In this document: piece after piece, positions 1 to 64,000 of the stretch | Position numbering within the stretch: the first letter of the stretch is position 1 | Layout: each line of letters starts with the position of its first letter | Assembly (NCBI RefSeq): GCF_016433145.1 | Contig: NC_058131.1 | Location: 347,099,076 to 347,163,075, forward strand | Reading direction: 5' to 3' | Origin: Gracilinanus agilis | Taxonomy: Eukaryota | Length of the DNA: 64,000 nucleotides | The notes under the pieces: generated by a model | The model's input: the letters and a program-made list of their open reading frames with translations, nothing else | Told to the model about the DNA's origin: nothing | Database searches by the model: none | Program-made: the position numbers and the translations under genes

Positions 1-300
1 AGCCACTGAGATGTGACGCAGCTCCTTCGGCCCACGCGCCCGCTCCCCAGGAGGAGTCCCGCCCCCCCCAGGCCCCTCTTCCCCCTACCTCATTCGCCTC
101 TGCTAAGGACCCTCACTTTTCCCTAGCGGGATTCGGCAACTCTAGGAGTTACCATGGAGACCGCAAGGTCTCCAGACCCTCCTTCCCAGCTCACTTCGGA
201 ATACCACTCGACGCCACAAAATTTGCAAAGTTAATGTCCTAAAAAAAAGTCTGCCCTAAAACGACAACAAATTATTGGCGCTGTTACACTTCTTTGAAGT
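1..300 (-). promoter_or_regulatory. GC/CpG-rich edge of a divergent promoter (PHF20 by human synteny)
   Basis: CpG-rich; GC box CCCGCCCCC near 58-66; TGACGCA at 14-20. No coding exon visible, so gene identity is inference only. Confidence 0.4.
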
Positions 301-2946
301 TTGTTTGGCAAAAGAATCCATGAGTCAGAGACCACACAATTCGGCACAACTAGAAAAATAGATTCTCTGGAATCCAAATAGCTCTAAAATCTACATTTAT
401 GTAACGCTTTTTAAAGTGTACTTTCTTAACAATGCTATAGATAAATTATTATTATCCCTGTTTTGGTCGACTTAAGTCTCAGAGCTCTTCCAGCTCTAAA
501 ATGTGTGGGCACCAATTCTTCTTGTTCCACCCTCATATCATAACAAACCCTTCAAGGCAATTGGAACTACAATTTATATGTTGTATAGCTTGTAAAATGC
601 TTTTTGCATTCATTGTGTCGTTTAAAGCTCATATCATCCCTGTTAGGAAGGTATTTCCGATTTAATTCTCTCCATTGCGAAGATGAGAAAACTCAAAAGG
701 TTAAGTAATTTGCTTAAGATTTTCCAGCTTAGTAAGCATAGTGCTTTAAGTAAATTACTTCCTGACTCCAGGTCCAGAACATTTTCAATTAGAACTAGCT
801 GCTACCTTCGTGTAAAATTAAGGTTTAGGACCATCTGGATATACAAAATCCAATTTTATCTGAAAGTGTAACTCCAAGGGAGGGTGGGGGCAGCTGAGTG
901 TCAAGATACTGGCCCGTCCTCAGTTTGTTGGGGCTTGAATGTGACATTCAGACAATGATCGAGATGTCATCCAAACCAACAGAGGCTAGGATGTTTCAAT
1001 TTTCCTAAAGGTTCCAAAATCCCAGGGATGTGGACTAAGAGACAAAGAACCAATAGTCCCCCCCAAAAAATAATTTAAAACTCCAAGTCCTTTACATTTT
1101 ATAAAGTAAATCCTCCTTCATCCTATGCAGTAAACAGTTTCAGGTATTCCTATCCCCACTCTATAGAGGAGGAAACGGGCTCAGAGAAGTTATTTGATAT
1201 AAATATATCCACCCAGTTAGTAAATGGCAAAACTGGAACTAAAAAATTTTTTTTTCATGCACAGAGATTAGAATATTTCATTCTTTTGTTTCCAATTCAG
1301 TTCCACAAATATTTATTAGCTCTACTATATTTCAGGAATTATATACTAAAAGTTAGGGATAGAAAAACAAAAGTCTCTTTTCTGAAGGAACTTACAGACT
1401 TTGGGGGATGAAATATGATGAAATATGAAATGTATAAGTATTCTAGAGGGAGATGTCTAACGAAGTGAACCTAATTCTACAATTATTCTTACAATTGCAG
1501 CACAGTAAAGTTATTTGAAGTTTGGTATTTTATTCAAATATTTAAGTAGAATCTGATTACTTAGTTCATAAGACCTTAGGAAAGTCACTTAACTCTGAGC
1601 TTTGGTTTCCTAATAAAATAAGAGAATTGAATTACATGTTCTCTAAGATTCCTTCAAGTCCTTATATAGTATTGATTCTATAAGATCCATCCTAAAAAAA
1701 ATTGGATATCTCTTGTTTTGAAATCATCTTCATTTTAAATATATCCCTCTTATAACATCTACTCATAGAGCCATCCCTTGAAATAAAAAAATAGAAAAAG
1801 GGGAGGACAGTGCTTTCAGGAAAATTAAGTGATATGTTAACCATTTTGATAGTATATATAATATTCCATACCCATTGACCTCCACCCCAGCAAATAAGGG
1901 AAGTACATTTTCTCATTTCCTCTTCAGAGACAGTCTTGGTCTATATAATTACTAGGTTCACTTTTTAATTTACTTTTGTTCTTCCTGTTTACATTGTTGT
2001 ATATATATTGTTTTCCTAATTCTTTCTTCATTCTGCATTAATGAGATTCATCTTTTGAGAGATGGGAATCATTCAGAGTCAGTCTTGAAAGTGCAGAGTC
2101 AGGACTCTAAAAGTCATCCAACCCACCTAAAATATTTCCCCTTCATGTTATACCCAACAACTGATCTTGCAGCCTTTGCTTTAAAGACCTTTGGTGAACC
2201 TATGAACTGCTCCCAAGAACCCATCCTTAAATAGGTTTAGTTAATTATTAGGGATTTCTTTCCTACATCAGATCTAAATTTTTCTTTGAATATGCTTGAT
2301 GTATGAAAAACTTCCCAACCATCAAAGCTATCTAAAAGTGAAATGGCTGCCTTGCAAGTGGGAAGGTATGTCAAGTTACTTTGTAATTTGTTTTTGCTTC
2401 TTCAAAGTAGTCAAATTTTGCTTCAGAGGATCCCAATGTGAACAGCATCCTGAGAATATTTTTCTCCTTACTTGCTTACAGTTGATATTGTTACATACTT
2501 AAATACACATTCTTCTCCACAGATCTGTGTTAAAGGTGTTTGTCAGGTCAGTAACCTCAAGCACTATCATGGAATTTCAGACTGATTGTTCAGAATCTGT
2601 AAGAGGATTCTTCTTTGACAACATTTCATATATAGTGTTGTGGAAAAAAATGCTGGACTTGAGAGTTGGGAAAGCCCTGGATCCAAACCCTACCTCCTAC
2701 ACTTAATAATTAGATAGCCAGGTTGGTGGTATAGTGGATAGACAAAGGAACTAGAGTGAAGAAAACCTGAATTCTAATTCTGCCCAAGACACTAGCCATA
2801 TGACAATAAATTCCTTAGTAATGCAAGACCTCAGTTTCCTCACTCTGCAAAATAAGAATGGCAATATTATTTTTCTCTCATGGCTATAAGGATCAAATGA
2901 GATGTTTACAAATATTATGTAAATATTAGATACTATTAGTATCATC

Positions 2947-3135
2947 TTTTTTTTTTTTTAACCCTTGTACTTCGGTGTATTGTCTCATAGGTGGAAGAGT
3001 GGTAAGGGTGGGCAATGGGGGTCAAGTGACTTGCTCAGGGTCACACAACTGGGAAGTAGCTGAGGCCGGGTTTGAACCTAGGACCTCCTCTCTCTAGGCC
3101 TGACTCTCACTCCACTGAGCTACCCAGCTGCCCCC
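2947..3135 (-). mobile_element. Young full-length tRNA-derived SINE (SINE1_Mdo-like)
   Basis: Poly-T, body, then CAGCTGCCCC end; 13-bp TSD CTATTAGTATCAT at 2933-2945 and 3136-3148. Confidence 0.9.
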
Positions 3136-3329
3136 CTATTAGTATCATTTTAAGATTTAATTAAATATGAATTTTTGGCCATGTCTTATGTGATGACAAT
3201 AATACCTTGATAAAGTCAGTTGAAAAGAAATTCTTCCATTCTCTTTGTCTATTCTGAATTTATACTTGTGAAAAGGCAATCCTTTATTCTCTTTGCCTAG
3301 TTGGAGTTAAAACTTTGGTTAACAATAAC

Positions 3330-3545
3330 TTAAATACCCCTACTTAGTACCTCACTAGATTGTGAGGACAGGATTAACTTTCCTTTGTCTACTTTTGTAT
3401 TAATCAATGACAATAACAAAAACCCTAATACACCCATACTTAACTCTAATGTAAGGGAAACTCTTACTACAGGAGTTTGCACCTCCAAAAGGAAGACATC
3501 CCTACTTAACCTTAAGTAGGTGGAAGTCTGCAACCTGCTTGCTAA
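3330..3545. mobile_element. Probable opossum ERV/LTR fragment
   Basis: Recalled resemblance to a common Monodelphis repeat (CCTTAAGTAGGTGGAAGTCTGCAACC); not verified. Confidence 0.35.
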
Positions 3546-3840
3546 CTGGGTAATAATTCAGTAACATTCGAATCCCAACTGGATGACAACTCAGAAACCT
3601 GTGAATCCTAGGAGAAGAGTTAACACCTTTGGAGGTGAAAAGTCAAACCCATTTGCCAAGGTCTTCTTAGTGCACCAAGAAGTGACTTAAGGGTACTATA
3701 AATTGACTGCTACAATCAGAAAACTTCTTTCCTTATTTCCCAAATAAAAACATTTAGCGTAATAGCATAACACTCAATTCTGATATACCATGTTTCCTAA
3801 CAAGTTCAGAAAAAGTTTTATAGTTAAAAAGAGTATAGGA

Positions 3841-3915
3841 CTATGAAGGCGAACCTATGGCACATGAACCAGAGATGGCATGCATAGACCGCTCAGTGGG
3901 CATGCATGCCAAGGA
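3841..3915 (+). mobile_element. hAT/Charlie-type MITE end fragment
   Basis: GAAGGCGAACCTATGGCAC...GATGGCATGCA resembles the CAGTGATGGCGAACCTATGGCACGCGTGCC hAT terminus with CpG decay. Confidence 0.5.
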
Positions 3916-5375
3916 TTTAGTGCCCCTGCAGTAGAGTTCACCAGAATTCTTAACTAGAAAGCCTGAGGAAGGCACAGCTGGGCTGCTCCCCTCCCCCTCT
4001 CCCCAGTTGGAGTTAGTAAACTGGTCTCTTGGTGACCACATCCCTAGCAGGACAAGATTGCTCCAACCCATTCAGAATACAATGGCCTCTTTACCTTTGG
4101 CCTGAGTAAGACAGAAACATCCAATGTCTTTACTATCAGAAGCAACCAGTGTCTTTACTATACAAAGTATTTTGGGGATTTGGGGATGTGTCTTTTGAAT
4201 TTGTACTTTTAAAATGTTCAAAACTGTAGCCTAGTGAGTCAGGAATGTTTTATGAACCCAGGTTAGGCTAATAGCCTCTTCCAGGTTCTATAACCCTCTT
4301 CCTCAGTTTCTTTCATAGGCAACTCTTGGCCTTTAGTCTGTTTAATTTGCATTCAAAGGGGTCCCTTGCCTGAGGGGAAAACAGTGGCTAGTCAGAAGTA
4401 GGGAATTTCCCATCAGCTGGGCATCCAGATTAAAACCTGACTTTAACCCTATACAATTTGCTAAAAAAAAAAGGTTAAATTGGAGAATAATTCAGGAAGG
4501 CCAGAATGTGTTGAGGTGAATGTGTCAGGATGATGTAATTTAGCCTGAGGGTTATATTTTCCTATAAATAAGGGATTTTCCTATAAACTGGGGCTTTTTT
4601 TTTTTTCTGGCCACCTTTTTCTCTTTCTCAATAAAGCGTTACATTTGAAATGGCTTCTGATTCCTTGAATACTGGCTAAAGAGGGTGTACTTTGAAATTT
4701 TCAAGGTCCCCTCAATTTCCACTCTGGAGAGGAGTTAGATTTGAGGGGATCATAGCTCACAAAACTAGAGAAAAGGGAGTATAGTGCTTGTGCCCCCTCC
4801 CTAAGCCTGACTACATCATCCGCCCCCCCCCTCCAGCAGTCCAATGGTCCCTCCCCTAGGTGGAGTAAGGGCAGGGAAGCAGTGTGAACTCAGCTTTCAG
4901 TGAGGGGAGGGGCACCAGAAGGAGATGGTAGTGGTGCGTGGGCCGGGCACTTGGTCTATGGGGTGGGGTAGTTGGGCCCAGCACTCCATCTCCAAAAGGT
5001 TTCCCATCTCTGGTATAGGATTTGGAGTCAGAGAAAATGGCTTCAAATCTAAGTTTCACTATTTGTTACTTGTGTGAACTTATTACAGTATATGTAAAAT
5101 AAATGAGATTAACAGTTGCCCTTGCTTAGACTGTATTTATGCATCTATTTTGAGAAAAAAAGAGAAAGTTGGCTATCAATTAAATAGCAATTATTTAAAA
5201 ACTAGATGCCAGGAACTGTGATAGTCACAAAATACAAAAAAATGAAACAATACCAACTTTCATGGAACTATAAGGGGAGAAAACATGTAAATATATGCAG
5301 ATGCAGAATATATACTGAAAAAGTTCAGAGTAGATACAAACTAGAGTAATTTGGGAGGGAGAACACTTGTGTCAA

Positions 5376-5932
5376 TGTGGAATCTAGAGACCCCAAACTT
5401 GTGGCCTAGTGAGATCTAATGAACCCCAAGTTTTAGGAATAGCTTATAGGTTGGAGACCCCTAAAACTTGTGCTTGTTCCCTGTTCCCATGAAAATCCAC
5501 CCTGAAGGGAATCTCAGGCTAGCAGTTGCAGACTGAATAATGGACCCTGAGGTAAATGCTAAATATCCTTTTGTCTTAGGTAGTCTTCCCCATAGTACCA
5601 GAGATCCTTTCACAAGAAGACCCACATCTGGGCAGAGACCATTATATAGTACCCATTGTAAGTAGCTCCTTTGATAATTCAACTGGTAGAGCATAGTTCA
5701 ACTAGTAGAGCAGAGGACTATAGATCCTTAGGTTGCTGGTTCATCATCTATGGAGGCGGCACTCCCAGGGTGTCAGGGACCAGAGCAAGTAGTGTTCAAT
5801 CCTTGTACTCTGCACAAGGCACGGGGTTTGAGGCTCAGAGTAGAGGCCTAATCAGCCTTGTTCCCCCTTTTCCTTAATTAAAGAGTGGCTTTTATGACTA
5901 TTTAATCGTTCTGTGTTTTTTCAAAGTTAACA
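5376..5932 (+). mobile_element. Solo-LTR-like element
   Basis: Starts TGT, ends GTTAACA, ATTAAA at 5877-5882; interrupts L2-like sequence; no clean TSD. Confidence 0.45.
5668..5743 (+). pseudogene. Decayed intronless tRNA-Tyr copy with duplicated D-arm
   Basis: Matches tRNA-Tyr (CCTTCGATAGCTCAGCTGGTAGAGCGGAGGACTGTAGATCCTTAGGTCGCTGGTTC); anticodon GTA decayed to ATA at 5720-5722; 3' acceptor strand missing. Confidence 0.75.
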
Positions 5933-8029
5933 CTGGTACCAACAGATGGAAGGAAGCATTCAATCTACTTGCTGTTCTTCAAATATTCCATTTCCTGCCT
6001 TTGAACTGGCTATCTCTCCATTCCTGGAATGGTTTCCTTTCTCACCTCTGCCTCCAAATATGCTGGCTGCTTTCAAAATTCAGCTCTCACACCACCTTTG
6101 GAGGAAGACTTTTCTGTTACATATCCCTCAGTCCCTCCCCCTGATTTAGCCCCTACCTCTGTGGCAAGAATATATCTATGTTAACTCTCACCAATTTCTA
6201 GAATGCTGGTACTGTTTTTGTGTTTTTGCCTTCCTTTATAACTCCAGTGCTTAGCCAAGGCCTGGCCCCTAATTAGCACTTAATGCTTGTTGATTGAAAA
6301 AGCTTTGTGTTGTATGTAGTGATTGAATAGATCTTTCAAAAATGTGAGTGTGGGGGGGTGGGGTTACAAAGGTGAGAAGAAAATACATTACAGTCTTAAG
6401 GTCAGCCAGTACTCTGAGTGAAGAGAACTTAGGCCAATTTGACTTTTTCATGGAAATGCAGCATTTAAAAGCCACAGAGTTATAATTAATCATAGAGGTT
6501 AAGAAAAAAAGAGCCACAGTAGTTTATTGAGTAGGTGAGTGAAATGGTCAAGTGACACATTGTAGATCTGTGCTCAAGGAAAATCACTTTGATAGTTATG
6601 TGGTTTGGATTGAGACACTCAAGACAATATTTAGTAACACACCATCCATTGCATTAATCAGAGACGGTTGATGAGGGCTGAAGTGAGTCTATGTTAGGAA
6701 GGGAATAAAATCAAAGATGTTGCAGAGGTAGCAGGTAGAAGATTTGATAATAATTAAGATGCTTGGAATGAAGGAGGAGGTGGACCGAGGATAATGTTGA
6801 GGTTATGGGAGGCTGGAAGGATAGTGATGCTTTGAACAGAAATAGGCAAATTTGGAAGAGATCTGAATTTGGGGGATAGTTTTGTTTTGGAAATGTTAAG
6901 TTTGAGAAGTCGACCCATCATAGTTTGAAATATCTCATTAAGAAAAGCTATTTCCTTTTATTTTCTTTTGCTCCCGTAAGCAGAGGAACAGATTTCCAGT
7001 AAGAAACTGGATTGTTTAGGAAAAGAAATAAGGGTGATGGTTTATTTACAATAATAAGGAGTATAAAACATTATCTTTAGGAAAAGTCATCACGCTTTTC
7101 CAACATAAAATATTAAAACTGAAATTAAGCCCTACCCTTTGGGAAAGGGCTTTCCATCTTGAAGAGGGAAGCCAAATTTACTTTGTAACTAAAAATGTAT
7201 TAAGTTTTCGCTCAGACTCAGAATTTAACTTAAAGACAGGGAAACAAGTCTAGATGAGTGGGTGGAGGGAAGGCTGGACATATTTACAATACTACCAGCC
7301 AAGGTCTTTCTTCTAACAGTAATGTCTAAAGAGTTTAGGGGAGCTTCCTTATGGAGCAACAGAGGTTGCAACTTTACAGAGCGCCTCCGCCCAGCCCTAG
7401 GGGGCCTCTCGAAAGGAACAATAGGAACGACCGTCTTCTCCAGCTCTAGGGACTCGACTGGGCCCTATGCCAAGTGACACAAACTAGTGACAAAGCTAAG
7501 GAGGGCAGAGGCTGCTCGTGCCACTCACGGCTCTCATGCGTTCCCCAACTTCTTTTGTAAAGCTTCCCTGCCCCCCACATCAGTTACTCTTCTTTCCCTG
7601 TAGTCTTTCCTTTTCATCCTCAGGAATTTCACTAAGAAGAAAAATGGTCATTTTAGCTTGTGACCACATGGAGTTTTAGACCATATAATAACCCTGACAG
7701 TTAATTTGGAGAGGAAGGAATGGGGCGGGGAAAGAACCCCCCCCAACCCACAGCGAGGAACATAGCGCCAATAAAACGCAGCTAGCTGAGAGGGTCTCTA
7801 AAAACACTGGCTGCAGCCTAGCCAACAGACTTTCTACTAGTCGCGCCTTTCTGTTCTCGCGAGATTTTCACCACTTCCTTAGGGTGGGTGGGAGGGAAGA
7901 TTTAGAGGCTGTCTTTCTAGGGGGAGGGGAAAAGGCTAAAGGGAGGGGGAGGGGTGGGTACGGCTCTGGCGCAACTCTTGCGCGAGGTTGTGCAGCGGCT
8001 CCTTCGCCGCTGTGGATTCTCGCGATATT

Positions 8030-8448
8030 TCAATGGGTCAGCGCTGAGGCCGGAGAAGTTTCTCGCGAGAGCCCGTGCTGGGGGCGCTGTGTGGCCCCGT
8101 CTGTGTGTGTGTGTGTGTTTGCGTGTGTGTATATGTGTGTTCGTGAGTGTGTGTGACTGGGAAAGCAGCGGCCGCCATTTCAGGGAGTTGCAGACACTGT
8201 CGCGGTTGGCTACCGATTTGCCGCAGCCGCCGCCCTGCTTCACCCGCGCGGGCTCTTCTAATCCCATTATTCTCTTTTAGATCCGCTCCGGCCCTGCCGC
8301 CCTCAGCGCCCGAAACTCGGGCTGGGCGGGCGGGACGGACCGCGGCCTGGGTCCAGGCCGCAGCGGCTTAACAGTAGCCCCGGCGGCAGCTACAGCGGCA
8401 GCGCCTCCCTGAGACGCGAGCACCACACTTGCTCGAGAGCCCGCACAG
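8030..8448 (+). other. RBM39: RBM39 non-coding exon 1 (5' end approximate)
   Basis: Ends CAG|GTAAGA at 8448/8449; resembles the human RBM39 5'UTR as recalled. Confidence 0.75.
8102..8155 (+). repeat. Imperfect (TG)n microsatellite in RBM39 5'UTR
   Basis: Seen directly. Confidence 0.95.
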
Positions 8449-9266
8449 GTAAGAGGCCTCGGCGATAGTTTTCTTAACTCCGTTTCTCTTCCTCTTCGTT
8501 CTTCTGTGCACGGATCCGACCCCGCCTGGGGTCGAAGGTACTGGGATTCTCTCTGGTAGTGCTGAGCCGCTGGGGTGGCCGGGGAGGGGGAGGGGTGACT
8601 CCATAGGGGCGAGCCCAGCCGGGAGGGTGGGGGGGGGCAGGCGCGAAAGGGAAGTTGCCTTGGCTTCTGCCGCTTGGGAAGGAGTTTCGGGTTCTGTGCG
8701 GTAGGCTTGAGGCGGGGAAGCCCTGGCGTGGACGTCTACTAGTCGCCTCCGGGAATCCCAGGCCTAGGCTCGGGCCCCCGGGGTGGCCGTGACCTCTCAA
8801 CATGGCGCGGGGCGAGCGCGGCCCTGGCAGAGCCCCCCGCCCTTCCTGAGGGAGTTTCCTTCAGCCCCTAATATGGCAGGAGGCAAGGGCTGACCCCGGT
8901 GGCTCACTTAAAGCAGGTGAACGAGTTGTAGGTGCCCTCGGTTCCCTCTTCCGCCCGCGGCCTGTGTGAGGTAGGCCGGCTAGTGTGAGGTAGGCCACCC
9001 ACCCCACCCCCACCCCAAGCATCTATGACATGTGAGGCGGTCAGCCCTCTCGGGGTTCTTGTCCCAGGCAGTTTGCTCGACCGAGGCATCCCTGTTGCCC
9101 GGCATTCAGAGTGCGTTATTAAGTAACTAGGTTACTAAACAACTTGAGGATCTTTCTGATGTTGGGAAAGAACTGTTTCCAGAGTTTAATAACAAGACGA
9201 AAGAAATCGAGTGAAATGCAGGCTTAATGAAATCGCCCTTGCTTTTTTTATAGGTGTTCTGAAAGA

Positions 9267-9317
9267 ATGGCAGACGATATTGATATTGAAGCAATGCTTG
9301 AGGCTCCTTATAAGAAG
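9267..9317 (+). CDS. RBM39: RBM39 exon 2 CDS (exon starts 9254): MADDIDIEAMLEAPYKK
   Basis: TAG acceptor 9251-9253, ATG 9267, AAG|GTGAG donor. Confidence 0.97.
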
Positions 9318-11142
9318 GTGAGAAAAACACGTCGGTGAGGTTTTACATATTCTTTAATTTAGCATTATTCATGAAACTACTGCTGAAATGTAAACTAACA
9401 TCCCCGGAGCCCTCATGATTTATCTTATCAGAGATGCATTACATNNNNNNNNNNNNNNNNNNNNNNNNNNNNNNNNNNNNNNNNNNNNNNNNNNNNNNNN
9501 NNNNNNNNNNNNNNNNNNNNNNNNNNNNNNNNNNNNNNNNNNNNNNNNNNNNNNNNNNNNNNNNNNNNNNNNNNNNNNNNNNNNNNNNNNNNNNNNNNNN
9601 NNNNNNNNNNNNNNNNNNNNNNNNNNNNNNNNNNNNNNNNNNNNNNNNNNNNNNNNNNNNNNNNNNNNNNNNNNNNNNNNNNNNNNNNNNNNNNNNATAG
9701 CAAGAAAAGGTGAATGCAGTGGTTTGGGAAAATAGCAGGGGTCCAAGAATACTCTTATTACCAGTCTGTGGCAAGTAAATCTTGTAATGAGGAAAGTTTT
9801 CTCAACTCAAGTAATGAGTGAGATTTGCATTTTTGTCTTATTTTTTGTTGTAGATGACTGGTCATAGTAAATCTTAAAAACAGGTCAGGTTACAATCAGC
9901 TACTAAGTTAAAAAGCACATGATAAATTCTTGGATCCCTGAATAGAAATTTCTTAGCCAATTAAAGAGGCAATATCACAGTGCAGTGTTATTTTAAAACT
10001 TGTACTGTCCTCACTTGTAATAACTTAATTAGGACCTGCTATAATATTTCACACAAAATCTTTTTTTAAAAAAACTGTTTTGGATTATGTAGAGTAGTTA
10101 GTTTTTGACCCATTTCTCTATGGCAGCAAAACTATACTGTATTACTCTTTTACCAGATGGTGGTGAAAGTGTTAACTATATGCATGCATTATCACTGGTT
10201 TCACAAACTGTAGACTTTATAAAGTTAGCAGTTATTCTCTTAGTACAACTGGTGTAAATAAAATTAAAATAAAACTGGTGTGATTTTTTTTTTTTTTTTA
10301 AATTAAACCGATATTTGTTTTGGAGTGTGTAGCTCGACCATGTGGTATCAATTGTGGATGAGTACTTATTAGCTATAAACATTGTATACTTAGTTTTAAG
10401 TAATAACATAGAATCTTGAAAGAGCTACTTTCTTAATTTGTAATGTTAAGATTTTTGTTCTACCAGTAGTTTGACATGGATATTTTTTCCATGTAAAACA
10501 GGTATGGAAATAGGGAATGTTTAGGCTGGACTNNNNNNNNNNNNNNNNNNNNNNNNNNNNNNNNNNNNNNNNNNNNNNNNNNNNNNNNNNNNNNNNNNNN
10601 NNNNNNNNNNNNNNNNNNNNNNNNNNNNNNNNNNNNNNNNNNNNNNNNNNNNNNNNNNNNNNNNNNNNNNNNNNNNNNNNNNNNNNNNNNNNNNNNNNNN
10701 NNNNNNNNNNNNNNNNNNNNNNNNNNNNNNNNNNNNNNNNNNNNNNNNNNNNNNNNNNNNNNNNNNNNGATGAAAGGGACATAGTACATGGAATAAAACT
10801 TTAAACATGAGTCTTTATGTTTTATAGAAATTACATTTAACCACTTCAGCGCTATAAATCCATAGGATAACTTATTCTAAACTATGTAAAAAATACCTAA
10901 AGTTTAAATTGTTTTATGTGGACAGCATAATTCTTGCATTTTATCGTATGCCTAAAATGTAAACAGCAAAGTGGTTAAACATATCCATCTAAATTTTTTT
11001 TATAGCTTTCCAAATTAAACTATTAATAAGTAATTAGTTTTTAAATTGTTTTGTATTTTTTTATTCCTGTTCCCTTTACCCTTTGACAACTTGAAATGTT
11101 TCCACTTCGTCCTCATGATGTTCTTCTATCAACCCTGCTTAG

Positions 11143-11192
11143 GATGAGAACAAGTTGAGCAGTGCTAACGGCCATGAAGAGCGTAGCAAGAA
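11143..11192 (+). CDS. RBM39: RBM39 exon 3: DENKLSSANGHEERSK
   Basis: AG/GT boundaries, 50 nt, phase consistent. Confidence 0.97.
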
Positions 11193-14100
11193 GTAAGTTT
11201 TTGGAAGGGATTCAGGGGGGATAAACTTTGTTATTTAAGGCATGGAACCTAAAGATAAGTCAAGAATTTACTGATAGTGTGTCTTTTATTGCTTGGAGTC
11301 TTAGAAAATAAATTTTTTCCTTCTGGAGCTTTTCCTGCCTATTTCAGAACTTGACCCAGTTTGTATTTTGTTGTTAACCAAAATTGAATACCCAGCTTTT
11401 CCACCACTTTGTATTCTTTTCTGATTTTCTAAAAATTATTTTATTGCCCTTGTATTATATATCTTCACACTACCATCTTTATGGAACAGCAAAATGTGCT
11501 TTTAAAAACTTAAAGAGAAAAATTACTTGCCCCAAATCATACATATAAATACTTCTGACAAAGCCAAAAATGATCATCTTCTTGGTTCCTTTTTGTAATC
11601 ACTGCACAAGGTTGTTTTTTTTTTAAATAAATTTTTCCCTTTTTTTCCAAGTTATATATGTACCTAATGCATCTTGTTGTTTACTGTGGGTGTGTATGAA
11701 GAAACCAAAATAATACATTTGCTTTAGTGTCTTTAGACATACATACATTCTTCCAATTAAGAATTAGGTGGCCCGACCTTTTTTTAAGGAGGTTGTAGCA
11801 GATAATTTTTTTGAGGTTCCTTTCACCTCTGATGGAAATCTTATATCATCATCAAACATATGTTTCAGGTAATGTTTGAAATGTGTCATATTAAACATTT
11901 TTTTGTTGTATTCATGATGCATATAGTGCATCTTGCAAAAATGATTTTACTTATTTGATTCTTTTTGGCTCTTTTCCTCCTAAGAGCTCAAAGTTCTTCA
12001 CTATACACTACCTCATGCATCCTTACAACAACTTTGTTAGGTAGGTAGATATAATTTCTATAAAATAGATAAAATGTATTAATTGATTAATGAACTATAT
12101 TATTATCTGGATGTACTACACCAGAAAAGTTGGTGGGTTTGTTTCTTTTTTTAATTATTCTAAAACCTATTACACATAGTCCCTTCTGAATTAGAAAGAT
12201 GAGAGTAACTTTCAGTTAATAATAACTGGCCTTTATTTGCATAATTTCATTTGAGGATACGTGGAGGAAATTGAAATCATAAGACATTTGGAACATGCAG
12301 TTTCTTATTTGTGGTATTTTACTACCTTTACGTTGAATTATATACTTAGAAGCAAACAGGTATTTGAGAGAAGGTTTCAATTTTCCTTGAAAGGTTTTAT
12401 GCAGGGCCTTTGATAATGGCAATTTCTATAACTGCAAAAACATCTAAGAGTATAATTGAAAACTAGGAATAATTCATACCTGGATATCATGTCTCAACTA
12501 GAGAGGAAAAACAAACCTACATCTTAAATGGATATGAAAAAAAAAAGCTTTTTTTTTAAGGGAACAAATGCTTTCATATACTCCCAGTATCACCAAGCGC
12601 TCCTTATTGCTGGGGATTCTTTGTATTTAGGTGTAGAACTTGTTTTCATCTTGATCCTAAACTTAATCAAGCATTAGAGTAGACTGTTGCACTCTTACTT
12701 AACTGAATAAATGGAGTTGGTAGAACTAATATTAAAATGGCTTCATATATTACAGAGAACAGGAAAGGTGGTTTGCATAGAAGACAACTAGACAGTTGAC
12801 CAAATATGATTTAGGGTTGGTTTTAAATGAGAAACCTGGGGGAGGGGAGGAGTGTTATTTCTATAAAGGTTTAAAAAAAGTTTTTCTAAACTACATGTTA
12901 CCAAAGGTTTCTGGTGCAGATAATCATTATGGATGACTAATCACAGAGATCCATTGTTCTGACATTGCTACCCCTACTAATAAAAGCTTGTAAATAAGAA
13001 ACAAAGGAAGCTTGCTTAAATTCTAACTAAAAGACAGCAGGAAGAAGATATTACTGTATTTGCTTTCTAAGGGTACATTTTGTATAAAAGCAACTTGACC
13101 ATTTTCCCAAATCATCTGTGTATATTAGTCTTGTTCAGATAATAATGAACACAAGGCCTTTTGACCAAATAAATACATACTTGTTTCATTTCTCTCTTTG
13201 GGAAGGCATTTGAACAACAAAATGCATATTTGGGATCATCAAGACATTGAATAATTGATTATAAGGCAGCTAAAACCGGCCCTTTTTTTTTTTTATTCAC
13301 CAAAGTTGATGCCAGTGGTATCATTGGGAGTAAAAATATGTACAAGTTTGGGGGTTTAAGTGAATATAATTTAGTTTAGAAATTGTTAAAGAATGGCTCT
13401 TAAATTTAGCAAAAAGCAGTTGGACAAAAATTAAGTGCTTTAATATGTTCCTTACAAATAGAAAGATGAAAACCAACAAAGTCTCTGCCCTCGATGAGTT
13501 TAAATTCAAATAGATGCATCTTATGAAAATGTTATTAAAAGAGAAAAGGCTTTTTTTTAATCTTTAAAATATTTCCATATAAATTTGAGAGCCAAAAACA
13601 TACTAGGACCCCCTTTAGGACAATAACATCCAAAGTAACTAATATAGTTTCTCTAAAAGAATTGAATGATCAATGCATTTATAGTAAATGGAGCCAATTT
13701 GACATAGTATACATATATAGGCATTTGATGTTAAAAGAGTGGGTGTAAAGATGATATCAAAAATGTTATTGTGGATACCTTGGTGTTGATTCATAAAATT
13801 TAAACAAATGATTCTTCTGCTTCCTTAGAATCACTTCAAAAACCAATATGCATTACCCTTAAAATTGAGATTTCCCTCTATAATGGAATTAAGATTATTC
13901 AAGTACAGGTTTTGAAATGATATTACAACATATTATTCAACAAAAACCTGAACCAGTAAGTGACCCACTTCAGAAATTATGCAGAATTAAAACAAGAATT
14001 TTATCATTATCTTGGAATTAGACTTAAGATTTGTCCTGTTATATAGATTTTAATTTTAACCTGTTTGGCTTGATTCTTCTAAAGAAACACTTAAAATATT

Positions 14101-16029
14101 TATGCTTTTATTTAGATAAATTTAATGGCTAATTAGTATAGTGTGTTACTATTTTGGTAGTCATGCAATCTTTTGCCTGACCAGAGCTGCCATGAGAACT
14201 GAAGCCTTTTAAAGCAGCTGTTGAGGTTGTAGAAATCCTCTCTTTGAATTGGTCTTGGGGCCATTGATAAGTATATATAACAAGGTTGTCCATTGCATTT
14301 TCTATTTAATGACTATTATTATGAGCATATGTCTTCATCTAAAAATAAATATTTGTGGGGCATACCTTTATTTTTAATTGACTGCCCTACCCATTGAGTA
14401 AAAATAGTTTTTGATTCTGACTCAAAGTCCTTCAGCAACCTAGATGATACAGTGTCAGGTTTTCCAGGCAACAAAGTTGGAATGTTAGCTGTTGCCATTT
14501 TGAGCATTACTATGATGACGTCTATATAAATAATGAGTGTAGCCTAATTTTCTGACATGTGCTACTANNNNNNNNNNNNNNNNNNNNNNNNNNNNNNNNN
14601 NNNNNNNNNNNNNNNNNNNNNNNNNNNNNNNNNNNNNNNNNNNNNNNNNNNNNNNNNNNNNNNNNNNNNNNNNNNNNNNNNNNNNNNNNNNNNNNNNNNN
14701 NNNNNNNTCAATGCATTCCCAGATGACCTGCTTCCAGGATCTCTGAGGCAGATTGATAATTACTCCTATGCTACTTTTGCATTTAAACTTCATCTGGACT
14801 AAAAATTGTTTACATTTCAAAAAATAACACAAAGACTTAAAATATATCACTAATAGTAAATGCCTGAACTTTCAGCCACTACAAATTGACTTCCTTCTTA
14901 AAGGGGAAAAAAATCATCTTTCTTTTTTGTATGTTTAAAACTTTTTTTTTTATGTTGAAAAAGGAATATCTTCAGAAGCATTTAACTTTTGGGTGGGTTA
15001 GGGAGGAATAAAATGCTTCATTCTGTAAATTGACTGGGTTGTATATATGGGGAGTTTATTAGGAAAGGGCAGTGTATATTATTAGATTGCAGTTTTTAAT
15101 AATATTAAAAGTATTCCTGTGTTATACTGAAAATCTACTTAAACTGGATCCTAATTTTTGATGCATATCAGACTGATTAACTGAATTTAACTATTTCCTA
15201 TCTTGGTCCTAGACGTGAACACACACAAAAAATATATGTAAATTCAGTATTACATCCTGATATGTAACAATTAACAATGTCCAGAAAATTGAGATTAAAA
15301 TTATGATTATGCATTTAGATAGTAGCAGAATATTTCGTACATTGTTTTCTCAAGGGAAAATGAAATCAGCTTAATTATGGGCTTCCCCCCCCCCCATATC
15401 TTAAAAGAATAGACAAAAGTGCTATGGTTGGGTGAAGTTAAATATGTAGGACAATATTTAGTGGGGGGTTTTGTATATCATATATTTAATGATGCTTAAA
15501 CTGCATTCTTAATTCTTCAGTTAATTTTAATGGCCAGTTTTGATACTGTATTTCTTTGTTACACAGTTCAGGCTTACTAATTGTATGTATAAGTTGGTCT
15601 AAATTTGACTAGATAAATTCACTTTTGAATCTATCCTAGAATATAAGTTAATAGTGCCAATTATAAAGACTTGAAACAAAAACTCAATTTCCCTTGCTAC
15701 TTAAAGTATCAGCCAGTAGAGGACCTCATAACCATTTCTTTATTGGCATAGGAAGTTCTTCTCTCAATCATGGGCTACTTTAAGTAGAAGGAGTGAGACT
15801 TCATTTAAAGACAGCTTTGTAATAGCAAGTAGAAGTGTAGGGTTTGGAGAGAATGTTGATTTCCTTTAGGAAAAATATTTTAAAAGGTTTATTCATAAGT
15901 GTCTTGGTACATGACAGTGACTTGTAGCACAGAAATTTTATAAGGTGATAATTAAAGTAAAATAACGCCAAAGAAAGGGAAATAAATACTTTTTAAATTT
16001 GCAAAATAAATGTAATCTTTTCTTTGCAG

Positions 16030-16224
16030 GAGAAAAAAAAGCAAGAGTAGAAGTCGAAGTCATGACCGAAAGAGGAGCAAAAGTAAGGAACGGAAACGAA
16101 GCAGAGACCGGGAGAGGAAAAAGAGCAAAAGCCGTGAACGGAAACGTAGCCGAAGCAAAGAACGAAGACGAAGTCGTTCTAGAAGTAGAGAACGCCGTTT
16201 CAGAGGCCGATATCGAAGTCCCTA
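16030..16224 (+). CDS. RBM39: RBM39 exon 4, RS domain
   Basis: 195 nt, RKKSKSRSRSHDRKRSKSKE...RFRGRYRSP; AG/GT boundaries. Confidence 0.97.
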
Positions 16225-16418
16225 GTATGTAATCTACAAATATTCATTTCATAGTCTGATATTCTTTTACTTGGTACAATTCTTGGAAAAGAGGTTATTA
16301 AAAATAACTTGATGAATGAAAGAATTATCTTTGGATTTAGAAGGTGCTAACATTCTCAAAGACAAATAGAGTTAATGACATTCAAAAGCTAATAAAAGTA
16401 TGAATGAAAATCCAGATA

Positions 16419-16728
16419 GTCAGGTGTGGTATTCATGCCTATAATCCCTGTTTCCAGAAAGGTTAAGTGATGTTGGTAGATCACTTAAGCTTGGGGGAGT
16501 TCTGATTTGCAGTAGACAATTAAGCTAATTGAGCTAAATCAAGTGCCAGTATTATGATCCACCAGGAGTAGGGAAACCCACTAACTACACTGCCTTAAAA
16601 AAGGGACAAATCTGCTTAGGTACAAAATATGGGGCAAAGTTTCTATATTGATCAATAGTGGGACAGGGCAAACAAGAGGTCTTGAGCACCTGTAGCTTAA
16701 GCCAGATAGATTGTCTTATCTTAGACTG
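16419..16728 (+). pseudogene. Decayed 7SL RNA retrocopy
   Basis: Colinear similarity to 7SL, from GTCAGGTGTGGTATTCATGCCTATAATCCC through ATTGATCAATAGTGGGA. Confidence 0.7.
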
Positions 16729-18545
16729 TCTTCCCCATTTTCCCCCTTTAAAAAAATCCCAAAAGCTTAATAAAAGTTAACATTATTTAAACTATAATCA
16801 AGTTTATATAATGTACTAAACTATTGACAGAACACTCAAGAGTGCTATTGAACGGTCTGCTTAGCCAAATTAATGAATATTTGGACTAATGAATCAATTG
16901 TTGGTTCAAACCAAGAAAGGGAAAGTTGCATGAAATATGTGTGTAACAAGGTTATACACAATATTTAAATTTTTTACATCTCCGAGATGACTGTAATATT
17001 CGCTATTACAAATCCTTCACTTTGTAAAAATTCACATTGCTTGATATTATTTCCAAATATCGATTAAGTCACACAAGGGAACATACACAATGGAATTTAC
17101 TTCCACTCCGTTTTTAAAAATCTGTAACAGTTTTAGGGAACTATTTTTCCAGAATCTTTTTGCTAAACATGGCTTTGAATAATGATCTCTGTTTAACTTA
17201 TATGGGTTACCTGATAGTGATGGCAATTAGAATATAATGCCACATTTGATGTTACAATGAGCAAATGAACCAAAACTTTAAAGCCAAAGCATTTGTCTGG
17301 TAACAGAATGGTCAGCATACAAACTGTAAGCTCGTTGTTTAAGTGAATAAGAAATGTTCTAGTTATATTGGAACGTTTAAAAAAAAAATTAAGACAATTT
17401 AAAGTAGGTAAAACCACCAAATGGCTAAAGCTTAAGGAATTTCCATCACAGTAACAATATATGTATAACCCTTAATACAAGACCACAAGTCAGGAAACTA
17501 TAGCATCTAGACCAGGCTCTATAGAGTAAGTAGCATACCACCTTTCTGTGCTTTGGCTTAAGTCTTTTGTAGAATTTAAGGATTGCTGACTGAAAGCCCC
17601 AATTAAAACTTAAAATGATAGGTATAAGTTGTATAGTAATGATTACTTCATGAACCACTCATGAAAGGCAGTATTATTGCTTTGATAACATATACAAGAA
17701 GTTCTGCCTATGTATGTTTTTATTTAACTTCCAGCATTTTTTTATATCTAGTGACTTGTCAAAAATCACAAACTGGTGATAAAGAATGTTATAAATGTAG
17801 CCGTAATGCTACTTATATTTAATTATTATAATAGAGTTATAATATTTATAGGGTTATATAATATATAGTATATATTGTACTATAACCCTATAAATAATAG
17901 ATATTTTGACTTCAAATATATGTTTTATGTTCAAAAGTTTTCTAATTTCTTAATATAAATGAAATCTGTAAAATAGGATTTACTAAGCAAAAGTTTACAT
18001 TACAATAATAGGGCAGGTCTGTTCTGTTATACTGCTAGTTTGCTTCATTTTCCTTTACATTTTAATGATTGAACATCCATGGAAGAATTTTTCCCTCTGA
18101 GATGTAACCATCTGGGTTGAATAACTTATTTTCAGCAAGTAACATGCTATTAAAGTTTCTAGGACAAATAATGGAACTTAATGGGTTTGTTTTTTCCACC
18201 TTTTAAGAAAAACAGATAATTTCCCTCTGACAAATTTAAAGAAAATTTAACATAAAACATACCTGAAACATCTATGAAATAGTTGCTAAGATTTATTTAA
18301 AGGAACTAACTTATAGTTAATTGGCATAGTCTAGATTTTATTTGTACCCTAAAAAAGAACAGTAAGTACTTTTAAGCTATTAGCAGCTTGGAACATACCA
18401 CCTCTATCTTCTCCCAAAATCAAAGTGAAAAAAAAAGATTACTCTTCAATAAATTCAAACTGTTATCCTAAAAATAAAAAGTGCAAGGTACTCTGCAGAA
18501 GTACCCCTACCAGTTATTAGTTTCTTTTAATAAATTTGGGAGTTA

Positions 18546-18727
18546 GGGGCAGCTAGTTGACTCAGTGGGTAGAGAGCCAGACTTGGAGATGGGAGGTCTG
18601 TGGTTCAAATGTGGCTTAAGATACTTTGCTATGTGATCTTGATTGCCCAACTCGTAGGATTCTTCTACCTTGGATTTGATACATAGTATACATTTTAAAA
18701 CAGAAAATAAGTTTTTTTAAAAACAAA
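18546..18727 (+). mobile_element. tRNA/CORE SINE
   Basis: GGGGCAGCTAG start, A-rich tail, TTGGGAGTTAG duplicated on both sides. Confidence 0.75.
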
Positions 18728-19172
18728 ACTTGGGAGTTAGAGGAGCAATAAAGAATATTTTCTTAATTTGGTCATACCACAATTTGTGCCACAGAATACT
18801 AGAAATTATCCTCCAGAGCCAGGGTTAAAAACCTGGATCTTTGAATTAATTGTTTTTAATGAGTATATTTCAAGATAGTTGGTTCATAGGTTTCATGACT
18901 GCCAAAGGCATCTTTGATACCCCCAAAATTAAGAAAGCTGTCCTGGAAGGTTGCAAAAATTATACAACTCTGAATAGAGAGCAATCTTCTTGGGAGGAAA
19001 TTTCTATTTTTTCCCAAACTGTATTTCTACCTCCTGTTTAGATTGGGAAGGTGGAGATGTGTAATTTTGTGATTAAATGTTGTAATGTAATATTAAATCT
19101 ATTAAGTCATGCATGAAAACAAAACAAGGTCATCAGCCTGCAACTGGTATAACTTTGTGTTTTTCTTTATAG

Positions 19173-19238
19173 CTCCGGACCAAAATTTAACAGTGCCATC
19201 CGTGGAAAGATTGGGTTGCCTCATAGCATCAAATTAAG
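19173..19238 (+). CDS. RBM39: RBM39 exon 5: SGPKFNSAIRGKIGLPHSIKL
   Basis: 66 nt; weak donor AAG|GTTTTT. Confidence 0.95.
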
Positions 19239-19335
19239 GTTTTTAAACATACTTATGAATTGTTAAAAAATTGTTTTTCAAGTAACTAGTGTGGTGTTCT
19301 TGTTTGGGTAACTTCTGAAACTTTTAACTTTACAG

Positions 19336-19389
19336 CAGACGCCGCTCAAGAAGCAAAAGTCCATTCAGAAAAGACAAGAGCCCTGTGAG
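19336..19389 (+). CDS. RBM39: RBM39 exon 6: RRRSRSKSPFRKDKSPV
   Basis: 54 nt; CAGCAG tandem acceptor. Confidence 0.95.
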
Positions 19390-21591
19390 GTAGCTGTTGT
19401 CCCTATTTCTTATCTTCTCACAAGCTTTCAGCTTTACTAAAACTTAGCCAATTTATGCTACTGAAAAAAATGAATCATGTTTAAGTAATTTGGTATACAT
19501 AATACCTTGCTGTTTTTGCAAATTTATTCTTATAACCCATATTTACTAAGATCCAAAGTCCTATCAAGTTGTTGACAGCTTTTATTTTTCCTTTTATAAA
19601 TATTATGCAACTAAAAAGGGCCAAAATTATACTGTGCTAATGGTGTATTGAAAACAAAACTTTCCCTTCAAAGTCCCTATTACAATAGCAATGCTATTGG
19701 TATGTGTTAATTCTGTATTGTAAAAATTATTTGTTCAAATTTATTATTGCATCTAGCTTTAAAGAGACACAGGAGATAGAGTCAGACCACTCATATTTGT
19801 TTTCCTAGACCCGATATTTTCCTAAATGATTCTTTGCTGCTGTAAAATAAGAAGTATCAGACTTCATCAGACCAACTGTCCATCCAACCTAGTGTTGTCC
19901 GTCCATGACATCCTCAGAAAGTTAAGGTGTTTTATTCCCTTCTCCCATACCCTCCACCCTGAAAAAAAAATCCACAAAATTTTCTTTGCTTCACTGAAAA
20001 ATCTATTAGACATTTGTCATTTATGAATTTCTCCATGCCCTTATTGGGATTTATATTTACACTATGACTTGTTGCAACAAGTTATAGAAGATTTACCCAT
20101 AAAGTAGTACTTTACTTTGAACTACTGTATAACTTTATTCAAATTTAAATGTATATTGTATAGTTCTGTGATTTGCCAGAAAAGCTTTTACCTTATTATG
20201 CCCTTCATGGTATTATCTACATATTTTAGTTATATTTACATAAGGAAATTCCTCTAATCCCTGTGTCCTGCTAGTTATTTTCTGGATCTTCTCCAGCTCT
20301 GCTAGTTCTTTGTCTTGTTTGAGTTGCAGTTATTAGAATTACATAGAGCTTTTCAAGGGTGAATGCTGGATACAGGGACTGATTTTTGGTAAAAAGGGCA
20401 GGCATTCACGTTTTCTGCTTTGTTTCCAGTATGAATCTTGATGATGCCTGGTATTTTGTTGGCCCTTTTAGTCACAAGAGTACATTTTGATTGTTAACTT
20501 CTGGGAAATACCTATAGTGGCTCTTGAGCCCTTTCATTTGTTAATAGCTCAGAGTCCATTTCAGTCATTCCTCACCTATACTTTGTGTATATCACTTTTC
20601 TTCCCATTTAAGCAGCTTTTATGCTCTAAGCTTATGCTTTCCACTGTGGTTTTTACAACTATCTAAAAAAGAATTTAGTTTAATTTTCAAGTTTAGTATG
20701 AAACCTTTTAATGTTATATTGTCCTTGAAGGAGACTCACTGTTAGCACATAGAAATGCCCATTTATTTCTAAATATTACTTCCTTATGTCGATAATGGTT
20801 AATCCATGACACATTATTTTAATTTCAGAGAGATCCATTAGTTTTGCTTTGGTTCTTTGGTGGTAGAATTAACCAGGTTTTAGAATAGGACATTGACAAA
20901 GTTTCCTAAAAGCCTGAATACACTACAGTACTCTCCTTCCACGTCTTATTTTATTCCAAGAATTTTAGTTATGAAAATTGAGGAGCTTTCCCATTTTCAA
21001 AGGGTGGTTGAAATGTCAATTTAGTGAAGTATAATAGAAGAAAGCTTGAACTTCTAATTATATATGGTAAAACTACTGAATTTTCATTGAACACCCCAAC
21101 CCCCTTTTACATTTGAATTGCTTTGATGAGCTTGCAGATCATATTGATAGTATTTGGGGAAGGTAGGCTGTGATGATTTGCTTAAGTGGGGAGCCATTAT
21201 AATATACTAGGAGTCAAGGCTATGTTCCTTGGATGATGCTGAAAAATTACTTAGGGGAGGTTTTGTTGTTGTGTAACTTGATTTATGTAGCTGATCTCTT
21301 TATGGAGATACTTAGAGATACATAAAACTAAAAAATAATGATTTCAAATTTCCCATTCTGAAATAGACAATGGGGCAATAGTGGAAAGAGCACTGGATTG
21401 GGAATTTGGAGTCCTGGATTTTTGTGGTCCTAGTTTTGCCACTAATTTGGGCAAATTATTTCACCATTTTACCTTTTGTAAATTTAGTGACTGTCAGACT
21501 TATCCTAAAGGTTCTTTCCTATACATTCTAAAAGTTTATTAACCTTGTGATTAGAAATTAAGCGAGTTATTAACTTGGATTCTCCCTTCAG

Positions 21592-21709
21592 GGAACCTAT
21601 CGACAACCTTACTCCAGAAGAGAGAGATGCCAGGACTGTGTTCTGCATGCAGCTGGCAGCAAGAATTAGACCAAGAGATTTGGAGGAGTTTTTTTCTACC
21701 GTAGGAAAG
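21592..21709 (+). CDS. RBM39: RBM39 exon 7, start of RRM1
   Basis: EPIDNLTPEERDARTVFCMQLAAR...STVGK; 118 nt. Confidence 0.97.
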
Positions 21710-22922
21710 GTAATTGTCTTGTTTATTTATGGCAGATAAATTGGTAGTGAGGATGCATAAGAGGAAAAGGTATTGAAAGGGGTGGAGGGGTGAAGGAAGA
21801 AATATTTTGGGTACTTTAGTAATGTGTATATATATTAAAATATTTTTTAAATATTCGTGTCAAACTTGTTTGAAACCATATTTCCCCATCATAATACCTA
21901 TAATGGAAGGAATATATAATTTGAGGTCGGAGTTACAGATCCTAACTGACATTTATTTCTTTTTGATTTTTGGCAAGTAACCTTATTTGCTAATCTTGAG
22001 TTTTCTCATATGTTAATCTAAAAAACATTTGAGAATTAATAGTACTAAACTGACACACAAATGTTCAATAACTGAAAAATGGAAAGAGTTGGAAATGAAC
22101 CTTTTGTTGGAAATTTTTTGAGATTATAAATGTTTTTTTATTTGTGATTGAGAAGATTGAGGTTGTAAAAAAGGGGGGGCATATACTTGATTTTAAGGCA
22201 ACAAAATGTTTTGATTTTTTTTTTTCCATATAAACAATGCTTTAAAACCTAGGTATTCTTACCTTTTGGGGGGGTTTGGTTTGGTTCCTTTCTGATCTTG
22301 TATATGTTATTTTAAAATAATTGTGAGAAGCATTTTATAGGCTTCCTCAGGATGCCAAAGAGATTCAGAGTGCTAAGAAAACCTTACAAGAAAGCCATTA
22401 TAGGATTATTTGTTGAAACCAAATTATCAAAGCACATTGTTCATGATCTCACTGTTAGGACATGAAAAGAGTCCTTTGTAATAAATCAACAAACATTTCT
22501 TAGGCACTGTGCACTCTTTAGTATGGAGCAAATGAGAACTGATTAAGTTTAAGAGATGCAGGAGAGCTTTTACCTTAGGCCTCCCTTGCTACTAAATAGC
22601 CTTTATTTTATTTAATTAGAAAATTTTTCCATGGTTACATGATTCATGTTCTTTCCCTCTCTCTCCTCCCCATCTCCCTCCTGGAGCTGACTGAGCAATT
22701 CCACTGGGTTTTTACATGTATCATTGTTCAAAACCTAAATAGACTTTATTTTTCTTCACTTGGGTAACTACTCTTTTCATCCCAGCTAAAATAAACTCTT
22801 TACAGATGTTTGCAAATTAAATATAGTTTTCTTCTAAGATAGAAAATGGGATGCCTTTTTCTTTCCAAGTATAAGTGTACAGAATTTTTACTAATTACAC
22901 TGTTTATTAAAACCTACTTTTC

Positions 22923-23128
22923 GGGGGGGGGGCGCTGGGTGGCTATGTGGATTGAGAGTCAGGGCCAGAGATGGGAGGTCTTGGGTTTAAATGTGGCCTC
23001 AGCACTTCCTAGCTTTGTGACCCTGGGCAAATTACTTAACCCCCATTGCCTAGTCCTTACCACTCTTCTGCCTTAGAACACAATATTTGATTCTAAAGCA
23101 GATGGTAAGGGTTTAACAAAACAAAACA
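22923..23128 (+). mobile_element. SINE directly upstream of the RBM39 exon 8 acceptor
   Basis: Full body with (AAAAC)n tail; 14-bp TSD AAAAC(C/T)TACTTTTC at 22909-22922 and 23129-23142. Confidence 0.9.
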
Positions 23129-23162
23129 AAAACTTACTTTTCTACCTTTATTTTTGTTTTAG

Positions 23163-23315
23163 GTCCGTGATGTAAGGATGATTTCTGATAGAAATTCCAG
23201 AAGATCCAAAGGAATTGCTTATGTAGAGTTTGTTGATGTTAGCTCAGTGCCTCTAGCAATAGGATTAACTGGCCAGCGTGTCTTAGGAGTGCCTATCATT
23301 GTACAGGCCTCACAG
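23163..23315 (+). CDS. RBM39: RBM39 exon 8, RRM1
   Basis: VRDVRMISDRNSRRSKGIAYVEF...IIVQASQ; 153 nt. Confidence 0.97.
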
Positions 23316-24237
23316 GTAATTTTCTGGTTATAGATTTTTTTAGTAAATTCCCTTTTTATCCTGATATGGCCTGTTTATAGTTTTTCTCTATTACCCATTG
23401 CAGAAACACAATACATAGTAGGTAGGTTTTTAAATTTTTTCATCTCATGTTTGAGGTTGGGAATTTGTAGAAATTTTAACATTATTGTATTTAACCTTTT
23501 GTGTACAATCTATGAAGCTTTAGAAATTCTATTTAGGTGATAAGAATACGGGCATGTTTTATTGCCCATCTTTTATTAAAAAATGTTAGTGTTAGTGGGC
23601 TAAATTGCTAATTTCTATTTTGCCTGAAAATCTATTTTAATACATTGAATTTTCTCCATTTCATAAAGATAGGATTTTTTTATAAGTGACTTTATACCTG
23701 CTATTTGAGATTATTATCCATGGCAAAATAACTTGTCAGTTGAAGGTTTTGGCTTAGAATTGATTTTTTGGATTTTTTTTAGGAAAGTCAGAGAAGGTAA
23801 TAAATATTTATAAAGTAGCTCCTGGCAAAGCATTGTGCTAAGTTATGCTTTACAAATATCTCTTTTCATTTAGCTCTAATTAAAGTGTATATATTTTCAA
23901 ACTTTTCTTCTTAGTAAGTTATAGTTTGGGGTCCCCGAATCAAAAGGACTAGGATCAGTAGTAGAAACTTCATCATCAATGGTCAAATAAGGTTTTATAT
24001 ATACAAAAAGATGATCTAATAATTAACTTTGTCTCCTGTACATGGTGGGTTCTTAGACAAATAAAATTTAGATGAATAGGCATGCATGTTAAGGAAATGC
24101 CACTTAACAATTTTGGAATCATCTCTGGTTTGAAATATAGCGGAAAATGTTCGGTTTTTACATGTTATGGTTTTTGGTGCTTTTTAAAAGCCTCTAATCA
24201 TTGTTTAATGGTCATTTTTTCTTTTTTTTATGTGTAG

Positions 24238-24375
24238 GCAGAAAAGAATAGAGCAGCAGCAATGGCAAATAACCTACAAAAAGGAAGTGCTGGACCTATG
24301 AGACTTTATGTAGGATCATTACACTTTAACATAACTGAAGATATGCTTCGGGGAATCTTTGAGCCTTTTGGCAGG
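24238..24375 (+). CDS. RBM39: RBM39 exon 9, start of RRM2
   Basis: AEKNRAAAM...RLYVGSLHFNITEDMLRGIFEPFGR; 138 nt. Confidence 0.97.
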
Positions 24376-25361
24376 GTGAGTCCTGAAATTCTTGATCTTT
24401 CAAATGTTAAGTGAATAACCTAATCTGAACCCTTATCCCTAAGGACCTGATGTATATTTACTGATTTAATCATTTAGGATGAAATTATAATGGTCTCAGA
24501 GAATAGAAAGTTTATGGTACTGTTCATGAATAAAGCTTATTTATTTTGAATTTAAATTCTCTCCAGCCTCTCCCCACCCATTGAGAAGACAAGTAATATG
24601 ATATCCATTATTTATATGAAGTCATGCAAATGTCAGTCTATATTAGGGTCTTTTCCCCCCTCTTCCCCCCCCCCAAAAAAAAAGGGTGGGCTGGGAAGAA
24701 AAATAAAAGTATAAAAACAACATGCTTCAATCTGCACTTGAGTTCATTGGTTCTCTCTGAAGGTGAATAGCATTTTTTTCATCTTGAGTTCCTTGGAATT
24801 ATGATCATTGTATCACTCAGTCATTCACAGTAGAGCATAATTTATATTGTTTCTATTACTGTATACAGTGTTCTAGTTCAGCTTACTTTACTTTTCTTTG
24901 GTTTTGTAATGTGTTTTTTTCTGAACCCTGTTCCACATCTCTTACAGCAGAATTAATTTACATTTCTCTTAATTATTTATGATTTAGGGCATCTTTTTTG
25001 TGAGATATAACTTTTTTCCTGAAGATTGTCTTTTCATATTTTTTTTACCATTCATCACTTGACAGAATGACTTTTTGATTCACCTCACTTAGATTTTTGA
25101 GAGATTAAACCTTTATCAAAGAAACTTGATAATCTTTTTAACAAATATGAATCTGATTAATAGAAGCTTTGGAGTTAGCAATTGAAATGAATTGTGTCTT
25201 TCCTTCTAAACATCTGTTTAAGAAATTCCTTTTGTTACAAAATGGAGATAATGCTATTACATTAAAATTTGCAGAATCATAATGTAGAAATTTTGCATAT
25301 GTTTGCTATACATTTTTAAGCTAATAATGTATAGTAATTTATCTTAGTTGATTCTAGTTCC

Positions 25362-25568
25362 TTTTTTTTTTTTTTTAAACCCCATACCTTCCATTTAGAA
25401 GCAATACTGTGTTTTGATTCCAAGGCAGAAGAGAGTGGTATGGGCTAGGCAATGGGGTTAAGTGATTTGTAGTGTCACACATCTCTAATTGTCTGAGACC
25501 AGATTTGAGCTTAGGACCTTCCATCTCTAGGCCTGGCTCCCAGTCTACTGAGCTACCCAGCTGTCTCC
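25362..25568 (-). mobile_element. SINE (MAR1/SINE1-type)
   Basis: Poly-T start; TSD TCTAGTTCC at 25353-25361 and 25569-25577. Confidence 0.85.
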
Positions 25569-25815
25569 TCTAGTTCCATTTTTTTGAAGTATTGAACAAA
25601 ATTTTTTAATCTCTTTGGCTAGATTTGTATACCAGTTTTTTAGGTGATTGAAATGTATTAGAGATTTCTGAAGGTTGAGTAGACATAAATGTTTCTTTGA
25701 AAAATTTTAAAATACCTATTTAACATCAGCCTTATTCCTTCTTTATACAAATTTTTGAGCTCAACACTAATTTTTGTTCATACTTGTAATGGTTAATTTT
25801 CTAAATTGATTTCAG

Positions 25816-25881
25816 ATCGAAAGCATTCAGCTGATGATGGATAGTGAAACTGGTCGATCCAAAGGATATGGATTTATTACA
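25816..25881 (+). CDS. RBM39: RBM39 exon 10: IESIQLMMDSETGRSKGYGFIT
   Basis: 66 nt; contains RNP1 KGYGFITF. Confidence 0.97.
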
Positions 25882-27619
25882 GTAAGCATTGGCCAATATC
25901 AGGGTCTAAAATTGATGTGTTATTTTAGAGAAAAGCCCAATTACCAATTGATTGTACAGTAGGAGAAAATTCCATCTGAATATTTAATATTTTCTAATGT
26001 TGAGTTAAATTTTTTGAATATAATTTCATTTCTTCCCAAGAAGATGTTAAAGGAGCCTAGCATAAACTGTTTTTGTCTTTGTGTTATTGTCACTTAGTCC
26101 AATGTCTACACATAAGTATTTAGTACATTTGTGTAGATTAATCAATAGTAGGCTTTAAATAAATGTTAGTTGAATTGCTAGTTGGGGAATATATGAGTAC
26201 ATTAAAATGAATAGAGATCGTTTACAAAGAATATAAAAAGTTACAATGTACAGGTTTTGTCTTAGTCTTTTCTAGGCATAAAGTTTAGATCAATTCTTAG
26301 GGAGTTTAGTATGTAAGGTCTTTTTTTAGTAGAGTTGGAAAGAGTGGTGGATTTGGAAACAGGATCTGGATTGGACTTGAATCCTGGCTTTGCCATTTAA
26401 GTGGGTGTCCTTGGCACAAGCAATTTGACCTCCTTGGTCTTCATTTTCTTCATCTGTAAAACGAGTGTATTGAATAGTTGTCTCTATATGGTCCCTTTCC
26501 TACTCTAAATCCATGATTTCTGGTTTTAAACATTCTTCCTACAATTTTGACTATTTCTTTCATTTACTTAGCAAACCTTTTTAATCGTCAATCTTGTTGT
26601 AAAGTTCATTCCAGCTTTCCTGAGTTATAACAAAATCTGATTTTGAAGTGAATGCTTTATTTACTTTGATCTCAATTTTTTGTCTGGCTCCATAGCCAGG
26701 GAAAAGATTTACTTAACAATGACTGCCTGCAGAGTCCTAAATGAAAATGAAGTATCATTAGATTAAGTATAACTGATCACAGCATGCATACATGCATAAT
26801 TTTTCTAATAATTAGGGTAATGAGAATTTTTCAGAATGACTAATTTATCTATTTTATTCCTCCTGTCCCCAAATAGAATGTGTGAACTTGGACTTAATAG
26901 TCCAATCTTGACAATTATACCGTTTTTATTGAGAACTAGTTTAAATATCTACTCAATGGCAGTGTATCATTTACAAAAGAAAATTTAGGCTCAAAAAGGT
27001 AAATTGACTTGCCTAAAATTGTTAGCTTTTTCATGTTTTAAATGTTTAATGTTTTAATGTATTACAGGGTTCATATTACAAATGTGTTCTGAGTTAAATT
27101 CATAAGCTTAACTTAACTTTAAGTTAAATAGATTTGAATGCATTTGTGAATACATTCATGTACAACTACATCATTCCACAAATTTAAGTATCCATAACAT
27201 TTTTGTTACAAGTTGTTTTAGACAAGGAAATAGCCTTGAAGTTAAATATCATTAATGGTTTATGTCCAATAAGGAGTTTACTTGTGACAACTTACTCTTA
27301 TCTTACACTCCTATAAAAATAGGAAACAAAAGATTTACACCACTCATCCACTGATGAAAAAGATCTGCTAGGCAGAAGGAAAGGGTGGTGGTGCGTTTGT
27401 GACAACACTTCTCTTTCCTCAATTAAATTCCATTCTTACTATTGCAGTTTGCTTTTTTTTTTTTTTACCATTGAGATAATACTGAGGCTGGGTGTCAACT
27501 CATTTTTTTTTTCTCTAGGTCCTGCAGGCTAGAAATGTGATTCAGTTCTAACAAAATTCCAATACGACAAAAGAATTTGGATGTTTTGTGGAGTTGAATA
27601 TAAGGAGATTTTACTTGTA

Positions 27620-28240
27620 TACTCTCATGGTGATCTCTACACGGTTTCCCTTGGTGGTCTCATCTTGTCCCATGGGTTCAATTACCTTGCTATAGATGAC
27701 TCCCAAATCTATATATCCAGTTCTAATATCTCATCAAATTCCTAGTTTCATATGGTCCATTGCCTAGTAGACATTTCTACTGGGGTGTGTCACTGATATT
27801 TCGACTTGAACATCCTCCAAGTAGCATTTAGCATCATGTGCACCCCACCCCACCTCTACCCACATGCACTTCTTCCAAACTTACCTGTTTTTATTGATGG
27901 TTTCACTGTATTCCCAGTCTCCTGGATTTCTAACCTCAGAGTCATCATAGCACTTTTCTTTTCCCCTAGTCCCTTAACACAGTATCTAATAAGTTGCCAA
28001 GTTCAGTTGATTCTATCTCTATAGCATTTCACAGCTTTCCCTTTCTTTCCACTCCCATAGCCGCTGCCACTCTAGTCAGGTCCTCATCACCTCTCTTGGA
28101 ACTATCATAATAGCCTCCTAATTTTTCCAACCAGCCTTTTAAGCCTGATTTCATATTACTCTGCTTCATGATCTGTATGTTCCAGCCTCAGTACAGTACC
28201 TCGCAAATAGTAAGCATTTAATATATACTTGTTAGATTGA
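27620..28240 (+). mobile_element. Old L2-type LINE fragment
   Basis: Decayed L2-like text ending in AGTAAGCATTTAATATATACTTGTT; boundaries approximate. Confidence 0.55.
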
Positions 28241-28762
28241 ATTTGAATACGTGGAAAGCCACCTTTTTATTTTAAAAGAAATATCAGATTACGGGGGAAA
28301 TTTACCAAAGATTCATTGTTAGGATTTCCTTTAATGAGTTGGCTTAATAAAGTAAAAGATAATTGTTAAATATTTGATTGGCATAGATCTCCCTCCCCCC
28401 TCCAAGCATGCCTATGAGATAAAGTGGGGCACAGTAGGTTTATTATATGAGGCCCTGATCCTGTGCCTCCACTTGAGAAGAGGCTGTCAACTGTGGTGGA
28501 GAATTCTGGATTGGGCTATATCCCTCTGCAGAGTTTTCTTTCTCTTTTTCCAAAAGGATGTGGTGCTCATAATCTTCTTGGAGTTCAAAGAGTGTACAAA
28601 TTTGGGATCAGAGATCATTTTAAAATATATTCCCTAAAGGCAAATACATCATAAATTTAAATGCTTTTCAAAAAAAGTTAGTTTCTACGTTTATATGTAT
28701 ATGCTTTGAACATCCTACTTAAATGTACAGATTAATTTACAAAAAAACTTTTAATTCTATAG

Positions 28763-28967
28763 TTTTCAGATTCAGAGTGTGCCAAAAAGGCATTAGAACA
28801 ACTGAATGGATTTGAATTAGCAGGAAGGCCTATGAAAGTTGGTCATGTTACTGAACGTACTGATGCTTCCAGTGCCAGTTCATTTTTGGATAGTGATGAG
28901 CTGGAACGGACTGGAATTGACTTGGGAACAACTGGTCGTCTCCAATTAATGGCAAGACTTGCAGAAG
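28763..28967 (+). CDS. RBM39: RBM39 exon 11
   Basis: FSDSECAKKALEQLNGFELAGRPMKVGHV...LMARLAE; 205 nt. Confidence 0.97.
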
Positions 28968-30025
28968 GTAAGTTTCTTGTAAGAATCTAAAAGATTTTAG
29001 AAGTTTTTTAAATTTATCATCAAATTTAATGTCCATTCCTTCCAGTCCTTCTTGACTGGGGTATCACCTATTAATGAGGAAGTATTTGTTGGAATTTGCC
29101 AAGTTCTGGCACTGTTGTAGGAAACTAAAGCATATAAAAACGGACTCTTTATCACAGATTATTGACCCTATCCCATGGTAGAGGAAAATGGCATCGATTG
29201 TTTTAAATAATTATCATGTATATAATCATTCTAAGTGAGCTAGATCATGAATTGGTCATTAAGTTGTCTTCGGTTCTTGAATTTTTTTTTTTGCGAGATA
29301 TCAATAATGTTTATTTTGTAAAAGTGTGAATATCCATGTGAAGCAAAGAGAAAACCTAATCTTAGCTGCTCGATCTGTTGTAAGACCATAATTATAGTGT
29401 TTTTGAGGAAAAGGGGGTGTTTTGGGAGGTAAAAAAGTGAAAGAAGGATAAGGAAATGCCCAAACAGATGTTGCTTGACTTAGATCACAGTTATTAGTTA
29501 AATCTAGTGACAATATAATGGTGAGAACCGGCTGAGGCTAACTGGGTCAGCTCAATGATTTGTAGGTATGTTTCATTCTTCTGGGGTCAGTGAAGCACTT
29601 CCTCCAGGGTTGCCATTGTGTCAGAGGCATTGCTTCCCCATTCTATTCAATGGTAATTGAATTCCTCTTCCTTCTGTATATGAGTTAAAACACTCCTGCA
29701 CTCTTCCCCCTCCCATTGAATTCTTAATGGAACATCTTAGTGATAAAGTCTATCTTAACTTGTCTTTGCTACTGTATAAAAAAACACCTTGGGCTTTGTA
29801 TTGAGAAATAGTTGCTCTAGTAGAAAAAGGACCTTCTAATTTTGTAATACAGATGGACTCTAAACTCTTTATCTTTTGATAGTATTTAACCTTAAAGTCA
29901 CTTAAAAGCTTTTTTACTCATAAGAAAATAACAGTTACACTGTTTCCTCATAAGGGAATATCAGCTACACTTCTTTTTTTCTTAAGACAATGTTAATATT
30001 AAAATGTTACCTGCTTCTTTTATAG

Positions 30026-30103
30026 GTACAGGTTTACAGATTCCTCCAGCAGCACAACAAGCTCTGCAAATGAGTGGATCTTTAGCATTTGGAGCTGTAG
30101 CAG
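30026..30103 (+). CDS. RBM39: RBM39 exon 12: TGLQIPPAAQQALQMSGSLAFGAVA
   Basis: 78 nt; AG/GT boundaries. Confidence 0.97.
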
Positions 30104-32278
30104 GTAGGAATTAAATCTCATCTTGTTTTTTAGTTCTTGAGTTTCCGCTAATTCAGTTGCATCATTATTTGTCTAGATATTTTTGGTTGAATGTTTTCAA
30201 ATGGTTAGCTTTCACTTATTTTCCTGCTGATTTGTCTTTCTTTATGCTTTAACTACCTCTCTGAGCCCTAATAGGAAGTGCCATTATTATTAACATAAGG
30301 AAGTAGAATGGACTTTAAAATAAACTTATATTTTGTTGTAATTAATGCAGGCTTTTTTTTAATAGTGGACTTAACTAAAGTTTTTCATGGGTGGAGTCTA
30401 TATTCGTCTTTATCTCTCATTTTTAATAGTAGTTAGTCAGGGATAGGGCCTAGTACCAAAAAGGCAGGAGTTCTTATAGTTGATATCCATTAATCAATTC
30501 TACCTACATTTAGTTCTACCCTGAAAATTTAAATCAACCCCCACATTCACCAAGCTGTCATGCAATACACCATCATATTTAAAGTTAGAAAGTGAACATG
30601 TAGGATAGCTAGTCTGATTCCCATACCTCTCCCTCCCCATTTTACAATTGAAGAAACTTGAGGCCAAGTCATTAAGTAATTTTGCCAAATTTGAACCCAG
30701 GTCTTTCAAATATTCATATTCTTTTCTACTGTTCCATACAAGTTCTTCATACCTGAAACACTTGTGTTGATTTAAACTGATTCATCACTTTAGCTTGAAA
30801 CCCTTTGTTTGTTGTTTTAAGGTGTTTTGTTTTTTCTATTAAAAATGTCTTAAATGTGTAGTATTTTTACTAAGGAGTAACACTATAAGTATTGTTTACA
30901 TATATTAAGGCTAGAGTTCAACTAACCATCTTGAAGCTTGGGTAAAATCACAAATAAGAATTCTTCACCAGTCACATAATATGGATGGGATGTGATCTGT
31001 ACTAGTGAGGGGCGGGAGAGTATCACCAAATCCTTTGAGGGCATGGCCCTGTAAAGCCAGATGCTATATTTTTCTATTCTATTTGAAAATATTTTCAGTA
31101 TACAATAGTTGCTTAGTGAGCTAAAAGATAAAATATACCTACTTCCAAGATTCTTGACTTTCTTTTCTGAAGAATATTTTTCTTGCTAGAGAAAAGGGCA
31201 GCAAACTATTTATTTATATAGAAGTGATCAATTCAAGTTAGGCAAGTGACTTTTTAAAGAATAACTTTTATTGTGACTGGTTTTTAGTGTCTGATGTTTT
31301 AGTCTTTTTTACCAAGCCCATACCTGTTTCATAAAACATGTGTAGTCTTTGGGCTACTTACACAGGCCTGCCTCTTATGAATTCCCTCCACCTTCCTGTG
31401 GAATGAGTAGTTTGGGGACAACAGTTTACTATCCAGTAGAAAACTACAAAGTAGATTGAGAAAATTCTTACTCTCATTCGACAACATTCAGATGTCTACT
31501 TTTTGTGGCACTTTCTAGATGCTGAGCAAAGTACCTAGTCATAATCTCTGCTTTCTACTAATTTATGATTACTCAGGATACAGCAACCACCTCTTTAGTG
31601 ACTGTCACCACCTGGGCTAAGAATACCTGTAAGTGCCATGGCAAGCATATTTAGGGATAGGCTGGGTAAAGGTAAAAAAAAGAAAGGTCCCTCAGAGTCT
31701 CCATAGTAACCATTTAATGTTACCACTTGTAGACATTGTGTTTGAAAGGCACCAGTATTATTTTTTAATATACCAGGATCTATATTTTAAAGTTTTGGGG
31801 GGGGAAATGTTGGAGATGGAGTAGTAATCAATTATTCTGTGTACCATTATTTAGCTTTTCTCAGCTTGTCTAGTTTTTATTTTTATTCTTTTGGTACCCT
31901 TCCCCATGTCATCTGTAACTCTCCCTACCCACCCCCCAAAATTAGGAATTCCATGTTATTGAAGTGTATATGTGGGTGTGGGTTTGTGTGGGTGTTTAAA
32001 AGAATATTAAGAATCAGGAAAAAGATTGTGTAAGAGGCTTGTAATAGTGTAGTTACCCTAAACCATTAATTGAAATGGTGTTACCCACCTGGATATATAA
32101 AGACCTCCATATTTAATTTGGAATAGATAAAAAGAGGTTTTGCTATCAGCTCCTCTTTAAAGGATTTTAATATGTCTTGCTTTTGAATATCTGTTAATAT
32201 TTTCTTCAATTCATCCTATAACTTTTTGAGGTTCTCACTATTCTGCATTGAGCCAAAATCTTTTTCTTTCTTTTGTAG

Positions 32279-32311
32279 ATTTACAAACTAGACTTTCCCA
32301 ACAGAGTGAGG
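32279..32311 (+). CDS. RBM39: RBM39 exon 13, short form: DLQTRLSQQSE
   Basis: 33 nt; TAG acceptor, GAGG|GTAAGT donor. Confidence 0.95.
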
Positions 32312-34238
32312 GTAAGTTTTCAACTTTTTCAATCTCTATTTGCCTTATAAAATAGCTTGGCATAATTTTACTGTTATAAATAATTTGTAAAATAAAATAT
32401 CATCTTGACTGGCAACCTGGGTACCATGGCTTTGGGTGAATGAATGGTCCTTTTTTGATGGTGGTCCTTCTACCCTCTCTCCTACAGGAACCTTTTTCCA
32501 AGTGTCTAAAGGCCTGGTGGGTGAAAGGCCCTTTGACTTCAGGATAGGCTCTGCTCTGACTCCAGTGAGCCTCCAAGTAGTGTACAGCTGAGATGAGGTA
32601 TACCTCATCTTTGAGGCTAAACATAGTGAATTGCATAGGAATTCCTGGGTCTAACAGAAGATGCACCCCAGTCAGCTTTTTCTTCAATCTTCTTTTTGCC
32701 AATATTGTGAAGTTCAGTTATTCTCCTGAATTTTATTGTGATATCAATAAAATCAAGACTGGGTTTTTCATTCATTTCTTTTGACAGAAGCCATAATTTT
32801 TGTGATTCTGTGTTTTCAAGACATGTAAAGAAAAATCGTTGACTACTATTCATTCCATCCTATAAATTAAAAATAATTCTTTGTTCAGGATTCTTTATGC
32901 CCGAATATGTAATGGGCACTATTATGGTATGTTGTGGGCCAGTGATCTTACGATCCAGTCCATGATCTTATTGAATTAATGATTATAATAGTATACTGTG
33001 TTGAGAGAAATAAAGATCTGATATAGAATGACATACAAGAAAAGCAGTATATGAATTGGGGAAAGGATTCATCATCAATTGGTAAAAATAAGGAGGTCTT
33101 CTTATGCTGGGCTGTTAAGAATAGATAGAATTTCAGGAGCCAGAGGCATTTTGTTCCAGGTCTAAGGGAAAATGAGCTGAGAAATGGAACCTGGAAATCC
33201 AAATAAATCGTTTGGGATGAATTGTCTAATCTGGTGGAACTTTAAATAGTTGGAATAAAGGGTTGTATGTGAGAGCAGAGAGTCATAATAACATGGTATC
33301 TGTGAATTTGGTTTTCTTTTTATATTTACATAAATTTATATGTATATGTGTACATATACATATATATAACTTTCATTTTAATTTCCTTTGGACTTTTATG
33401 TGTTTTTAATTGTGTACATTTAAAAACATGTGATACCTAAATTTCAAAAAGGATTTCATGACACATAAAAATTAAAAACTCCTGATCTAAAGGTTCCATT
33501 GTGTAATAGATCTTTTTGGTGGTGTTCAAGACCAAATCAGAGTTGGTACTTTATTTAGTCAATAGTACAAAAAATCAAAAGGTTTTGAGCAGAAAAGTGG
33601 TTAAAAGCATTTTCTTTAATCTGCTTAGCACTATGAAGCCATCCAAATAGGTGGTGGGGGAGGTATAAATTAACTGGGGGAGAAAAGAAATAAAATTAGA
33701 CTGCCTTTGTTGGTTTTAGGCAGGTGGTTATGAGGAACCTGTATAGAATTAATAGCCGTACAAATAGGAGATGAGTTTGTAGAAATAGATGATGTCTATG
33801 TATTTCTTTTATAGTAAAGCTCATTTTTTAATTGAGCAAATTACTTGTTTAGGTTTAGTTTAGGAGCATTCTCTAACTTAGCCATCATTTTTTACCTTGA
33901 TGACCCCACACATAGTTAAGCCTTTTAGTGGTGGATCTTGCATTTAGGGAATGCTTTCCAATTGAGTTCTCCATATTTTCTTTTAATTTTTCTAGGTTGT
34001 TTATCTAGAAATTTTTTTTTTGACATTTCTGAAAATTTGAATCAAGTTTTGTTGTTGAAAGTAATATATGCTGGGCAAAAACTACAGATGTCTTTCATAA
34101 ATTGAATTGCTTTCTCCCCCTCCCCCCCAATTAAATATTGTAACTGGTTTAAGTGATTGATTAAAGTATGGTTGTATAATTGGTACTAGCTTACTGAATT
34201 TTTAAGGAAAGTTTTCTTGTCTTCTTTTTTCTCCATAG

Positions 34239-34320
34239 TTACAGCTCTAGCTGCAGCTGCTTCTGTTCAGCCTCTTGCAACACAGTGTTTCCAGCTTTCC
34301 AATATGTTTAACCCTCAAAC
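34239..34320 (+). CDS. RBM39: RBM39 exon 14, start of RRM3/UHM
   Basis: VTALAAAASVQPLATQCFQLSNMFNPQ; 82 nt. Confidence 0.96.
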
Positions 34321-34767
34321 GTAAGCAATGAATTTTTGTAAAATACATGTAAATCTAGCCTTTACTTTTGTGTAATTTGTTGGTCCTTGTTTATAATGTT
34401 TAAGAATCACATCTTTTACCAAATTTCAAAGCATGAAAAAGTATGTTCTACGAAAAAGATTTGTCATAAACCCTTAGCACAAAACCAAAGATTTGAATTT
34501 TAAAAGTGCTTTTTTTTTCCCCCTTTCCCTATGGTTAGTCTTTATATTACAAAATTACTTTTATTTCCTTTTGACTATAGTTAGGAAAAAAATTAGGAAG
34601 AGTATGGATTTGGGGTTTTTAACTGGTTACTATTAAATGCTTTCAATATAGTAGGTAAAGGGAAGAGGGATTTGTTGAGAAGAAATTGATTTATCCTAGG
34701 GAGAGAGAGGTACCTCTTTACAGTCCTTATTTTCATATAAATTATAATTTTGACCTGTCTTTTACAG

Positions 34768-34873
34768 GGAAGATGAACTTGGCTGGGATACAGAAATAAA
34801 GGATGATGTGATTGAAGAATGTAACAAACATGGAGGAGTCATTCATATTTATGTTGACAAAAATTCAGCTCAG
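34768..34873 (+). CDS. RBM39: RBM39 exon 15
   Basis: EDELGWDTEIKDDVIEECNKHGGVIHIYVDKNSAQ; 106 nt. Confidence 0.97.
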
Positions 34874-34957
34874 GTATGTTCTATTCTGAATGTTGTAAAC
34901 AATGGCAATAACTTTATTTGCATTCTAGGTAAATAATTAGTAGTCTAAAAGACATTT

Positions 34958-35184
34958 CTTTTTTTATTTTTTATAAAAAAATTTTTTAAACTTTTACCTT
35001 CCATCTTGGAGTTAATACTGTGTATTCGCTCCAAGGCAGAAGAGTGGTAAGGGCTAGGCAATGGGGCTTAAGTGACTTGCCCAGGGTCATACAGCTAGGA
35101 AGTGTCTAAGGCCACATTTGAACCTAGGACCTATAATCTCTAGATCTGGCTCTCAATCCACAGAGCCACCCAGCTGCCCCCCCC
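34958..35184 (-). mobile_element. SINE, older subfamily, first of a tandem pair
   Basis: Flanked by AAAAGACATTT at 34947-34957 and 35185-35195. Confidence 0.85.
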
Positions 35185-35197
35185 AAAAGACATTTTC

Positions 35198-35392
35198 TTT
35201 TTTTTTTTTAAACCCTTAACTTCTATGTATTGATTCCTTGGTAGAAGTGGTAGGTAAGGGTGGGCAATGGGGGTGAAGTGACTTGCCCACGGTCACACAG
35301 CAGCTGAGAAGTGTCTGAGGCCAGATTTGAACCTAGGACCTCCTGTCTCTAGGCCTGACTCTCAATCCACTGAGCTATCCAGCTGCCCCTGC
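35198..35392 (-). mobile_element. SINE1_Mdo-like, second of the tandem pair
   Basis: Flanked by AAAAGACATTTTC at 35185-35197 and 35393-35405. Confidence 0.85.
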
Positions 35393-36296
35393 AAAAGACA
35401 TTTTCAATGGCTGACCCCTACCTACTTCCATGTATTCTCTCATCATCTCTGCCTACTTCCTTGAAGTCCCAGCTAAAAGGAAGGTCTTTCTGAGTCTCTT
35501 TCATATTAGTGGTTTCTCTTCACTAATTACTTCAATTTATCCTATAATATGACATAGATTGCATAGGTTTTTTTTGCATGTTATCTCCTCTATTCAATTG
35601 TAAGCTTTAGAGAGCAAAGCCTCTTTTTGCATTTTTCTCTCTCAGCAGATTTTTCTAGCACCTAGCTTGATAAATGATTTGACAGACATTCTTGTTGGTG
35701 ATTGTTAGGATTCATGAGTTCTCCTAAATGTGTTCTCTCTCAAATGAGGTCCTCTTTATATAGATAACAGAGTTCACAAAGTGCTTTCTTTTCTACTGAA
35801 ATAATCTGACACTCAATTAGATTTTGAACTTTAAAGCAATGACAAATGAAGTAATAGGATATGATTATGTTGCAAACATAACCTTTGGAAATTACATACA
35901 AATTGATAGATTGACTTATCAGTTATAAAGAGCAATAGTGAAAAAGCAAAAAGTTACCTGCTGTGATGGGATTGGACCCTAGTCATCTTGCACACAGTAT
36001 TAAGTGCTTTTAATAAGGCTTTTTTTTTTTAAATGGAAAAAACAGTGCTTGACTTACATTTCTTTGGTGACAAGTTTTCCCTTCCTTTAAATAGTTGACT
36101 TGAAGCATTCTCTACCCTAACAAAGTATAAGAATTTAAATGAAAAGTTACTTCCTCATGTTTATGATTTATTCTTAATAAAATGAGTAAAAAGTAAAAAG
36201 CAAATATGTGCAGGACACAATTGGTTTCAGACTTGACATAATAAACTTATAGAGGGCCTGCATTCAATAATAATTATTGACTCTTTTCGGTTTCAG

Positions 36297-36375
36297 GGCA
36301 ATGTGTATGTTAAGTGCCCCTCAATTGCTGCAGCCATTGCAGCAGTAAATGCATTGCATGGAAGATGGTTTGCTG
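36297..36375 (+). CDS. RBM39: RBM39 exon 16: GNVYVKCPSIAAAIAAVNALHGRWFA
   Basis: 79 nt; contains the UHM RWF motif. Confidence 0.97.
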
Positions 36376-36458
36376 GTAAGTATGGCCAAAAGTCTTCTAA
36401 TTTGTTAATATTAAAATGTTGAAAGGAAACAATACTAAAGATTTCTTTTCTTCAACAG

Positions 36459-36559
36459 GTAAAATGATTACAGCTGCATATGTACCTCTTCCAACTTATC
36501 ACAACCTCTTCCCTGATTCCATGACAGCAACACAACTACTGGTTCCCGTTAGACGATGA
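36459..36559 (+). CDS. RBM39: RBM39 exon 17 CDS: KMITAAYVPLPTYHNLFPDSMTATQLLVPVRR*
   Basis: TGA at 36557-36559; summed CDS 1575 nt = 524 aa plus stop. Confidence 0.97.
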
Positions 36560-39500
36560 AGGAGGATTTAGTCCCTTATGTACATAGCTTTTTTTTTTTT
36601 TTTTTTTTTTTAAAGAGGATTCAAACCTGAGTTATCTTTTATTTAGGTAAAACAAAAGGAAAGGGTCTACTGTCATTTGTATGTGATTCCTGTTACCTTG
36701 CCAGAAGGAGAGAAAGATATGATAGCAGGAATGCAGTGTGCTCATTCTCCCTAACTAGCAATTTCCACCTTATACAAAGCTGTTTTCTTGTTCTGCCTTG
36801 TAAATGTACATTTAGAACATTGACTAAGGTGATCTGTAGGAATTGAGAAATAGCTTAGATAAATGTACTTTTCTGTAAAAGGCAGACAAGGATGTAATGA
36901 TGTTTTTAATGTTTCAGAAGCCTAACTTTTTATGCAGCAGTTACATTTTACATTTCACTAAATGAATTTTGACACTTGGCTAATGGTTTAACAGAAATAT
37001 GGTTTCTGGAATACGTATTTAGTGTTCTGTATATGGGAAATTCAAAGACAACTAAATGAGTCCTGGCTTTAGTCAGTAATTCACCTTGCATTATGATAAA
37101 CAATTGGCAAGAAAGGGAGATTCAAAGATTCAATTTCTTGATGGTAACTTTTCAATTAATGTATCTGTAAAAGTTTCTTTGTAAATACTGTGTGTTCTGG
37201 TGTGTCTAAGGTTCCAAACAAAATGATCCCTGCATTTCCTCAAATGTACAGATAAGTGTGGTAAGCAACACAGNNNNNNNNNNNNNNNNNNNNNNNNNNN
37301 NNNNNNNNNNNNNNNNNNNNNNNNNNNNNNNNNNNNNNNNNNNNNNNNNNNNNNNNNNNNNNNNNNNNNNNNNNNNNNNNNNNNNNNNNNNNNNNNNNNN
37401 NNNNNNNNNNNNNNNNNNNNNNNNNNNNNNNNNNNNNNNNNNNNNNNNNNNNNNNNNNNNNNNNNNNNNNNTTTAAAAGGCTGTGAGCAATTTTATTTGT
37501 ATTTTCTAATTGTCAAAAACAGATACAGTATGGTATCTATGAAGTTTCTTTTATCAAATCATTGTGGTACAGTTGGGGGGAAACTACATCTGGAACCAGA
37601 GAACCTGGGTTCAAATCCTAGTTAAGCCACTTTCCATTTGGAGATTAGTTTCCATATCTGTAAAATAAGGGGCACTAAATTTAGAAGACCCTCTGGATTC
37701 ACTTTCATTTCTGAATTCCATGATCCTTTGTGACCAAATTGGTGAACAATGGAAATCTGAGTTCTACAAAAGACCGTTATTAAATATTTGCTTATCTAGC
37801 CCTTTTTTAAAAAAGTATTTTACTTTCCCAATTGCATATAATAATTTCCAACATATTTTTTGAGATTTTAAGATTCAAATATTCCTTCCCTCTCCCCTCC
37901 TGGAGAATGGTAAGCAATTTTATCTGTAGCCTACCTTTAAAGGCAATTTTTCCTATCTAGATTGATTTTTCTCTGTGCAAACTTTGGAAAAAAATCTTCC
38001 ATGCTTCCTGATCAAGACTTATCGTTAGTGTCTTAATTTGATATCTTGTGATCGAAGTACTAGTATCACAGGAGTTATGTGCTAGAGACCCTTTATAACA
38101 GGTGAAAAACCTGCAGTTACGGCGTTGTTTATATTTTGAGGCTTTATAAACCCTTTCCACTCTTCTATAAATCTTAATCCACTTATTAACCTACAGTCAC
38201 CGAGCTAATCAGATAGGATGCAGAACAGCACTGTTTGGTGGCTTTCATTCCATAAATGTAAACTGATTCAGAATTATATATATATTACATATATATGTGA
38301 TTAATGAGGGACAACTGTATATTCATTTTTTCCCTGATGATCTAATTGGACATTTTAACTCACATAATTATGCAACGGAATGGAATTTACCCAGATCTCA
38401 CTGGAGTCCAAGACTTGCCCTTGTCCACAGTCTCAATATACCTATTTAACTTGGCAGTTCTAACACCTATTTGTGGTGGCTATCTGACCAGGTAAACTTT
38501 CATTCTACCTGTTATTCTCAGATCAGAAAAGGTTTCCTGTTATATCTAAGAACTTTATAAAAAATGCTGTTCTTAACACAAAACATGGATACCAAAGGCA
38601 GTTGTGAGAGTAAAGTAAAAATTGTCAAAGTTGTAGGTAAACAAGCATAATGCACACTGCTTTGGTGAGTTGGGAATTATTTCATGTAGATATCCTCTTC
38701 AGGGTTATGTTTTGTTTGTTGATTAACAAATAAAAAAATCCTTAGATTTTTATTACATTACCATGAGAAACATTTGGTTTTGACTAGGAATTTTGGTTGA
38801 AGCAGAGCAGGACTAAAGTAATTTTTAAAGGAAGTAGCAATGTTTATTATGGTGCATTTATTAATAACAAGCAGTTTGGATTTAGGTTATACATGTCAAC
38901 AGCCTTTTTCTCAAGGGAGCTGATGAACATAAACTAATGGCTTGTATAAGTTTTTTTAAGAACCCTGCATTTCATTTATGAGACTACAATAGTACCTATC
39001 AGCAAAACTTGGCCCAAATATAAGTAATTAAGAGAAAGGAGGGGCTGCTTCCAGAGTTCAAAAAGTTCACAGGAGAGCAGATTTACATGTTAGCTTCATG
39101 ACAATATCTCCTTTTGGAGGATTTAAAAGTCTCAAGCAGGACTCTCATGAATCTGTCATAAATCTCTAAAAAAATGCTTGTAAAGCAGCTATCTCCACTT
39201 GTCCAGCCATCTCACTTTTAGTATTTTTCAGTCTATACAACTTTCTCTAAAAACTTTTTCTCTTTGGACTAATAATTTCTGATACTCATTCTTAAGATCT
39301 TTAAATTATCCTTGACTTGCCCACCACTTCCAGTTACCAAAAATGGGGCTCCTTTTTAAATATGTTCATCTTAGAACTGCTAAATTAAAGATGTTTACAG
39401 CATTTGAAATGAAGCAAAAAAAATAGTCAAGCAGGTTCAGATATTTCAGTCTCTTGATGAAAAAATGCTGTTAAATTACATGCAAACTTACTCATTCAGA

Positions 39501-40358
39501 AACCTGATCTAGTGTTTAATATTTTACATTTTAAAAATTATGATTTGTTCCAATTTGTATCTGATCTTTCACTTTCAATGCCACACTGGACTAATGTTTT
39601 CCTTTGCTCTAGACATTCTATAGATCACTATTAACTTTCTATAGTTTTGTCACTTATCCTTAGTTCATTTCCAAATTTTTAGCAAACTGCAGAGTTTTTA
39701 TTTTGCACATCACCAAAATAAAATATTAAAGCTTCCATATACACAACAGAACCCCCCAAAAAATCTCCCTACAGGTGGCTATCATATTTGATCTTGACAT
39801 TTCTTTTTCTCATCCAAAAGATACTTTTTTGTGCAGAGATCAAAACGACTACAAACAGGTGTGGACTTGCTGATCTGCATTCTCCATAAGCTAGTGGACC
39901 TTTTGGAAAATAGGTCGGAGGTGCCCTAGAATGCATCAACCAATGACTACAAATTAATTTAAATTTAGAGTTAAGATTCTATCTTCTATCCCTCTTTTTG
40001 TCTGTACTCAGACCCGCGAAATTATAAGATTCACATGTGAAAAATCAATGAACCGAGGCCAGGCAAATCAAATTATTTGCCACAGAAAACAGTTAAGTAA
40101 GCAGAAGGTTTTCTAATAACAAAGCCATTGTTTCACTATATCACAAATCTTTTCCTATCTAGTATAAGCCTTCCCTTTAAAACTTGAACTGGGAGGGCAG
40201 GGCGGGGAATAGTGCCGGGTCTTGAATTGCACCATCCTACAAGCAGGGCAGCAGTCATGGCTTCATAGCACAAGAGACAAAGCCAAACAAGGCCCTCTCC
40301 TCAAACATTAGTCGGTCCCGAAAGCCCAAAAGCATTGACATTGCACGTACTCAAAGGC

Positions 40359-40364
40359 TTTATT
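40359..40364 (-). terminator. ROMO1: ROMO1 polyadenylation signal AATAAA
   Basis: TTTATT on +, about 50 nt past the stop codon. Confidence 0.8.
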
Positions 40365-40414
40365 ATATTACACAAGGATGTGCGGGGGTGGAGGGAGAGA
40401 TGGGGGTGCCGCGG

Positions 40415-40523
40415 TTAGCAGCGAATGCCCATTCCGATGGCCATAAATGTTCCGAAGGTACCCCCGCTCTGCATCATGGTTTTGCCAATTCCGCCCATCA
40501 GCTCCCGGCCCCGCATCCCGATC
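40415..40523 (-). CDS. ROMO1: ROMO1 last coding exon: [35 protein letters not shown]
   Basis: CAG acceptor; TAA at 40417-40415; 109 nt. Confidence 0.97.
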
Positions 40524-40805
40524 CTGGAGGATGAAGCTTTAATGGAGATATGTGGAGACAGGCTCCAGGACATGAGGCCCGTCACCATCCCCCCACTCCC
40601 GGCCCAGGTGCCTCCTCCCTAGGGAATTCAATTCGCCCCTTAACGCCAGGCTGCGGCCACTCCAGGCCCAGCCACCTCCCTCCCGGCGCCGACCGGCTGC
40701 CGGCCTCTTTCCTCCCGCCACTCCCCTAACTCTCGTTGCCCCCAGCGTAGGTGCGTGCCGAGGGTCGAAGATCGAGCCCGGGCCGATCTCGAAGGTTGCT
40801 CTCAC

Positions 40806-40936
40806 CTGAGGCACGAGAAGGTACCGAACAGCGCCCCAGCCGCCATGCCCACGGCGCAGCCCATCACGAAGCCCATCTTCACCCGGTCGAAGCAGCTGGG
40901 CTGGGACTGACCATAGGGACCCACGGCCACTGGCAT
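40806..40936 (-). CDS. ROMO1: ROMO1 first coding exon: [43 protein letters not shown]
   Basis: ATG directly after the CAG acceptor; GTGAG donor; 131+109 = 240 nt = 79 aa, matching human ROMO1 as recalled. Confidence 0.97.
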
Positions 40937-41140
40937 CTGTGCGAGAAGAGACGGGCAGGGATCCAGACTTGAGGCGCTGTGGCCTTCGGCAGAACCGGGA
41001 ATAGAATCGCCGTCCGTACATCCCCAAGAAAGTGAGACCTCGGCCGGGGAATCCGCCGCGAGCAAGGGCGCCAGGCCCACACCTAATCTCCCTCCCCAGC
41101 CCCTAGCGGCACCCCAAGCCCTGTCCGAAAACCTACTCAC

Positions 41141-41200
41141 CTCGTTTTCGGCCTCAGTTGCTCCACTTTACGTTTCGGGAGGCGGGAGGTAAAGTCGTTT
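41141..41200 (-). other. ROMO1: ROMO1 non-coding exon 1 (5' end approximate)
   Basis: Perfect donor GAG|GTGAGT on - at 41140-41135. Confidence 0.7.
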
Positions 41201-41281
41201 CCGGGACAGTGAAGAATAACTTCCGGGAGGTACGAAACGGAAGTGAGAGACAACTTCCGGCCCCAGGAGGCGACGAAGAAG
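41160..41281. promoter_or_regulatory. ROMO1/NFS1 bidirectional promoter with ETS/GABPA sites
   Basis: CCGGAAGT on - at 41219-41226 and 41253-41260; CGGAAGTG on + at 41238-41245; CCGGAAA on - at 41198-41204; within a CpG island of about 40380-41480. Confidence 0.8.
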
Positions 41282-41360
41282 ATGCTGTGGCGGACGGTGT
41301 GGAGAGCGGCTTTCAGGGTCGTGAGCCCCTCCCCTGCGCGTCGGGGACTGCGCCTGCGCG
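41282..41360 (+). CDS. NFS1: NFS1 exon 1, mitochondrial presequence MLWRTVWRAAFRVVSPSPARRGLRLR
   Basis: Arg-rich with no acidic residues; 79 nt; GCG|GTATTG donor. Confidence 0.92.
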
Positions 41361-42020
41361 GTATTGGCTGCTGGGTTTCTGGCCCCCTCCCCTATTTCCC
41401 CCAAATTCTCTCATACCCTCCCATTCCGTACCCTCCTGGACCGGCGGGACCCTTCTTGTACTTCGCCGGTTTTAAAATAACTGATTTGAACTTTGATGTA
41501 CTCAGCTGGCCTCTCATTGGGCTAAAGGCCGGACCCCATTCGCCCTGGTCGATCTTAACCCCCCCCAACACCACCACACCTCCACTCACCATATACAGCC
41601 TCTTCCCTAGACCTACTAGTCACCCCACAGCCAGATCTCCCCACTTTTCCCGAGACCACCCCTCTTGTAGGCCTTTCCAGCCGTATGTTGCCTTCACATC
41701 GCCAAACACTGGCAGACCACCTTCTACACCTCCCCACAAAATGCCCTCAGACCACCCCAACCCCCCCAAATTTGACCAACCTCCATCTCCTCAAAACATC
41801 TAAAAAATTGGACCCACCCAGCCCCAAGCCAGCCAACCCTCTAAACCCTCAAGGCTTCCATTCCAAAAGATTTATTTACCCCTAAGTCATTTCCTATGCC
41901 AGAGATGTCCCTGTGATTTCCCCTCCTCTTTCAGCCACCCAGACTCCACATTCCCTTTAGTGTTGTCTTCTCTCCACAACAGTTTTCCAACAAGGTACTC
42001 TTCTCCCTCTATTTTTTCAG

Positions 42021-42127
42021 GTCTAGACCGGTCACCTCACCCATCAGGCTTCTCAGATGTGCCCCCCCCCACGGAGGAGATTGTGCTCCGGCCTCTTTAC
42101 ATGGATGTACAAGCCACTACTCCCCTG
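42021..42127 (+). CDS. NFS1: NFS1 exon 2 (...VLRPLYMDVQATTPL)
   Basis: 107 nt; AG/GT boundaries. Confidence 0.95.
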
Positions 42128-42680
42128 GTGGGCAGCAGCTTGGGTGCAGCAACTTTTGAAGTGTAGCTTTTGAAGAAAGTTGGGCAGGACACCTTTGGAG
42201 CCCCTGGCTTTGGGAGTTGGTTGGGTAGGATAGCAGATCACTGAGAACCTCTTTGAGGTTAAGAAATGTTTTGTTTTTTTTAATTGTTCAAAAACTAACA
42301 TTTGTGCTATATACTTAGTAAGGTCTTAATAAATATTGAGAAATGAAAAGTAGTTGGTATAATAGAAACATTTGCCAATACTCAAGTTAGGCAACTTATT
42401 TCTCCACTTAGATCTTTTCTCACTTGTTAAATAGAAGTAATAATACTTGCCATGTGTACTTAGGATTATAAGAACCAAATGACTGTAGGTATGCTATGTC
42501 AATTTAATTGTTGATGTGATTAAAAGCAAGATCTGATTTAAAAACATCCTGGCTCGGAAAGGAATGTTTCTCTGCTCTTGCTTCCTATACAGTGAGTCAG
42601 ATTCTACTAACCCACCTTGGCAGACTAGTGAGAGCAAGCAGCCAGCCTGGGATGACTAATTTGGATCATGTTGTGCCTAG

Positions 42681-42797
42681 GATCCTCGGGTGTTGGATGC
42701 CATGCTCCCCTATCTGATCAACTACTATGGGAATCCACACTCCCGGACACATGCATACGGCTGGGAGAGTGAGGCCGCTGTGGAGCATGCCCGACAG
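42681..42797 (+). CDS. NFS1: NFS1 exon 3 (DPRVLDAM...[23 protein letters not shown])
   Basis: 117 nt; donor is CAG|GCAAGG (GC). Confidence 0.93.
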
Positions 42798-43163
42798 GCA
42801 AGGAAAAAAGCATCAAAGGGGTTGGGTCTGAAGGCCTGGGTAGGTTAACTTATAGCAATTTGGTTCCAGGGAGTGTAAGTGAATTTGGGCTTTTTTAATG
42901 ATCAGAGGGAGACTATTTCTGTCTTCCTGAAATAGAAATAGAAATAGGACCCAAGATTCATAAAATACACTCTGGACTTCTTCCTAACTCTATTCAGGAC
43001 AAGATTTATAACCCTGACAGGAAGTGTAGAAAGTGGTCACACTCTGGTGGGGGATCTCTGCTCTACTCTCCCTTTCCAGGAGCTAGATTCTTCCAGCCCT
43101 GTCTGGTATGGTCACTTTTTGTCATTGGTGTCATGTGTTAAGTGACTGCCCCTTCTATTGCAG

Positions 43164-43247
43164 CAAGTGGCATCATTGATTGGGGCTGACCCCCGTGAGA
43201 TTATCTTTACTAGTGGAGCCACCGAATCTAACAATTTAGCAATTAAG
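43164..43247 (+). CDS. NFS1: NFS1 exon 4 ([28 protein letters not shown])
   Basis: 84 nt. Confidence 0.97.
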
Positions 43248-44549
43248 GTAAGATGGAGAAGGGGGGCGGGGGTGGGGGAGGGAAGAAACAGTACAAAAGT
43301 AAGGGTGATGACTTCTCTTTAACAGCTCAGTTTTTGGAAGCCCCATCCCAACCACCTTCATTCCTGACCCCCAAATATGACTTTCCCCTCCATTTTGTAA
43401 TTTTTTATAACTCTTCCCTAAACCATTTCATATCTTGGAACACTGACAGAACTTGATGTTCAATGAATTTGGGAAGTTGCTAGTGTAGATAGATATGTTT
43501 TCTTTCCAAAGAGAAGATATTCTCTCTGTAGCCTTTGAATTTTGATTTGGGGAAGTAGACAATAAACTTGTGATTGGATGACTCCTTTTTTTGTTTTAAT
43601 GGTTGCAGCCTCTCTAACCCCACTCTGGGGTTGTGTTTGTGTGGCATGCTGCAGGACAGGAATATACATGCTATGCTTTATTTTTTCCAGATTTTTAATT
43701 CAATGTTCATTTTTTTTTTTTTACCATTTTTTCCTCCAGCTTCATTCTAGTGTATATGGAGTCAAAGCTCCCTCCTTCCTACCCAGACTTCTCTGTTGCC
43801 ATTGTGGCTTCTGACCAGAGTAAAATCCTACAAGTGTTTTCACACCTTCCTCCAGTGTGTGCCTCCATATAAGTTGGAGACAGAAGTCCAGTGGAGCTGG
43901 TTGCACAAACCTAGACTTCTGTCTTCAACTACTTTACCTCTCACTTTCTATCATAATCAGGATCTACTGTTTGTAGTGTAATCTTTTCTATAGCTCCTTT
44001 GATCCCTGGAGCATGTTTCTGTAAGTACTATTCTAATCCAAGTAAAATTCCCCTCTCTTTAGTAAACTGGGTAAACTTCCTTTGACTCCACAGAATAACA
44101 TATGATTAAGACACAATAACCTCTGTTATTTCCAGAGAACAAAAATGAATTACTAATTCCTATCAGATCCTCCTCCCAACTCATATACACTCTGTCCTTT
44201 TGGTGCTTTGTTGCCAACTTCAATCTACTTTGACCTTGGCTTGACCAGGGAGTTTGGAATAGGTTTTAAAGAAGCTAGGATTGTATATTTATCTTCTCCC
44301 TTCATACTTCATAATAGTACTAAAGTGGAGATTTGGAAACAACCTACCTTCTCTAAATGAAAATTATTGCCTCTTACTTGGTCAGGGAATACAAAAATTC
44401 TTTTGACACTTATGAAAGATATAACCTGGGAAATCTGAAAGTAACGTAATCCAGAATGTCACTATCTTAGATGACATATGTAAAGAATCTGTCCTCTATA
44501 TTCTTAGAACTGCCACAAAATAGGTGACAGAGTGTCAGTGAGAAGCTTC

Positions 44550-44936
44550 TTTTTTTAATTTTAATTTTATTTAAAAAATATTTTTCCATATTTACACGAT
44601 TCATTTTCTTCCTCCCCCCACCTTTCCCTCCCCCCTCCCAGAGCCAACAAGCAATTCACTGGGTTGTATAAATGTTATCATTTTCACATTATTCATTTTT
44701 ACCAGAGAGCAATCTTTTAAAGCTGAAACCCTAAATCATATACTCATATAAACAAGTGATAAGTCGTAAGTTTTTCTTTTGCGATTTTATTCCCATAGTT
44801 CTTTCTCTCAATGTGGATGGCATTCTTTTCTCATAATACCCTCAGGAATGTCCTGGATCATTGCATTAATACCTGTAGCAAAGTCCATCACATTGGATAG
44901 CTCCACGATGTTTCACTTCCAGTGTACAATATTCTT
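44550..44936 (-). mobile_element. 5'-truncated L1 3' end
   Basis: T-rich start and marsupial L1 3'UTR text; TSD AGTGAGAA(G/A)CTTC at 44537-44549 and 44937-44949. Confidence 0.8.
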
Positions 44937-45058
44937 AGTGAGAAACTTCCGTGGAAACTCCTCTCCTATTGCTATCTTGTCCCCTTTCCCAGTCCTGAAA
45001 GAAATAAGAAATGTCATTTTCTGCCTAAGAAACTTCTCTTTCCCCCACCAATTTCTAG

Positions 45059-45211
45059 GGGGTGGCCAGGTTCTACAAATTGCGGAAGAAGCATGTGATC
45101 ACCACCCAAACAGAGCACAAGTGTGTGTTGGACTCATGTCGTTCTTTGGAAGCTGAGGGCTTTCAGGTCACTTATCTCCCAGTGCAGAAGAGTGGAATCA
45201 TTGATCTGAAG
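45059..45211 (+). CDS. NFS1: NFS1 exon 5 ([28 protein letters not shown]...IIDLK)
   Basis: 153 nt. Confidence 0.97.
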
Positions 45212-45585
45212 GTGAGAAGGCCCCTTAATGGAAAACATAGTCTGAAGAGGGAATAGAATGGGGCAGCAACTTATTCCCAACATTATTTATCACAGTTCCC
45301 CTATAATTGGACCCCTCCACTGAGGCTAGACTGGTCTACTACCTGTCTTGCCAACATTCCATCCACTTCTTTCTCTGAAGCTGAAGATGCAATTTTCCCT
45401 CCTTTTCACTTGAGTCTAATATGGGCCCTAACTCCTTTATGAAGCCTTTTCTCTTCCACCTGTACCTAGTATAACCAACTACTTTCATGACCTACAGGAC
45501 ATATTTCCACTGCTCACATGGCAATTATTTGCCAATTTTCATTGTTTTCTCTTTCTATATAAAGAGCATATTAAATACTGAAATA

Positions 45586-45958
45586 TGTTAAAGTTAAATT
45601 AATAACTCTTAGATCTTAGTTTCCATAGAGTTTATTAATATTTACTTGAAATAGAGAGCATAGAGATAGAGGGAGATTTAAACCTTTCTAATCTTATCCT
45701 AATCTTGCCACGTGGTGGTCTGCCTCATGGCTTCCAGCCAGCGTCCTGCAATGCTGTTGTCCAAGGGAATAGAGAGAGAGCACTCCCTGGCACCCCCTCT
45801 TTTATTCTCTCCTTAACCCTGGAACCCACCTTTCCCTTCTGGGTCATGTGCCTAGGTCCCTGTCCCAAGCTCTCATGAGATGTTGTGGATGCGGCACAGA
45901 AACACAGGTTGGACAACTGCAGTATATAATTCCTGGGGGAGGGGGTTCCCTTTACACA
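45586..45958 (-). mobile_element. Solo LTR, antisense in NFS1 intron 5
   Basis: TG...CA ends; AATAAA on - at 45636-45631; flanks AATA/AATG are an imperfect 4-bp TSD. Confidence 0.55.
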
Positions 45959-46914
45959 AATGTAATACCTCCTAGGGCAATTGTTTCCTCTTCAGTATCA
46001 CTCTTAAAGGGAAGACCCAATGACTGTGTTGTTGAAGGGAATTCTATATAGATATCTGATTTGTACTGGAGAGTTATAATGGAGAGTTATAATGGACAGC
46101 AGGCAAAGTCAGAAGAATCCGGATACAAGTTCCACCTCAGACATATACTGACTGTATAACTCTGAGAAAATCACTTAACTTCTTGGTGACTCAAGCAACT
46201 CTCCAGGAAAATAATGGAAAACATGGGGCAACTAGGTATCACTAGATCTGGAGTCAGGAGATCTGGGATCAAATCTGGCCTTAGATACTTCCTAACTTGT
46301 GAGCCTGGACAAGTCACTAAACTCCAAATGCCTAGCCCTTGCTGCTCTTCTGTCTTTGAATTGAAACTAAAGCAGAAGTTAAGAGTTTTTAAGGGGGGAA
46401 AAATGCAAAAACAATTGCTGATTTGCATTTGTAGAAGGAGCTCTCTCATGAAGTTACCTATATCATTGCAATTACAGTGGCAAATCCCGACTTCAGACCT
46501 CCTAAAAATGTGTGGAACAAGATACCCCCTGCTACACTTTTCATCTCTGAGATTCTTTAGAGTTCCTTTGCCCCAACTGGCTTGCTAGATTCTTGAAGGC
46601 AAGAAATATATCTGGGGCCTCTTGGTCTACCTTGCCTAGCACGTAGCCTCATGCCTTAGGCATAACTGATACTTAACTTTTTTCTAATGGATTGATAGAT
46701 GCTGTAGGGTTTATATCATTTGGTTTAGATGTAGTGCATATCTCTGGAAGTTTTTACTGTCTATCAGTACTTTCCAGCCAGCTGGTATCCTATAAGAATC
46801 AGAGGTGGGAGATTACATTTTCTAAGATTGGGCATCTGTCATGCTGAGAAGGAAAAGAAATGATACAATCAAGTTTCTTTTCTTCCCCATCTTACCCCAT
46901 CTTTATCTCCTTAG

Positions 46915-47008
46915 GAGCTGGAGGCAGCAATCCAACCAGACACAAGCCTTGTCTCTATCATGACTGTGAACAATGAGATTGGAGTGAAGCAACCTATTGC
47001 AGACATTG
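46915..47008 (+). CDS. NFS1: NFS1 exon 6 ([31 protein letters not shown])
   Basis: 94 nt. Confidence 0.97.
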
Positions 47009-47591
47009 GTGAGTATTTCAGGCTCTCTGTCCTACAGGTGAAGGTGGGCAGTGGGCAGTGATAGACACGGGATCCTCATGTTCTGAAATCTTGTATTTCT
47101 TAACCAGTTAGCATTAGTCAAGCATAAATTGCAAAATCTGTATTATTAATCGATCATTTTATATTATTAATCACTCATAATAGTCTGTACCGTTCTGTTA
47201 TACACACCAGCTTTGTGCTATTCTATATTATTACTCACTTATATTGTTCTGTATTTACCTTAGTTCTCAACTGTTAGGCATTATTAGTCACCTATAGTGG
47301 TCATCTACTGTACTATAGTTTCCCCATGTTCCCGTCTTTGACGAAGGCATTCCAGAAGGGTAACGAGACTTCTCTACATTGACAAATGATGGTAGGTGGG
47401 ACAATGGCAGGAAATATGGGACATGTGCATGAAGGGCTCTGGCAGTCCAGAAGAATCCGCCAAACCTGCACATATACCTTATTCCCTTTTTGGTGTCCTC
47501 AAGATCACCTATGATATGTCAGACCCAAAACCACACCTCTACTGGAATTTGAACTCACCTTATCAATGCTCGTTTTCTGGGATTTGGGGCT

Positions 47592-49318
47592 TGTAATGTT
47601 CCAGAACACCCAGGGGTGGGCTATTCTTGGAAAAGATAGGAATTTCTCTGGAATGGGAAGTGACAAATCCCTAGACCCTCAATAAATATACAACCTTTGA
47701 TCCACATTGGGCTTGTAAGCTTTAAATTAATATCCAATAACTCCAAGTATTGTATTTTATAAGATTTATTAATAATCACTTGAAGTAGGAAAAATACAAG
47801 AACAAAAGTAAAAGCCTGAGTAAAGACATGTGAAAAAAATTCTCCTGCCTGAGACTCACTCCACCTCCACAAACAGATATCAGGGGAACAGAGTGAGGGT
47901 GGAGCTACACAAAACTTATGTCTTCCCCATGTTAGTATGTGAGAAGGAACATGGGAAGCTGGGATTTAGAGTCCTGGGGAGCAAATCCTAATTACACAGA
48001 CTAATCCATCATCTCCAGGGCTACTCCATTAGTCCCAAGGCTATTCTATCCTGTGGCTACACTACTAGCCCCTGGGTTATTCTACTAGCCCCTAGGCCCA
48101 TGTTGGCTGTTATGGGGAATATAAACCCTTGCATTTATTGGTATTGGTATCACTAGTTGTTGGTGGTTATGGATTGGCTCTTGGGTTGGGGTTGATCCTG
48201 TTGACAGCTGGAGTAATGGCTGGACTTGGCCATTGAGGAAAATCATTTTAAGGCTGGCATATATAAAACCTATATATTTATCTATATAGATTAAGGAAAA
48301 GGAAAAGAAACAGACAGGTAGGAATAGTATTGCTTATTGGTATATTGATATATGTACCCTAAATCTAATATTTCTATCTATACACCCTGATCCCAAATCT
48401 GTCTTGCGAGAGACATTCTTCTTCCTTGATAAAATCCAGGCTAACTTAACTTCCTATCTATCTATACCCCTAATTCTATCTCACTAAACTAATCTAAATT
48501 AATTTTATAAGTAATTCCTTTTTTTATATATTTCTTCAAAGAATTGTTGTAATTTTTTCTATTTCTCCAGCCACAGAAATTCCACTACTAACAGGTTTAA
48601 AGATGTTCTCTTCAGCCACCTTCTGGCCCTGCTGCTCCCCTGAAATGTCACAGGGAACAACTAAGCCACTCACTCCAACTGATGATATGTTCTTCAAACC
48701 TCCTCCAAATATCAGTGTTTTCCCAAATCAATCTTCACAAAATTCCTCAAGGATGATCAGAGGAAAACTCAAAACAAACCAGCCTCTGAGTCTCTGTCCC
48801 AGAAGTGTGTCATTATTTCCAACTGCCTCCCCTAAGGCACTCTGGAAATTCTCTCCCTCTGACCTACTCTTCCATGGTATCTTAAAGTAATCTTAGAAAA
48901 TCTCAAATCACTTCATAAACCCTATATCTAGCTACAATCTATTCTTAATTAGGCTAATTAGTAAATAATTCATTACATGACGAACCTGTGGCACCCATAT
49001 TAGAGGGGGCTGCTCGCTCACCCTCTCCACTGTGCTTGAGGGTATTTCTCACATCACCTGATCCTCTGCCCAGCAGCCTAATGGGAACACTTCCTCTCTC
49101 CCCTGTCTGAGGTAAGCTGGGGTGCTCACATACAGTGTGAGGGTTGCAGTTTGGGCACTCAGTCTCTAAAAGGTTTTCCATTACTTTCCTAGGCCAGTTC
49201 ACTAATCTAGGCTATTATACTATCTTAAAAGCCTCTTCTTTAAATAAAAGTTTTTTATACTTCTGGATTGAACAGAGTTTTGAGCTTCCCTTTCCTGGGG
49301 CAAGACCCTACTACAAAC
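47592..49318 (-). mobile_element. Composite ERV/LTR-like region
   Basis: TGTAATG start and CTACTACA end with an LTR-like TTTATTAATAATCACTTGAAG motif; internal structure and TSD unresolved. Confidence 0.35.
48971..49186 (-). mobile_element. hAT/OposCharlie-type MITE, about 216 bp
   Basis: Decayed TIRs CATTACATGACGAACC and GGTTTTCCATTACTT; internal TTTTAGAGACTGAGTGCCCAAACTGCAACCC on -; no 8-bp TSD seen. Confidence 0.65.
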
Positions 49319-50629
49319 TTGGGTAGTTTTCCCACAAAACTGCCAAGGTCAGCAGCCCCACAGTGGTAGGCAAGCCCTGCTCAGCACTGAAGGGAGAAGG
49401 GTCTGAATTAAGTCACTTGGTAGCCTGTCATGGAGCACAAGCACTCCCTGATATGGTCTGGTGTGAATTTCCAGAGTGAGATCAGATTCTTCTATCCTAA
49501 GGCATTGAGGAAGCCCAGCTGGGTATGGGCAGATGCCAGGCATCTTTTAAGTTTAGTATGGAAAAACCTCATCTTCCCTTGGCATTTCCAAATGCTTTTA
49601 CATTTAAGTCGGTTCTTTTTTTTTTAAATCTTTTATTCTGACCTTCAGTACCTCCCAAAAATGAGCATTTCTAATATAAACAGCAGAATATAAAAAACAA
49701 TTGTGTATAAAACCATTTCATACTGTTTCTTTTTGTAAAGAAATTTATTTTGTAAAAAATAAATTGAACACATTAACTTTTAGAACTGTCTTGCTTTTCT
49801 ATGCTTCCTTCTAAACTTCTTTCTATTCTTTTCTATGTTTATTCTATTTAAATGTTTCAATGGGCCTCTTTTTTTTTTTTTTTTTTTTTTTTGGTATCAC
49901 TATTGCTAGCCCTCACCACTACTCAGGGGCTACTCCTAATTAAAAACATAGTGGAAAGAGGAAATTCTTGTAATAAGTAGCATAGTCAAGCAAAAATGAA
50001 TGGCCATGTCTAAAAATTTATGTCTCTTTTTGTACTTTGGGTCCATCACTTACCTGACAGGAACTGGGATACATATTTCACCATACTTTATCCCAAAGAC
50101 ATGGTCATTGTTTTAATCACAGTTCTTAAGCCTTTCACAGTTGTTTTTCTTTATTATATTGTCCTTGTACAAATTGTTTTATTGGTTTTGCTCACTTAAG
50201 TCTGAATCAGTTAGTTCACTTCCTAGGATTCTCTAAAATCTTTAATAATTTCTTACAATATAATTATATTCTGTTATATTCGTATGCTACAATTTGTTCA
50301 GCTATTCCTCAATTGATGGGCACTACCCAATGCTTTACTTTGCTTTTCATTTTGTTCTTTTTTAATTCCTCCTTCAGGATCAGGTAGTTTGGTTTAAGAT
50401 TTCTTGAAATACAGTGTGTAGGCTCTTTTTGTGGTCATGACTTTCAGGGAGTACAATGATAATTAAAATCTCTCTCCTAGATCTATTTTTTAAAATAACC
50501 TTACCTTTTGTCATAGAATCAATACTAAGTATAGGTTCCAAGGCAGAAGAGGAGTCAGGGCTAAGCATTCAGGGTTATATGACTTGCTCACTTGGGGTCA
50601 CACTGCTAGAGGTGCCTGAGACCAGATTT

Positions 50630-51350
50630 TTTTTTAAATTTTATTTTTATTATCATGCAAAACACATGGAAATATTGGTCATAGTTGTAAAAGCAAATTC
50701 ATACATAACCAAAACCCCAAAATAAAACCATAAATACAATGATGTGAAAGATGACTCCAACAGTTCTTTCTCTGGAGAAGGATGGCATTGCCCAACTTTC
50801 AGGATTGTCCCAGATCATTGCATTGTTGAGAATAGCCAAGTTTTCACAGATGGTCATCATACAATATTGCTGTTATTGTGTACGATGAGAATTCTCTCAG
50901 TTCTGCTTATTTCACTCTGCACCAGTTCCTGCAGATCTTTCTAGCTTTTACTGAAGTCATCTTGCTTATTTCTTATAGCACAATAGTATTCCGTCACCAA
51001 CATGTACCATAATTTGTTCAGCCATTCCCCAGTTGGTGAACATCCTCTCAATTTTCCAATTCTTTACCACTACAAAAAAAGCTGCTATAAATATTTTTTG
51101 TACAGTAGGTCCTTTCCTTTTTTGTATTATCCCTTTGGAATATAGACCTAGTAGTGTTATTACCAGATCAAAGAATATGTACAGTTTTATAGCCCTTTGT
51201 ACATAGTTCCAAATTGCCCTCTAGAATGGTTGGATCAGTTCACAACTCAACCAACAATGCATTAGTGTCCCAATTTTGCCACATTCCCTCCAACATCTAA
51301 CATTTTCCTTTACTGCCATATTGGCCAATCTGATAGATGTGAGGAGGTAT
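50630..51350 (-). mobile_element. L1 3' fragment nested in a SINE (host about 50490-51420)
   Basis: TSD TGAG(A/G)CCAGATTT at 50617-50629 and 51351-51363; host SINE resumes colinearly. Confidence 0.8.
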
Positions 51351-51569
51351 TGAGGCCAGATTTGAACCCAAGTCCTCCCCATCTCTGGGCCTGGCTCTCA
51401 AACCACTGAACCATCTAGATTTATTTTCAAGGTCAGTTTTCACTCTTTTGGTTTTGTTGAAATTAGTTAGTTTTTTTGTTTTATTTTGCTTTTTCCTAAT
51501 TTTCAGGGATTTTATTTTTTACCGTGGTTAAGGTTTTGTACCTCTTCTAACTGGTAATCTTTTTTCCAG

Positions 51570-52090
51570 ATCTTTTCTTTGATAGCTTTTATTTCCTTTT
51601 CCATTGGCTCCCTCTTGCTTCCAAGATTAAATACAAAAGTCTTTACTTGGCATTCAAAGTCCTTCATAACCTAACCCTTTCCTGTCTTTCCAATCTTATA
51701 CCCTACTCTCTGCTACATGTTCTTCAATCTATTGACATTGGTCTCCTGGCCATTCCACAAACAAGACACTATCTTTCAGCTCCAGACATTTTCTCTGACT
51801 ATCTTCCATGCCTAGATTCATCCTTCCTCATCCTCACCTACTGCTCTCGATGGCTTTTTTATAAAGTCCCATCTAAAATCCCCATCTTCTACAGGAAACC
51901 TTTCCCTCTTAATTTTAGCACATTCCTTCTATTAATTATTTCCTATATATCAACTGTATATGCCTTGTTTGTATATATTTGCTTGTTTGTTGTCTCCTTC
52001 ATTAGATTGTGAGCCTCTTGAGGTCAGGAATGTCTTTTGCCTCCTTTTATATTCCCTGCTCATAGCACAGTGTACATGGTAGGCACTTAA
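51570..52090 (+). mobile_element. L2 3' region, followed by (TA)n(TG)n at about 52091-52140
   Basis: AGATTGTGAGCCTCTTGAGG...AGCACAGTG...GGCACTTAATA L2 terminus. Confidence 0.7.
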
Positions 52091-52093
52091 TAC

Positions 52094-52142
<49 letters not shown>

Positions 52143-53449
52143 GTATTTTTCCATGGTTACATGATTTGCATTCTTTCCCTCCCCTCCTCCCCCTCCCCCA
52201 TAGCCAATGAGCAGTTCAACTGGGTTTTACATATATCATTGACCAAGATCTATTTCCATATTATTAATATTTGCAATAGAGTGATCATTTAGAGTCTATG
52301 TCCCTTATCATATCCCCATCGACTCATGTGATTCAGGCACTTAATATATATTAATTAATCAGTTGATTTTATAAATCTCTTGCTTCTTTTCTTCTAGACA
52401 TTCATGCGGTCCCTGTGGAAAATAGTTTTTTCCCTTTGATCTACTTGCAGTTGTTAGAGAGTTGCTCTTTTCTTACAGATTGAATTTTGGGGTATCATGG
52501 ATCTGTTATTGTTGTTTAGTCAATTAGCCATGTCTAACTCATCTAACTTGGCAAAGATACTAGAGAGGTTTGTTATTTCCTTCTATAGTTAATTTTAAAA
52601 ATGAAGAAATTGAAGCAAACAGGAATCACTAACTTGCTCAGAGTCTCATAGCCAGTAGTGTCTGAGATCAGATTTGGTCAGGAAGCCTCCTGACTTCAGG
52701 ACTGGCATCCTATCCACTGCACCTTGGAACTACAAAAATTCTTAATCATGGTTAGTATCATCTTTGGTTTACTTATTTCTTTAGTCTCAGTTCCTGAATT
52801 AGGGCTTTGTGCCAGGGCTGGATTCTGCCCTCTTCTGTACTTCTGGATGGGATGGTCAGCCCTCCTTAATCTTGCCTTAGATACCTATACTGATCTCCAC
52901 TTCCCAGAACAAGACCTCTAGATTTTTGGGTTTAGAGTCCTGGATTTTTAGATCTCTTTATGGTGTCTTAGGACAGAATATTCAGAACCTCAGCACCCCT
53001 GAGCTTATGGTGCTCTGAATCTGAGCACTTCTGGAACCATTCTGGTCATCATTTCGAGTCATTTTGAGGGTCTGAGCTACAGATTTCAGATCACTTTGGG
53101 GCTTTCTCAGGGGAGCCTTCATTCCTACTTTCTCAGGATACAGAGTCTTGCAGGCTATATGTGTATCTTTTTAGGCTAAGTGGCTACCACCTTGTCTGCC
53201 TGGGCTGGGCTGGTGCTGACTTTGCTGGTATCCTCCTTTCCTATTTTCTTCAGGTGTATAGCCAACTTTTTACATAGTCCTAGAGTGGAAGAAGTCACTT
53301 ACTCTTTTTTTCTCATTGAATTTATTGATCATTATTCAACTTTGTATAATTTTTAGATTTTTTTACTGGAGTATGCATGTAGAAGCTAGGCTGCTCACCT
53401 CTTTTCAGGTTAAGATGTCTTGGCTGGCAGACCAGTTCTTCATGAAGCC

Positions 53450-53658
53450 GCTTTTTTTAGTTTTTTTTTTATTTTTTTATTTTAAACCCTTAACTTCTGT
53501 GTATTGACTTATAGGTGGAAGATTGGTAAGGGTAGGCAATGGGGGTCAAGTGACTTGCCCAGGGTCACACGGCTGGGAAGTGTCTGAGGCCGGATTTGAA
53601 CCTAGGACCTCCTGTCTCTAGGCCTGGCTCTCAATCCACTGAGCTACCCAGCTGCCCC
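53450..53658 (-). mobile_element. Young SINE1_Mdo-like element
   Basis: TSD TCATGAAGCC at 53440-53449 and 53659-53668. Confidence 0.9.
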
Positions 53659-54036
53659 TCATGAAGCCCTTTTATAAACATCATTTGACTTTAAGCACAG
53701 ACATAATATGGAGTCATTGATCTTAGCTTTCCTTCATATTCTAAGACTCTAAAAATTTAAAAACAAAATGGTATGTGTTCAAGGGGTGATTTCCATAAGA
53801 AAATGAGGTAACCATTGGCTAAGTGGATTTTTTTTCCTATTCTTTCTCACTTTTGTTCAAGAACATTAACAGCCAAGGAAGCTGAGGCTTTGATTAGCAG
53901 AATGTTGGTGAAGAACTACTGGCCTGAAGACTGGTGTGTGCTTTTTCCAGATTTTCTGTGAGATCCAAAGTGCAAGGGTCATACTGCCATGGGGTATGTG
54001 AACAACCCACCATGTATTCTATTGCTGTCTCTTTAG

Positions 54037-54171
54037 GACGGATATGCAGTTCCCGAAAAGTGTATTTTCATACGGATGCAGCCCAGGCAGTTGGAAAAAT
54101 CCCACTCAATGTGAATGACATGAAAATTGATCTCATGAGCATCAGTGGCCATAAGCTTTATGGCCCAAAAG
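54037..54171 (+). CDS. NFS1: NFS1 exon 7 with PLP-binding SGHK motif
   Basis: [20 protein letters not shown]...[12 protein letters not shown]; Lys codon 54153-54155; 135 nt. Confidence 0.97.
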
Positions 54172-54615
54172 GTATGGAAAATCTTGAAGTGCCTTATTAT
54201 GTTAACCTTACAGTGGGAGTGCTGCTTAAAACATGGCTGATGTAAAGACTCTTCTTGCTAGACTCATTTAATTCCTCCTTTGACCTTAAGAACTTTGCTC
54301 TCTATTCAGGACCAAGGCTTGTATAATGAGGAGGTCCAAAAGATTTTGATCTGTCAATCAGGGAACCATGAGGTGGGTAAGATAGGTCCAGGCCAGTCCA
54401 ACTCTTGGCCCAGTAAATCTGGTCCCTATTAATAGAAATGTTGAAGCAGATTAGTTAGTATTGAGCAATGAGAAATTACTATATTTTTTAAAAATTTAAA
54501 TAAAATTTTAAAAGGAAGTACTAGATTTAGAGATAGAGGATGTGGTTTCAAATCCAGCTTTTATCCCCTATTACTTTTGTGATACTATACAGGACATTTA
54601 TCCTACCTGGTTGAG

Positions 54616-55021
54616 AGGAGCTAAATGACTTAGTGGATAGAGATCCAAGCCTGGTGATGGGAGGTCCTGGGTTCACATTGGACACTTCTTAGCTATGTGA
54701 CTCTGACAAGGCACTTTACCGTCATTGCCTAGCCTTTACTGCTCTTCTGCCTTGGAAATGATACTGTAATATCCATGTTTCTGAGAGGGGTTCAAGCTGC
54801 ATGACAGAATTCTATGGTGCACCCCAGAACTCTAAGGGAGGAGGCACCATAGAATTCTGTGATGCAGCTTGAACCCCTCTCAGAAACATGGATATTACAA
54901 TACCTAGCATTGATTCTAAGACAGAAGGTAAGAGCTTAAAAACAAACAAACAAAAATAAACAAACAAATAAATGAGTGAATGAATGAATGAACAAATAAA
55001 TAAATAAATAAATAAAATAAA
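54616..55021 (+). mobile_element. SINE with microsatellite tail, interrupted by a palindromic insertion
   Basis: SINE text CTTCTGCCTTGGAAATGATAC resumes as ATACCTAGCATTGATTCTAAGACAGAAGG after 54899. Confidence 0.8.
54765..54899. mobile_element. 135-bp MITE-like palindrome, TGT...ACA ends, 4-bp TSD ATAC
   Basis: 56-bp arms at 54765-54820 and 54844-54899 with one mismatch; 23-nt spacer; ATAC at 54761-54764 and 54900-54903. Confidence 0.85.
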
Positions 55022-56172
55022 GAAGTTGAATTAGGTGACCTTTAAGGCCCTTTGAGTTATAATTGATGGTTCTATATTATCCTATGATCTGATCACAGAT
55101 GGTATAGCCAGTTTTGCCAGAGAGATCTTGCTGCCTGTCTGAATCATCTTTGTCAAAAATGAATTGTTTAAGAGAGAGTATTAAGCATTTAATAATCATT
55201 AAGGGCCTCATATTATACCAGATAGAAGATTAGTCTCAGAGCCAGAATGACCTGGGTTCAAAGTCCTACTTCTGACACATGATGACTGTGTGACTGAAAA
55301 AATCACTTAACTCCCTCTACACCCTTCCAGTGTTCATGGCAACTTTTGAAGAATATAATTTACAGAACAGTTGTTAACTGATGTTGATGAGAGAGTTTTC
55401 TCTCTTATTCTCCTAATAAATGAAACCACAGTTCTAGACCCCCCCCCCCAAATGTTTATGTCTGTGTATGTCTGTGTATGTACATATGCACATGTATACA
55501 TATGTATTCACACACATGTGAAATATACTGTGAGTGATACTGAGTAAAAGATAAAGGGGCCATGTAACACTATTCTGGGATGAACATAGAATGGGCTTAA
55601 TGTTTGTTCCTAGAAGAAATACTCTCTGTGACTGTATGATGGTAGTATGTCAACCGTTAGCTGTTCTGCCTTTCCCTTCTTACTCTCAGATGGGACTCAA
55701 CCTACCTAGGATGCCCCTAGTTTCTTCTCCAAAGGTACCCAAAAGTCACTGTGTTTACAATAGGGCATTTTGTGCTATTGTATTGTATGGCGATCTCAAT
55801 ACCATTGATGACCCAGACCTACCTGTAGAATATAGAAAATGAACTGTGGCTGACTTCCCACTCCACAATGGTTTACCTCTCGATTTAGTCTCATGTCCCA
55901 GAGTGCTAATCATGTACAAAAAGCACACTCTCTACTGTGTCCTTGGGATAGAAAAAGCAAAGATTAAAGGTGCTCCCTGCCTCAGGGAGCCAATAGTCCA
56001 ATTGACAGCATAGAATATGTATTGAAACAGTGGGCAAAAGGCAAGAAGTAGAGTGTTATGGTCAGAATAGACTCTGAATAATGAAACGATCAGAGTAGGG
56101 TTCTTTTCATCATTTTTGAGGTCATCATTTGTTCTTATCCAATTTCTCTCTTTCCTTTTTTTTTTTAATCAG

Positions 56173-56330
56173 GAGTTGGTGCGATCTATATTCGACGTCG
56201 GCCCCGAGTGCGTGTAGAGGCCTTGCAGAGTGGTGGAGGCCAAGAGCGGGGCATGCGCTCTGGGACAGTGCCCACACCCTTAGTGGTTGGGCTGGGGGCT
56301 GCCTGTGAAGTGGCACAAGAAGAGATGGAA
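56173..56330 (+). CDS. NFS1: NFS1 exon 8 ([31 protein letters not shown]...EEME)
   Basis: 158 nt. Confidence 0.97.
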
Positions 56331-56926
56331 GTATGGGAGAGCAACTCATTCCTTTCACTTCCACTTTCATTCTGTGGCTTCCTATCTGAAAGTTTCTCTG
56401 ATTGCCTGTGTCGGTCACCTTTAGTAAGAGCGTGGATAAATGTGAATGAAACATGAGAGGGTTTCAGTCAGTCCCATCTCTAACACCCTCACCCCTAGGA
56501 CCTTCCTGCTGGACTTTTGTTCTGAGTCAGGATTTTCCTTGGGCTCTTGGAGCTCATTCTTTGGAAGGAGAAATGGATTGTCAGGCTAGCTTTTGTCACT
56601 GAATAGCTTAGGTAACTTTGGACAACTCATTGAACTTTTCTGGGCTTCAAAAGGAATGGGGATGAGACTATCTAATCTGATCTCTAAGGCCTCTTCTAGC
56701 TTTGGCATTTTGTAATTCTGAAATATCATGTTCTTCACTTTGGAGCTTTTTGACCTATTTTTCAAACATCTGGGACTGGGCAGGAGCCTGGTATTTTTGA
56801 GTGCTGTATTTAAATCAGGATGATACTGTTCTCCACTAACATTTTTTTCTTGTCTTGTATAAATCCTTAAGTTGTAAGACCTGACAACTTATGTCCCAAT
56901 CACATTCTCCTGTGCTTATTTCTCAG

Positions 56927-57032
56927 AATGACCATAAAAGAATCTCTATGTTAGCAGAAAGGTTGGTAGAAAAGATAATGAGCAACCTTCCTGATGTGGT
57001 GATGAACGGGGATCCACAGCAACACTATCCAG
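56927..57032 (+). CDS. NFS1: NFS1 exon 9 (NDHKRISMLAERLVEKIMSNLPDVVMNGDPQQHYP)
   Basis: 106 nt. Confidence 0.96.
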
Positions 57033-57123
57033 GTCTGTCTCCCTCCCTTTGCAGTCTAGTCCCTCTTCTTTCTCTAGCCTAGGGAAGAGTAAGAGAATAC
57101 TCATGGGAGATCCTTTCCCTCAG

Positions 57124-57205
57124 GCTGCATCAACTTGTCCTTTGCCTATGTAGAAGGGGAGAGTCTGCTGATGGCACTCAAGGATGTTGCTTTGTCTTCA
57201 GGCAG
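57124..57205 (+). CDS. NFS1: NFS1 exon 10 ([26 protein letters not shown])
   Basis: 82 nt. Confidence 0.97.
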
Positions 57206-57210
57206 GTGAG

Positions 57211-57452
57211 TAGGGTTGTCATTCAGTCCTATCTGATTCTTTGTGACCCCATGGACCATAGCTATCCATGGAGTTTTCTTGGCAAGAATACCAAAATAAT
57301 TTGCCATTTTCTTCTCCAGCATATCCTTTTGACAGGCAACCAGAGGTTAAATGACTTGCCCAGGATCATGCATCTAGGAATCATGGATTTGAATTCAGGT
57401 CTTCCTGACTCCAGGTCCAGTACTCTTAACTACTGAGCCACAGCTGCCCCAA
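57211..57452 (-). mobile_element. MAR1-type CORE SINE with RTE/BovB-like tail
   Basis: GAGTTTTCTTGGCAAGAATAC...TTTGCCATTT..TTCTCCAG followed by CORE sequence. Confidence 0.7.
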
Positions 57453-58344
57453 GGGACATACAGTAAAATCCTTAATTAGATGTGTAACTAAGTACTATTA
57501 GCATTAATTGGACCTTCTAGCAAATGGAGGACATATAGGAAAGTGCTTTGCTAAAAGTACAAAGTAGTGCTACAGATGCTGTTTAATTGCAATACACTTG
57601 GAAGACATGAAGAGTGCTATATAAAACATCTACCAGGTATCATGTTAGCCAGAGTGGACTTAACAGGACTTATGCCAACCAGGGCAATGCCAGGGTTCTC
57701 AGACAACCAGAAGTTAAGTTTAAAGGAATGGATCTAGGCTTCCCTGAAATATCAGTTCTAGGAGAGGCATATCTAGGTTTGAAGAAGGTTGCTCTTCTGT
57801 AGCAGCTTTCCTAATAACCCATAAGGTATCATCATGCTTTAGCAGTTTCATCATTTGAGATCTTGCTTGGACTAAGAGATTGAGTATTTCACCAAAAGAC
57901 CAGAAGTTAGCTTGGAGCTTTTGGCATCTATAGACCAAAAATGACAGTTTTGTTGAGGCTATAGGATTGATTGGGGAAGCAGAGCACTTCTCAGATGGGC
58001 TGTGGTGGTGATGCAAGCTGGTCAAGGTTGCTCATTCATCAGTAGTTAATAAACATTTATTAAGCATCTACTTGGTGCCAGAAGCTGTGGAAAGTGCTAG
58101 GAGGTGGCATGGTGGAAAAGTCAAAGAAATCTAGACTGCATCCCATTGGTGGGGAATGAGGAAGCATGTAACGAGATATTTCTCTGGTTTCCCCTTCTTA
58201 AGTGGAAGGTGAAGAGTTCATGGTTGTATCATCCTCAGTCAGCAGAGAGGACTAAGGAGGAGGGAACATCAAGGCTGCATCTTCTGAGATGATAGAGTTT
58301 ACCAAGGGCATGGTGAAGTAGTTAAATCAAAAATGGGTACAATG

Positions 58345-58535
58345 GGCAGCTTGGTAGCTCAGTGGATTGAGAGCCAGACCTAGAGACAAGAGGTCCTGCC
58401 TTCAAATCTGTCCTTAGACCCTTTCTAGCTGTGTAACCATGAGCAAATCACTTAATCCCCATTGCCTAGGCCTTACTGTTCTATTGCCTTAGAATACACT
58501 ATTGATTCTAGGATGGGAGGTAAGGGCCTTTAATT
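58345..58535 (+). mobile_element. SINE
   Basis: GGGCAGCTTGGTAGCTCAGTGGATTGAG start through GGTAAGGG. Confidence 0.8.
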
Positions 58536-58632
58536 GAAAAAGGAAAGAAAAGAAAACGGTTGGAAAAATAGCTGGTTGGAAATAAAGAGCTGTCTGAGGA
58601 ATTTGGCTTATACCTGTGTTTTGTCTTCCCAG

Positions 58633-58716
58633 TGCCTGTACCTCTGCATCCCTGGAGCCATCCTATGTACTTAGAGCCATTGGCACAGATGAAGACCTGG
58701 CCCACTCTTCTATCAG
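58633..58716 (+). CDS. NFS1: NFS1 exon 11 with catalytic Cys ([27 protein letters not shown])
   Basis: 84 nt; SSGSAC cysteine codon TGT at 58637-58639. Confidence 0.97.
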
Positions 58717-58737
58717 GTCAATAGGATAGGGCTGAGG

Positions 58738-59099
58738 CTCTCCCTCCCTTCCCCTTCTTCTCCCTCTCTATCCTTTCTTCCATCTCTTCTTCCTTCCCTC
58801 CCTGTCTCTTTTCCCCTTCCCCTCTCCCGGTTCCCTCTGTCTCCTTCCCTCCTCCTCCCTCTTTTCCCTCCTCCCTTCTTTCTCTTTGTCTCTCTTTCCC
58901 TTCTTCCTATTCTCTCGTTCTCACTCTTTCTTCTTTCTCCTTTTTTTCTCTCTCTGCTCTTCCTCCTCTTCCCCTCTTTCTCTTCTCTCCTCCCTCTCCC
59001 TGTTCCCTATCTCCCTCTCTTCTTCCTCCTTCTTTTTCTTTCTCTTCCTCCTTTTCCTCTCTCTTTCTTTCTGTCTTTTTTCCCTCTTTTTTTTCACTC
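58738..59099 (+). repeat. Low-complexity C/T tract of about 360 nt
   Basis: Seen directly; almost purine-free. Confidence 0.95.
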
Positions 59100-59174
59100 A
59101 TTTAAAATATTTCCTAAATGAATGAGCCCTTCAGTGTCCACCCTAGCCTCATGGCCTACTGCAATGCATTTCAG

Positions 59175-59264
59175 GTTTGGCATTGGTCGTTTTACCACAG
59201 AGGAGGAGGTAGACTACACAGCTGAAAAGTGCATCCACCATGTTAAAAGGCTACGGGAAATGAG
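59175..59264 (+). CDS. NFS1: NFS1 exon 12 (FGIGRFTTEEEVDYTAEKCIHHVKRLREM)
   Basis: 90 nt. Confidence 0.97.
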
Positions 59265-61822
59265 GTAGGAAGCCTCCCTGAAAATAGTGTGGCATTGTTG
59301 AAAACAAATTTGGACTCAAATGACTTGGGTTTGAATCCCATCTCTGCTACTTGCTATCTCTATGACTTTGGACAAATATTTAAGTCTTGTTAGGCCTCCA
59401 GAGAGGTTTTCCATCTGTTAGGACACTGGATTAGATAATCTCTAAAATTCTTTCCTTGATCTTTCTTTGATCTTTCTCTAATTAAGATCCAAACTAAAAT
59501 GGAAGCTCCTAGGATACATGGTCATGCAGACAAGGTTTGAGAACTCCTGAATTCCTTTATTTAGGCATCCTTGTGATCTGAGGTAGCAGATAGACACCCC
59601 TGAGCACAAGTACCACGCAGAACAATGATGAACTTGGTGTAGACTTTCTCATGGGTACAAAGAGGTTGAATCAGAAGAGCCTCCTTCTAGGCTCTGTTCT
59701 TAAAGGCTCAGAGTTCCTGACCATGGTCTTCCAACCAAAGAGCTTCCCCTAGTAACATCAGATCTCAGAGATTTCCCCTTAAGCTTCAGAAAAAGTAGAC
59801 ACTGCCATGAAAACAGTGAGTAGTTTGAATCCTCTTACTAGATGTCTGGTTTTTACTCCTTTGGGGGCTTTTTACAGGCAATTCATTTCTTCCTTTGGGT
59901 TTGGAATTACCAAGATTACAACTGTAGCTTCCTATCGAGTAAGGGCATTACTGAAACCCTTCTTGGCATCTAGATTTTCTTTCCTAGTGGTTTGAGCCAA
60001 TAAGATGTAAGCTCCTTATAGGCAGAACTGTTTGTTTGTTTTTTTATCTTCATATCCCCAATACCAGACAGAACTGGACTGTAACGTCTATCATTAGAAC
60101 TAGTAAGTGAGAACTGCCTCTGTTCTGGGCCTGAAGCTTGTGTCCTCAGTCTGCCTTTCTGGTCCTTTCTAGCATGACAGAGCGACCCCTAGGCTGGCAT
60201 GTTACCTTCATGACTCATTGCCCTCTTACAGGCTTATGATAGGCATTATATCTCTTTTGCTTATGCCCGGTTAGAAACAAATCTGACTTTCTTAGTAGGC
60301 CATGCTTTTTTTTTTTTTTTTTAATTTAGTCTTTCAGTCTTAGTAACAACTCTTACAGGCAAACAGGGTTGAGTGACTTGCATATAGTCAGACAACTAGG
60401 AAGTATCTGAGGGCAGATTTGAACTCAAGGCCTCTCATCTCCATATCTGGCACTCTTATCTACTGTGCCACCTAGCTACCCCTAGTTTCCTATGCTTGAT
60501 GTCTAAGCTGAAGCTACCAGCTAAAGCCTTAGACTGTGACATCAGTGCCCTACAGGCCAAAAGGAAGTGACTAGTTGTTTGAAGGAAGAAAAAAAGGGGG
60601 GGGGGAGGAGAGAATAAACATTTATTAAGCATTTACTGTGTGCTAGACAATGTACTAAGCACTGAAGATACAGATACAAACAGAGAGAATACCTCTGTCC
60701 TCAAGCAGTTTACATTTTAAAGGTGAAAAGCCAGCACACAAAAAGGATTTGAAAAGATGGAGGGTGGTGGGCAGGGGAGAGACTGAAGATATCTACACAC
60801 CTGGCTTTTCACATCTTTCTAGTGAGAGAAGGGGGCCAAGACTTGAGGTAGGATATTCCCTGATGACCAGGCTGCCAGGTGGTAGATTGTTCCAGGGGGA
60901 GGAGATTTCAGGCATAGAGGGAAGCAGATACCAGGATAAGGAGGACAGCAGAAAGACCTGGTTTTGAAGTATGTTATGGTAAATGAATAAATAACTCTGT
61001 GGGTTAACTAACAGAATAACAAAACCGGTGACAAACAACTCCAGGGTGGTTTGGTAAGAAGAGGAATGGGGAATGGAGGAGAGAGGGAAACCACCAAGAG
61101 AAGCTGCTGGGGTTATCTCAGTGGGTTCTTGTTGTCAAGATGCCAGGTTTGTCTGGGAAAGGAGAAGAACAAAGAAGGTCTGTATAAAAGGGTTTTAATA
61201 ATAAACTAGGATAGGGAGTGAAGGGAAGTAAGGAAAAACTGCCACTTAAGTCTAAAGGTAACTGTCAGAGAATGGAGGGATGGTGATGACTATGAACACT
61301 AAATCTACCAGCAGACTTGCCTGTGGTAAGGGCTGGCTTTTCAGGGGTAAGGTTATCTCATGAAGCTGTCCTTGACTAATCTTTAGATGTCTCTGGTCCC
61401 AGGAAACTCTGGTTACACAGAAAGATATAATCCAAGTGGGAAGTCAGAGATATAGGATTATCTGTGTGTCCACCATCACAGACAAAAATCGTGTCTCAAC
61501 CTACAGCTTCACTGTTCTGAGATCCCAGATGCCACACAGGCTCACTCAGACAGCTGCTTACAAAGCTAACAAATGCCAACGACCGCCAACTCCAGAATCA
61601 CTGTGTGCAAGTCCCCTCTGTGGCAGGATTCCAAGCTTGGAATTCCAAGCTCTTGCCAGCTTGCCTGCTTTCTGCTAACTAAATTTCTAATCTATATTTT
61701 CTCTAAAACAAGTATAAAAATTCAGGAACAAAGTAGAAAGGAATGAGATGAGGTTAGGGTAACTTTGCACATTGCAGTAGACATAAGGTATATGGGGTAG
61801 GGGCTCTGATTTAGTGAATGCT

Positions 61823-62050
61823 TCCTTATTATTATTCTTATTATTTTTTTTATTATTATCCCTTACCTTCCTTCTTAGAAGCAATACTGTGTGTTGGTTC
61901 CAAGGCAGAAGAGTGGTAAGGGCTAGGCAGTGGGAGTTAAGTGACTTGCCCAGGGTCACCCAGCTAGGAAGGGTCTGAGGTCACATTTGAACCCAGGACC
62001 TCCTGTCTCTAAACCTGACTCTCAATCCACTGAGGCACCCAGATGCCCCC
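61823..62050 (-). mobile_element. SINE with (TTA)n tail
   Basis: TSD TGAATGCT at 61815-61822 and 62051-62058. Confidence 0.85.
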
Positions 62051-62118
62051 TGAATGCTCTATTATTGCCCTCACTCATCAAATGTCTCTGTCTCTGTCTC
62101 TGTCTCTCTCATTGATAG

Positions 62119-62182
62119 CCCACTGTGGGAAATGGTACAAGATGGAATTGACCTGAAAACCATCAAGTGGACACAGCACTAG
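62119..62182 (+). CDS. NFS1: NFS1 exon 13 CDS (PLWEMVQDGIDLKTIKWTQH*)
   Basis: TAG at 62180-62182; summed CDS 1353 nt = 450 aa plus stop. Confidence 0.97.
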
Positions 62183-62992
62183 AGTGGACATCTGACCATA
62201 TACTCTCCCTGCTTCTTCTTACCTCACTGGCCTGAGAAATATCAGGTAGCGGGGTCCTTTTGTTACAAAACTACCAGCCCAAGTGGAGACTCTACCTTTT
62301 CTGCTAGATTCACTACAATCCAGTGGATTTCAATGTCTCACTTCTAGAACATAAACAAAACAAAACTCTGCTCCCAGATTCAGCTCTTTAGTGCTGCCCA
62401 GAAAGTCTCTTTCTCAAGGCTTCAGAAGGCTAGCCTTTACATTCTAAAACACCAAGAATACTTAGATAAGAGTAAAAATGTTGCTGACACCGTGTTGGGG
62501 TAGTCCTGGAGAAAGGAAGAAAGAGCCTCTATCTCCATGACTCTTGTGATCTGCACTGGCCACATCATATGTCAGCCTTGCTGCCCAATTGTTCTGACTT
62601 TTTCTTTTCTTTTTTTGAAAACTATTACCTTCTGTCTTGGAATCAGTACTAAATATGCATTCCAAAGCAAAAGAGAAGTCAAAGGTAGGCATTTGGGGTT
62701 AAGTAACTTGCCCAGGGACACCCAGCCACTCTCCAGGCCTGGCTCTCTATCCCTTGAACCACCTAGCTGCCCCTGTTCTGACTTTTTCACAGGCTAATGT
62801 GGTCAACTTCGATTTCTGTGTGGCTACCAAAGGCAATCCCCCTATTTTAGCTATGGGCCCAATTTCTTAGAGAACACTCACTCTCTCTGTACCCACCTTT
62901 TTTCTTTTGTTCATCCACATAGCTGTAAATATATGTATTACCCAGTATTATTTTAATTTGCATTTCCTAATATGAAACCTGTTAATTTGCAA

Positions 62993-63006
62993 ATTAAAGA
63001 AATAAA
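62993..63006 (+). terminator. NFS1: NFS1 polyadenylation signals ATTAAA and AATAAA
   Basis: ATTAAA 62993-62998 and AATAAA 63001-63006, then GT/T-rich sequence. Confidence 0.7.
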
Positions 63007-63376
63007 CCCTCCTATATTGGTTTCTCTGTGTTAGGTTTAGGGAAAGGTGAGAGTATAAAATAGTGGTTTCAAGTATGAACTATGGAACAATCCATAACAG
63101 CCTTTCATCATTCCAAAGGCAAGTATGTGTCAGTCGTATGTCTTTACCCTTTTATGGAATACTGCTTCTACTTTACATGCTTTGCTTATACTGACCCTTT
63201 TTCATTCATTTGCTTATACTGACGCTTTTTCATTCATTCATTTTCAAAGTTATATTAGAACTAACCAAGCACTACACATATGAACAGAAAGTTTATATGA
63301 GCTTTCAGAATGTAATCTTGTTTATCAGCCTAGTCACTGTAAATATTCTTGAGTCCATGAAAACACTGAGGATTTT

Positions 63377-63651
63377 TCATTGTTGTTATTCAATCATTTC
63401 AGTAGTGTCTGACTCTCCATGATCTGTCTGACTCTCCATGATCCCATTTGGAGTTTTCTTGGCAAAGATACTGGAGTGGTTTGCCATTTTATTCTCCAGC
63501 TCATTTTATAGATGAGGAAACTGAGGCAAACAGGGTTAAGTGACTTGCCCAGGGTCACACAGCGAATAAGTGTCTGAGGCCAGACTTGAACTTAGAAAGT
63601 TGTCTTCTTGACTTTAGGCCTGGCACTCTCTCCACTATGTCACCTATTTGC
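63377..63651 (-). mobile_element. MAR1-type CORE SINE
   Basis: GGAGTTTTCTTGGCAAAGATACTGGAGTGGTTTGCC plus CORE; small internal tandem duplication TCTGACTCTCCATGATC. Confidence 0.8.
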
Positions 63652-64000
63652 ACTTTGATATTTTGGTAATACCAGTTATAAAAATCATAATTTTAAAACT
63701 GGCAGGAACATTGAAAGCCTCTAATCCAACCCTCTCATTTTATAGGCAAGGAAACTAATTCCTAGAGCAGTGAAATTACTTGTCCCAGGTCTCAGGTAAT
63801 AAGTTGCCATACCTGGGTTCAAAGACATTGACCCAAGTCCTTCACCTCCAAATATTTCCATATAAATAATTTCACACATTTTTTTCTATATAAGAGCCCT
63901 CCTTTAGCATTCATGATACTAATTCATTGCTATTTCTGCTAAGAAAAAATGATGTGCCATTTTGTTAGATGGCTTATAATTTTTGTTTCAACAAATAGAC

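What the first reader, a model, noticed from the sequence alone, without database searches (positions are those of the whole stretch)
32356..32780. Hidden exon in RBM39 intron 13 predicting a UHM-less isoform or poison exon
Seen: a 130-nt stretch with no AG (32356-32485) ends in GGTCCTTCTACCCTCTCTCCTACAG|G at 32487/32488, the hallmark of a real acceptor. In phase with exon 13 it encodes GTFFQVSKGLVGERPFDFRIGSALTPVSLQVVYS* (TGA 32589-32591). AATAAA at 32746-32751 with a T-rich downstream tract suggests a terminal exon, giving a 436-aa protein with RS, RRM1 and RRM2 but no RRM3/UHM. Donors at 32516 (CTG|GTGGGT) or 32597 (GAG|GTATAC) would instead make PTC cassettes. A second AATAAA lies at 32391-32396. 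Established: the UHM binds ULMs of SF3B1 and U2AF2. Inference: an NMD-escaping, possibly dominant-negative isoform, or a second autoregulatory switch that I do not recall being described.
Basis: partly seen in the sequence, partly recalled or inferred. Interest (0 to 1): 0.75.

Follow-up and report, generated by a model that had tools for sequence, protein, structure and literature searches.

The report
Unproven cryptic exon in RBM39 intron
A very good-looking splice acceptor, a short open frame and a poly(A) signal do lie in an RBM39 intron, but I could get no evidence that cells use them, so this is most likely an unused or noise-level pseudo-exon.

Summary
The window carries RBM39 on the + strand. 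The 33-nt exon 32279-32311 is followed by a 1.9-kb intron. That intron holds a 130-nt AG-free zone, a 15/16 pyrimidine tract, CAG|G at 32487/32488, 34 in-frame codons ending in TGA, and AATAAA at 32746.

The acceptor is the only AG on either strand of the 64 kb that combines such a tract with an AG-free zone of 100 nt or more. The other features are ordinary:
- 11% of intronic AGs open 33 or more codons.
- 28% of positions have an AATAAA 150-400 nt downstream.

The decisive test, junction reads, could not be run.

Small runs that the tool guesses to be RNA (9 studies) hold the stretch. They hold as many words as the genome-sized runs of the same organism. This fits unspliced intron rather than an exon-limited signal.

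The tail has no relatives among 33-105-aa proteins and no Pfam match. The acceptor lacks the weak, UUUG-type signature of RBM39's known autoregulated poison exon.

Best reading: a cryptic pseudo-exon. A low-level alternative terminal exon remains possible. Conservation could not be tested.

The parts
32279..32311 (+). It encodes (D)LQTRLSQQSE plus the first base of the next codon. The donor AGG|GTAAGT starts at 32312.
   Evidence: translation and flanking tag|A ... G|gtaagt. The neighbouring RBM39 exons were placed by stop-to-stop ORFs.
32312..32487 (+). Putative 176-nt mini-intron between the exon 13 donor and the candidate acceptor. It contains AATAAA at 32391-32396.
   Evidence: This is inference only; no junction evidence was obtained.
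32356..32485 (+). AG-free zone of 130 nt upstream of the candidate acceptor.
   Evidence: the previous AG ends at 32355. About nine N-free runs of 100 nt or more exist on the + strand of the window.
32463..32487 (+). Polypyrimidine tract (15 of 16 pyrimidines at -20..-5) and the acceptor CAG, followed by G at +1.
   Evidence: this is the only AG on either strand with at least 13/16 pyrimidines, a pyrimidine at -3 and an AG-free zone of at least 100 nt.
32488..32591 (+). Candidate exon body: 34 in-frame codons (GTFFQ...VVYS), then TGA at 32589-32591.
   Evidence: One search gives the translation. There is no Pfam match and no word-sharing protein of 33-105 aa. Of intronic AGs, 10.7% give an open frame this long.
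32514..32522 (+). Candidate donor CTG|GTGGGT. It would make a 29-nt cassette.
   Evidence: consensus match by eye only.
32591..32610 (+). Perfect 20-nt palindrome. It starts at the last base of the TGA and buries the weak candidate donor GAG|GTATAC (32597/8).
   Evidence: (self reverse-complement match, 100% over 20 nt).
32746..32795 (+). AATAAA hexamer with a U-rich tract downstream. This is a possible poly(A) site near 32770. No UGUA lies upstream.
   Evidence: The hexamer density is 1.33 per kb, so it carries little weight on its own.
34244..34320 (+).

Best explanation
The stretch is a cryptic pseudo-exon in the 1.9-kb RBM39 intron that follows the 33-nt DLQTRLSQQSE exon. It has a canonical, U2AF-type acceptor: a long pyrimidine tract, CAG|G and a long AG-free zone. 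That acceptor is not partnered by a good donor.

Under exon definition such a site is normally ignored. Exon 13 then splices to the exon at about 34244, and any use of 32488 is noise-level. The 34-codon frame and the AATAAA at 32746 are what AT-rich intron sequence gives by chance.

Shown: the sequence features, how rare or common each is in the window, the absence of relatives for the peptide (among 33-105-aa proteins), and the absence of the RBM39-dependent 3' splice-site signature.

Inferred: that the site is not used productively.
For: - Of 18 + strand acceptor-like sites passing at least 14/16 pyrimidines and an AG-free zone of at least 30 nt, five are real exons and 12 of the other 13 (all but the candidate) match none of the coding exons I placed by ORF, so strong decoys are common here.
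- The open frame is ordinary (10.7% of intronic AGs), and so is the AATAAA (28% of positions). No UGUA lies upstream.
- The donors are weak or badly placed. One gives a 29-nt exon. The other, GAG|GTATAC, lies inside a perfect 20-nt palindrome.
- Runs guessed to be RNA hold exactly as many sampled words of 32312-32850 (40-41 of 57) as the genome-sized runs of the same organism. Their contigs therefore run through the acceptor and past the poly(A) signal, as unspliced intron does.
- No protein of 33-105 aa shares words with the tail, and there is no Pfam domain.
- The literature searched describes only exon 2b/3 as the RBM39 poison exon and reports no event in this intron.
Against: - The acceptor is unusually good. 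It is unique in 64 kb on both strands for the combination of tract and AG-free zone.
- It lies only 176 nt from a perfect donor in a highly expressed gene, so some use is likely.
- A hexamer with a U-rich downstream tract could define a terminal exon without any donor.
- Absence of use was not shown. No reads could be laid.
- The protein searches could not see products longer than 105 aa.
- The RNA label of the runs is the tool's guess.
Confidence: 0.55

Rival explanations
1. The stretch is a real, lineage-specific alternative terminal exon made by intronic polyadenylation. Exon 13 splices to 32488 and the transcript ends near 32770. The mRNA would escape NMD and encode RBM39 with the RS domain, RRM1 and RRM2 plus a 34-aa tail, but without the UHM.
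For: The acceptor is strong and canonical with a long AG-free zone. The stop lies in what would be the last exon. AATAAA at 32746 has a U-rich downstream tract. The stretch is present in small assemblies guessed to be RNA from 9 studies.
Against: Those assemblies cover the flanks as well, so they do not outline an exon. There is no UGUA, and the hexamer is common. The poly(A) signal lies 435 nt from a consensus 5' splice site; from established knowledge, U1 suppresses such signals at that range. The tail has no relatives. No junction or 3'-end evidence was obtained.
Confidence: 0.25
2. The stretch is a second poison cassette exon, 32488-32516 or 32488-32597. It would introduce a premature stop and send the mRNA to NMD, possibly under RBM39's own control.
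For: An in-frame TGA lies at 32589. The 29-nt version would shift the frame. The donor CTG|GTGGGT is a fair match. YCUUUG motifs occur at 32530 and 32608.
Against: The known RBM39-dependent exon needs a weak 3' splice site with CUCUUUG abutting the AG. A strong pyrimidine tract abolished the dependence, and here the tract is the strong type. The 110-nt version has a poor donor inside a palindrome. YCUUUG occurs 75 times on the + strand of the window. The stretch was not stopped by the reads tool's filter, whose notice says it is no evidence of anything; this is a very weak hint only.
Confidence: 0.08
3. The stretch is a decoy acceptor. It engages U2AF and U2 without productive splicing and so slows removal of this intron (intron detention), lowering RBM39 output.
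For: It is a strong acceptor without a usable donor. Assemblies guessed to be RNA contain the unspliced 5' part of the intron in 9 studies. From my own knowledge, decoy exons have been described in retained introns of other splicing-factor genes.
Against: There was no control intron to show that this one is retained more than others. The RNA label is a guess. Conservation was not tested. No experiment bears on it.
Confidence: 0.07

Closest known systems
RBM39 poison exon 2b (also numbered exon 3), the autoregulatory NMD switch (PMC10477243; PMC6547761)
   Same: It is in the same gene. It is also an extra exon with an in-frame stop that lies between constitutive exons.
   Different: Exon 2b is 98.6% identical between human and Xenopus. 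It has a weak, non-canonical 3' splice site with an RRM2 site (CUCUUUG) directly before the AG. It is a cassette shown to respond to UPF1 and RBM39 knock-down. The candidate has a strong canonical tract, no abutting UUUG motif, no good donor, unknown conservation and no expression evidence.
Skipped terminal exons made by intronic polyadenylation, giving C-terminally truncated proteins
   Same: The layout is the same: an intronic acceptor, a short new coding tail, a stop, and AAUAAA with a U-rich downstream element.
   Different: Membership needs junction reads and 3' ends, and neither could be obtained. Such sites are typically found in long 5' introns. This one is in a 1.9-kb 3' intron, 435 nt from a consensus donor.
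RBM39 deltaRRM3 construct (aa 1-445) of PMC10477243, and the paralogue RBM23/CAPER-beta
   Same: The predicted product would keep the RS domain, RRM1 and RRM2 and lose the UHM, like the engineered deltaRRM3. From my own memory, not checked here, CAPER-beta was also described as lacking the third RRM.
   Different: DeltaRRM3 partially rescued splicing rather than acting as a dominant negative. The natural isoform is hypothetical and would end about 40 residues earlier, with an unrelated 34-aa tail.
Intronic pseudo-exons and cryptic splice sites
   Same: It is a good acceptor-like site inside an intron, with no matching donor, no coding signal and no relatives.
   Different: The acceptor is at the very top of the window's distribution, which is why it deserves one real junction test.

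Membership tests
Alternative terminal exon (intronic polyadenylation isoform) | Consensus 3' splice site: branch-point window, pyrimidine tract and YAG | tested here: met
   15/16 pyrimidines, CAG|G and a 130-nt AG-free zone. The combination is unique in the window.
Alternative terminal exon (intronic polyadenylation isoform) | Spliced reads joining the upstream donor (32311) to the acceptor (32488) | not testable with these tools
Alternative terminal exon (intronic polyadenylation isoform) | Poly(A) signal with auxiliary elements, and mapped 3' ends | tested here: inconclusive
   AATAAA at 32746 and a U-rich downstream tract are present, but no UGUA. The hexamer is common, at 1.33 per kb. No 3'-end data were available. 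Contigs guessed to be RNA appear to run past the site.
Poison (NMD) cassette exon of the RBM39 exon 2b type | In-frame premature stop or frameshift on inclusion | tested here: met
   TGA at 32589-32591 is in phase with exon 13.
Poison (NMD) cassette exon of the RBM39 exon 2b type | Usable 5' splice site closing the exon | tested here: inconclusive
   CTG|GTGGGT gives only a 29-nt exon. GAG|GTATAC is weak and lies inside a 20-nt palindrome.
Poison (NMD) cassette exon of the RBM39 exon 2b type | Weak 3' splice site with an RBM39 RRM2 site (CUCUUUG) abutting the AG, which makes inclusion RBM39-dependent | tested here: not met
   The sequence before the AG is CCCUCUCUCCUAC, a strong tract like the substitution that abolished RBM39 dependence in PMC10477243.
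Poison (NMD) cassette exon of the RBM39 exon 2b type | Deep conservation across vertebrates | not testable with these tools
   No vertebrate genome collection was on hand. Metagenome pattern scans found nothing. Exact look-ups of eight window ORFs found nothing on record.
Decoy exon promoting intron retention | The host intron is retained in mature RNA more than its neighbours | tested here: inconclusive
   Runs guessed to be RNA from 9 studies hold the whole 5' 540 nt of the intron. There was no control intron, and the library type is unknown.
Exonised SINE | Sequence similarity to the window's abundant SINE family | tested here: not met
   A profile of nine copies finds about 20 significant copies in the window (E below 1e-5) but nothing in 31800-33400, even at E=100. 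Blastn of 32312-33000 against the window finds no other copy.
C/D box snoRNA (Rfam snoZ6) | Score at or above the family's gathering threshold, on the host gene's strand | tested here: not met
   The score is 22.5 bits against a gathering score of 35, with E=0.062 over 4 kb, and the match is on the minus strand.

The most novel reading that the evidence does not exclude
It would do so by splicing exon 13 to 32488 and polyadenylating near 32770. The product would be a natural counterpart of the deltaRRM3 protein that only partly supports splicing. Alternatively, the same acceptor works as a decoy that detains the intron. Either would be a second layer of RBM39 dosage control besides poison exon 2b.
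Probability: 0.1. Interest if true: 0.55.

Novelty: new member of a known kind. Interest (0 to 1): 0.25.

Why it matters
RBM39 is an essential splicing factor, and aryl-sulfonamide degraders target it. Its level is held by one known poison exon. A natural isoform without the UHM, or a second switch, would change how RBM39 dosage and SF3B1/U2AF2 contacts are thought to be controlled.

As it stands, the finding is a well-formed candidate with no evidence of use. One junction-level look at existing RNA-seq would settle it. If the junction is absent, the site is a textbook decoy acceptor of no further interest.

Tried and rejected

**Peptide relatives.**
- The word search with the 60-aa open frame 32409-32588 found no candidate. 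It sees only 33-105-aa proteins.
- Pfam found nothing.

**Handles to reach relatives' contigs.**
- A word search with the 100-aa minus-strand ORF 32403-32702 found nothing.
- Exact look-ups of eight window ORFs found nothing on record. One of them, the TTG-start ORF, was not a valid test, because a reference translates TTG as L.

**Full-length RBM39 proteins, wanted to fetch orthologous genes.**
- The representative search with the exon-11 frame returned genomic ORF fragments and fish or invertebrate proteins.
- The follow-up search with P0016 listed only fish.
- A look-up of P0001 gave two short metagenome contigs that stop before this intron. I did not use them further, because their organism is unknown.

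**Other searches.**
- Two metagenome pattern scans, one on the acceptor and one on exon 13 plus its donor, gave 0 hits.
- The idea that the exon is SINE or MIR-derived was rejected for the window's SINE family.
- A snoRNA reading was rejected.
- The literature gave no description of an event in this intron.

- I did not search the joined exon model (about 400 aa plus the tail), by the operators' rule.
- I did not use ROMO1 (40418-40933, minus strand) as a handle to fetch neighbouring loci. It would need a joined model, and its product looks identical to the human one from memory, so human contigs would probably be returned.
- I did not look up the other mammal-type exon-11 fragments (P0002, P0041, P0043, P0044), because their contigs might be human.

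Full report
**Locus.** The window carries RBM39 on the + strand. Stop-to-stop frames place the RS exon at about 16016-16222. The RRM1 exons lie at 21551-21736 and 23163-23330. The RRM2 exons lie at 24238-24411, 25810-25959 and 28763-28987. A linker exon sits at about 30025-30105. The 33-nt exon 32279-32311 encodes (D)LQTRLSQQSE. The next exon starts at about 34244, and the UHM exons lie at about 34767-34873 and around 36300-36556. ROMO1 lies on the minus strand at 40418-40933, and NFS1 follows on the + strand from about 42681. The intron in question therefore runs from 32312 to about 34243, roughly 1.9 kb. The candidate acceptor is 176 nt into it.

**The observation.**
- The donor AGG|GTAAGT is at 32311/32312.
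- No AG occurs between 32356 and 32485.
- The acceptor ...tctaccctctctcctacAG|G is at 32487/32488.
- The frame GTFFQVSKGLVGERPFDFRIGSALTPVSLQVVYS is in phase with the upstream exon and ends in TGA at 32589-32591.
- AATAAA stands at 32391 and 32746.
- The donor-like sites CTG|GTGGGT and GAG|GTATAC are present.
- I add one feature. 32591-32610 is a perfect 20-nt palindrome that begins at the last base of the stop codon and contains the second donor.

**How unusual is it?**
- The AG-free run alone is not special. The + strand has about nine N-free runs of 100 nt or more, including a 167-nt run further along the same intron that ends at a poor site.
- The combination is special. Among all AGs on both strands, this is the only one with at least 13 of 16 pyrimidines at -20..-5, a pyrimidine at -3 and at least 100 AG-free bases.
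- With looser cut-offs, 18 + strand sites pass. Five are real RBM39 or NFS1 exons and the rest are not known exons. A strong acceptor-like site in this window is therefore a decoy more often than an exon.
- The remaining features carry little weight. Of intronic AGs, 10.7% open 33 or more codons. AATAAA occurs 1.33 times per kb, and 28% of positions have one 150-400 nt downstream. No UGUA precedes the 32746 hexamer.

**Expression.** The one run search, on 32312-32850, listed 20 holders.
- Fourteen are small assemblies (40-336, one of 2056, million letters) from 9 studies. The tool guesses they are RNA; no listed run is recorded as RNA.
- All 14 hold 40 or 41 of the 57 sampled words. Three assemblies of about 3.1 billion letters from the same organism hold the same number. 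One assembly from another organism label holds all 57 and is probably the source of the window.
- My reading, which is inference: organism A differs from the window by about 1%. Its small assemblies contain every word its genome has. They therefore run through the mini-intron and past the poly(A) signal. That is what unspliced intron (or DNA) looks like, not an exon-shaped signal.
- This neither shows nor excludes use of the acceptor.

**Protein evidence.**
- The 60-aa open frame containing the tail shares no words with any 33-105-aa protein among 5.8 billion, and it matches no Pfam family.
- Longer products could not be searched, because the joined exon model was not mine to build.
- Attempts to reach other species' copies of the intron all failed. 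These were a word search with the overlapping minus-strand ORF, eight exact look-ups and two metagenome pattern scans.
- A route through full-length RBM39 proteins also failed, because it returned only fish and invertebrates.

**Other identities.** The stretch has no other copy in the window. It does not match a profile of the window's abundant SINE. Rfam gives only a sub-threshold snoZ6 match on the wrong strand.

**Comparison with what is known.**
- The only described RBM39 autoregulatory exon is exon 2b (also numbered exon 3). It is 98.6% identical between human and Xenopus (PMC6547761).
- Its RBM39 dependence rests on a weak 3' splice site with the RRM2 site CUCUUUG directly before the AG. 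Replacing this with a strong tract gave 100% inclusion, independent of RBM39 (PMC10477243).
- The candidate has the strong type of tract. If it is an exon, it is not built like the known switch.
- The same paper shows that RBM39 1-445, which lacks RRM3, partially rescues splicing. A product without the UHM would more likely be a hypomorph than a dominant negative.
- Searches for intronic polyadenylation or truncated isoforms of RBM39 found nothing on this intron.

**Verdict.**
- I put about 55% on a cryptic pseudo-exon with no or noise-level use.
- I put about 25% on a real but probably minor, lineage-specific terminal exon.
- A poison cassette and a decoy acceptor that detains the intron share most of the remaining 20%, at somewhat under 10% each.
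- One junction-level look at the runs already identified would decide between them.

Noticed in passing
window 9445-9696, 10533-10768, 14568-14707, 37274-37471: Four runs of N (140-252 nt) all lie inside the RBM39 gene. One sits where the known poison exon 2b would be expected, and one is in the 3' UTR region. They prevent a full recount of the protein length.
   Followed up: no
window 27489-27548: A second strong acceptor-like site, tttttttttctctag|GTCCTGCAGG, has 15/16 pyrimidines and a 30-nt AG-free zone. It lies in the intron between the RRM2 exons at 25810 and 28763 and matches no known exon.
   Followed up: no
window 32591-32610: A perfect 20-nt palindrome (agatgaggta/tacctcatct) starts at the last base of the candidate stop codon and contains the weak donor GAG|GTATAC. 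The sub-threshold Rfam snoZ6 match on the minus strand (32529-32616, 22.5 bits) overlaps it.
   Followed up: partly
window 35012-35218 and 35218-35475; also 2967-3224, 22841-23096, 25401-25653, 53492-53748, 58250-58502, 60321-60567, 61881-62137: An abundant SINE family of about 260 nt has roughly 20 significant copies in the 64 kb (E below 1e-5), including a head-to-tail pair in the RBM39 intron after the exon at 34767. Its translated frames read LAQGHTA...LNLGP.
   Followed up: partly
window 40418-40933 (minus strand) and 42681 onwards (plus strand): ROMO1 has two coding exons and runs convergent with RBM39. NFS1 runs divergent from ROMO1, around a CpG-rich stretch (GC 0.56 at 40-42 kb). From memory, this is the same gene order as in eutherians.
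   Followed up: no
window 33283-33449: A longer AG-free run (167 nt) lies in the same intron and ends at a poor site (aaatttcaaaaAG|G). It shows that AG-free runs alone do not mark acceptors here.
   Followed up: yes

What the first reader, a model, noticed from the sequence alone, without database searches (positions are those of the whole stretch)
54761..54903. Young 135-bp palindromic insertion with TGT...ACA ends and a 4-bp TSD: possible unrecognised MITE class
Seen: 56-bp arms (54765-54820 and 54844-54899) with one G-G mismatch (54803/54861), a 23-nt spacer and ATAC duplicated on both sides. It splits a SINE that resumes colinearly, so it is younger than the SINE and unlikely to be an assembly fold-back. 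Established: opossum hAT elements make 8-bp TSDs and Tc1/mariner duplicate TA, whereas TG...CA ends with 4-bp TSDs typify retroviral-type integrases and Ginger DNA transposons (TGTNR ends, Bao et al. 2010); I know of no mobile Ginger in mammals. Inference: a Ginger-like MITE, or a head-to-head pair of LTR ends integrated by an ERV integrase. In NFS1 pre-mRNA it forms ~56 bp of dsRNA that could be an ADAR or Drosha/Dicer substrate.
Basis: partly seen in the sequence, partly recalled or inferred. Interest (0 to 1): 0.8.

Follow-up and report, generated by a model that had tools for sequence, protein, structure and literature searches.

The report
Integrase-stamped palindrome in marsupial intron
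A 135-base mirror-image piece of DNA was pasted into an older repeat inside a marsupial gene's intron and carries the footprint of a retrovirus-type insertion enzyme; it is probably a doubled retroviral end, but it could be a kind of mini-transposon not reported in mammals.

Summary
The structure is real: 56-bp arms (55 of 56 paired), a 23-nt spacer, TGT...ACA ends and ATAC on both sides, splitting a SINE that resumes in register. Neither arm comes from the SINE, so it is an insertion, not an assembly fold-back. It lies in a sense-strand intron of an NFS1-like gene. No second copy occurs in the window. No eukaryotic DNA collection was available, so copy number, the decisive fact, is untested and 'MITE class' is not shown.

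TG...CA ends with a 4-bp duplication point to a retroviral-type integrase. The target fits the weak MLV consensus VTAB but not the published Ginger1 (CCGG/CCGT) or Ginger2 (RTATAY) targets, and the element has no CpG, like long-resident vertebrate or retroviral DNA. Best reading (0.5): one ERV LTR end copied back on itself and inserted by an ERV integrase, a rare dead-end. Rivals: a horizontally acquired Ginger-type MITE (0.22; Ginger MITEs occur in Rhodnius, which shares transposons with mammals), a TA-duplicating Tc1/mariner MITE with one terminal mismatch (0.1), or a solo LTR remodelled in place (0.1). The hairpin could bind ADAR but is long for Drosha. One genome BLAST plus a Dfam search would settle it.

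The parts
54761..54764 (+). [quoted passage not shown]
   Evidence: single ATAC in 6 of 12 aligned uninterrupted SINE copies
54765..54820 (+). Left arm, 56 bp, starts TGTAA (fits TGTNR); no CpG
54821..54843 (+). 23-nt spacer or loop; holds a degenerate direct repeat (11 of 13, p about 0.017) of a motif in the inner left arm, so arm and spacer may be one parent stretch
   Evidence: the parent-stretch reading is inference
54844..54899 (+). Right arm, reverse complement of the left arm except at 54861; ends TTACA
54900..54903 (+). Right copy of the 4-bp duplication (ATAC)
54615..54760 (+). 5' part of the host SINE (resembles the opossum SINE1_Mdo group; family label recalled, not library-tested); start approximate
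54904..54945 (+). 3' part of the host SINE resuming in register, followed by an A-rich tail and microsatellite to about 55020
54172..56172 (+). Host intron (GT...AG) between two consecutive class-V aminotransferase exons of an NFS1-like gene; the element begins about 590 nt after the 5' splice site
   Evidence: Pfam PF00266 profile positions 163-206 and 206-271; splice sites; the name NFS1 rests on domain plus the ROMO1 neighbour, recalled synteny

Best explanation
A dead-end insertion made by an endogenous-retrovirus (gamma-like, 4-bp) integrase, in which both ends are the same LTR terminus. Proposed steps: during reverse transcription a short strong-stop DNA covering about 79 nt of one LTR end snapped back on a few complementary bases and copied itself to the terminus; a second strand made it a 135-bp duplex with two identical att ends; integrase joined both ends 4 bp apart into a SINE, and gap repair left ATAC twice. 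Shown: the insertion, its ends, the 4-bp duplication, the target fit and the lack of LTR promoter, poly(A) or primer signals. Inferred: LTR parentage, the snap-back, the enzyme. It cannot move again by the retroviral route. In the sense pre-mRNA it forms a long stem, probably a neutral ADAR-type substrate removed with the intron.
For: TG...CA ends with a 4-bp TSD are listed for Ginger, IS481EU and LTR/retroviral integrases. MLV's target consensus is VTAB and gammaretroviruses make 4-bp TSDs; 4-bp retroviral integrases favour a central YR step and avoid RY; ATAC fits both. 0 CpG in the 79 unique nt against 4.2 expected (P 0.004 in shuffles), in line with the window's CpG o/e of 0.21 and symmetric in both arms, so the loss predates arm copying or homogenisation. 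The opossum had a recent LTR burst. No Ginger2 transposon was detected in vertebrates, and human Ginger1 is listed only as domesticated genes. LTR-like ends elsewhere in the window also read TGTAAT.
Against: No parent LTR was identified. The similarity to the LTR-like segment at 47714-47996 is within chance: window-wide p about 0.1-0.13, conditional p 0.06-0.18. Searches for a described snap-back LTR-end insertion returned none in their listings, so the mechanism has no precedent that I saw. VTAB is a weak consensus and one site is one draw. A multi-copy family is far likelier to be met in a random window than a one-off. Arm length 56 sits well inside Ginger TIR ranges.
Confidence: 0.5

Rival explanations
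1. A Ginger-type MITE: an internally deleted derivative of a Ginger1/Ginger2-like cut-and-paste transposon, acquired horizontally (for example through a blood-feeding bug) and amplified in the marsupial germ line by its transposase.
For: Ends fit TGTNR, TSD is 4 bp, arm length fits TIRs of about 40-270 (Ginger1) and 50-180 bp (Ginger2), and a 252-bp non-autonomous Ginger2 with 52-bp TIRs exists. Ginger MITEs were reported as shared by Rhodnius and Bombyx, and Rhodnius shares four TE families with mammals. The architecture of long arms and a tiny spacer is the usual MITE one (recalled).
Against: The 6-bp target GATACC matches RTATAY at 2 of 6 positions and is not CCGG/CCGT. No CpG where 4.2 are expected. 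No Ginger2 transposon was found in vertebrates, the opossum draft included. 'Ginger' does not occur in the main text of a 23-vertebrate survey or a bat DNA-transposon survey. No second copy in the window.
Confidence: 0.22
2. An ordinary Tc1/mariner-type MITE at 54764-54900 with a TA duplication, whose terminal base pair is mismatched and whose flanks mimic a 4-bp duplication.
For: The empty site is identical under this parse, and the inverted repeat extends through TA on both sides (59 nt). Tc1/mariner elements are widespread in vertebrates.
Against: Needs a terminal mutation plus two flank coincidences: likelihood ratio about 157 for the 4-bp parse if the family's ends are symmetric, but only 1.7 if they are intrinsically asymmetric. 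Among the 12 TA-TSD MITE clusters shown in Table 2 of PMC4678618, none starts TA-CTG or TA-TTG.
Confidence: 0.1
3. A normal solo LTR inserted with a 4-bp TSD and was later remodelled in place: a replication template switch copied one end in reverse and returned at the LTR's short terminal inverted repeat, deleting the interior.
For: Explains the ends, the TSD and near-perfect arms in one step. Template switches create stems de novo; events of 28 and up to 83 bases are described.
Against: Needs a jump of a few hundred bases landing exactly on the LTR boundary (inference: rare). No interior LTR signal is left to check.
Confidence: 0.1
4. An assembly or library fold-back, a local template switch on SINE sequence, or captured prokaryotic or viral hairpin DNA.
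For: The assembly has four N gaps. Long palindromes are error-prone in assemblies (recalled).
Against: Neither arm resembles the SINE or anything else in the window; there is a TSD and an arm mismatch. No match in plasmids and only one chance hit in phages. 0 of 18 exact 17-mer hits in GTDB genomes extend or have a second arm.
Confidence: 0.05

Closest known systems
Gammaretrovirus-like (ERV1) integration products and solo LTRs
   Same: TG...CA ends, 4-bp TSD, target fitting VTAB with a central YR step
   Different: Both ends are the same terminus in inverted orientation; only 135 bp; no AATAAA/ATTAAA/AGTAAA or TATAA signal on either strand; no parent LTR found
Ginger2/TDD non-autonomous elements (e.g. 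Ginger2-1N1_NV) and insect Ginger MITEs
   Same: TGTNR ends, 4-bp TSD, TIR of 50-60 bp, short and non-coding
   Different: Target is not RTATAY; not detected in vertebrates; copy number and partner transposase unknown
Ginger1
   Same: TGTNR ends, 4-bp TSD, TIR 40-270 bp; Bao et al. speculated its TIRs came from two LTRs in opposite orientation
   Different: Ginger1 targets CCGG or CCGT/ACGG in 99% of 112 sites; human traces are only domesticated genes
IS481EU/Banshee and IS3EU/GingerRoot
   Same: TG...CA-type ends; IS481EU can make 4-bp TSDs
   Different: IS481EU was found in parabasalids; IS3EU/GingerRoot make 6-bp TSDs with mostly TA ends
Template-switch hairpins that seed new miRNAs
   Same: Near-perfect intronic stem made in one copying step
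   Different: Here both arms are foreign to the site and flanked by a TSD; the stem is longer than the preferred 35 bp

Membership tests
Ginger1 | TGTNR ends, TIR 40-270 bp, 4-bp TSD | tested here: met
Ginger1 | CCGG or CCGT/ACGG target | tested here: not met
   TSD is ATAC
Ginger2/TDD | TGTNR ends, TIR about 50-180 bp, 4-bp TSD | tested here: met
Ginger2/TDD | RTATAY target preference | tested here: not met
   GATACC matches 2 of 6; one site only, and the preference comes from 64 Nematostella elements
Ginger1 or Ginger2 | Autonomous partner with the same TIRs and an integrase-like transposase | not testable with these tools
   no eukaryotic DNA collection; the arm has no second copy in the window
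MITE | Short, non-coding, TIRs and TSD | tested here: met
MITE | Many dispersed copies of uniform length | not testable with these tools
   one copy in 64 kb; the protein-set proxy failed its positive control
ERV1 integrase product | TG...CA ends, 4-bp TSD, VTAB / central YR target | tested here: met
   weak consensus, one site
ERV solo LTR | Promoter and poly(A) signal, direct U3-R-U5 layout | tested here: not met
   no AATAAA, ATTAAA, AGTAAA or TATAA on either strand; palindromic layout
ERV LTR end | Arm equals a known LTR terminus | tested here: inconclusive
   only the LTR-like segment of this window could be compared; p 0.06-0.18; no LTR library on hand
Tc1/mariner MITE | TA duplication with symmetric termini | tested here: inconclusive
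   the TA parse is possible but has a terminal C/A mismatch; LR 157 or 1.7 for the 4-bp parse
hAT | 8-bp TSD (recalled) | tested here: not met
   flanks agree for 4 bp only
microRNA precursor | Match to a known family; stem about 35 bp | tested here: not met
   all 11 Rfam matches are below gathering score and the 5 shown are structure-driven; 0 at gathering in the window; stem 56 bp against 35 preferred
microRNA precursor or ADAR substrate | Small-RNA reads or A-to-I editing | not testable with these tools
   no expression data; supplements of PMC3530682 not available

The most novel reading that the evidence does not exclude
This is one copy of a dispersed family of TGT...ACA, 4-bp-TSD palindromic elements in a marsupial. 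It would be either the first mobile Ginger-type transposon family in a mammal, brought in horizontally, or a family born by doubling one ERV LTR end and then spread by an integrase-type enzyme: a live example of the LTR-to-TIR conversion proposed for the origin of Ginger1.
Probability: 0.22. Interest if true: 0.8.

Novelty: new variant of a known kind. Interest (0 to 1): 0.45.

Why it matters
If multi-copy, it adds an integrase-type DNA transposon to the short list known to have moved in mammals and extends the bug-to-mammal transfer story beyond hAT and mariner. If single-copy and LTR-derived, it records a retroviral integrase inserting a 135-bp duplex with two identical ends. That would be a concrete intermediate for how LTRs could become terminal inverted repeats (an open question in Bao et al. 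2010) and a route to ready-made intronic dsRNA. If it is a known TA-type MITE it is ordinary. An effect on the host gene is unlikely: the element is mid-intron, and inverted SINE pairs already offer dsRNA in the same transcript.

Tried and rejected
Second copy or related arm in the window: none by blastn (word 7) or nhmmer. Rfam: only sub-threshold, structure-driven miRNA hits. Copies sought indirectly as spurious ORFs in the protein sets: one 40%-identical unrelated tandem-repeat protein and nothing else. The positive control, an open frame of a SINE copy, also found nothing, so these blanks say nothing about copy number. Phages: one chance hit, E 0.1; plasmids: none. GTDB genomes: 18 exact 17-mer hits, 0 of 18 extend. 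Relation to the LTR-like segment at 47714-47996: a 16-of-18 match and a colinear alignment that beat 3036 of 3036 windows, but the target was chosen after seeing the match; 3 of 30 shuffled queries gave such an 18-mer hit, 8 of 60 shuffled queries scored as high window-wide, and conditional p was 0.06-0.18, so it is rejected as evidence. A scan for other TG...CA plus TSD elements gave 36 pairs against 17-36 in 20 shuffles; a second 135-bp candidate at 15120-15254 does not fold (z -0.7). Literature: 10 searches showed no description of this element, of a marsupial Ginger family or of a snap-back LTR-end insertion in their listings; a 17-mer of the arm was in 0 main texts and in none of the supplement files searched (2 files; 4 files with one other not searched). 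Gentles et al. 2007 was not held, the opossum repeat table of PMC5851578 was a picture, two papers had no readable supplements, and Zhang et al. 2013 on Rhodnius/Bombyx MITEs was seen only as a reference. Repbase and Dfam could not be searched, so an existing entry under another label is not excluded. The viral and metagenome contig collections stayed unchecked.

Full report
Observation. Arms 54765-54820 and 54844-54899 pair at 55 of 56 positions (G-G at 54803/54861) around a 23-nt spacer, with ATAC on both sides. It is the only hairpin with an arm of 18 nt or more in the window; 10 block-shuffled windows reached 10-15 nt. The RNA fold has z -17.45, with 0 of 200 shuffles as stable. Removing the element and one ATAC gives a sequence that aligns end to end with other SINE copies. 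Of 13 other copies found, 12 were aligned (the shortest dropped): 6 show one exact ATAC at that column, 3 match 3 of 4 bases and 3 are gapped. Neither arm resembles the SINE or anything else in the window. So this is foreign DNA inserted with a short duplication, not a fold-back of local sequence.

Setting. The host SINE differs about 20% from the column majority of the other copies, which themselves range 10-31%. It resembles the opossum SINE1_Mdo group; that label and the marsupial assignment are recalled, not library-tested. The site lies in a GT-AG intron, 54172-56172, between exons that match consecutive parts of Pfam Aminotran_5; a Romo1 exon lies upstream on the opposite strand. The name NFS1 follows from this and recalled synteny. 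The gene runs on the + strand, so the hairpin is in its pre-mRNA. Per-arm divergence is 0.9% (95% CI 0.02-5%), but arms of hairpins can be re-matched by template switching, so only 'younger than the SINE' is shown.

The same filled and empty sites result if the element is 54764-54900 with a TA duplication and a C/A mismatch at the terminal pair. This needs a terminal mutation and two flank coincidences. The 4-bp parse is favoured about 157 to 1 if the family's ends are symmetric, but only 1.7 to 1 if they are intrinsically asymmetric. None of the 12 TA-TSD MITE clusters tabulated in PMC4678618 starts this way. I keep it at 0.1.

Which enzyme. TG...CA ends with a 4-bp duplication are reported for Ginger1, Ginger2, IS481EU and LTR/retroviral integrases (PMC2836005; PMC10045372). 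The element meets the Ginger end, TIR-length and TSD-length criteria, but not the targets: Ginger1 uses CCGG or CCGT/ACGG, Ginger2 prefers RTATAY, and GATACC matches the latter at 2 of 6 positions. ATAC does fit MLV's VTAB (PMC2857682) and the central-YR preference of 4-bp retroviral integrases (PMC4422553). These are weak consensuses and this is one site. The 79 unique bases hold 0 CpG against 4.2 expected (P 0.004), matching the window's o/e of 0.21, and both arms agree. The parent was therefore CpG-poor before the arm was copied or homogenised, as expected of retroviral or long-resident vertebrate DNA and less so of a recent insect import (inference). Ginger2 transposons were not detected in vertebrates (PMC3575427), human Ginger1 is listed only as domesticated genes (PMC5753468), and the opossum had a recent LTR burst (PMC4350176). 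Against this: Ginger MITEs are reported from Rhodnius and Bombyx, and Rhodnius shares four TE families with mammals (PMC4678618), so a horizontal route exists; and a family is likelier than a one-off to turn up in a random window.

Mechanism. Most likely (0.5): in reverse transcription of an ERV, a strong-stop DNA covering about 79 nt of one LTR end snapped back and copied itself to the terminus, was made double-stranded, and was integrated as a short duplex with two identical att ends. The insertion, ends and target are shown; parentage, snap-back and enzyme are inferred. The spacer holds a degenerate direct repeat of an inner-arm motif (11 of 13, p about 0.017), compatible with left arm plus spacer being one parent stretch. 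The element has no poly(A) or TATA signal on either strand, so it is not a working LTR and cannot retrotranspose on its own. Rivals: Ginger-type MITE (0.22), TA-type MITE (0.1), solo LTR remodelled in place by a template switch (0.1; such switches create stems de novo, PMC10710096), artefact or prokaryotic capture (0.05). The weights are judgement, not computation.

Results against my reading. No parent LTR was found. An LTR-like segment at 47714-47996 shares TGTAAT and a 16-of-18 motif with the element, and a gapped alignment outscored 3036 of 3036 window segments. But the target was chosen after the match was seen, and proper nulls give p of about 0.1 (3 of 30), 0.13 (8 of 60) and 0.06-0.18. 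Three searches for a precedent of snap-back LTR-end insertion showed none in their listings.

Copy number is untested. No eukaryotic DNA collection, Dfam or Repbase was available. A proxy search for spurious ORFs found one unrelated protein and otherwise nothing, and its SINE positive control was also blank, so it carries no weight. Phages, plasmids and GTDB genomes hold nothing related. The viral and metagenome contig collections stayed unchecked.

RNA. The stem forms on either strand and has 31 adenosines, so it is a plausible ADAR substrate (established property of long dsRNA; not tested). It is not special in that respect: four inverted SINE pairs under 6 kb apart lie in the same gene region, though only 73-84% identical. 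At 56 bp the stem is well over the 35 bp preferred for miRNA processing, and no Rfam family reaches gathering score.

Papers seen. PMC2836005: parts 1-3 of 5 and passages. Passages only: PMC5753468, PMC10045372, PMC3575427, PMC5851578, PMC4408412, PMC3582472, PMC2517846, PMC10710096, PMC4350176, bioRxiv 2023.03.23.533946, PMC2857682, PMC4422553, PMC4678618. Supplements searched: 2 files of PMC4678618 and 4 of PMC4408412 (one other not searched). PMC3530682: title only. Not seen: Gentles et al. 2007 (not held), Zhang et al. 2013 (reference only), the opossum repeat table of PMC5851578 (a picture), and the supplements of PMC3530682 and PMC2517846. Any of these, or Repbase/Dfam, could already list the element.

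Verdict. A real, clean insertion with an integrase footprint and an unusual doubled end. It works like an integrase-family insertion; it is not shown to be a Ginger or a MITE. Novelty: new variant of a known kind. Interest 0.45; 0.8 if it proves to be a dispersed family (probability about 0.22).

Noticed in passing
window 47400-48250: Nested LTR-like sequence in an NFS1-like intron: TGTAA/TTACA ends at 47592, 47714 and 47996, an AATAAA on the minus strand near 47770, and GGGCT direct repeats at 47587, 47709 and 48018 that may be 5-bp TSDs. Boundaries not resolved; LTR identity is inference.
   Followed up: partly
window 15120-15254: Another 135-bp stretch with TG...CA ends, an 11-of-12 terminal inverted repeat and TCCTG on both sides; it does not fold (z -0.7) and is probably one of the chance pairs.
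   Followed up: partly
window 40800-41350: ROMO1 (minus strand, Pfam Romo1) and the NFS1-like gene (plus strand) start head to head within a few hundred bases in GC-rich DNA, suggesting a shared promoter.
   Followed up: no
window 53526-62048: Four inverted SINE pairs, 73-84% identical and 1-4.7 kb apart, lie downstream of the NFS1-like start and could form pre-mRNA duplexes.
   Followed up: no
window 2994-63574: At least 14 copies of one SINE group, in at least two tail variants: three aligned copies lack a 17-nt block near the 3' end.
   Followed up: partly
window 9445-9696, 10533-10768, 14568-14707, 37274-37471: Four N gaps of uneven size, so this is a draft assembly.
   Followed up: no
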